From Chiloscyllium plagiosum (taxonomy: Eukaryota): a stretch of DNA of 52,924 nucleotides. Both the position numbers and the translations under genes were made by a program. Location of the stretch: NCBI RefSeq assembly GCF_004010195.1, contig NC_057753.1:15137345-15190268 (forward strand), in the 5' to 3' direction. Under the pieces are notes generated by a model. The model was not told the origin of the DNA and made no database searches. It was given only the letters and a program-made list of their open reading frames with translations. Shown in pieces: positions 1-52,924 of the stretch (position 1 is its first letter; every line of letters begins with the position of its first letter).

Positions 1-88
1 CAAAAGCGGTTGCATTGGTTTGATATTTTGGGAGAAAATGATCAAAGGAATTGCACGTTAAAAAGGAGGAGGAGAGACATGGTCAGTG

Positions 89-162
89 ACAGAGAAAGAG
101 AGAGGGAGAGAGAGAGAGAGAAAGAGTGTGTGTGTGTGAGAGAGAGAAACAGAGAGAGAGAG
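89..162. repeat. compound (GA)n/(GT)n microsatellite
   Basis: Direct reading of the sequence. Confidence 0.9.
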
Positions 163-1206
163 AAACCTACACTGCTATCTGTTAGTGCAGTGAATAAGCA
201 CTGCTTCTGTGTTTGTTGTTTGTATTCAAGTATTTTCAGCTCTTTGATGCTTTGTTTGCAGGATTGCTAAGCTCTATAGATCGCTTGCTGCTTAGAATGT
301 TTGTCATGCAATTTGTCTTGTTTGTTAATTTCACCAGGTTCGCCTTTCCTTTTTAGGTGCTCTCTGAATATCCAAAACAAGGAAGAATGCTGAGACTCTG
401 ACTGTTGGGAAAATTAATCACTGCCAACAGATCAAGGTGCAGCTCTGGGGTCTGGTGCAGAGTGTGGTGCAATATCTGCAGGGTCTTGCAAATTGCTGCC
501 TGGGATGTATGCGTGGGGACTGAATGTTTAGCAAAACACATATTTATGGTGTTTGTCAAAATAGGGAAGATACACAATTTTGGAGTTCAAATCTGATGGG
601 AAGGTGGTGCAAAATTTTGAAGAGGCCCAAATACGGGGGCAAGGAAATTGTGGAAGTGTGCGAACTGACATGAAAACACTTGAGAGATAAAATTTGAGGC
701 CAATATTTCGCGGGCAAAATTGCTAGTCATAGAGAGCCAGAGAGAAAACAAAAAATAAAATAAGAATAGTGATATAGAGAAAATGTCTACACATCTGTGC
801 CTGTGCAATGAGGGTCTCTGTTGTTTTTGAGTGATTCTACTGAAATGGGTGAAACATCCACCCAGCTTTTTCTCTGCCTGTCCCTCTTTGTATTTAGAGT
901 GATACATTGCTGATTGTCTTGCTCATGTCTATTTCCTTATATGTGTCCCTGTGTTTTTGTGTCTGAGCATCTAACTCTGACTACAATGTGACACACTTTG
1001 TAGAGGAGGGAAGTTTGAATGACTGAACGAATCAACGAATTAAAAAAAGATGTATCAAAGACCCAGAGTCTCCATCATTGTTCAAAGCGATTCAGTGTCA
1101 CCCTCTGGTGGCTTCCCCACGATACTACACAAGAAGCATTTTTTTTGGAGAAAGAATCAAAGCCTGTGAATCTCTGAAGTTGTACAATACTTTCATACAG
1201 TGTCTT

Positions 1207-1830
1207 TATTGAATTGAATTGAATTGAATTTATTGTCATGTGTACCGAGGCACAATGAAAACCTTTATCTTGCGAGCAATACAGGCAGATCACAGAGTTA
1301 AGTAGTGTAGATAAGTAAATAATATGTAAACAGTGGCAAAAGCAAATGCACAGGTACAGGCAAATGTTAAGCGTTTGTGAGTCAATTCAGTATTCTAACA
1401 GCAGCAGGGTAGAAACTGTTTCCAAACAGGCTGGTGCGTGTGTTCAGGCTTCTGTACCTTCTCCCCGATGGTAGAGGTTGTAGAAAAACATTGCTTGGGT
1501 GGGACGAATCTTAGAGAATGCTGCCGGCCTTTCCTTGACAGCGGGCCTGGTAGATGGATTCTAGTGGTGCGAGGTTGGCCTTTGTGACTGTCCTGGCCGA
1601 GTTCACCACTCTCTGTAGCTGTCTCCGATCTTGAATTTTACAGTTGCCATACCAGGTTGTGATACATCCGGATAGAATGGTGTCGATGGCTCACCTATAA
1701 AAGTTGTCAAGAGTATTCGCCGTCATGCCAAATTTCCTCAGCTGCCTGTGAAAGAAGAGACGTTGTTGGGCCTTTGTAAAGAGTGCGTCCACATGAAGAG
1801 TCCAAGAAAGCTTGTTGTGGTGACCACAAT
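1207..1830 (-). mobile_element. Rex1/Babar-type non-LTR retrotransposon, 5'-truncated 3' end
   Basis: The minus strand reads LRKFGMTANTLDNFYR*AIDTILSGCITTWYGNCKIQDRRQLQRVV, typical of a Rex1 ORF C-terminus, and ends in an (AATTC)n tail at ~1207-1231. Confidence 0.75.
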
Positions 1831-2449
1831 ACCAAGCAGTTTTATCCAATCAGTGTCACCCCAAGAAATGAACAGAAGTAGAGGGAAAAAACCCAATGTT
1901 GGTTTCACTCCCTCAGTTTTGAATTCTTTCGTCACTGAGCAATTGAGAGAGTAAATTACAAGAAAAATTACAAATTGCTGAAATTACGGAAAGGTTAATA
2001 ATGTCTCCTTACAAAGTGATTCACTCAGACGTACCTGGATACAGTTGCAACGAAAATACTCTATTAAATAATTGTCAGACTACTGCTCAAAGACAAATAA
2101 TTTCCACATTGCAGAGGAAACAGACACGTTTCTGAACATGACCATGTTTCATTCTGAGGGAACATTTAGTACAGTTCCGCTGCACTCCGAACCAGCATAG
2201 TGTTTGTGTATATCTATGAGTGAGTCTATCTCAGTATGGTGTATTTGTGTGTCTGTGTAGTGTGTGTCTTTCTTGCTACTATAAGTTACTTCCGCTCTCG
2301 CTACAACGTTTTCTCTCACTCCTCTTTCCCACACGTCTCTCTCCATCTTCTCTCCTCTCTCTCCCTTCCTCTATCTCCCTCCCTCTATCAATCGCTCCCT
2401 TTTCCTCTCATTTTCTACCATTCCCCACCTCTCCACCTTTCTATAGAGG

Positions 2450-5400
2450 AAAGAGCAAATCAAATTCACAGCCCAGGAAGAGGCCCTGCAAGCCTGTGCC
2501 GATTCAAATCCACTGTCTGAACCTATCGCCCAATTCTTAAGAATCTGTATCCCGCTGCAACCCACCGACTCAAGCATCCGTCCAGATGCACCTTAAATGA
2601 ATCTACTGTGCCTGCTTCTACTACTTCTCCTCGCAACGCGTTCCAGGCACCTACCACCGTCTGTGTAAAGTACTTTCTGCGTGTATTCCCCTTAAACTTT
2701 TCTCCTCTCACATTGAACGGGTGACCTCTCGTTATTGAATCTCTTGCCCTGTGATAAAGCTTATCTCGATCTATCCTGTACATACCCTCTATGATTTTGT
2801 AGACCTCAATCACGTCCTCTCTCAATCTCCTTTTTGTTCTAATGAAATCAATCCTGAGCTACTCAACCCCTCTTCATAGCGCCCTCCATACCAGGCAACA
2901 TCCTTTTAAACCTTCTCTGCACCCTCTCCAAAGCGTCCACATCCTTTTATTAATGTGGTGACCAGAACTATACACAGTCTTCTAAATGCAGCCGAACCAA
3001 GATCTTGTACAATTTTAACAAGACCTGCCAGCTCTTATGCTTCATGCCACGTGCGATGAAGACCAGCAAACCATACGTTTTCTTGACCACTCTATCCATC
3101 TGTATAGCCACCTTCAGGGTACAATGGGCCTGAACACCCAGATCTCCCTGATCACCAACGTTTCCCAAGGCTAGCGAGTTTTCAGAAGATTTGCAGCTCA
3201 GCGAGCAAACCTACATACAAATATTTTTCAAAGGCTCTTCCATTTACAGGACAGTTCGCTCTAGAATTAAACTTTCCAAAATGCATCACCTCACATTTGC
3301 CCAGATTGAACTCCATCTGCCCCTTCTCTGCCCAACTCTCCAGTCTATCTATATTTTCCTGGATTCTTTGACTGTCTCCATGCTTTCTACTACTCCACCA
3401 ACCTTCGTGTCATCTGTAAACTTACTGATCAGACCAACAATGCCCTCTTCCAGATCATTTATGTATATCACAAACAATAATGGCCTCAACGCTGATCACT
3501 GTGGAACACCACTGGTCACTTTTCACTGTTTTGAGAAACTCCCTTCAACTAATATTCTCTGTCTCCTGTTGCTCAACTAGTTCTTTATCCACCGAGTTAG
3601 AACACCATTCACACCATATAATTTCACTTTCCCCAATAGTTTACACTGGGAAAACTTATCAAATGCCTTACGAAGTTTATGCACTTGACATTACGGCCTT
3701 TCCTTCATCTATCAACTTGGTCATTCCCTCACAGAACTCTCTTAAGTTGGCAAGGCACGATCTGCCCCACACAAAACCATGTTGCCTCTCACTGGTAAGT
3801 CCATTCCCTTCCCAATATAAATAGATCCCATCCCTCAAAACTTCTCCATCAACTTTCCGACCACTGATGTTCGGCTCACTGGCTGGTAGTTACCTGGGCT
3901 ATCCCTACTGCCTTTCCTGAACAGGGGGACAACATTAGCAACTCTCTGGCATTCCACCTGTGTTTAAAGATGTTACATAGATATCTGTCAAGGCCCCAGC
4001 TATTTCCTCTCTCACCTCTCTCAGAAACTTGGGATAGATCCCATCTGGTCCTGGGCATTTGTCCACCTTAATATCCTTCAGCCTACCCAACACATCCTCC
4101 CTCCTTATGTCATCATGATTTAGAGTAAGCAAAACTCTATCTCTAATCTCAACATTCACAGTGTCCCTCTCCTCAGTGAACACTGATGCAAAGTAATTAT
4201 TGGGAATCTCACCCATTTTCTCACATTCGACACGCATCCTTACTTCCTTATCCTTTAGTTAATCAACTCTTTGGCTCGTTACCCTCTTTCTTCTTACATA
4301 TTAATGAAATGTCTTGGATTCTCCTTTATTCTGCTCGCTAAAGTTATTTCATGACCCCTTCTAGCCCGCTTGATTCCTCGTTTACGATTCGTCTTACTGT
4401 CCCGATATTCCTCCAAGGCCCGTTCTTTTCTTAGCTGCCGGGACCTTATGCACGCTTCCCTTTTCCTCTTGGCTCGTCGCACAATTTCTCCTGTCATCCA
4501 AGGTTCAAGAATCTTGCCTTTCCTATCCCTTGTTTTCAAAGGACATGCCTATTGTGCACTATCTACAACATATCTTTGAAAGCCTCCCACTATCAAAAGT
4601 GGACTTCCCTTCAAATAGCTGCCCCCAATCCACATTTTCCAGCTCCAGCCGAATTTTGATATAATTGGCTTTGGCCCAGTTTAGTACTCTTCCCTGAGGA
4701 CCGCTCTCATCTTTGTCAACGAGTATTCTAAAGCCTACAGAATTGTGGTCACTATTCCCAAAGGAATTCCCCACTTGAACTTCTACCACCTGGCCTGGCT
4801 CATCCCAAAAACTTGGTCCAACAGTCCAACAGATGGACTATTGACATACTGCTCTAGAAAACTTTTCTGGATGCTCCTTACAAATTCTGTCCCATCTTGA
4901 CCTCTGACATTAAGAGTATCCGAAGTTTTGTTGGGATAATTAAAATATCCTATCACCACCCACTGTTGCCTCTACATCTTTACATGATATGTTTACCTAT
5001 TTATTCTATTACCTCATGCTCACTGTTGGGAGACCTATATTACCCCCGCACCCCCCAACAATGTAACTGCACCCTTCTTATTTCTCAGATCTATTCATAA
5101 TGTCTCACTGCTTAAGTCCTCCATAGCGTCCTCCTTTAGCATAGCCGTGATATCGTCCCTGAGCAGCAATGCAATTCCTCCCTCCCCACTTTTAGTTCCC
5201 TCCCTGACCAGTCTGAAGCATCTATATCCTGGAACATTTAATCGCCAATCATGCCCTTCCTTCAAGCAAGAGGCTGTGATCGCAATAACGTCATAATTCG
5301 AAGCACTAATCCAAGCCCAAAGTTCGTCTACCTTACCACAATACTCCTTGCAAGAAAGCGTGAACACTTCAGACCACCAGTCCATTTGCGTTCATCTGCT

Positions 5401-5610
5401 CTCTGCCCACTCTTCCTCTTGGTAATGCTAACCTCAAGTTCCTGATCCCTGCTGTCTCTGGTTTTCACCCTCACTGTGTACTAGTCTTCTCTTCTGGTTC
5501 ACAGACCCCTGCCACGTTAATTTAAACTCGCCCCAACAGCAGTAGCAAAAACTCCCCCAAGGACAGTCCCAGTCTGGTTCAGGTGTATAAAATCTAATTT
5601 GTAATAGCCT
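2450..5610 (-). mobile_element. CR1-type LINE, long degenerate copy (end of ORF1, APE endonuclease, RT, 3' UTR)
   Basis: Fragmented ORFs: KVDELWAWISASNYDVIAIT..NVPGYRCFR (APE), GNSDHNSV (APE C-end), KCPGPDGIYPKFLRE, LLFVIYINDLEEG..KFTDDTK (RT), EVYKII..TRGH. Many stops and frameshifts. Confidence 0.92.
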
Positions 5611-5619
5611 TGAGTGTCA

Positions 5620-6280
5620 AGTCCATAACTCCCTCAAATTAGCCACACAGTGGAAAGAACATAAGAAAAAAGCATGTGACATGCTTCCGTTTATTGGTCA
5701 GGGCACTGAGTGCAAAAGCCAGGGAGAAATATCGTAGCTTTATGAGACTTAAAGACATTGCGTTCAATTCTGGTCGCCACATTATAGGTAAGATGTGGAG
5801 GCTTTGGACAACATACAGAAGAGGTTTACCAGGATGCTGGCTGAATTAGATGGTAAAACGAGAGGCCAGACCAACTTGGGCTGCTTGTCCTGGAACAGCA
5901 GAGTTGACACTTTGTAGAAATCTATAAAGCTATGGCATTCACATATAGGTTTGACAATCGGAATCCTTATCCCAGAAATTAAATGTATAATATTAGGCGA
6001 CATGAATTTAACCGAAATGTTCAAGGTTCAATGGACATATGAGGGGCACGTTTTTTACACAGGGTGATAGGTTCATGAAATGCACTGCCATGCATCATAC
6101 TGGAAGCAGATGCGAAAGGGGAGTCTAAGAGGCTTTTTGATCAGCACATGAACAAGCAAGGGGTGGAGGGGATTGACCATGAGATGGCAGAAAGGAAGAG
6201 TTTATTTTGGCGTTACAATCAGCTCAATATCATGGGCCGAAGGTCCATTCTTGTGATGTACTGATATATGTTATATGTTC
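5620..6280 (+). mobile_element. CR1 LINE 3' fragment, degenerate
   Basis: Matches the ORF2 3' motif (cgttcaattctggtcgccacattatagg...gaggtttaccaggatgctg) and the gggccgaagg...tatgttc 3' tail. Confidence 0.8.
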
Positions 6281-6339
6281 GAAGGCAGCTCATCATTTAT
6301 CGTGTCTTTCCCAGTGGGCTATTGCAAGCGGTTGAGCGG

Positions 6340-6615
6340 ACTGAAATTTGTTTTTTATCATTCACTGGATGAGGGCATCGCTGGCTTGTGCCATTATCTT
6401 GTTCATCTATAATAGACCAGAGGGCAATTAAGAGACATTGCTGTCGGACTGGAGTCACATGGACGCCAGATCAGGTAGAGATGGCAGTCTCTCCCCCGAA
6501 TGGACCTTATTGAACAAAATGGGATTTTCGTATCGTCAACGATGTTTTGGTCATCATTACAGTCTTAATTCCAGGTTTTTAAAAGGAATTAATTTCAAAT
6601 TCTATCCTTTGCCTT
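6340..6615 (-). mobile_element. second tRNA-derived SINE family (3' part; 5' head probably continues at ~7290-7350 after nested CR1 insertions)
   Basis: Reverse-complement similarity to the copies at 23420-23735 and 24655-24995. Confidence 0.55.
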
Positions 6616-6619
6616 GGCG

Positions 6620-7290
6620 CAGCCTTAGAGTAAAAAAGAGGACCTTGAGAACGGAGATGAGGAGAAGCATCATAAGTCAGAGGGTCGTGAATCTATGGAA
6701 CGTATCGGCCCTGAAGCTTGTGGACGCCAGATCATTGAGTATATTTAAGACAGAGATACACAGGTTTTTGATTGCTGAACGGATCAAAGGTTATGGGGAG
6801 AAGATGGAGGAAGGTGGTTGAGAAATTTATCAATCTTATAGAGTTTATAAAATCATGAGGGGCGTGGATGGGCTAAATAGGCAAGGTCGTTTCCCTGGAT
6901 TTAGGCTGTTCAGAACTAGAGGGAATATGCTTTTGGTGAGGGGATAAAGATTAAAAAGGGATCTAAGGGGCAACTTTTTCAGGCAAAGAGCAGGGCGTGT
7001 GAGGAATGAGTTGCCAAAAGAAGTGGTGGAGACTGGTACAATTGCAACATTTAAAAGACATCTGGATCGGTACATGAATAGGAAGAGCTTACAGGGACAT
7101 GGGCCAACTGCTGGCATATGGGATTGAATTAATGTAAGATAGCTGGTTGGAGTGGACGGGTTGGATCGAAGGGTCTGTTTCCATGCTGAACATTTCTATG
7201 ACTGTATGACTCCAAATATGCCTGAACAGCACAGCAGACCCGATGGACGGAATGGTCTGATTTCTGTTTATGTATTTTATCGTCTTATGT
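6620..7290 (+). mobile_element. nested CR1 3' fragments (6843-7212 inserted into an older copy)
   Basis: Two successive ORF2 C-terminal segments (QRVVNLWN; tttataaaatcatgagggg...), each with its own ctatg-type tail. Confidence 0.8.
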
Positions 7291-7859
7291 TCTTAACTGG
7301 AACCTAGTACCAAAGAACATTACCTTGGTCTGGATTTAGAGTTTAATATCACTGGACCATCAACTTGCACAATGAGGATGTCTTAATAAAACTGGAACAT
7401 GAATGTTACCTCTGATGACCTGGAGATTGGTAGCGGGATGGGGGAGTGACTGTCGGTAAAATTGGAGATGCAGATACCCGCAGTAGATTAGATACTAAGC
7501 AGAAAATGTTTCCATATGAATAGGCAATGAGCGTTCCCCACACCCTGACTTCTTTTACCTGAGCAGGACAGTTTGCTCACCCTTAACAATGTAAGCCACT
7601 CACCATTCCCACCCCGCTTGTGTTAGCACGAAAATAAGCTTAAATCAGTCACTGTCAAGATTGGTTTCACCTTAATCTCTTCTATAATAACGACAAGCTC
7701 TCCAGTTGGTCTGCTATCATGCAAATGGATTCAAACCTTAACTCCGAACCCTCAGTTAGAGTTCGTATCAGTTAGGTATATGTTGCTACCCCCACAGGGA
7801 ATGTGAGATGAATTGAAAAATTTGCTGGCATCTCGGTTGCCCAGTTTCTTTTCCCAGAA

Positions 7860-8746
7860 CTATTGAGTACATCGAATAATTGAAGTAAAGGGATATTTCA
7901 ATGCACTCTTTAATTGCTTTCTGAACTTCGTTTGGGTCACTGCATAAATTATGGTGTTCGTGCAGCAACTGAGGAGCTGTAGCATGAAGCCTAATTCCTG
8001 GACAAAATCGTATATCCAAACAGACAGATAACCTAAATGAGACATTCGATTCCAAATCGAATGCAGCATTATCATTGACCACAAAATGATGAAATTTGCT
8101 GAGATAAAAAACAGCAAAATGATTGATTTCCTTCGACTCTCCATTTCTGGGTCTCTGGCACTCTGGTGAATGAGTCTCCCGCGGGCTCTGCTGCTCACGA
8201 GAATGTGTCGGATGGTGAAAACATTGAGCAGCAGAATCAGGACGAACGGGAGAGCTGGAGTGAGAATGTAATGGAGAAACTCGAGTATGACCCAGAACTG
8301 AGATTCCTGAACATCATTTGTGACACGACAAAACCATGGCCTGTTTATTAGCCAATACTGATCTGTCAGCATAAAATACCAGAAAGTATTATTTAAACAA
8401 CTCAGTACAATCACTGTTCCTAGAAACACAGGTACTGTTTTCTCATTGCAATATTTGCTTTTGAGCTTCTGGCAACAAATGGCCAAAAATCGATCGAAGG
8501 TGAAAGTGACGGTGAACCAGACAGAGCAGTCAGTGACTGCATAAAGCAGGACGGCGTGGATGTTGCACACGTGGACCGAATACAGGAAGACAAAATAGAC
8601 ATAGTAAACGATTGGTATTTGTCTTAATATCAAGTCGATGATAATGACCAGTAGATCTGTCACCGCCATGGCCATCAGGTAATAGTTGACACATTTGGAG
8701 AGGCCACACTTTTTGCGAGATAGGATCACTACCGTTAGTATGTTAA
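7860..8746 (-). CDS. GPR139-like class A GPCR, gene 1, coding exon 2 (TM1 end to TM7 and C-tail); spliced protein 339 aa
   Basis: Acceptor ttcctttcccacAG|TT AAC at 8748-8747. The open frame has hydrophobic TM segments, TM2 AVTDLL, TM3 Cys and FTFDRF, ECL2 PWFC, TM7 CCTNTIIY and helix-8 TKFRKQL, with stop TAG at 7862-7860. Family assignment is from recalled motif similarity, not a database search. Confidence 0.92.
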
Positions 8747-8779
8747 CTGTGGGAAAGGAAAATAACCTATAAAATTGCA

Positions 8780-9370
8780 CACGAGGGACACAAAACTTGA
8801 TACAGTACGTTAGGTCTAGTTTGACGAACACCTTACATGAGTGTAACAACACTTCTTTATATACGTAACCCGGTCTATTGCAATAAATGGCAGAGTTTCC
8901 TTTGCCTTTCCTATAATATGCTGTACTTGCCTTCACACTTTCTGTGATTCATTCACAAGGACACCCACATCCCTATGCATTCTCGCACCGTGAACTTGAT
9001 TCTGATCTAAATAAGAATTTGCCCTTTCATCTTGCTGGCCAACATGGACAACCTCGCACTTGTCCATATTAAACTCCAACTGCCACATGCTGTCTCATTC
9101 TCCGAGCCTATCAATATCCATGTATAAGCTGTCTATCTCCTCATCACTGCCTGCTTCCCCATCCATTTTAGTATTATCCGTGAATATTGCTATGTTACAC
9201 TCTGTCTGTCATTGCAGATCACTTATTTCAATTCTCAGTAATTGAGATCCCAGAAATGAACCCTGCGGCAACCCAGACGCTACATTTCGCCGTCCAGAGA
9301 AGGACGCATTTATTCCGACCCTCTGCTTCCATTAGCTGAACAATCCTCTCTCCCAAACAAAAGGACGACA
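8780..9370 (-). mobile_element. CR1 RT fragment in gene 1 intron
   Basis: Degenerate RT region and the YKSKEVLL..LVRL-like motif. It accounts for the spurious N-terminal extension of ORF 7860-8936. Confidence 0.7.
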
Positions 9371-9559
9371 GAACTGTCCTTTGATCACTTTAATCCCTAG
9401 GATTAAAAAAAAATCTCCTAATAAGTAGTGTCGGATTTGACCTCCTTGACGTGAGATATTGAATATAATGCACCCCCATGCTTCATCCAGTTAAAACTTT
9501 TCCCTTCCACGTTACAACTTAAGATGGCTGACTTCTCTCTTTTCCGAATCCACCACACT

Positions 9560-10020
9560 TGCACAACTGCACTCGTTATGGTCACAGTGGTCTACCAGCT
9601 CAGAAAAAGGCCCTTCTGGCCATTGAGTCGATGCAGCCTAAAACAGCCACAGAACAATTCTAATCATATTCCCTCGTCCTTGGCTCATGGCATAGTCTGC
9701 TTTGGCATCGCAATTAGTTCTCTAATATGATGAGGATTTCTGCCTCTTGCAGACACTGAGTTCCACATTGTCAAAACCCTCATTATTCCTTACCTCCCTG
9801 CTCTGAACTTTATGCCCCTAATCTTAATCTGTGCCGCCTGTTCATTGATCCCTCCGACAAGGGGAAAGGTTTCTTCCTGTCTACACTACTTATATCTTAT
9901 ACATCTCAGTTTGCACAGACCCCAGTCTATCCAATCCGTCCTCATCACTGAATCTCTCTAGGCCGGTCAACATCCCGCCTCCTCTCCAGTGTTATCAAAT
10001 AACGATTATAATGTGGATTA
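9560..10020 (-). mobile_element. CR1 3' fragment in gene 1 intron
   Basis: Degenerate similarity to the other CR1 3' ends in the window. Confidence 0.6.
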
Positions 10021-10764
10021 CCAAAAGACCCGTGACTGCAGGCATGAAGAAGGAAGGAGTGAGCCTACGGTGAACCTGACTTTCTCTGGCGGGCTGGCAA
10101 AAATGTTGGCTCTCTGAATGTAAAACAGAATGCAACGCTTTGGCAGCATCTTCAGACTGGCAACCAACATGACGGGGTCATCAACCCGCTCAGAAAAGCG
10201 CCATAGGCTCAAAGATGTCCAAAGCTCAGGTGAAACACCTTCAGGCTATTGTCTCTCTCCAAGATGAAAAAAAAACTCACTGCTTGAATCGTAGTGAAAA
10301 CATTCCTCAATGTTGTGAGGGTTTCAGACTTGACAAGACTGGGAGGGTGGAGATTTGTTGATGGGCGTTTCCTCAGTTATTGAGGAACTCTCAAACGCAG
10401 ATTTGTATTAGTATCAAAATCAACTCCCTACCGTGTCAGGATTAGGACCCAGCTCCCCAGAACATTAACTGGGAACTTACAGATTAATAATCCTCAAAGC
10501 CATCGCCAGAACGCAAGTTGACTCGAGGCTGAAAGAGCGAGTGTTTAAATCAGGAAAATGAAATGAGGAGAAAAGCCAAGAAGTGGGAGATCGGATCAGT
10601 CATTCAATAGACCGAAGCTCCTATCCATTCTGAGGTGTCGATCTCGATGAAATGGTGCTCGGGGCTAGTTCGGGGAAAGCGATGCGACTCTTCAGAAAAT
10701 CTATTAAGGGGAAAACAGCACCTGTATTGGCAGAGGCTGCCCTAGAACTGATGGACGCACAAAA

Positions 10765-11330
10765 ATAGTGTCATCATCACACAGCACGAAGACAAACCCG
10801 TCATCTGACTCATCCATGCTGAACAAGGTTCCCAAACTGAACTAATATTATTTGGCTGCAATTGGCCCAAGTGCTTCTAAACCTTTCCGAGCCATGTAAC
10901 CATTCAAATGTATTTTACATGTTGTAATTGCACCAGCTTCCACCACTTCCTCTGGCAGCTTGATCTGTGAGTGAACCACCCTCTCTGCATTGCCCCTCAG
11001 GTCCCTTTCATATTTCTCCCCCCCCCCCATCTTAAATCTATGCCCTCTAGCTTTAGACTCCCCGACCTCGGAGAAAGGACCTCGGCTGTTCACTTTATCT
11101 GCGACCCTCGCGGTTTTATAGACCTCATCTCTCAAACTCCTCCACTCCAGCGACAAAATGTCGCAGTCTATCCAGCCTCTCTCTCTATCTCGAACCTTCC
11201 AGACTTGATAACATAATTTCAAACCTCCTTTGCACCCTTTCCAGTTTATTAACATCCTTCCTATAGCAGGGTGAGTGGAATTGAACGTCATACTTATAAA
11301 GTGCCCTCAGTGGATATTGTGGCCTCACCA
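10765..11330 (-). mobile_element. CR1 3' fragment starting ~10 nt downstream of the gene 1 splice donor
   Basis: LVRP..VQFHSPCYRKDVNKLERVQRRF, then EVYK..ARGHRFK..EEVVEAG and the 3' UTR. Confidence 0.88.
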
Positions 11331-11339
11331 GATACATAC

Positions 11340-11472
11340 CAGGAACGCCAACGACAGCTAGAATAGGATAGTAGACGCCTTGAATAATCCAAAGCACGTC
11401 CTGAATTCGAGATGGTAGAGATATCCAGCCCTGGGAAATCCAGTAAAGTCCATGGTAGAAGCTTCGATCCAT
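11340..11472 (-). CDS. GPR139-like class A GPCR, gene 1, coding exon 1 (N-terminus and first half of TM1)
   Basis: ATG at 11472 gives MDRSFYHGLYWISQGWISLPSRIQDVLWIIQGVYYPILAVVGVP (44 codons plus 1 nt), followed by a phase-1 donor G|GTATGT at 11339. Splicing to 8746 restores the TM1 motif GVP-VN in frame. Confidence 0.88.
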
Positions 11473-12469
11473 TGTTATACTGACCCCCGTCAGAGTTTGA
11501 TCACTCCCAGTCTCTGGAAATGTTGTTCCTCTGTTAGTGAGGGAGCTGGCACTCCAGCTGACACAGCCGGATAACACGCTGTAAGGCGCCGTTTACTAAT
11601 AAAGGAGAAGAGAGGCTTCAAGGGACTCAGCGAGGATCCGTGGAGATTGACTTCAATGAGTGATGCAAAACAAATAGTTTGAATTAACCTCTTTCAGTCC
11701 AACAGGTCTCTGCATCACTAAAAAAAGGAACATTTGACCAGTCTCAGCGCCATGTATGTGGGTGAACGAGGAAGTGGGTGGGGGCAAGGGCAGAGGCATT
11801 GGCCATCACGTTTCAACTATTGTTTGATACATGAGTGCATTCAGAGTGCTGGAGAATTATAAATTACACATCTTGTTTGTTAAAGAACTGTTATGTTGTT
11901 TTCTTTTAAAATCATTCATCAGATTTGGGGTTTCGCTGGCTGGGCCCAGCATTTGTCATACTCTCCTAGTTATCCCGAAGAGAAGGTGCTGGCGTGCGAC
12001 TAGGATGAGAAGTGGAAGGAGAAGGGGCAGCTGTTACATGTAACAACACCCCCACGAAAGTTATCCTCTGAACCACTCACCATCCTGTCTTGGAAATACC
12101 TGTGGATCGCCACTCCTTCACTGTCACTGGGATTTCATTCCTGAAGGGCATTTTGGTTTCTGCTTTCAACGCATGGACTGCAGCGGTCCAAGAATATAAC
12201 TCACCCAAAGGTTTTACACACACAACTTAACAAATATGGAGATATGCGTATATACAGATACACACCCACAGGCACATTCAAACCAACACTCTCACAAAAA
12301 CATGCACATAACGTCTTTTAGTATATTCTCAGGAAAGGGCTTCAGCCGCTTAAAAGGTTCATGTTCACTCGTACAATAAACTCATGATGATTTTCCCAAA
12401 GTATCTGTGCGGTCATTTAATGTTCATTTGTGAACAAAAATGTAAACATCCATGTTTATGTGTTAGAGT

Positions 12470-12830
12470 GAATATCAGTGAGTGAGTATAAGTAAGAGTG
12501 GAAGTGTAACCGAATGTATCAATGAGTGAGAGTGTGAGGACAATTGTGTGTGCTTTTGTGTCTGCCATTAGTGAGTGCGTGAATGCAATTACCAGTGCTA
12601 CTCTGAGTGTGTCAGTCAGTGTGAGTACGAATGCAATTGTTTTCCGTACGTGTGTGCAATTGAGTGAGCGAGTGTATAATTGTTCGTGTTTCTGTGTGAA
12701 CGTCAACGTGAGTGTGATTGTATCAGTGAGTGCCAGAATGTGAGTGTAATTGTTCTTGCTATTGTGAGCATGCACGTGTGTGTCAGTGAGTGTGTGTGAG
12801 TGAGTGCGAGTGTAATTGTCTGAATTCTTG
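12470..12830. repeat. degenerate (GT/GAGT)n low-complexity tract
   Basis: Direct reading of the sequence. Confidence 0.8.
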
Positions 12831-12859
12831 TGAATATGTGCAGTTGCATCGCACGTGAT

Positions 12860-14120
12860 GACGATGGAGTAAGAAGGTAACTGGGGAAACACTCAAGGAC
12901 AAAGTCGGGAATTTATTTGTGGAGCTGGAGGAAGTGTATGAGTTACTGAATGAATATTCACGTCAGTTTTCATAAAAGAGAATGGTGGCTACATTCGGCA
13001 AGAATACGTGGATATTCTGGGGCAAATCAATTTAAAGAAGATGGCAGTTTTGGCTGTCTGAAAAAAAAAGGGATTTCTCGCCCTAGAGTGTGGCGGGTTG
13101 CAGCCCAGAATATTCAGCGATTCAAGTGACCAGGAAGATATTGAGGCTTTGTCAGATCTTTAGTCACAGGAGAGAAGCTGAAAGAGTGGAGAACAGGTAA
13201 TGTTTGTCGTTTGTTTATGAAGTGTGACAGACATAATTGAGGAAATTATAGGTCACTGTGTCTTACTTCTGTGCGAGTGAAGTTAGGGGAGAAGATTCCT
13301 CATGGCAGGATTGACTCGCATTTGGAAACGCACAAGGGAAGTACACTGCAAATGGCCGGACACTGAGGAGCATTTATGGACTAAGTTTCCTCCTTCGTCA
13401 TGGATAAGCTTGTAAAGAAAGCATATGGCATGCTTGCCGTCAAAGTTCGGGGTATTGTGTATAATAGTTGCAAGTCATGTTGCAATGTGTTAGACTTTGA
13501 TTAGGCCCCATCTGGAGTAACGTTGCACATTTCTGCTCACTGGACAATAGGAAGGATGTGAAGACTTTGCAGAGAATGCGGAAGAGGTAAGCAGAACATT
13601 GCCTGGATTGAAGTATTTTACCTGTAGCGAGATTTTGGAAAAACTTGGTTTGTTTCGTTAGAGCTTCAGAAGCTGAGCTGGTGACTAGATGGAAGCATTT
13701 AAAATTCTGAGAGGCATGAATAAAGAGGATAGTCAGAGTCTCCACAGGGTGGAAATGTCAAAGATTAGGGACATAGTTTTAAGATAGGAGATGCAAAGTT
13801 TAAACGAGATGTGCGAGGAAAGTTTTCAAAACTTAAGATCGTATGTGTCCAGAATGCATTACTACTGGAGGTGGAAACTTTAAGTGCGTTGTGCGAGGCA
13901 AGTTTTCAACACTCAAGACAGTAGGTGCCTGGAATGCATTGTCACTGGAAGTGGAATGAGCAGGTATGATAGCAACATTTTAAAGGCATTTAGATAGACA
14001 CATGAATAGGCAGAGAATGCGTGGATGCAGACCAAATGAAGGCAGAAGGGATGATTTTAGAATAACATCATGGCCAGTACTGATATGTTGTCTGAAAAGC
14101 TTGTTATATGCTATCATTTC
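12860..14120 (+). mobile_element. CR1 LINE, degenerate and internally deleted
   Basis: RT-upstream motifs (ELLNEY..SVF, NYRSL.LTSV) followed by ORF2 3' motifs and the tail. There is a short internal tandem duplication at ~13805-13955. Confidence 0.8.
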
Positions 14121-14389
14121 TCAGTTGCATGTTGTGATCATATCATCCTACGACGTGAGACCTCAGTGGGTTTTTTTCTGTGCCTACTTCCCATCTTTTG
14201 CTCCCCGCTCCTGATTAATGTGATTTCCCCTTTGTGCATCTGCCCATAGCAGTGATTTTCAGGTGTTGTACATTCTCCATATGTCGACTGTATGCCTGTT
14301 CACGTCTCTGTCCAAATTACTCGAAAGCGTTGCTATCATGTCAACTTCTATCAATTCCTGTGAATATTCCAGACAGTCAATGACATCTG

Positions 14390-15123
14390 TGACTTGTGCA
14401 CTGTGCGGTAGAGCCGTGGTCAATGTTGTCGAATAGAGAGACTGAGGGTTTCAGGGACACCGTTCTGTGAAATCTGCATCACAGGCTGACGGGTGGGTAA
14501 GAAGGCGTTTCGAACACTTGCCTTTATTGCCCATACCATTGAGTCTAGGATAATGACGTCTTTTTTAGGTTGTACAGGATGTCGGTTAGGCCACTTCTGG
14601 CGCACTATGTATAGTTCTGGTTGCCCTGTAACAGGAAAAAATAACATTAAGTTATACATAAATAACATTAAGCTACGCGGCTCATAGCTTTAAATTAAGG
14701 GGGGGGTAGATATAGGACTGATGTTAGGGGTAGGTTCTTCACTCAGCGAGTCGTTAGTTCATGGAATGCCCTGCCAGTAACAGTGGTGGACTCTCCCTCT
14801 TTATGGGCATTTAAGAGGGCATTGGATAGGTATATGGAGGATAGTGGGTTAGTGTAGTTGACTTGTGCACTGTGCGGTAGAGCCGTGGTCAATGTTGTCG
14901 AATAGAGAGACTGAGGGTTTCAGGGACACCGTTCTGTGAAATCTGCATCACAGGCTGACGGGTGGGTAAGAAGGCGTTTCGAACACTTGCCTTTATTGCC
15001 CATACCATTGAGTCTAGGATAATGACGTCTTTTTTAGGTTGTACAGGATGTCGGTTAGGCCACTTCTGGCGCACTATGTATAGTTCTGGTTGCCCTGTAA
15101 CAGGAAAAAATAACATTAAGTTA
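14390..15123 (+). repeat. 265-bp direct repeat (14390-14654 and 14859-15123) flanking a young CR1 internal fragment (~14673-14858)
   Basis: The two copies look identical at an offset of 469 bp. The ORF track shows identical peptides in both (14420/14889 and 14493/14962). Confidence 0.92.
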
Positions 15124-15520
15124 GAGAAGGTTGAGAAAGTATTTATCCGCATGTACCAGTACTGGAGGGTTTCAGGTATAAGGAGGGGCTGTATAAGCTG
15201 GAACCTTCTTCACTCCAGCCAAGAGATTGAGGGGTGACCTTGTCGAGGTTTATAAAATAACAAGTGGCATCCTTAGATTAAACAGAAAAGAACTTTCTCC
15301 GAGGGGTACGGGAGCTCAAAATTATTGGGCAAGTTTTTAATTTGCAAGGAGACAGATTTAATAAGGACGTTGCAGATCTAGGTACAGTTGTACCAGTTAA
15401 ATGACGTTTCGAGGGATACAGGCCAAATGCAGACTTGGAGAGCAGTTCAGTTTGTGAAACTTGGTCGGTATGGCTGAGATAGACCGAAGGGTCTGTTTCT
15501 GTTCTGTATGTCTCTACCTT
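15124..15520 (+). mobile_element. CR1 3' end (continuation of the element interrupted at 14654)
   Basis: gaggggtgacctt..gaggtttataaaat motif and the gaccgaagggtctgtttc tail. Confidence 0.8.
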
Positions 15521-15524
15521 CATT

Positions 15525-16260
15525 AAACAGCCCCGTTTCACCTTAAACTTATGTCCCCTAATATTTGACATTCTCACGCTGCAAGGTAAATAAAAGTATT
15601 CAACTATCCACCTTATGCATGCCTCTGCTAACTTGATATACTTTTGTCAGATTCCGACACTCCCGTGAAAACAATGCTAGTTTGTACAATGCTTTTTTCC
15701 GGCAAATGTATTCTAATTCAGTCAACATCCTAGTGAGCGTCTTTTGCAATCTTTCCAAAGCTTCCACATTCTTGGTATCATGTGACGACCAGAACTGAAC
15801 ATAATGCTCCACATGTGACCGAACTTAAAGCTTTATGCAGTTGCAGTTTGACTTGACGACTTTTATACTCAGTACTCCGACTGATGAAGTCTCATCCCGT
15901 ACGCTCTCTTTACCACTTAATCCACTTGTTTTGTCGCTTTCAGGAATGTATGATGTTGGCCAGAGATCCCTTGCATATCAGTGCTCCGACGTGTCTTGCC
16001 ACTTACTGCATGCTTTTTTCTTGCATTTGGCCTCCGAAGATGCATCACCTCACATTTGTCCAGAGTAAACTCCATCTTCCACTTCTCTGCTCAACATTCC
16101 GAATGACCTGATTCCTGATATATCCTTCAACAACCGTCATTACAGATCCATAACTACACCAATTTAATTGCCATCTGCGAACCTATTAATCAAACTACCG
16201 TCATTTCCAGTCAAACCAGTTATATTCGCATTTTAAAGGACCTAGCACCGATATGGAACA
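15525..16260 (-). mobile_element. CR1 ORF2 fragment
   Basis: EHYVQFWSSHDTKNVEALERLQKTLTRML motif. Confidence 0.8.
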
Positions 16261-16505
16261 ATTAATTCTGCAACAGATGGAAAATATGATTGGAAAACTT
16301 AGATACTGGTTTTTGCCACGCGCGTACGCGACAGCCCGAAGGGAACTCTGTTTGTGCAATGGACGTCAATGATTCAAAGGTGTGATTGCTCTTCCATGGA
16401 GAAGGATGTTAAGAGATCTGGTGGAGATTTTCCAAACAATGAGAGTGTTGGACAGAGGAGATGAGGGACAAACTATACCCTACCATACATATGTCAAGAA
16501 CAACT

Positions 16506-16815
16506 GGGCGGCACGGTGGCACAGTGGTTAGCACTGCTGCCTCGCAGCGCCAGAGACCCGGGTTCAATTCCCGACTCAGGCGATTGACTGTGTGGAGTTT
16601 GCACATTCTCCCCGTGTCTGCGTGGGTTTCCTCCGGGTGCTCCGGTTTCCTCCCATAGTCCAAAGATGTGCAGGTCAGGTGAATTGGCTGTGCTAAATTG
16701 CCCGTAGTGCTAGGTAAAAAGGGGTACATGTACGGGTATGGTGGGTTGCGCTTCGGCGGGTCGGTGTGGACTTGTTGGGCCGAAGGGCCTGTTTCCACAC
16801 TGTAAGTAATCTAAT
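16506..16815 (+). mobile_element. HE1/V-SINE-type tRNA-derived SINE, near intact
   Basis: A box TGGCACAGTGG, B box GGTTCAATTCC, V-core (tgtgtggagtttgcacattctccccgtgtctgcgtgggtttcctccgggtgctccggtttcctccca) and a CR1-like tail ggccgaagggcctgtttccacactgta. Confidence 0.93.
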
Positions 16816-18739
16816 ATAAGACAGCATAGGTTTGAGTGATGAGAACACGAAGAAAATGAGAAGTGACCTTTTATTATTTTGCAGGGTGATGTTAGGTTAT
16901 GGAGGGCACAGCCTGTAAATCTGGGGTAGGCCCATTTAAAGTTTTCATTTCAAAGAGCATTTAAAGTTTATTTTTATAATTGCACTATATAATAAGGTTC
17001 ACGTTGGATACTGTCATTTTTGATCACGGTAATTTGAAGAGCCAATAAGACACGACTGGCCGAACAGCGCCTTTCCACACTGTAACAACATTGTGATTCA
17101 TGATTCTCTGATAAACAGATTCTCTTCAAACGTACAGGGTCATTCTTCAAACCCAGTGCATGTTTCTTCGAACTAACTGGACTTCAAACTCATTTATTCT
17201 GACATGCTGAAAATGTTCTCTTCTATGTTTTTGCTAGTGTGCCAAGATTAATGGAAATCTGCATCTCGATTCAGAATTTGACGCCTTGACATTTTTACAG
17301 ATCCCCAGTTATTGTGAGCCTAGTCCTGATACGAGCTTGCCCTGATGAAATACTCAATGGGATAATTTGGAGCCTCAATTCTTAATCCGAATTTACTGCG
17401 TTCTCCATCTGAATGTTTTAATTTTAAAGAAGAAATTGGCTACAAAGCTTGAGCACAGAATTTACCACTGTTCCAGGTGTTTCCTGCAAGACGCACACTG
17501 ACTGTTCTGTGGTTCTGCAGACTGAGAAGCTTATTTTCCATACATTGAGCCTTCCATAAATCTTGCCAAATTTCAAATTATGATCTGCTGTAAGACACGC
17601 TTCTGCGTGTTTTCCAACAGCATGTTATGGCTCCTCTGTGCAGTTCATAGCTTGGGAATGTCATGAAACCAGTACGTGTGTCTGTGTATTTTGTTTCTTT
17701 CTAAGAGATCAGATTTCTTCAGATCGTTGGCAAGTTGCCCTCTATCGTAACACAACCCACATTTGATGTGAAATTCTACAGCACACCTGTGAGTCATGGC
17801 TCAGGCGCTGTCTCACAGGCAAATAGGGCAAAACGGCACATGTTAAACCGGAAATTGTTGATAAAGTGAACTAATGTAGCCAAAAGCGCTAAACTGCACC
17901 CAGTTTCGTATCCATGGAAACACAATCAAATTCCTGATGGGGTTGGCGATCCGATCAGAAAGCACAACAGAAACTTGGGGCAATTATGATTTCAATATTT
18001 AGACTCCATTCACTGTTATTCAGAACAGGAGAGGGCCGGGTAATGCTGGCTTATGTGCAGTTCATCTCAGATGCTTGAGGGAAAGAGATGTGGGGAGGAA
18101 GCAGAGAAAAAGACAGAGACAAATCTTATGTTTGTGAAGGAGCGATGTGGATTCTAATCGGTATTAATGATAAGTGTGACATTCAGGAAGTCACTGATCG
18201 GAGCACCTACATTTTTTCCAAAACACTTATTTATCTTACAAACAACCATGGTCCCAACACTCATCCTTCATAACGTCACTAATCACAGACTTCCATGGAG
18301 AGAAAAAAAACACACTTCCACAACTTTCTTTGTCTTCTGTGATCAATCCAATTTTGTATCGCGCACTGTGTGATCTACGGTTCCATAAGAAATGGTCAAC
18401 TGTGAAAGAGTAATTGGACACGTTGACTGTTATTTCAATGTCTCTGTATTAGTAAAGTCCACAAACAGTGCGGAAAATGGACCGCATGTGTTCCTATGTA
18501 AACCACATGACAAATCCAACCAGGCCAAATATTGTCTAAACCGCATACCCTCAGTCAGCAGTAATATGATTGAAGGGGTCATCCACAGTGCTGTCAAACA
18601 GGAACCGCATGGCAATTAACTGTACAGTGATTCCCAGTCTGAGTTCCACCAGAGCGACTTGGCTCTTAATAAAACATCCAGAATGCGGGAAAACTCAGCA
18701 TATCTCTTTGCATCTGTGGAGAGAGAAACAGAGGGATTG

Positions 18740-19360
18740 AAAACTTCCCAAATAGCGGACTGGGTGCAACTCCAACAAAGCTCAAGAAGCTTGACAGCAT
18801 CCAGAACAAAGCATCCCAAGTGACAAGGACCACACGCACATACATCCACCACCCACACCTAGTAACAGCATGGTGTACTCTTCAGAAAAAAAACAAAGGT
18901 TTCTCAGAAAGCCGCTAACATACTCACGACAACTTCCACCCAGAGAATAAGGCCAGCAAATATGTGGGAAAGTTCACTTCTTTGACATTCATTATCCTTT
19001 TTAAGTACATTTAAGTCGTCAATGGACAAGCATATGGACGTACATGAATAGTGTAGCTTAGATGAGCTTCAAATTGGTGTGACAGGTAGGCGCAACATCG
19101 AGGGCCGAAGGGCCTGTACTGCGCTGTAATGTTCTATGTTCTATTTTCTGTATCCTGCCTTGAAAATATGTCGCCATTCCTTCATTGTCATTATGTCAAA
19201 ATCATGGAAATTTCCACCGTCATGCCATTGTCAGTCTAACTGCAGCAAGTAGACTGCAAAGTTTCAAGAAGGCAGTTCATTATCAACTTCTCCAGAGGAA
19301 AGTAGTGATGGGTAATAAATGCTGACCAAGGCAGCGATGCCCATGTCGCATGTTTGAATT
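18740..19360 (+). mobile_element. CR1/L2-superfamily LINE 3' end with a nested young CR1 tail (~19005-19145)
   Basis: caagaagcttgacagcatccagaacaaagca...aataaatgctg 3' end. The nested segment ends in gggccgaagggcctgtactgcgctgtaatgttctatgttcta. Confidence 0.65.
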
Positions 19361-19639
19361 TTAAACAGCAATGTGAAGTTGGCTGCAGGGAAATCGTTTG
19401 AGGTGCAGTTCGTGATTTGCATTCCATTCCACAGCTGAATACACCAAAATATCTAAATTATCTATAGAACTGGTCCACATATTCTAAAGTGCAAGGAAAC
19501 ATTTGTTCGAAATCCACTTTGGCTTGCATTTGTTGCTAATCTTCTTGTCCACCTGTTTCAATGGAACTCTTGCCAGAATGACACGACCTTAAATATCGAT
19601 TCACGTGGAGAAATGTTTTTAAAGTTTCAAATTCCATGT

Positions 19640-19740
19640 TTTATGTTCATGAAGTCAGAATTCACACGACACCAAATTATAGTGCGCAGGTTCATTTGAA
19701 ATCGCACATTTTTCGAGAGCTGCTCCTTCATCAGGTGACG
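19640..19740 (-). mobile_element. Penelope-like element LTR remnant with degenerate hammerhead core
   Basis: The minus strand reads cacCTGATGAaggagcagctctcGAAAaatgtgcgatttcaaatgaacctg. Confidence 0.6.
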
Positions 19741-20096
19741 TCATGGTGATCTTCTCATGAGCTCATTTCCAATCAACACTCTGTCTCAGTTTTTTTTGTT
19801 TCGGTCTGTCTATATCTGTCTCTGTCTTTCTCTCTCTCTTTCTCTGTCTCTTGGACGAAAGCAGCCTGATCAGTCACTGGATCTCGACCTTTTCCCATTA
19901 AATTCCACAGACTTCACGCTGGCAGGAAAACTATGCATCTCTTCTGGAATGTATTCAATGACACTCCAATCTTTTCGAAAATTCCACTCTCACATTACCC
20001 TGTGAGTGACGAACTCTCAGCCACCCTTACCAAAATGGCGTATCCATATCCCAAGGTCATGACCCCTTGCGCTGGATACTCTGAGTCAGATTAAAC

Positions 20097-20596
20097 NNNN
20101 NNNNNNNNNNNNNNNNNNNNNNNNNNNNNNNNNNNNNNNNNNNNNNNNNNNNNNNNNNNNNNNNNNNNNNNNNNNNNNNNNNNNNNNNNNNNNNNNNNNN
20201 NNNNNNNNNNNNNNNNNNNNNNNNNNNNNNNNNNNNNNNNNNNNNNNNNNNNNNNNNNNNNNNNNNNNNNNNNNNNNNNNNNNNNNNNNNNNNNNNNNNN
20301 NNNNNNNNNNNNNNNNNNNNNNNNNNNNNNNNNNNNNNNNNNNNNNNNNNNNNNNNNNNNNNNNNNNNNNNNNNNNNNNNNNNNNNNNNNNNNNNNNNNN
20401 NNNNNNNNNNNNNNNNNNNNNNNNNNNNNNNNNNNNNNNNNNNNNNNNNNNNNNNNNNNNNNNNNNNNNNNNNNNNNNNNNNNNNNNNNNNNNNNNNNNN
20501 NNNNNNNNNNNNNNNNNNNNNNNNNNNNNNNNNNNNNNNNNNNNNNNNNNNNNNNNNNNNNNNNNNNNNNNNNNNNNNNNNNNNNNNNNNNNNNNN
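20097..20596. other. assembly gap (500 N) hiding most of gene 2 exon 1
   Basis: N run. Confidence 1.
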
Positions 20597-20610
20597 CGTT
20601 GGAGTCCCTG
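20597..20610 (+). CDS. GPR139-like GPCR, gene 2, 3' end of coding exon 1 (rest hidden in N gap)
   Basis: The first bases after the gap read C GTT GGA GTC CCT G|GTGAGT, i.e. V-G-V-P plus a phase-1 consensus donor. This matches the end of gene 1 exon 1 and is in phase with exon 2 at 22268. Confidence 0.8.
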
Positions 20611-20859
20611 GTGAGTCTGAATTTCAGATATTATATTTCATCACTAATTTGCTCTATCTTTCTGTTAATCCATTAAAATTTGAGAATATACAAGACATTG
20701 TCCTTGTCGTAACTTCAGTTCACGTTTCCACAATCCAATCGCCCACACAGCCGTAACCGATATTGTCCTGTCTGGTCACTCCATCCGGGAAACCGCAGCC
20801 TCTGAATTAACCTCTGACCTGAAATCCTCCCCATCCACGATTCCGTCACATCAGCGTCC

Positions 20860-21840
20860 TGGGATAATGAAATATATTCGGTTCTTATGGAAGAAGATCT
20901 GGAGAATGTCAATGCTTGAGCGAAAAGCGCTAACAACCATTCACATCAGACAAATGCCAGGCAACAAGGTATAATTTAACCAACGCCTCCTTGATGTTCA
21001 CTGGTGTTACCATCACTGAATTCCCCCACTAACAACATGCTCGGAGTTACTGTCTCCCAACAGGAGTGAATCTAACCGTCACCAGCTTGACATTCAATGG
21101 CGTTACACTCACTGAATCCCCCAATTATCAACATCCTTGGGATTGCCATTGAGACAGAGTCTAACCGTTGCCCCCTTGACATTAAATAGCGTTACCATTA
21201 CTGAATTTCCAAATCACCCCCACCCACACCTAGCCAACTACCAACATTCTGGGAGTTACCGTCTCCTACCAAAAAAAAATAGAAGACTCGCCCCCTTATC
21301 ATTCATTGGAGTTACCAGCAGTGAATCCCGACCACACCAGTATCAACATCTTGGTGGTTACCGTCTCCAACAAGAGAGGATCTAACCAACGCCCCATTGA
21401 TGCTCAATGGAGTTACCATCATTGAATCTCCCTCACTATCAACATCCTGGGAGCTACCATCTCCAACAAGAGAGAATCTAACTATCACCCCTTTGACGTT
21501 CAATGGCGTTACCATCACTAAATCAGCCCACTATCAACGTCTTGTGGTTTACAATTGAGAGAGAATCTAACCATTGCCCTCTTGAAGTTCAGTCGGATTG
21601 CCATCACTGAATCCCGCCCACTATCAACATCCTGGGGGTTACTATTGAGACAGTATCTAATCATTGCCCCTTTGACTTTCATTGGGGATACCATCACTGA
21701 AAAAAGTCGTCCACCACCAACTATCAGCATCTTGGCGGTTACCATCTCTAACATTAGAGCTTTTAACCTTTCACCTTAACATTCAAAAGTGTGACCATTT
21801 CTTAACCCTGCCACTGTCAACATCCTGGGCTTTTACCTTA
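20860..21840 (+). repeat. LINE RT fragment expanded into ~9 tandem ~90-120 bp units in the gene 2 intron
   Basis: The unit is approximately aatctaacc.tcgccccttgacattcaatggcgttaccatcactgaatcccccactatcaacatcctgggrgttaccat. It is preceded by an EDLENVNA*A..TFTSDKCQA-like RT remnant. Confidence 0.85.
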
Positions 21841-22267
21841 TCCATTTTCCAAATGATTTTGGAAGGGATAACTTTTCAAGGATATAGATGAATTAGTCTA
21901 TTTTGTAAATGGAGGTGGCTAAATGTCTTTCAATTATTGCATGCAACAGAAAACATGGTGACGGACAAGTAACCTGCCGCCACTCAGTGTTTTTAATTAC
22001 CCTTTATTTATTAGTGTACAGGATACAAATTTCCTACCTAATCTCCTACCTAAAACAACCAAGGACAACTTGACCTTGTCAAAGGAGCAACATTGTCACA
22101 ATCTTTTGACATGAAAATAGACTTAAGAGAACAGAATGAGTGATTTTTTAAGATGTAGAAATTTATTATCATCTTGTAAATTAAACGTATCATCTGAAGC
22201 AGTTGATCATTATAAAAACAACTGTGTGCGATTTTACTTTTGTTTGTTTGAATCCCATTCCTGACAG

Positions 22268-23256
22268 GTAACTTCCTGACGATTATGATTCTATCTTGTA
22301 AGAAATGTGGTCTATCCAAAAGTGTCAAACTTTACCTGACGGCTATGGTACTGGCAGATCAACTGGTGGTTATCCTCGACCTGATATTGAGACAGATTCC
22401 GATTGTTTATCGTGAAAAGTTTACTTTCCTTCGCAGCATCCGCGTGTGTAATATCCACGCCATCCTGCTTTATGCAGCCACTGACTGTTCTGTCTGGTTC
22501 ACCGTCAGCTTCACCTTTGATCGATTTGTGGCCATTTGTTGCCAGAAACTGAAAAGTAAATATTGCAATGAGAAAACGGCGGCTGTGGTTCTGGGGACAG
22601 TGTCTATGCTGAGCTCTTCAAAGAACTTTTTCTGGTACTTTATGTTCAGTGGCCGGTATTGGATGCAGAACTACCCTTGGTTCTGTTTCATCAGGGTGAA
22701 TGTTACCAATTCTCCAGTTTGGGCAGCATTTGATTTAGTCCACAACATTCTGAATCCCTGTATCCCGTTTGCGTTAATTTTGCTGCTCAATGTTTTCACT
22801 GTAAGGCACATTGCAATGGCCAGCAGAGCTCGCCGCAGACTGTGGCATCGAAGCAGTGGGAAGAGATCGAGAGACGCAGAGATGGAGAGTCGAAAAAAAT
22901 CGATCATTTTACTGTTCGCTATGTCGACCAATTTCATCCTGTTGTGGTCAATGTTAATGGTTTATTCCATATGGAGACGGATGTGGTACTTGGGATATCG
23001 GTCTGTCTTGATAGATAGATATGTGCTTGACTTAGGCTTCATGCTGCAGCTCTTGAGCTGCTGCACAAACACTGGGATATATGCTGTGACCCAGACTAAG
23101 TTCAGAGAGCAGTTCCAGAATGTGCTAAAATATCCTTTCAATCAATTCTTCAGTTCATTCTTTAATCAGTCAATTCCAACACGGTCCCATTGTGAGGATG
23201 TGGGGAAGGCAAGAAGTGTGGTCAGAGAGATGAAGTGGGGTCACGGAGAGGAATAG
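22268..23256 (+). CDS. GPR139-like class A GPCR, gene 2, coding exon 2
   Basis: Acceptor cccattcctgacAG|GT AAC TTC CTG ACG ATT ATG gives (G)NFLTIMILSCKKCGLSK, in frame with ORF 22285-23256. It is collinear with gene 1 (DRF, PWFC, ESRKKS, CCTNTGIY). Confidence 0.92.
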
Positions 23257-23419
23257 AGATCATATCCCATATGCCTCCAAATCCTAAATGACAACTCAAG
23301 GGAGAGAAGTGTACAGAGAGAGAAACAAAGAGGTAGAGAGAGAGAGAGAGAGAACGACAGACAGACAGTGACGGCGAGACAGACAGAGATATGTGAAGAG
23401 AGAGAGAGAGAGAGATAGT

Positions 23420-23735
23420 GAGAGCCTGTTAATTCATAAACTCAGCGAAGTTCTGGGCATCCGGCTTCAAATCCTGCCATGGCTGATGGAGGAATTGGAA
23501 TTCCATAAACAATCTGGAATGAAGGGTCTCGTGAAGACCATGAAACCATTGTCTGTTGTGTTTTTCATTAATCTCATTATGGAAGGAAATCTTCTATCCT
23601 CAACTGGTCTGGCCTAGACCTGTCTCCAGACATACAGCAATGGAGTTGACCCTTAACTGCCCTCTCAACAATTATGGATTGGTAATAAATGCTGGCCTAG
23701 CCAGTGACATCCTTATCCTTTCAAAGAATGAAAAA
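23420..23735 (+). mobile_element. second tRNA-derived SINE family copy
   Basis: B-box-like ggcttcaaatcc, core ggaaggaaat..ctggtctggccta and tail aataaatgctggcctagccag. Similar to 24655-24995. Confidence 0.7.
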
Positions 23736-23809
23736 AGTCAGACAACCAAGCCTGGCGTGTGAGAAAAATAGAAAGATCATCATTTGGAATGAAAATATGA
23801 AGGTGACAT

Positions 23810-24254
23810 AGAACACAGGAGAGAAAGAGAGAATGAGGGAGAGAAAGAGAGAATGAGGGAGACAAGGAGAAGGACAGTGAAAAATATGGAGAGAAGGAGA
23901 GCGAGACAGCGAGGGAGTGAGGCAGAAATACACGGAGAGGGAAATAGTAAGGCAGAGCGACAAACAGAGAAAGAAAGGGAGCGAGAAGGAGAGACTGAAG
24001 GAGCATGTGGCAGATACAAAGTAAAGGAACTGGGTGGAGAATGGGACAGAGTGAGAGGTGGGTTGAGGAAAAGATCCAGAAATTAAGAACGAGGGACAGA
24101 AAAGGTACAGTGTCAGAAGGAGAGTTACAGAAAGACAATATGCAGAGAGGAGCAAGGCAATGGGATTCTCTCTCTCCCTCTCTCTCTCACACGCACACAC
24201 TGTGCGTATGTGTGTGTGTGCGCGCATGTGTCTCTCTCTGATTCTCTCTCTTGG

Positions 24255-24285
<31 letters not shown>

Positions 24286-24600
24286 CTCTCTCTCTCTGTT
24301 TCTTTCTATCTCTCTCTCTCTCCAAGGAAGGGCGAGAGAGAGACAAAGAAAGATAGCCAGAGAGAGAACGGAGGGAAAGAGACACAGCAAGGAGACAAAG
24401 AGACAGGGGAAGAGAGATAGAGACAGAGACGGACAGAGGGAGAAACAAAGAGAGAGAGAATGAGATGCAGAGAGAGAGATACACTGAGAGACAGAAAGAC
24501 ACGAAAGGAGAGGTCCAGGGACAGACAGAAGACAGGGAGGGAGAGAGACCAGAGACAAAGAAAGAAACAGGAATAGAGGCAGTCAGTGAAAGACATAAAT
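23810..24600. repeat. GA-rich low-complexity region with an internal (CT)n/(CA)n/(TG)n block at ~24165-24322
   Basis: Direct reading. It explains the many S/L- and E/R-rich spurious ORFs here. Confidence 0.9.
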
Positions 24601-24654
24601 CGAGATGTAAAGCTAGTGTGTATGAAAGCAAGTCAGCCAGAGTGATCGAGAGCA

Positions 24655-24995
24655 CGTGATGGCTCAGCGGTTTTAGTGTGAGACTATAAATCCATAAACT
24701 CAACTGAAGTACTGGGGAGCCGAGTTCAAACCACACCACGGCAGAGGAAGGAGTTGGAATTTCAAAAAGAATCCGGAAGTTAGGGTCTGATGATGATCAT
24801 GGAACCATTGTCGATTATCTGGTTCATTAATACCCTTTTGGGAAGGAAATTTGCCACCCTCAACCGGTCAGGCCTACATGTGACCCCAGATACATAGCAA
24901 TGTCGTTGACTGTTTATTACCCTCTGGACATTTATGGGCAGGCAATAAATTCTGACCTGACCAGTGGCGCCCTTATCCTGTGAATGCATCTTCAA
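24655..24995 (+). mobile_element. second tRNA-derived SINE family copy
   Basis: A box TGGCTCAGCGG, B box GAGTTCAAACC, with the same core and tail as 23420-23735. Confidence 0.72.
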
Positions 24996-25442
24996 AAGTT
25001 AGAGACTCAAATTTGCAGTGAGAGGAAAATAGAAGTGTCGGAGTGGGGTGGAAAATGTAATGGAACAGAGTGTGTGATAGAGGAAGAATGACAGAGACAA
25101 GGAGAGGGAGAGAGAAGGACACAAAGAGAAGGACCGAGTGTGGCATACATACGTGGAGAGAGAAAGGCAGAATGACAAAGAGAGAACAAACGGGAGAGAG
25201 AAAGAGAGACAGAAGGAGAATATGGCAGATATAGACTGAAGCAGCTGGATGGAGAATGAGACTGAGTAGAGAAGGTCAGAGAAAAAAGACCATGGCAACG
25301 AGACAGAAACAGAGACAATGCCATAAAGAGGATGTTCGAAAGCGGAATTGAAGGGAGGGTGTGTGGGGGGAGCAATTAAGAGAGATGGGAGGCATCAGCA
25401 AGATCACCCATATGATGGGAAAACAGGATGCGTTAGATCCCA

Positions 25443-25580
25443 ACTCTGAGGAAGGGTCACTCGACCCAAAACGTTAGCTCTGATTTCTCTCCACAGATGC
25501 AGTCAGACCTGCTGATCTTTTCCTACAATCTCTATTTTGCTGTCTGAATTTACACAATTCACACTTCTTGACGTTTTTAT
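25443..25580 (+). mobile_element. Penelope-like LTR remnant with mutated hammerhead core
   Basis: CTGAGGA agggtc-actc-gaccc AAAA cgtta (GAAA mutated), followed by ctctccacagatgc..agacctgctga. Confidence 0.7.
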
Positions 25581-26030
25581 TAAGCTGGATCTCTTTGGAG
25601 GCGCTTGCTTGACGTTTTACTTCATTACCATCGTGATCAGTTAGTGAACGTTAGAGGCTATAAATATACTTTGAACAAAAAGACCAGAAGATTCAGATCA
25701 ATGACGGGCGAGAGAGAGAAAAAGAGACAGAGACAGAAAGAGGGGAGAGAGAAATCGAGGATACCGAGTTGGGTGGGAATAGACAGGGACAGAAAGAGGT
25801 GGATAGAGGGAGTGAGCGGGGTGGAGGGGAGATGGTGGCATAGTGAAAGGCTCCTGGTCTCTCGCGATATCTCTCTCTCGCTCTCTTTCTCTTTCTATCC
25901 CTCTTGTATTTAAAGTGGTGCCGTGCCACATACTGCTGGCTTCCCCACTCGACTGCATAAGGGATGGTGACGAGTGAAAACCCTAAGAGGTTCAGTCAGA
26001 AAGAGAGAGATGAGCTCGCAGCAGTATCAA

Positions 26031-26122
26031 TCACACATACACACACACCCACACACACACACCCACACACACGCGTGCACACACACGCATGTGCACACAT
26101 GCGCACACACAAGCACACACGC
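26031..26122. repeat. imperfect (CA)n microsatellite
   Basis: Direct reading of the sequence. Confidence 0.9.
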
Positions 26123-27035
26123 ATTATACTGGTTGGACTAAGTGTTATCGCGAGTGAAACATGCTCGTGTTCAGAAATGTGTTTGTTCCCTCTGCAACAT
26201 ACTGTATTTGCACAGTATTCCTCACTTTATGCACACTGAATAGCATCTTTCCATTTCAATTGTATTCAGGCACCTCCGAATGAGCCGCTTTTTTGTAAGG
26301 AGATATGGAGAATTGTAATTGAATTTCTGTAAATTGTAATGGTTTGTAAAGTACTCTTTCAGACTTAAGTGAGAAAAGAGTTCAAAGGTGCTGGGGGTGA
26401 GGCCAGCGCAGTTCATCTCCTTGTGCTCATATGTCAGGGGCAAAATCGATCACAAAAAAGTCTTGTGTGTCACCAAAGACATTACTTGAAGAACTAAAAA
26501 AAAGTTGCAGTCTGAGAGATTCACAGGTTTTGATGGTTTCCCACAACAAAAACCTTCTGTTTGTGCAGTGACGTGGAGGGTGGAAATTTATCCATTAAAA
26601 CATGGGAGGGGAATTGGGGGTGAAAACGTGGGGGCCGGAGAGAGAGAGAGGGACAGCGCCGTGGTTTCGTTACTTTCAGATTCATTCATTCATTCAAACT
26701 TCCCTCCAGGCCTAAGTCTCTGCCTCTCTTTGACCCCATCAATGTCTGCCGCTCAAGATATTGTTCCCCAAATCTCTTCCCCCTCCCCAGGAATTGCCAT
26801 CTCAATTTTCTCCCTTCCAAGATTTCCTGCCCAACTTAATTTGTGCTCCCGAAAATATTGTTAAGCCCCGATATTCTCACCTATAAGCACCACACCCCAA
26901 TCCCCCTTTTGCAAGACCGACCAAACCCTGTGCTTGGTCCCACCGATATACCCTGCTTTATCAGCAGTGATGAATTCTCCGAATGGTCAGATCCCAGGTG
27001 CTTTTTCCCAGAACATTTAGGGAGTGGTGTCGAAA

Positions 27036-27815
27036 NNNNNNNNNNNNNNNNNNNNNNNNNNNNNNNNNNNNNNNNNNNNNNNNNNNNNNNNNNNNNNNNN
27101 NNNNNNNNNNNNNNNNNNNNNNNNNNNNNNNNNNNNNNNNNNNNNNNNNNNNNNNNNNNNNNNNNNNNNNNNNNNNNNNNNNNNNNNNNNNNNNNNNNNN
27201 NNNNNNNNNNNNNNNNNNNNNNNNNNNNNNNNNNNNNNNNNNNNNNNNNNNNNNNNNNNNNNNNNNNNNNNNNNNNNNNNNNNNNNNNNNNNNNNNNNNN
27301 NNNNNNNNNNNNNNNNNNNNNNNNNNNNNNNNNNNNNNNNNNNNNNNNNNNNNNNNNNNNNNNNNNNNNNNNNNNNNNNNNNNNNNNNNNNNNNNNNNNN
27401 NNNNNNNNNNNNNNNNNNNNNNNNNNNNNNNNNNNNNNNNNNNNNNNNNNNNNNNNNNNNNNNNNNNNNNNNNNNNNNNNNNNNNNNNNNNNNNNNNNNN
27501 NNNNNNNNNNNNNNNNNNNNNNNNNNNNNNNNNNNNNNNNNNNNNNNNNNNNNNNNNNNNNNNNNNNNNNNNNNNNNNNNNNNNNNNNNNNNNNNNNNNN
27601 NNNNNNNNNNNNNNNNNNNNNNNNNNNNNNNNNNNNNNNNNNNNNNNNNNNNNNNNNNNNNNNNNNNNNNNNNNNNNNNNNNNNNNNNNNNNNNNNNNNN
27701 NNNNNNNNNNNNNNNNNNNNNNNNNNNNNNNNNNNNNNNNNNNNNNNNNNNNNNNNNNNNNNNNNNNNNNNNNNNNNNNNNNNNNNNNNNNNNNNNNNNN
27801 NNNNNNNNNNNNNNN
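27036..27815. other. assembly gap (780 N)
   Basis: N run. Confidence 1.
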
Positions 27816-28190
27816 CCCATGCCTCTCACCATCTTGTAAATTTCTATCAGGTCTCCCCTCGGACTCCGACGTCCAAGTGACAACGAATCAAGTTCATGCA
27901 AACTCTCTTCGTAGTTAATACCCTCCACACCCGTCAACATACTGGTCAGACGTCTCTGTACCCTCTCCAAAGCCCCGACATCATTCCAACAGGGTGGCAA
28001 ACAGAAAGTGACGCAATATTCCAAACGTGACCGAAGTAAATGTTGATCGCCTGCAACTTGACTTAGAAACATATGCTCAATGCGCTGGTAGATGAAGACA
28101 AGAATTTCATACGCCTTCTTCATCACCTTACCCACCTTTCTTGCCACTTTTAGAGAACTGGCATCCCTCTGCAGGCTAAGGTTTCTGAAA
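27816..28190 (-). mobile_element. CR1 ORF2 3' fragment truncated by a gap
   Basis: RSRLEYCVTFCLP..DVGALERVQRRLTSML..RGDLIEIYKMVRG. Confidence 0.88.
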
Positions 28191-30296
28191 TTTCTGACAA
28201 TGATTTTCTACTCCCATGCTGCCTTCCAAAATACTCACATAAACAATAACACTCACACTCATAGGCACAGTTAAACAATCACAGACAATTACACCCACTC
28301 TTACTCACTCACTGACACTCGCAGGAATTAACACAAACACAACAAATACACTAATACCCTCATTCACTGACCCTCATACACATTCACTGTGGCATTGCGG
28401 TCGACAAAGAGACACAGACTCGCAACACAAGCATGAAACCGCCGCACTTTTTTACCGAGGAAATTCAATTCATATTGTACATTGTCACGAACAGCAAGAT
28501 TCACAGTTCACAGAGATTATGGCGATGCATGAAAGATTTTCATTCATTTAAAAGCGAAAGAGCAGTCCAGATGATTTTTGCTGGACTACACGTTTTAATC
28601 ATTCTTTCTTGGTCGGTGAAAATGTAAAACAATTACACATGGAATGCCTTAAAATCCTTCAGTGATAAATGATAGGGCCGTCGTCCCCATTCGAGAGTCT
28701 ATGAAGCTATACAGAGAAATGGATCACGTGCTTCATCCAAACACTAAAATGATCTCTATACAATCTGTTTATTTTCCACTTTTAACTCATTACAATACAC
28801 ACAATCAAATAAGTAAAAGAGAGAACACTCATGTAGTCAGTTGAATTCAAAGTAAATACAAATGGATTACAATCAAGTAAAGCTGATATTAAGAAAAGCA
28901 CTCAGCACTTGGGAAATGTTAGTACATTACTTCTCGCAACATCATCTGCCGCAGGAGGTCCCATGCTGAAACAGGCGCTAACGTTTACCTGAAATGATAA
29001 AGAGAGTATTTGAGTCAACTCAACGTCATGTCACCTGTGTTCTCCATTTGCAGCACATACATCTGCCAACCACAGCTGGCGCTTCTCCCTGGAGGGATAG
29101 AGAAAAAGAGTCAAAGTGACTCTACATTATCGGAGTGAGGAGGGGGATAACCGAGGTGTATATCTATCTGCGTCTTCAGCTGGATACAAAAGACAGCATG
29201 GAATAGACAGGTGGGCAGCAAATGATCCCACCGCCAATATTTATTCTACAATCAGCAAAATTACCAAACATGTTACACAAAAGTTATCACTTCGGATTTG
29301 TGGGGGTTTGCTGTGTACATGCTGACTGCAGCTTATTCTCATTTACTGCTGAGAGGACATTTCCAAAAGCATACCATTGGCCACGCGTGTCTTTGTACGT
29401 TGGGTGGTGATAGTTGGTGTAACATAACAAAAGGTCTTCTGCTTATTTCTTTCTGGTAAAATAAACTTCAATGATCTCTGGGACGCGATTACATTTTTTT
29501 TATTAGTTTGATAATTCCCATCACAAGTAATCTTTCTTTCACTGATTAAAAACAAACGACGTGCTGTCGGTGATGATTTTGAACATTACATAATGCTCAA
29601 TGCATCTCATAATTTGTTGAAAAGCCTGGACATCCCATTCTCTCCTCTCTGTCAGAAACATTGGAACTCATGTGAAAAGGTATCTCTTATCTGTTGGATG
29701 TGTTTGCTATGAAATTCTGTATCACAGTTTCAGTGCAAGTCAGTTATGAAGGCGCCAAACATATGCAAGTTATCAGAAATCAAAGGATGGATTTTCTCAG
29801 AGGGCATCAGAGACGTGTGATGCACTGGGTTGAAATGATTCAAGTAATATTAGGCTCCTTTTCGTGATGGCCAGGAAGCTGAACAATGATAGTGTGGAAT
29901 TCAGGAGTATTATGTGACCATGTCAAATGCTGTTTCTTGAAACCATAGATTAGCACTGGACAGAAGAGGACCTTAGAATAAAAGATATGCGACTAAATTT
30001 TATAGTCTCATGTTCCCACACAAAGTTTTGAATGTTATCACACTTAAACTATTCATGCAAGCATATTTTGGAAGTTCAAAGTTACTCCGCCTAAAATATC
30101 CTCACAGCCAGTCCATTCCAGGGAAGCACCCGCCTCTGGGTAATGATAAGTTTCCTTAAATCCCTTCTGAAGTCGCATGTTTCTCTGTTAATGTATGTCA
30201 CCCTTCTTAATAGCCCATTCGGAAGGTTTCTAAAGATCAACACTGACTATTAAACAGTTTTGAAAATACGCAGGATGTTTCGTCTTACTTTGATCA

Positions 30297-31025
30297 GTGA
30301 GACTTGTTAGCAAGGTTAGATCTTATCGAATACAGGGAGAACTAGCCATTTGGATCCAGAACTGGTTTTACGGTAGAAGACAGAGGGTGGTGGTGGACGG
30401 TTGTTTTTCAGACTGGAGGCCTGTGACCTGTGGAGTGCCACAAGGATCGGTGCTGGGTCCGCTACTTTTTGTCATTTACATAAATGATTTGGATGCGAGC
30501 ATAAGAGGTACAGTTAGTAAGTTTGCAGATAACACCAAAATTGGTGGTGTGGTGGACAGCGAAGAAGGTTACTTCAGATTACAACAGGATCTTGACCAGA
30601 TGGGCCAATGGGCTTATATGTGGCAGATGGTCGGAGGTTGAGGGGTGACCTTATAGAGGTTTACAAATTTGAGGGGCATGGATCGGGTAAATAGACAAAG
30701 CCTTTTCCCTGGGACGGGGGAGTCCAGAACTGGAGGACATTGGTTTAGAGAAAGAAGGGAAAGATAGAAAAGAGACCTAAGGGGCAACCTTTGCACACAG
30801 AGGGTGGTACGTGTATGGAATGAGCTGCCACAGGAAGTGGTGGCGGCTGGTGCAATTGCAGGATTGACGAGGCATTTGGATGGGTTAACGATTAGGAAGG
30901 GTTTGGAGGAATTTGGGGCGGGTGCTGGCAGTTGAGACTAGATTGGGTTGGGATAGCTGGTCGGCATGGACGGGTTGGACCGAAGGGTCTGTTTCCATGC
31001 TGTACATCTCTATGACTCTATGATA
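30297..31025 (+). mobile_element. young CR1 fragment: RT core joined by an internal deletion (~30630) to the 3' end
   Basis: GELAIWIQNW..RQRVVVDGCFSDWRPVTCGVPQGSVLGPLLFVIYINDLD..KFADNTKIGG, then RGDLIEVYK and a ctctatgactctatga tail. Confidence 0.93.
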
Positions 31026-32329
31026 TCTAAGTATTGCAACATTTGGGAACTGTAATTGTAGGAATTCAAGTGCACTGTTATATTTCATATTTTGCAGAGA
31101 TTTAACTGGAGAGTAGTGACGTTCGAGACAGAAAAGTGATTCAGGGGATTCTGGAAATCGGGAGCAAAACAGAAATGGTGGCAAACCCGGCAGGAGTGGC
31201 AGTATGTGGGGACAGAAAGCAGAGTGGGAGCTATTGGTCCAGAGATCCACCTTTCGAGTAAATGCAGTGGCTTGATTGGCAACGTAATGAATGCCATATT
31301 TTGGAGGACAGTCCACACAGACAGATGACCTCAGTGGGGGTGAGGAGAGAAGCTCGAAAATGTTGCAAGCTGATCACTGGGGAAGCCAGGAACATTGCAG
31401 CAATTTTCGTCCATTGGCCAATTGGAAATGTTTAAACGGCTAGACAGCTGATCGGATAGTTTGGGTTTTAGTGTCAAGAGCGTCCACAGCATTGACGATG
31501 TTCATGTTAGAGTGACTCATTCCTTCTCTGTAATAGGTATGATTGCCAGGCTACCGAATACCCACATCAAACTCAACTCTCTTTGTATTTTGCAAATAAA
31601 GATCCACAGCGTGTGTCTTCCATTGAGCAGCAAGATCTACAACGTGAAACCTTCGAGCAGATAAAACCACATCTTCCATATTGGCCATCCAGCCAACTGG
31701 TGATTCACTGAAAATGTAGTTTTATAGACTTGGAATTTCACCGTTTGGTGAAGGTTGTGTTGGCTATTCAAAGAGCTGAGAAAAATGCAGTTTCTAATCA
31801 ATATCCACAAATTTAGTTTTCTTCAGGTAATTCTTCATTTCCTTGAAATTAAGATTCTCCCTCCACTAATAAAGCTCCTTCTCAGTGTCACCTTGTTGGG
31901 AAATGTCTCTGATTGCTCTGAATGTTGTTCTTAGAATTTCAGCCATCACAATATTGATCACATAATGGAAAGGAAATAAGATGGCTCAAACGCACAGAGA
32001 GCTAGTTAAGTTGGGAGTATCTGTACTGTAACTCACTGCCAGCATTTATCAGTGTGAGGGAATAATCAGGATCACTGTCCAATTGTAACTGATCATCTTG
32101 AGATTCAGTGTCTTCAGTCTCAACATCGTAATCATCACCATGAATTGGACTTTGGAGGAAAATATGATCATCTCTGAAACAGCTGCAAAACATAACACCG
32201 CGGAGTGGAAAATCAGATTCGAGTTGGTTTGCAAAGCTGGTGTTGGAATATGGGATCAGAGGAGTTAGGTGAATCACAGGACTTTGGTGTGGCGGATAAG
32301 AGATGAACCACAGATGACGATTGTTTTCT

Positions 32330-33080
32330 AGAGAAATTGGAAGAATAAGACCAATCTGATTGAATTATTCAAGTAATTAAATTCACAAAAGTGAGAGATA
32401 AAAAGAACTATTTTTAATTGTTGTAGATGCCAGATCTCAAGGACATGACCCATGACCACAGTCCGACGATTCAGGAGAAATCATGAAAGAAGAACGACTT
32501 GCAGAGATCTGGAATTATTTTCCTCGAAAATCAATTGATGTTAGGCTTGTCATTTATTTTAAGTATGAGACAGATTATACGTGATATTCATCAAAGGTTT
32601 TAAGGGATATAAGCCAAAAGCAGCTGTCTGAATTTAGGGTACACTGCAGCCAGCCATGGCCTCACTGAATGGCAGAACAGGATCGAGGGGCTGAACGACA
32701 TCCTTGGAGCTGAGGACACTGAGGTGTGGGCAGGATTTAGCTGCATGAAATTATCGATGACGTCAGTGGGATGGACAGGAAACAACTTTTCTGTTTGGTG
32801 CTGAGATCAAAGATGAGCGGCATTGGATTTAGGGAAGAGAAGGGACAATTAAAGAGAATGTGAGTGAAATTACTTTTGCCCTGAAGCTGTTGGGAATCTG
32901 GGGCTCACTGCCTGTAAGAGTGATAGAGGCTAAAGACCTTGACAAAGTTTCATAAATCTTCAGTGGCACAGTTGTGGCACCAATCCATACAAGGCTATCG
33001 GCTATGGACTACTAAATGGGATCAGAATGGTTCGGTGGTTGTTTTGACAGGGCTGGATGGTTCCGGTCTCTTTGACTCCA
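32330..33080 (+). mobile_element. two old CR1 3' fragments in tandem
   Basis: Degenerate 3' ORF2/UTR motifs (ggatcgaggggctgaa; gggaatctgg..ctgcctg). Confidence 0.55.
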
Positions 33081-33899
33081 AACTAATAACTTTTTTTTAA
33101 ACTGGCCATGCATGTGTTAGATCAATTGGTGACGGCGTCATCTCAGTTTTCTGAGCGTTGACACTTTAATGTTTGGACGGCAGAGCTGTCTTCATCCTGT
33201 AACGAAATCTCCGTCTCTGTCCGGCTCCATCATGTTAACCGCTGTATGCTCATTGTATCATAAGCTCTGTCTGAAACGTTGAAGAGAAATCCAAATTTGC
33301 TCGAATGTAATAATAAATTAAAACAATTTTAGATCTTCATTCGAGTCTCTGGAGATTTCATCTCTTTACAGAAGAGCCCAGAGACATAAGGAGCCAGCAG
33401 CAGCCTATTGAGTCAGCTCTGACTGATCTGACCCTCCTCAACTACCAATCTCCTGCCCTTGCCCCCTGAATCCCCGTCCGTCTCTCTCTCTATCTCAACC
33501 TTGAATACCCTCAATGCCACAACCTGCAGCCCTTTCCCCTTGATCCCCCTTCCTCTCTTAAACTTGCGCTCTCTCTCTCTCTCTCTCCCCCTCTCCCCTT
33601 GACAAATCCCACAGATTCACTCCCCTCGGAAAGTGAAGGCTGCATTGCATCTGAGATGATGTCCCTCTGGGTCACAGAGGCTCCCGCTTGAGGGGGAAAG
33701 GGAAACAACCTCATTCCGTGTCATCCCTGTCTAGATCCCATCCACCCGCCCCCACCCCCACCCAACCCAAGAATTTTCTGTTTCAATCCCAGTCACCTCT
33801 CATTCTTCTTGGCTCCCGACGAGGACAGGCCCCGACTGACTTGAACCGTCCCTCGTCAGGCAGTCCCTCCATCCCCGGGATCGGCCAGGTGAACCTTTT

Positions 33900-34445
33900 C
33901 TGGACGCCTACTCGCGAAGTGCTTCACCGAGCATCTCCGGGACGCCCGCAACAATCAACCCCACTGCCTCGTGACCGACCATTTCGATTCCTCCTCCCAA
34001 TCTGCGGAGGGCATGCAGATCCTGGGCCTCCTCCATTGCCTCTCCCTCGCCAACCGACGCCTAGAGGAAGAACGCCTCATCTTCCACCTCGGAAAGCTTC
34101 AACCCCAGGGCATCAATGTGGACTTCTCCAGTTTCCTCATTTCGCCTTCTTTCCACCCCCCCCCACCCCGACAACCTTACCCTAGTTCCAACCTTCCAGC
34201 TCAGCACCATCCTCATGACCTGTCCTACCTGTCAATCTCCCTTCCCATCTATCCACTCCAACCTCCCCTCCGATCTATCACCTCCATCCACCTATTGCAC
34301 CCTCAGCTACCTATTGCACCCTAAGCTACCTTCTTCCCCAACCCCACCTCCCTCCCATTTATCTCTGCCTGCATTCCTGCTGTAGGACTTTTGCCTGAAA
34401 CGTCGATTTTCCTGCTCCTGGGATGCTGTGCTTTTCCAGCCCTAC
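33900..34445 (+). mobile_element. Penelope-like retrotransposon 3' part (GIY-YIG endonuclease C-terminus plus LTR); mirror copy ~50965-51500 (-)
   Basis: DHFDSSSQSAEGMQILGLLHC..RRLEEERLIFHLGKLQPQGINVDF, then a pyrimidine-rich UTR and a degenerate ..gcctGAAAcgtcga hammerhead-type motif at ~34377-34406. Confidence 0.85.
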
Positions 34446-34449
34446 TCTA

Positions 34450-35620
34450 ATGGTGACTGACATCGGCCCCAGCCAATAGCGAGGGGGCCCGGCGGTGACT
34501 GGCACCAGCTCTGGGTGAAGGTGAGGGGCGGAAACTGACAACAGCACTGCGAATCACTGCGGGTGAAGGGCGGTGACCGGAGAGCTCTGACCAATGGGGA
34601 GGGTGAGGCTCGTTAATTGGCGGCAGCCCGCCCAACAGTAATTGACAACGCGGTGACCAATAGTGAGAGTGAGTCGTGAGTTGCCCGACCAATGGTGACG
34701 GGCGGTGACTGACAATGCCGTTGACCAATACTGATAGGGGTAGGCGGTGACGAGCGATGTGCCTAACCAATGGTGACGGGTGGTGACTGACGTTAGATTT
34801 GACCAATCGTGAGGCTGTGGGCAGTGACTGACTCCCGTTCTGACCATCAGTGAGGGAGAGGATTGGTGACTGACAACAGCAATGACCAATCGTAAGGGGG
34901 GCGTCACTTGACTGACAGCAGCTCTGACCAATCATGCTTCCTGGTCAAGACCTTATGCTCGCAACGCCGATTCTCCTGCTCTTCGAATGCTGCCTGACAG
35001 GCTGTGCTTTACGGGTACCACACTCTTCAACTCTAATCGCCAGCATCTGCGGTTCAGTGAGGCTGAGTGGCAACAGTCCTGAGCAGTAGCGGGGTGAGGG
35101 GCGATGACTACTATCGGCCATATCAATACTGAGGGAGTGGGGCGGTGACTGGCAGCAGCTATTACCAATAGTAAATGTGAGGGCCGTGACTGACGTTACG
35201 GCTGACCAATCGGGAGACAGAGGGTAGGTGACTGACGCTGTGGCTGACCAATACTGAGAGAACAAGACCGATAATTGAGAGCATGAGAATAGCGAGTTAC
35301 TGACGTTGCGGCTGACCAATGGTAAGCGTGAGCGGTCTTGACTGATGGTACGCCTGACCAATAGACAGAGCGCGGAGTGTGACTGACGGCGGGAGAAACG
35401 GCGTTTTGGGCACAAGCCCTTCATCAGGAGTCTGACCAATCGAGAGCGTATACCGCATTGATGGACGGCTGCCCGTACCAATCAGGACGGCGATCCGTGC
35501 AGACCGAAGGCCGGCCTGATCAATCGAAGATGATGGCCCTGGCACAACGGACCAATAGTGAGAGAGATCTGCGCTGACCGATGGAAGGACCGACCAATAG
35601 AATGTGACGCCCCGCCCCAA
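34450..35620 (+). repeat. CpG-rich ~40-bp tandem array of GTGACTGAC..TGACCAAT..GGGCG units; possible regulatory array
   Basis: About 18 same-strand CCAAT boxes counted by eye, many preceded by TGACTGAC and followed by GC boxes. Interrupted by Penelope LTR pieces at ~34935-35055 and ~35390-35432. Confidence 0.8.
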
Positions 35621-35837
35621 CACTGTGTCCTTTGAATCACATTGAGAAATGAATTTTGTATGATTAAACGAAACACGAAAATAAATGCAATTCACCATCT
35701 TCCCTTTAAACCAATTGCAGAACATACACTCAAATGAAACCGAGATTGCAATTGTAGTTATCTCAAGACAAAATAAATGTTACTGAATTACAATTAAGTG
35801 CAGCTTATTTCGAGAAGAAAAGAATCACCAATTTGGG

Positions 35838-36322
35838 AATAGAATAGAATAGAATCCCTACAGTATGGAAGCAGGCTATTCGGCCCAACAAGTCCACACC
35901 GACCCTCCAAAGAGTTACCCATCCAGACCCAGTCCCCTAGCCTATTTCTCCACATTTCCCCTGACTCATGCACCTAACCTGCACATCCCCGAACACTATG
36001 GGCAATCCACCCTAACCTGCACATCCCTGTCCATGGTGAGACAATTCTCCATGGTCAATGCACCCTAACCGGCACACTACGGGACAATTTGGCATAGCCA
36101 ACCTAACCTAACCTGCACTTCCGTGGACACTTTGAGCGATTTAGCATGGCAGATCCAGACTATCCTGCACGTCTCTGGAGTGTGGGAAGAAACCGGAGCA
36201 AACTTACACAGACATGGGGAGAATGTGGACACACCACTCAGATAGGCACCCGAGGCTGGAATTGAACCCCGGTCCCTAGCGCTGTGCGGCAGCAGTGCTA
36301 ACCACAGAGCTGCCGTGCCCCA
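35838..36322 (-). mobile_element. HE1-type SINE with internal tandem re-duplications and a (TTCTA)n tail
   Basis: B box GGTTCAATTCC on the minus strand at ~36258-36268, repeated ccctaacctgcacatcc segments, and a gaatagaatagaat tail. Confidence 0.85.
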
Positions 36323-37099
36323 TTGCGGGGCTTCTCACAATATTGTCTGCCTCGGGACGTCACTTGATGAAATAGACTCTCAGACTACCTGAAATACTGT
36401 TTGCAGCTGAATCCAGATGCCCCTGAATGTACCATTCTGGGAGCAAACATGGTGAATTTTAATTCACTTTCTGCAATCTGCAAAGTTTTGTCAACCAGGT
36501 CTCTCAGATTCTCAGTGAGAAAAGAATTCAAAACTCAGATGATCAATAGGTTTTTTCCTCTCTCTGCCCAGATCTCATTGGCAACATGGATCAGACAAAA
36601 CTACTGTGTGTCTCCAAAAACATTACTTGAAGCAGGAAACAACATTGCAACCAAAGAGATTCATAGGCTTTTATACTTACTCTGAAAAAGAAAAATCTGT
36701 TGCTTGTGTACTGGTGTGAGGAGGTCACTAGAAGATAACATGGCACCACTTTAAACACAGGAGGTTGGGGGAAGTGAATTAGAGAGTCTCTGAGCCTTTG
36801 AGGCATCAAGTGTTAATGAATTAATTAATTCATTCAAATTTCCCTTCAGGACAATGTGTGTTCATTGTAGCCAAAGATGGACACACAGATACACGCACAG
36901 AAAAGTAGAGATGCACGTATGGAGATACACATCGGCATGGAGTCACAGAATCAGAGATGCACAGCAGGGAAACAGACTGTCTATGCTCACCAGATATCTT
37001 CAAGTAATCTAGTCGCATTTGCCAGAAATTTGCCCACATCCCTCTAAACCCTTCCTATTCATGCCTTTTAAATGCTCTCATTGTACCAGCCACTGCCTC

Positions 37100-37645
37100 C
37101 ACCTAAACTAAGGGGACATTTCATCGAGCATTTCAGCCGAGCCTGCAGGGGCGGACATGACCTGCCAGTCACTGTCCATTTTAATTCCCCTTCCCACTCT
37201 CTTTCTGACATGACCATCCTCAGTCTCCTCCATTGCCGTCGTGAATCAGACCACATATTGTAGGAACAGCACCTCACCTTCCACTTTGGCAGTCTTACAG
37301 CCTACAGGACTCAACATTGAGTTCTCCCATTTCAAATAAACTCCCTTCTCTTTCCTTCAATCCCTTCAAACTCCTCTGATCTACACTTCCTTCCAGCTCC
37401 CAACCAGATACATTCCTTCCATTGGCCAGCCAGGTTGTACCCTCTACCTGTGTGCATCTATATCCCCACCTCACCACATTGCCCGCTACCCCACCCCCTT
37501 AATTTGCAGCTCCCCTTCTCTCCATTCCCAGTCCTGCAGAAGTGTTGCACTAGAAACGTTGACCTCTCCACCTCCTGACACTGCCTGGCTTTCTGTGTTC
37601 TTCCAGCCTCCAGCTTGTCTACTTTGGATTCCAGATCTGCAGGGT
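37100..37645 (+). mobile_element. older Penelope-like 3' fragment nested in a minus-strand CR1; mirror ~48505-49050 (-)
   Basis: KLRGHFIEHF..DLPVTVHFNSPSHSLSDMTILSLLHC (GIY-YIG C-terminus). LTR with degenerate CTGCAGA..GAAAcgtt at ~37534-37560. Confidence 0.82.
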
Positions 37646-37654
37646 TTTTTTTTG

Positions 37655-38960
37655 TCTCCACCACTTCCTCGGACAGCTCATTCCATGCACGTACTACGCT
37701 CTGTGTGAAAATGTTGCCCCTTAGGTCCCTTTTAAATCTTTTTATCTTATACCCTAAATCTACACTTTCTAGATTGGACTCCCCCACCCCAGGGAAAAGA
37801 CCTTTCTATTTAGCTCATCCATGCCCCTCACGATTTTATAAACCCCTATAACATCACCCCTCAGCCTCTCCCTAACATTGGCAACAACCTTGTAAACTAT
37901 TTTTCTGAACCTTTCCAAGTTTAACAACGTCCTTCATAAGTGGAGGGAGCCCAGAATTGCACATAGTATTCCAAAAATAGCCGGACAAATGTCCTGTATA
38001 GCCGAAACATGACCTCCCAACTCAATGACTATCAGCATTATATCAACCAAACCCTGTCTAATCTTCCCACAATCCATGTCCTTCTTCTTGGTGAATACTG
38101 AAGTGAAGCACTCATTAAGGACCTCGCCCACTTCCTAAGGCTCCACAGATAAACACCCCACTCTGTTCTGGAATGGACCTGCTCTTTCCCTAGATACACA
38201 TTTGCTGTCAACATAGGAATAAAATGCCTTGGGATTCTCCTTAATCCTCCTTACCGAGGGCATTTAATGTCCTCCTTTATCCTTCCTGATTTTTGTTTAA
38301 GTTATTTCCCGTTTCCTGAATATTCTTCAAGGGCTTTGCTTCATTCCTAAACCTTGCATCTGTTACCATTTTGTTTTTTACGAACTTAGAATATCTCTTG
38401 TCATCCACAGGTTCCTTAACTTTCATCAACACAAGAACATGCAAATTCTGAACTTCGATCCATAGAACCTAGAACATTACAGCGCAGTGCAGGATCTTCA
38501 ACCCTCGATGTTGTGCCGACCTGTGGAACCAACCTGAAGCCCATCTAACCGACACTATTCATTCTCGTCCATATGCCTATCCAATGACCATTTAAATACC
38601 CATTAAGTGGGCGAGTCCACAGCTATTGCAGGCAGTGTGTTCTACACCCCGACGACTCTCTGAATAAAGAATTTACATCTGACATCTGTCCTATATCTAT
38701 CTTCCCTCAATGTGAAGCTATGCGCTCTCATTCTGGCCATTACCATCCTCGGAAAAAGGCTCTCAGTTTCCACCGGTTCTCAGACTGATTATCTTATATG
38801 TCTCAATTAATTCACCTCTCAACCTTCTTCTCTCTATCAAAAACAGCCACAAGTCCCTCAAGCTCCTATTGTAAGAACCTCCCTCCATATCAGGCAACAT
38901 TCTAGTAAATCCCCTTTGAACCCTTTCCAAAGTTTCCACATTCTTCCTGTATTGCGGTGA
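37655..38960 (-). mobile_element. stacked CR1 fragments (37655-38450 and 38460-38960); mirror ~47190-48500 (+)
   Basis: KRDLRGNIFTQSVVRAWNEL and GEVLNECFTSVFTK motifs; catagaacctagaac tail at ~38461. Confidence 0.8.
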
Positions 38961-38961
38961 C

Positions 38962-39546
38962 TTGGGAGGGTCATGTCGCAGCTGTACAGGTCATTGGTTA
39001 GGCCACTTGGAATATTGCGTGCAAGTCTGGTCTCCTTCCTATCGGAAAGATGTTGTGAAACTTGAAAGGGTTCAGAAAAGATTTACAAGGATGTTGACAG
39101 GGTTGGAGGATTTGAGCTACAGGGAGTGGCTGAACAGGCTGAGGCTGTTTTCCCTGGAGTGTTGGAGGCTGAGGTGTGACCCGATAGAGGTTTACAATAT
39201 TAAGAGGGGCATGGATAGGATAAATGGAGAAAGTCTTTTCTCAGGGATGGGGGAGTCCAGAACTTGAGGTCATAAGTTTAAGGTGAGAGGGGAAAGATAT
39301 AAAAGAGACCTAAGGGGCAACTTTTTCACACAGAGGATGGAATGAGCTGCCAGAGGAAGTGGTGGAGGCTGGTACAATTGCAACATTTAAAATGCATCTG
39401 GATGGATATATGAATAGTAAGGGTTTGGAGGGATATGGACCGGGTGTTGGCAGGTGGGACTAGATTGGGTTGGGATATCTGGTCGGCATGGACAGGTTGG
39501 ACCGAAGGGTCTGTTTCCGTGCTGTACATCTCTATGATTCTATGAC
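38962..39546 (+). mobile_element. young CR1 3' fragment; mirror ~46600-47190 (-)
   Basis: HLEYCVQVWSPSYRKDVVKLERVQKRFTRMLTGLE and a ctctatgattctatga tail. Confidence 0.92.
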
Positions 39547-39616
39547 CAGATGCACTATCTTCAAAAGACGTCAGATGTGGATTTACCATCAAAAAGCTGC
39601 TCGCCCCATTTTATTT

Positions 39617-39839
39617 GTTGAAATTTTATTGCTGGAACAGCACAGCAGGTCAGGCAGCATCCAGGGAACAGGAGATTCGCGTTTCGGGCACAGGCCCTTC
39701 TTCAGAAACCTTCCTGAAGAAGGGCCTGTGCCCGAAACGTCGAATCTCCTGTTCCCTGGATGCTGCCTGACCTGCTGTGCTGTTCCAGCAATAAAGTTTC
39801 AACTTTGATCTCTAGCATCTGCAGACCTCACTTTCTTCC
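39617..39839 (+). mobile_element. 223-bp palindromic Penelope-LTR-derived insertion with 15-bp TSD
   Basis: TSD cgccccattttattt at 39602-39616 and 39840-39854. An inverted repeat spans 39617-39803. The right arm carries the empty site at ~46530-46546. Confidence 0.92.
39711..39744 (+). ncRNA. minimal type I hammerhead ribozyme motif (Penelope-associated)
   Basis: Stem I UUC/GAA, core CUGAAGA (39714-39720), stem II GGGC-cugu-GCCC, GAAA (39734-39737), palindromic AC|GU stem III and GUC cleavage triplet (39739-39741). Confidence 0.78.
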
Positions 39840-39896
39840 CGCCCCATTTTATTTCTCAAGTTCCTCTATCATACCAGTGCAAGAAGCCTACCCCTA

Positions 39897-40122
39897 TGGC
39901 ACGGTGGTTCAGTGGTTAGCACTGCTGCCTCACAGTGCTATGGACCCATGTTCAATTCCAGCCTTGGGCAACTGTCAGTGTGGAGATTCCACATTCTCAC
40001 TGTGGGTTTCCTCCCACTGTCCAAAGTTGTGCAGGTCAGGTGAATTGGCCATTCTAAATTGCCCGTAGTGTTAGGTGCATTCGTCAGAGGGAAATGGGTC
40101 TGGGTGGGTTACTCTTCGGAGG
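39897..40122 (+). mobile_element. HE1-type SINE truncated by a gap; complete mirror at ~46205-46490 (-)
   Basis: ggcacggtggttcagtggttagcactgctgcctcacag head with a B-box-like GTTCAATTCC. Confidence 0.88.
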
Positions 40123-40470
40123 NNNNNNNNNNNNNNNNNNNNNNNNNNNNNNNNNNNNNNNNNNNNNNNNNNNNNNNNNNNNNNNNNNNNNNNNNNNNNN
40201 NNNNNNNNNNNNNNNNNNNNNNNNNNNNNNNNNNNNNNNNNNNNNNNNNNNNNNNNNNNNNNNNNNNNNNNNNNNNNNNNNNNNNNNNNNNNNNNNNNNN
40301 NNNNNNNNNNNNNNNNNNNNNNNNNNNNNNNNNNNNNNNNNNNNNNNNNNNNNNNNNNNNNNNNNNNNNNNNNNNNNNNNNNNNNNNNNNNNNNNNNNNN
40401 NNNNNNNNNNNNNNNNNNNNNNNNNNNNNNNNNNNNNNNNNNNNNNNNNNNNNNNNNNNNNNNNNNNNNN
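40123..40470. other. assembly gap (348 N); paralogous sequence visible at ~45635-46260
   Basis: N run; both flanks map into the right arm ~630 bp apart. Confidence 1.
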
Positions 40471-41240
40471 CAACTGATCTTGTTTCCTCCGTCCTTCTGA
40501 TGGAGGGAAGGTCATTGATGAAGCAGCTGAAGATGCCTGGGGTCCAGGACACTAACCTGAGGAATTCATGCACAGATGTCCTGGAGCTCAGATGACTGAC
40601 CTCCAACAACCGTGACCACCTTCCAATGTACCAGGGATGCCTCCAACTAGCAGAGATATTGGCCCATAATTTTGCACCAATTTTGCTCAAACTCCTTCAC
40701 GCCCCACTCCATCGAATGCAGCCTTGGTGTTGAGGGCTGTCATTCTCACCTCACCTCTGGAATACAGCTCTTGACAGAGACTGGATGGAGGGTCAGTAGC
40801 TGACAGAACCAAAACTGGGCATCACTGAGCAGGGTCTTGCTGAGTGGCAGCTGCTTGATAGCACTGTTACATATACTGTCCATCACTTTACTGATGATTG
40901 AGTGTATAGAGCAGGAATTGACCAGGTTGAATTGGTCCTGCATTTTATGTACACAACATACCCTGGCAATTTCCCACATTGGTGGGTAGGTGCCACAGTT
41001 GTAACTACACTGGAACAGCTTGGTTAGGGGAGCAAGACTTTATGGAGCACAAGCCTTCAGCAACATTGGTGGACGGTGTCAGGCCCCATAGCCTTTGTAG
41101 CATCCAGTGTCTCCAAACGTTTTTCGATATCAAGGAGAGTATCAAACTCCTATCTGTCATAATAGGCACTACTGGAGAAGGCGAGATGCATCATCCACAC
41201 AGCACTTCTGACTAAAGATTGCTACGAAAGTTCCAGCCCT
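40471..41240 (-). mobile_element. CR1/L2-superfamily LINE RT fragment; mirror ~44870-45680 (+)
   Basis: KAMGPD.., WEIARVCCVHKMQDQFNLVNSCSIHSIISKVM..SAIKQL..LLSDAQF, IFSCFINDLPSI. Confidence 0.85.
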
Positions 41241-41244
41241 TGTC

Positions 41245-41552
41245 ACGGAATCCCAACAATGTGGAAGTAGGCCATTCTGCCCATCAAGTCCACACCAACC
41301 CTCGTTAGAGTATCCCACCCAGACTCTACCCCATCTCCATCTTTCCTTGTCAATCCCTGGACACTTTAGCATGGTCAATCCACCTAAGACACACATCTTT
41401 GGACTGTGGAAGGAAATTGGAGCACCCTGTGGAATTCCACGGAGACACGGCAAGAATGTGTGAACACCACAGGGGCGGTCGCTGGAGTGTGGGATTGAAC
41501 CTAGGTCCCCGGTGCTGCGAGGTAGTGGTGCTAACCACTGAGCCACTGTGCT
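41245..41552 (-). mobile_element. HE1-type SINE; mirror 44437-44868 (+) has a deleted head and an internal tandem duplication
   Basis: gcacagtggctcagtggttagcacc head and B box GGTTCAATCCC on the minus strand. Confidence 0.85.
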
Positions 41553-42065
41553 GACCATTACTTTTTCACTGATATGTTGGGCTCTTCTATCATTGAGATG
41601 GGGACATAAATGGAGCCTCCTCTTCCTTTTAGTTGTCCACCAATTAAAGTACAACTGCGGAGGTTAGTTCTGATCCAGTATCCTGAAATCTCGATTGCCT
41701 GAGAGAGAGGGGTGGTTGTCCAGCTATATAAACGAACCTGGATATTGTTGGATGTTCATTTTGAACCGCTGCACTGCACTGGATCTATTCAGAACATTGC
41801 ATCATATTTGAACTGAGTAAAGTTGCTCTGGAACTTTGGAAGCTGTGTTGTGTATCACTCCCTCTTGAGCAGCACCAAATTGCGCTAAACCATTTTAGTT
41901 CGCTTTTGATGTAAGTAACATCGGCTGTGGTGCAGTGAGACAGGGATCAAGTGATCAATCCATCATGTTTAATACAAATTAATCGCATCCCAAAACAAAA
42001 CACAACTGTGAAAAAGGAGTTGAATGCTTGCTGTGCATCAACTCGAAGCTGACACATCTACATAT

Positions 42066-42250
42066 TGTTACAATGCTTTAACGAAGTAAGTTTGATCTTG
42101 TTTTTTTTAAGAGGGGTCGTAAAAGTAGAGGTGCCATTGGGTCTAGAAAAAGCCTACTGTTACAATGCTTTAACGAAGTAAGTTTGATCTTGTTTTTTTT
42201 TAAGAGGGGTCGTAAAAGTAGAGGTGCCATTAGGTCTAGAAAAAGCCTAC
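42066..42250 (+). repeat. 92/93-bp tandem duplication specific to the left arm, at the start of a probable solo LTR (~42066-42740)
   Basis: tgttacaatgctttaacg...aaaagcctac occurs twice here and once in the right arm (~43957-44048). The LTR call rests on the TGTTA start and recalled similarity, so it is weaker. Confidence 0.8.
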
Positions 42251-43035
42251 TTTAACAATAGCAAAGGAGTGGCTGGTCCTCACAATTCAGATCCCTTCTG
42301 GCTTAGTTTAGCTGTGGCGGTGACAAGATGTTGCAGTCCAGGAGGTTTGAAAGTTCAGCAGATGATTCCTGACTGACTATCCCTCTGAACTGCCTTTGGA
42401 TGTTGTTCCCTCCTGCCTCTACGAATCTGTGTTTCAATTTACCTTTATTGTCAAGAGGCGTGTTTATGGGATGTTGCTAGATTGGAATAGCTCATTAGTT
42501 AAGTTGCGGTATCGTGTCAGTAAAGCTTTCCAATCATTAAATTGTTCTAAATCATGCTTTATTTTGTTCGTGTTTCAACTATAGTATTTAAAGAAATTCT
42601 GTTTTGCTTAAAGCCGAGTGGTTTGATCACTGCATCGCAACTGGAACACCCACTTCACATCTGCCTTTAAAAGAGAAAGAAGTTAGAAACTAGGGAATCT
42701 TCTTGAAATACTTTGAGGGGCTTCTGGCCTGGTCCATAAGAATATGCAGCATAGAAATGTTGGGGATGAATGGCCTCCTTTTGTCCTGTAAATTCTATGA
42801 TCTCTCACACTCTGCACAGACTGTATTTTGTACTACTTATAACCGCCTAACTCACCTCCTGACATTTCACGACAAACTTGATGATGTTTTATTTGGGTTT
42901 AGTAGTTCAAGCATAGATTGTTACAGTGATCTAACAAGAGACAATATGATGGTAAACAAATGTGATGGGCCACATGGGCCAGTGTAGAAAATGATTGCTG
43001 TGGGACAGTCACTGCGTATTTTCCACTGCAGTGAT

Positions 43036-43224
43036 TGTAACAAGATCAGTCAGGTGGACCTCATAGAATTGGGGCTGTCAACGTGCTCCAATCAGGGAGC
43101 CCTGGCTGACAGACACTCTCTGAAACCTGGGCTCTGAAGGAACCGGTTTAGTGTCAAGTGCTACGTACGTATAAATAAAGAGTGACTCGGTGAGAGTGAT
43201 ACCAGGCTATGTGCATTTATTTCA
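43036..43224 (+). mobile_element. short solo LTR (Gypsy-like)
   Basis: TGTAAC...CA ends, internal CCAATCAGGGAGCCCTGG and AATAAA. Resembles a common shark LTR from recall; no clear TSD. Confidence 0.5.
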
Positions 43225-43331
43225 CAATGAATATATTTGTTACAATTAAAGTAAAACTTCTGCAATGAAAACAGAGATTATGAGAAGCAATTATCAGAAA
43301 AAAAGGGGAGTGACTTTGAAATTCCTTTTTC

Positions 43332-43831
43332 NNNNNNNNNNNNNNNNNNNNNNNNNNNNNNNNNNNNNNNNNNNNNNNNNNNNNNNNNNNNNNNNNNNNN
43401 NNNNNNNNNNNNNNNNNNNNNNNNNNNNNNNNNNNNNNNNNNNNNNNNNNNNNNNNNNNNNNNNNNNNNNNNNNNNNNNNNNNNNNNNNNNNNNNNNNNN
43501 NNNNNNNNNNNNNNNNNNNNNNNNNNNNNNNNNNNNNNNNNNNNNNNNNNNNNNNNNNNNNNNNNNNNNNNNNNNNNNNNNNNNNNNNNNNNNNNNNNNN
43601 NNNNNNNNNNNNNNNNNNNNNNNNNNNNNNNNNNNNNNNNNNNNNNNNNNNNNNNNNNNNNNNNNNNNNNNNNNNNNNNNNNNNNNNNNNNNNNNNNNNN
43701 NNNNNNNNNNNNNNNNNNNNNNNNNNNNNNNNNNNNNNNNNNNNNNNNNNNNNNNNNNNNNNNNNNNNNNNNNNNNNNNNNNNNNNNNNNNNNNNNNNNN
43801 NNNNNNNNNNNNNNNNNNNNNNNNNNNNNNN
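43332..43831. other. assembly gap (500 N) at the inner end of the inverted duplication
   Basis: N run. Confidence 1.
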
Positions 43832-46800
43832 AGTCAGGAATCATCTGCTGAATTTTCAAACCTCCTGGACTGCAACATCTTGTCACCGCCACAGCTAAAC
43901 TAAGCCAGAAGGGATCTGAATTGTGAGGACCAGCCACGCCTTTGCTATTGTTAAAGTAGGCTTTTTCTAGACCCAATGGCACCTCTACTTTTACGACCCC
44001 TCTTAAAAAAAAAACAAGATCAAACTTACCTCGCTAAAGCATTGTCACAATATGTAGATGTGTCAGCTTCGAGTTGATGCACAGCAAGCATTCAACCCAT
44101 TTTTCACAGTTGTGTTTTGTTTTGGGATGCGGTTAATTTGTATTAAACATGATGGATTGATCACTTGATCCCTGTCTCACTGCACCACAGCCGATGTTAC
44201 TTACATCAAAAGCGAACTAAAATGGTTTAGCGTAATTTGGTGCTGCTCAAGAGGGAGTGATACACAACACAGCTTCCAAAGTTCCAGAGCAACTTTACTC
44301 AGTTCAAATTTGAAGCAATGTTCTGAATAGATCCAGTGCAGTGCAGCGGTTCAAAATGAACATCCAACAATATCCAGGTTCGTTTATATAGCTGGACAAC
44401 CACCCCTCTCTCTCAGGCAATCGAGATTTCAGGATACTACCTCGCAGCACCGGGGACCTAGGTTCAATCCCAGCGACCGCTCCTGTGGTGTTCACACATT
44501 CTTGCCGTGTCTCCGTGGATTTCCACAGGATGCTCCAATTTCCTTCCACAGTCCAAAGATGTGTGTCTTAGGTGGATTGGCCATGCTAAAGGGATTGACA
44601 AGGAAAGATGGAGATGGGGTAGAGTCTGGGTGGGATACTCTTACGAGGGATGGTGTGGACTTGATGGACAGAATGGCCTACTTCAACATTGTCCTTCCAC
44701 AGTCCAAAGATGTGTGTCTTAGGTGGATTAGTCATGCTAAAGTGTCCAGGGATTGACAAGGAAAGATGGAGATGGGGTAGAGTCTGGGTAGGATACTCTT
44801 ACGAGGGTTGGTCTGGACTTGATGGGCAGAATGGCCTACTTCAACATTGTTGGGATTCCGTGACAAGGGCTGAAACTTTCGTAGCAATCTTTAGTCAGAA
44901 GTGCTGTGTGGATGATGCATCTCGCCTTCTCCAGTGGTGCCTATTATGTCAGGTAGGAGTTTGATACTCTCCTTGATATCGAAAAACGTTTGGAGACACT
45001 GGATGCTACAAAGGCTATGGGGCCTGACACCGTCCAGCAATGTTGCTGAAGTCTTGTGCTCCATAAAGTCTTGCTCCTCTAACCAAGCTGTTCCAGTGTA
45101 GTTACAACTGTGGCACCTACCCACCAATCTGGGAAATTGCCAGGGTATGTTGTGTACATAAAATGCAGGACCAATTCAACCTGGTCAATTCCTGCTCCAT
45201 ACACTCAATCATCAGTAAAGTGATGGACGGTATATGGAAGAGTGCTATCAAGCAGCTGCCACTCAGCAAGACCCTGCTCAGTGATGCCCAGTTTTGGTTC
45301 TGTCAGCTACTGACCTTCCATCCAGTCTTTGTCAAGAGCTGTATTCCAGAGGTGAGGGGAGAATGACAGCCCTCAACAGCAAGGCTGCATTCGATGGAGT
45401 GGGGCGTGAAGGAGTTTGAGCAAAATTGGTGCAAAATTATGGGCCAATATCTCTGCTAGTTGGAGGCATTCTTGGTACATTGGAAGGTGGTCACGGTTGT
45501 TGGAGGTCAGTCATCTGAGCTCCAGGACATCTGTGCATGAATTCCTCAGGTTAGTGTCCTGTACCCCAGGCATCTTCAGCTGCTTCATCAATGACCTTCC
45601 CTCCATCAGAAGGACGGAGGAAACAAGATCAGTTGAACAGCCAAGCTTGGGTTGACAAGTGGCAAATGACATTGACACAACGTTAGAAATATTTCACTTT
45701 AACCACTTCAGTCTCATTCTGGTGTCAGACTGAAGGTGATGTCAACGGAGGTGTGGCGATTCGTGAGAAATTCATGGTTTTACCCTCTGTCCTTTCCTGT
45801 ATGGCTCTAGGTTTAGGTATGGGTCAGTAAAGAATATGGATATCTAGGCATTTTCTTGAAATGACCTGATCGGAATTGTGTTCATCTATGTTTTTCAGGA
45901 GTGATCATTTGCTGTGCTTTAGATTCCCCTTTTGAAATAAATCACACTTTCCCACTTGTTCTTTTAGATTCAGTTATATAAATACATCACTTGATACAAT
46001 AATAATCTTTATATTCTCAATCGTGCTGATAAAACCATTTCATAACCTGAAAACGTCAAACTTGCACTAGGAAATGTGTTAGCCCAGGTGTTTGAATTTT
46101 CGACGGGACAGCATTTTGGGAAAGGCAATCATAATTCTGTGCGTTTTAAGTTAGTTAAGGATACTGAAAATACTGGTCCTGGGGTGAAAATATCAAATTA
46201 GGGTAGATTAGATTACCTACAGTGCGGAAACAGGCCCTTCGGTCCAACAAGTTCACAACGACCCTCCAAAGAGTAACCCACCCAGACCCATTTCCCTCTG
46301 ACGAATGCACCTAACACTACAGGCAATTTAGAATGGCCAATTCACCAGACCTGCACAACTTTGGACAGTGGGAGGAAACCCACAGTGAGAATGTGGAATC
46401 TCCACACTGACACTTGCCCATGGCTGGAATTGAAAGTGGGTCCCTAGCACTGTGAGGCAGCAGTGCTAACCACTGAACCACCGTGCCATCGGGGTAGGAT
46501 ACTTGCACTGGTATAATAGAGGAACTTGAGAAATAAAATGGGGTGAGCAGCTTTTTGATGGTAAATCCACATCTGACGTCTTTTGAAGATAGTGTATCTG
46601 GTCATAGAATCATAGAGATGTACAGCACGGAAACAGACCCTTCGGTCCAACCTGTCCATGCCGACCAGATATCCCAACCCAATCTAGTCCCACCTGCCAA
46701 CACCTGGTCCATATTCCTCCAAACCCTTCCTATTCATATATCCATCCAGATGCATTTTAAATGTTGCAATTGTACCAGCCTCCACCACTTCCTCTGGCAG

Positions 46801-49800
46801 CTCATTCCATCCTCTGCGTGAAAAATTTGCCCCTTAGGTCTCTTTTATATCTTTCCCCTCTCACCTTAAACTTATGACCTCAAGTTCTGGACTCCCCCAT
46901 CCCTGAGAAAAGACTTTCTCTATTTACCCTATCCGTGCCCCCTCATGATTTTATAAACCTCTATAAGGTCACCCCTCAGCCTCCGACGCTCCAGGGAAAA
47001 CAGCCCCAGCGTCTTCAGCCTCGCCCTGTCGCTCAAATCCTCCAACCCTGTCAACAGCCTTGTAAATCTTTTCTGAACCCTTTCAAGTTTCACAACATCT
47101 TTCCGATAGGAAGGAGACCAGACTTGCACGCAATATTCCAACAGTGGCCCAACCAATGACCTGTACAGCCGCAACATGACCTCCCAAGTCACCGCAATAC
47201 AGGAAGAATGTGGAAGCTTTGGAAAGGGTTCAAAGGTGATTTACTAGAATGTTGCCTGATATGGAGGGAGGTTCTTACAAGAGGAGCTTGAGTGACTTGA
47301 GACTGTTTTTGATAGAGAGAAGAAGGTCGAGAGGTGAATTAATTGAGACATATAAGATAATCAGTCTGAGAACCGGTGGAAACTGAGAGCCTTTTTCCGA
47401 GGATGGTAATGGCCAGAATGAGAGTGCATAGCTTCACATTGAGGGAAGATAGATATAGGACAGATGTCAGATGTAAATTCTTTAATCAGAGAGTCGTCGG
47501 GGTGTAGAACACACTGCCTGCAATAGCTATGGACTCGCCAACTTAATGGGAATTTAAATGGTCATTGGATAGGCATATTGACGAGAATGAATAGTGTAGG
47601 TTAGATGGGCTTCAGGTTGGTTCCACAGGTCGGCACAACATCGAGGGCTGAAGATCCTGCACTGCACTGTGATGTTCTAGGTTCTATGGATCAAAGTTCA
47701 GAGTTCGCATGTTCTTGTGTTGATGAAAGTTAAGGAATCTGTGGATGACAAGAGACATTCTAAGTTTATTAAAAACAAAATGGTAACAGATGCAAGGTTT
47801 AGGAATGAAGCAAAGCCCTTGAAGAATATTCAGGAAACGTGAAATAACTTAAATAAAAATTAGGAGGGATAAAGGAGGACATTAAATGCCCTCGGTAAGG
47901 AGGATTAAGGAGAATCCCAAGGCATTTTATTCCTGTGTTGACAGCAAATGTGTATCTGGGGAAAGAGCAGGTCCATTCCAGAACAGAGTGGGGTGTTTAT
48001 CTGTGGAGCCTTAGGAAGTGGGTGGGGTCCTTAATGAATGCTTCACTTCAGTATTCACCAAGAAGAAGGACATGGATTATGGGAAGATTAGACAGGGTTT
48101 GGTTGATATAATGCTGATGGTTATTGAGTTGGGAGGTCATGTTGCGGCTATACAGGACATTTTTTCGGCTGTTTTTGGAAAACTGTGTGCAATTCTGGGC
48201 TCCCTCCAATTATGAAGGACGTTGCTAAACTTGGAAAGGTTCAGAAAAAAAGTTTACAAGGTTGTTGCCAATGTTAGAGAGAGGCTGAGGGGTGATGTTA
48301 TAGGGGTTTATAAAATCGTGAGGGGCATGGATGAGCTAAATAGAAAGGTTTTTTCCCTGGGGTGGGGGAGTCCAATCTAGAAAGTGTAGATTTAGGGTAT
48401 AAAATAAAAAGGTTTAAAAGGGACCTAAGGGGAGCAACATTTTCACACAGAGGGTAGTACGTGCATGGAATGAGCTGTCCGAGGAAGTGGTGGAGACAAA
48501 AAAAAACCCTGCATATCTGGAATCCAAAGTAGACAAGCTGGAGTCTGGAAGAACACAGAAAGCCAGGCAGTGTCAGGAGGTGGAGTGGTCAACGTTTCTA
48601 GTGCAACACTTCTGCAGGACTGGGAATGGAGGGAAGCGGAGCTGCAAATAAAGGGGGTGGGGTAGCGGGCAATGTGGTGAGGTGGGGATATAGGTGCACA
48701 CAGGTAGAGGGTACAACCTGGCTGGCCAATGGGAGGAATGTATCTGGTTGGTAGTTGGAAGGAAGTGTAGATCAGAGGAGTTTGAAGGAATTGAAGGAAA
48801 GAGAAGGGAGTTTATTTGAAATGGGAGAACTCAATGTTGAGTCCTGTAGGCTGTAAGACTGCCGAAGTGGAAGGTGAGGTGCTGTTCCTACAATATGTGG
48901 TCTGATTCGCTACGGCAATGGAGGAGACTGAGGATGGTCATATCAGAAAGAGAGTGGGAAGGGGAATTAAAATGGGCAGTGACTGGGAGGTCATGTCTGC
49001 CCCTGTAGGCTCGGCTGAAATGCTCGATGAAATGTCCCCTTAGTTTAGGTGGAGGCAGTGGCTGGTACAATGAGAGCATTTAAAAGGCATCAGGATGGGG
49101 ACATGAATAGGAAGGGTTTAGAGGGATGTGGGCCAATTTCTGGAAAATGCGACGAGATTAATTGAGGATATCTGGTTAGCACAGACGGTCTGTTTCCCTG
49201 CTGTGCATCTCTGATTCTGTGACTCCATGCCGATGTGTATTTCCATACGTGCATCTCTACTTTTCTGTGAGTGTGTCTGTGTGTCCATCTTTGGCTACAA
49301 TAAACACACATTGTCATGAAGGGAAATTTGAATGAATTAATTAATTCATTAACACGCGATGCCTCAAAGGCTCAGAGACTCTCTAATTCTCTTCCCCCAA
49401 CCTCCTGTGTTTAAAGTGGTGCCATGTTATCTTCTAGTGACCTCCTCACACCAGTACACAAGCAACAGATTTTTCTTTTTCAGAGTAAGTATAAAAGCCT
49501 ATGAATCTCTTTGGTTGCAATGTTGTTTCCTGCTTCAAGTAATGTCTTTGGAGACACACAGTAGTTTGGTCTGATCCATGTTGCCAATGAGATCTGGGCA
49601 GAGAGAGGAAAAAACGTATTGATCATCTGAGTTTTGAATTCTTTTCTCACTGAGAATCTGAGAGACTTGTTTGACAAAACTTTGCAGGTTGCAGAAAGTC
49701 CATTAAAATTCACCATGTTTGCTCCCAGAATGGTACATTCAGGGGCATCTGGATTCAGCTGCAAACAGCATTTCAGGTAGTCTGAGAGTCTATTTCATCA

Positions 49801-52188
49801 AGTGACGTCCCGAGGCAGACAATAATGTGAGAAGCCCCGCAATGGGGCACGGCAGCTCTGTGGTTTGCAAAATTCATTTCTCTGTGTGATTCAAAGGACA
49901 CAATGTTGGGGCGGGGTGTCACATTCTATTGGTCGGTCCCTCCATCAGTCAGCGGAGCTCTCTTTCACTATTGGTCCGTTGTGCCAAGGCCATCATCTTC
50001 GATTGATCAGGCCAGCCTTCGGTCAGCACGGATCGCCGTCCTGATTGGTGAGAGTAGCCGTCCATCAACGCGGTGTAGGCTCTCGATTGGTCAGACCCCT
50101 GATGAAGGGCTTGTGCCCGAAACGCCGTTTCTCCCGCCGTCAGTCTCGCCCCGCTCTCTGTCTATTGGTCAGGCGTTCCATCAGTCAAGACCGCTCACGC
50201 TAACCATTGGTCAGCCGCCACGTCAGTAACTCGAAATTCTCATGCTCTCAATTACCGGTCCTTGCTCTCTCACTATTGGTCAGCCGCAACGTCAGTCACG
50301 GCCCTCACATTTACTATTGGTAATAGCTGTTGCCAGTCACCGCCCCAATCCCTCACTATTGATATGGCCGATAGTAAGTCATCGCCCCTCACCCCGCTAC
50401 TGCTCAGGACTGTTGCCACTCACCCTCACTGAACCGCAGATGCTGGCGATTAGAGTCGAAGAGTGTGGTACCCGTAAAGCACAGCCGGTCAGGCAGCGTC
50501 CGAAGAGCAGGAGAATCGGCGTTGCGAGCGTAAGGTCTTCATCAGGAAACATGATTGGTCAGAGATGCTGTCAGTCAAGTGCCGCCCCCCTTACGATTGG
50601 TCATAGCTGTTGTCAGTCACCAGTCTTCTCCCTCACCGATGGTCAGAACGGGAGTCTGTCACCGCCCACAGCCTCACGATTGGTCAAAGCTAACGTCAGT
50701 CAACACCCGTCACCATTGGTCGGGAACTCACCAGTCACTCTCACTATCGGTCACCGCATTGTCAATTACTGTTGGGCGGGCTGCCGCCAATCAACGAGCC
50801 TCACCCTCCCCATTGGTCAGAGCTCTCCGGTCACCGCCCTTCACCCGCAGGTATTCGCAGTGCTGTTGTCAGTCCCCGCCCCTCACCCTCACCATTGCCC
50901 AGAGCTGGTGCCAGTCACCGCCGGGCCCCCTCGCTATTGGCTGGGGCCGATGTCAGTCACCGTTAGAGTAGGGCTGGAAATGCACAGCATCCCAGGAGCA
51001 GGAAAATCGACGTTTCAGGCAGAAGTCCTGCAGCAGGAATGCAGGCAGAGATAAATGTGAGGGAGGTGGGGTTGGGGAAGAAGGTAGCTGCGGGTGCAAT
51101 AGGTGAATGGAGGTGATACATCGGAGGGGAGGTTGGAGTGGATAGATGGGAAGGGAGATTGGCAGGTAGGACAGGTCAGGAGGATGGTGCTGAGCTGGAA
51201 GGTTGGAACTAGGGTAAGGTTGGGGGGGGGGGAGGCGGGGGGAAAGAAGGGGAAATGAGGAAACTGGAGAAGTCCACATTGATGCCCTGGGGTTGAAGCT
51301 TTCCGAGGCGGAAGATGAGGCGTTTTTCCTCCAGGCGTCGGTTGGCGAGGGAGCGGCAATGCAGGAGGCCCAGGATCTGCATGCCCTCCGCAGATTGGGA
51401 GGAGGAATCGAAATCGTCGGCCACGAGGCAGTGGGGTCGATTGGTGCGGGCGTCCCGGAGATGCTCGCTGAAGCGCTTCGCGAGTAGGCATCCAGAGAAG
51501 GTTCACCTGGCCGATCCCGGGGATGGAGGGACTGCCCGACGGGGGACGGTTCAAGTCAGTCGGGGCCTGTACTCGTCGGGAGCCAAGAAGAATGAGAGGC
51601 GAATGGATTGAAACAGAAAATTCTTGGGTTGGGGGTGACGTGGGATCTAGACAGGGATGACACGGAATGAGGCTGTTTCCCTTTCCCCCTCATGCGGGAG
51701 CGTCTGTGACCCAGAGGGACATCATCTCAGATGCAACTGCAGCCTTCACTTTACGAGGGGAGTGAATCTGTGGGATTCGTCAAGGGGAGAGAGAGAGAGA
51801 GAGAGCGCAAGTTAAAGAGAGGAAGAGGGATCAAGGGGAAAGGGCTGCAGTTTGGGGCATTGAGGTTATTCAAGGTTGAGTTAGAGAGAGAGACGGATGG
51901 GGATTCAGGGGGCAAGGGCAGGAGATTGGTAGTTGAGGAGGGTCAGATCAGTCAGAGCTGACTCAATAGGCTGCTGCTGGCTCCTAATGTCTCTGGGCTC
52001 TTCTGTAAAGAGATGAAATCCCCAGAGACTCGAATGAAGATCTAAAATTGTTTTAATTTATTATTACATTCGAGCAAATTTGGATTTCTCTTCAACGTTT
52101 CAGACAGAGCTTATGATACAATGAGCATACAGCGGTTAACATGATGGAGCCGGACAGAGACGGAGATTTGGTTACAGGATGAAGACAG
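43832..52188 (-). repeat. right arm of large inverted segmental duplication
   Basis: Starts at the gap edge with the reverse complement of 42374 leftwards and ends at gttacaggatgaagacag, the reverse complement of 33186-33203. Confidence 0.95.
49905..50965 (-). repeat. mirror copy of the CCAAT tandem array, three units shorter
   Basis: Repeated ATTGGTCA..GTCAGTCAC. It lacks a 78-bp and a 42-bp segment present in the left arm. Confidence 0.8.
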
Positions 52189-52261
52189 ACAGACAGCTGC
52201 GGGGTGCCAGAAGGTGGAGGCTTGGGTACACAACAGGCAGGAAGTGGAGGAGCCAAACAAC

Positions 52262-52600
52262 AAGACAGCGTCACCCTGGCAACACGCCAGCGTCACCCAG
52301 TGTCATCTCGGCGACAGGGCAGTGTCACCTCAGCAACAGGACGTCACCCCGGCAACAGGACAGTGTCACCCCAACAACAGCACAGCATCACCCAATGTCG
52401 TCCAAGCGACAGAACAGTGTCACCCAGGCAACAGTACAGCATCACCCAATGCTGTCCAGGCGACAGGACAGCATCACACAAGCAACAGGACAGTGTCACC
52501 CAGCGTCACCCTAGCAACAGGACGGTGTCATCCAGACGACAGGACAGTTGTCACCCAGCATCACCCTGGCAACAGGATAGTGTCATCTAGTGTAACCCCA
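52262..52600 (+). repeat. ~22-bp minisatellite (CAGTGTCACCCNRGCAACAGGA) containing RFX X-box consensus matches
   Basis: More than 12 variant units. GTCACC-N2-RGCAAC occurs at 52270, 52324, 52343, 52419 and 52505. Confidence 0.85.
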
Positions 52601-52924
52601 GCATTTTACAAAACTGGGACACTTGGAGTTTGTATAAATATGCAGAGACAGAGAGACACCACCACTTAGTGTGGGGAACACTAAGGAAAGGAACCCTCTC
52701 CCGCCTGGTGCAGCAATTATCCAGGACCCCGTAACCTCAGGGCACCACATATACCAGGAGAACCCTGTACCCCCACACACTCACCTCCAACAAGACCGAC
52801 AAGCGAGGGGGAGGGAGCAGCTTCGAGGGGAGAGGGGAGTCAGTTGTTGCGGGGGCTGGGGGGGAATGTCACAGTGTAGGAGAGGGGGCTATCATTTTGT
52901 AGCGGAGGGGGCTCAGTTTGAAGG

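Follow-up and report, generated by a model that had tools for sequence, protein, structure and literature searches.

A fold-back insertion in the Chiloscyllium plagiosum genome, very probably a stub of two truncated Penelope-like element ends

Insertions of Penelope-like elements (PLEs), whose proteins have an RT followed by a GIY-YIG domain (Frangieh et al. 2024, PMC11167929), typically combine an inverted, 5'-truncated copy adjoining the 5' end with a tail of 30-40 bp at one end only, according to Craig et al. (2021, PMC8557442), who ascribe the tail to endonuclease resolution; the 30-40-bp tail is also described by Frangieh et al. (2024). In the account of Arkhipova et al. (2013, PMC3846280), inverted pLTRs occur together with a 31-bp tail and target-site duplications (TSDs) of 8-10 bp, one of which was confirmed by an empty allelic site, and self-priming is the preferred explanation of head-to-head PLE junctions. 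Frangieh et al. (2024) report that a purified anole PLE protein, a dimer by prediction, introduces nicks into both strands, extends both and prefers AT-rich DNA, that reverse transcription starts at two internal sites bounding the tail, and that ribozyme cleavage is dispensable and protein-assisted. How PLEs make head-to-head insertions is treated as still open in both of the more recent accounts (PMC8557442; PMC11167929), and a literature search, with most subscription journals outside its scope, returned no paper on fold-back PLE stubs in sharks or on two-nick priming for PLEs. The minimal hammerhead (min-HHR) of metazoan PLE terminal repeats was defined by Cervera and De la Pena (2014, PMC4209133), in whose description monomers do not cleave, dimers cleave at a low level, and the motifs form opposite-strand pairs 100-700 bp apart or, mostly, solo motifs from truncated PLEs. 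Finally, the non-LTR retrozymes of Li, Clavereau and Pollet (2026, 10.64898/2026.07.22.740005) are protein-less, PLE-derived arrays of units in direct tandem orientation, in which one strand carries two or more complete type I hammerheads.

The locus described here lies in a window of 52,924 nt (the whole stretch of DNA analysed, from whose first base all positions are counted), which is vertebrate DNA rich in repeats. Between two plus-strand copies of a 15-bp sequence (39602-39616 and 39840-39854; 15/15 identical, with no extension possible at either side) is an insert of 223 bp, 39617-39839. The 15-mer occurs only these two times in the window (composition probability ~1e-9), and an AT-rich portion makes up 9 of its 15 bases, which places the duplication at an AT-rich site, as for EN+ PLEs. 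An inverted duplicate of the region carries a single copy of the target on the minus strand (46531-46545; 14/15 identical to the TSD, with one CpG-type G/A difference) and no insert, so that the 15 bp were duplicated on insertion. A hairpin takes up the first 187 nt of the insert; in it a minus-strand arm of 89 nt (39617-39705) faces a plus-strand arm of 90 nt (39714-39803) across an unpaired, head-to-head junction of 8 nt (39706-39713, its last three bases, 39711-39713, being the 5' strand of hammerhead stem I). Only 2 of 90 positions differ between the arms, namely a substitution at 39796 (a G-U wobble in the plus-strand RNA) and an absent base opposite T39740; the fold has a computed energy of -190.7 kcal/mol (z -27.9), and none of 200 shuffles was equally stable. 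The minus-strand transcript folds equally well (-190.2 kcal/mol) and bears the broken copy of the hammerhead motif. Each of these points (the 223-bp insert with its perfect duplication, its absence from the paralogous site, and the near-perfect hairpin) had been claimed in a preliminary description of this DNA and held up here; what that description missed is a 36-nt 3' extension, 39804-39839, which is present on the plus arm only and is unpaired. We considered an assembly fold-back artefact as the source of the hairpin and ruled it out on the duplication, the one-sided tail and the empty site.

We conclude that the insert very probably consists of two 5'-truncated PLE end pieces placed head to head between a 15-bp TSD, a PLE stub built at insertion. 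Its likely origin is a single integration event carried out by an autonomous element's protein, and the insert is likely unable to move again, a dead-end by-product and no new element. Because an inverted 5'-truncated copy, a tail and a TSD have already been published together (PMC8557442; PMC3846280), the fold-back stub is a known type of PLE insertion in its smallest form, and its layout is not itself new. Canonical EN+ PLE units as described in those two sources share with the insert the head-to-head inverted repeat, the tail at one end, the TSD and the AT-rich target; the insert, however, lacks an ORF, and its two arms are truncated at one shared position, the front edge of the hammerhead. 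Its TSD measures 15 bp against the 8-10 bp given by Arkhipova et al. (2013), and its junction is an 8-nt loop where Pen2a in the same source has a 15-bp overlap. It likewise resembles the Poseidon element PAc of Anolis carolinensis, for which two internal RT starts bounding the tail, nicking of both strands and a ribozyme unneeded in vitro are described, whereas the PAc ORF starts in the hammerhead (PMC11167929) and the insert has no ATG there.

The ends of the two arms can be compared with those of the wider family. Four of 24 sequencing runs were matched to 39706-39900 at 88% likeness. The contig sets of three of them (X1, X5 and X9, under two species labels) yielded 14,784, 19,730 and 19,542 contig records, a depth that is not a copy number; the PLE repeat family is very large and dispersed. 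The fourth, RNA run X22, gave 0 matching reads in the ~6% of it that was covered, which says nothing on expression. Among the best 18 of 403 loose ends, the best-supported 3' ends fall at 39790/39791 (164+88, 157+83 and 227+85 contigs in the three runs) and at 39836 (65, 52 and 98 contigs), the latter 3 letters before 39839. Past 39790/39791 the commoner variant subfamily departs, the majority letters continuing for ~13 nt to the equivalent of 39803, and beyond both ends lies mixed AT-rich DNA. The inverted arm, a tail-less terminal repeat, thus has its outer end at the first preferred family 3' end, the point that 39803 marks on the plus arm, and the plus arm with its extension runs to the second. 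The 36 plus-strand nucleotides between the two ends (39804-39839), present at one end only and of the length expected of a PLE tail, are that tail. The foremost 5' loose end, again among the best 18 of 403, is 39711, the hammerhead front edge, in all three runs (60, 89 and 83 contigs; agreement 0.38-0.41), a pile-up that is partly forced, since 39706-39710 is junction DNA at which longer copies would break too. Each of the 14 joints listed is confined to one run, at depths of 12.5-220; 39711 is entered from 39750, 39751 and 39770, in joints that we infer to be unequal head-to-head pairs. None of these 14 carries a strand-change label; the matched stretch began at the loop, so that the insert's own centre could not appear among them. 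Past the right TSD contig coverage is patchy (to ~39866 in X1, none past 39852 in X5, to ~39887 in X9), and no piece spans the stretch. In a fold of the plus arm by itself, the first family 3' end (39803) is predicted to sit inside a 6-bp stem-loop at 39789-39805, which loosely resembles the AC-rich stem-loop at which reverse transcription starts in the anole PLE (PMC11167929) and may serve as a lead only.

A PLE origin is also indicated by a remnant within the window. Over 55 nt, the plus arm shares 78% identity with a degenerate hammerhead repeat that begins at 34374 in the decayed 3' end of a related PLE (33780-34450, plus strand, outside the insertion), downstream of a pyrimidine-rich spacer and of a decayed endonuclease C-terminal frame at 33893-34138; a mirror of this 3' end lies on the minus strand at ~50963-51600 in the inverted duplicate. 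A library search with the frame gave 260 matching proteins at E <= 0.001. Of 14 relatives scanned, which were picked mainly for length, 10 have GIY-YIG at E <= 0.05 (3 of the 14 above the Pfam cut-off) and 3 of those 10 also have RVT_1. Pfam returned nothing meaningful on the frame itself, a word-indexed protein search gave 0 of 55 candidates at E <= 0.001, and the Atlas provided a weak lead (one cluster at 0.92, with GIY-YIG on 15% of its members). One database relative of the remnant (P0080) has, by eye, a cysteine-rich, Zn-finger-like linker between RT and endonuclease. Such a linker may point to a neighbouring protein of Neptune rather than Poseidon type. The insert's tie to an RT-endonuclease gene is indirect, running through this 78%-identical neighbour, and no full-length parent of its own subfamily was seen. 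The proposal in the preliminary description that the insert is an extremely truncated and inverted PLE copy is thereby supported by the family 3' ends, the PLE remnant and the published insertion pattern. Counting mirror pairs once and judging by eye, there are five other repeat-end loci in the window, two of which start at the hammerhead edge and two seemingly further upstream.

Several features of the surrounding DNA may be recorded here. Further degenerate stubs resembling PLE ends or hammerheads, apparently of other families, occur at 37531-37660 (+), 25443-25565 (+) and 19734 (-). A GC-rich array extends over 34450-35600 (mirror ~49870-50960); it consists of degenerate units of 40-60 bp, many of them containing a CCAAT word, and is broken by two PLE end stubs, at 34938 (+) and 35430 (-). 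Two intronless rhodopsin-family GPCR frames (7860-8948, minus; 22252-23256, plus) are 75-80% alike in DNA and opposite in orientation; a 265-nt direct repeat (14390-14654 and 14859-15123; 100% identical, 469 nt apart) is either a very young duplication or an assembly overlap; and degenerate minisatellites of ~54 bp and 89-90 bp occupy 52248-52580 and 21118-21701, respectively.

The plus arm carries a minimal type I hammerhead motif (39711-39744, plus strand), the single match to a minimal-hammerhead descriptor on either strand of the whole window (core start 39714), with 0 matches in 200 dinucleotide shuffles. Its parts are a 3-bp stem I, the conserved core at 39714-39720, one bulged base, a 4-bp stem II (39722-39725/39730-39733), GAAA at 39734-39737 and a palindromic, loop-less stem III, with the predicted cut after 39741. 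The motif thus has the features of the min-HHR as defined by Cervera and De la Pena (2014): it is of type I, with the conserved core, a bulge before stem II, a G-C closing pair, and loop-less, palindromic stem III positions. It differs from the Schistosoma families of that source in its shorter stems I and II (3 and 4 bp vs 4-5 and 7-8 bp), and the two motifs of the insert are 8 nt apart with one of them broken, as against 100-700 bp in the published pairs. In the inverted arm U16.1, the U of GUC, is absent, its position being the missing partner of T39740; the descriptor finds no match there and this copy is predicted to be inactive. Rfam hammerhead families gave no match at E <= 1 in the whole window or at E <= 10 in 39700-39770, and the hammerhead core motif had 0 matches in viral, metagenome and prokaryote collections. 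Matches of a downstream motif to the same collections (0, 4 and 3) were dropped as chance, all 7 being only 25-27 nt long with dissimilar flanks. The earlier claims that every core element is present on the plus arm and that the inverted arm lacks the U are therefore both borne out, and the term "intact" is apt for the motif; it is less so for the fold, since stem I has only 3 bp and a probability of ~0.001 in the full arm.

Folding models suggest that the insert would conceal its own ribozyme. The energy penalty for imposing the hammerhead fold is 51 kcal/mol on the whole insert (-139.3 vs -190.7 kcal/mol) and 3.2 kcal/mol on the plus arm alone. The probability of stem II is 0.0 in the whole insert and at all six partial transcript lengths, the hammerhead presumably being buried at these lengths too because the inverted arm is transcribed first. 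A read-through transcript of either strand is thus predicted to fold into a 90-bp duplex burying the ribozyme, and the suggestion that long double-stranded RNA sequesters the ribozyme agrees with these computed folds. In the plus arm alone, stem II reaches a probability of 0.8-0.9 and stem I one of ~0.001, which rises to 0.18-0.24 in a 42-nt piece; when two copies of the minimal hammerhead were co-folded, the best structure was not the stem III dimer. Since the 3-bp stem I hardly forms in the models and the expected dimer does not appear on co-folding, ribozyme activity seems doubtful even without the inverted arm.

The empty site belongs to a larger structure, in which 33186-42374 recurs in inverted orientation at 43832-52188. 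The alignment of the two copies covers 7,551 bases, of which 4.0% are substituted (163 transitions and 140 transversions), and has 22 gaps. Among 8 indels examined between the two 9-kb copies none looked like a second PLE insertion with a TSD. Tandem duplications of ~91, 151 and 19 bp (42102-42192, 44592-44742 and 34305-34323) are each found in one copy only. Precise loss of an insert from one copy is rare, and the insert is younger than the split of the two 4%-diverged copies, to which extent the earlier statement that it is recent and postdates the duplication stands. Between the arms, 2 differences in 90 positions (95% interval 0.3-7.8%) are not distinguishable from 4.0% (Fisher p = 0.44, with 2/105 when the TSD is included).

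That the two 9-kb copies are paralogs is what their 4% divergence argues for, although the mirror copy begins at the very first base (43832) after a 500-N gap, with the first copy extending 957 nt beyond it, so that the copies may be haplotypes of one locus mis-joined over the scaffold gap and the insert a presence/absence polymorphism. We consider this unlikely: substitutions at 4.0% together with several indels of 40-640 bp are high for vertebrate alleles, and the window has other inverted paralogs in its two GPCR genes. The identity of the insert is open to two further readings, which both fare worse. The preliminary description had also offered a non-autonomous hairpin/ribozyme family, a MITE- or retrozyme-like one whose copies would arise when the entire 223-bp palindrome is transcribed and inserted again in one piece. 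The very high abundance of the family, the clustering of 5' ends at the fold-back point of this copy and the existence of PLE-derived non-autonomous retrozymes in vertebrates, one cartilaginous fish included (10.64898/2026.07.22.740005), are what one would expect of such a unit, and the insert is, like the retrozymes, protein-less, PLE-derived and of hammerhead type I. It is, however, a single inverted pair with one complete motif, not the direct tandem arrangement by which retrozymes are defined; no hairpin of this kind besides 39617-39803 was seen in the window; and the 90-bp duplex would be predicted to hide both the RT start sites and the ribozyme. The joints listed, with their low depth, their restriction to one run each and their three points of entry into 39711, include no shared centre, albeit in a stretch that began at the loop, and we regard this reading as very improbable. 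Still harder to credit is a functional RNA gene, whether a ribozyme switch under regulation or a source of small RNAs that silence PLE copies of this family. The near-perfect 90-bp duplex, formed by a highly repeated sequence, would suit such a role, and PLE copies yield small RNAs in a rotifer (PMC3846280), but the mirror copy lacks the insert, one of its two ribozyme motifs is already defective, and neither a promoter nor a host gene was identified nearby.

If the insert is, as we hold, a PLE stub built at insertion, two routes to it deserve comparison, and we infer, with a slight leaning only, that both strands were primed from nicks. A PLE protein would nick the two target strands at points 15 nt from each other. 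On the top strand, the 3' end that follows the T-rich side of the target would prime reverse transcription at the first internal start and yield the tail-less inverted arm, while the bottom-strand 3' end would prime at the second start, 36 nt further on, and yield the tailed arm. Both copies would stop just upstream of the hammerhead core and be joined head to head, the ribozyme motif being carried along within the terminal repeat. Given building at insertion, self-priming, in which the growing DNA folds back near the hammerhead and copies itself and the endonuclease resolves the product at the tail boundary, is a serious possibility though not the one we expect; as an explanation of the locus overall it is tentative, and it would leave the PLE origin unchanged. 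Besides being the mechanism proposed for head-to-head PLE junctions by Arkhipova et al. (2013), it accords with the almost exact symmetry of the arms and, weakly, with the 5-bp mini-hairpin that 39709-39713 can form at the junction with its reverse complement, 39719-39723. Yet a 5-bp match is itself weak, the centre is an 8-nt unpaired loop and hence an imperfect palindrome, and the end of the inverted arm is a family 3' end seen also in copies that run straight into flanking DNA.

As a single insertion with a published layout, this stub matters little, and its value is that of a clean data point. A filled site near its empty twin fixes the length of the TSD, the assignment of each arm to a nick and the points at which both copies ended, and the pair likely fixes the nick positions. 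Should many such pairs be found with each arm ending at one RT start, they would favour two-nick priming and give the design of an in vitro test. We offer, as a speculation that we do not ourselves expect to hold in full, that symmetric stubs record PLE integration: a dimeric enzyme would prime at the two nicks of a cut staggered by 15 nt, using one start site for each, and would copy a discrete RNA of ~130 nt whose 5' end lies just ahead of the hammerhead. Such a short RNA would act as a non-autonomous template of its own, comparable to a SINE, and the palindrome would be an inherently self-silencing product. If true, filled and empty pairs would map nick geometry and template ends genome-wide.
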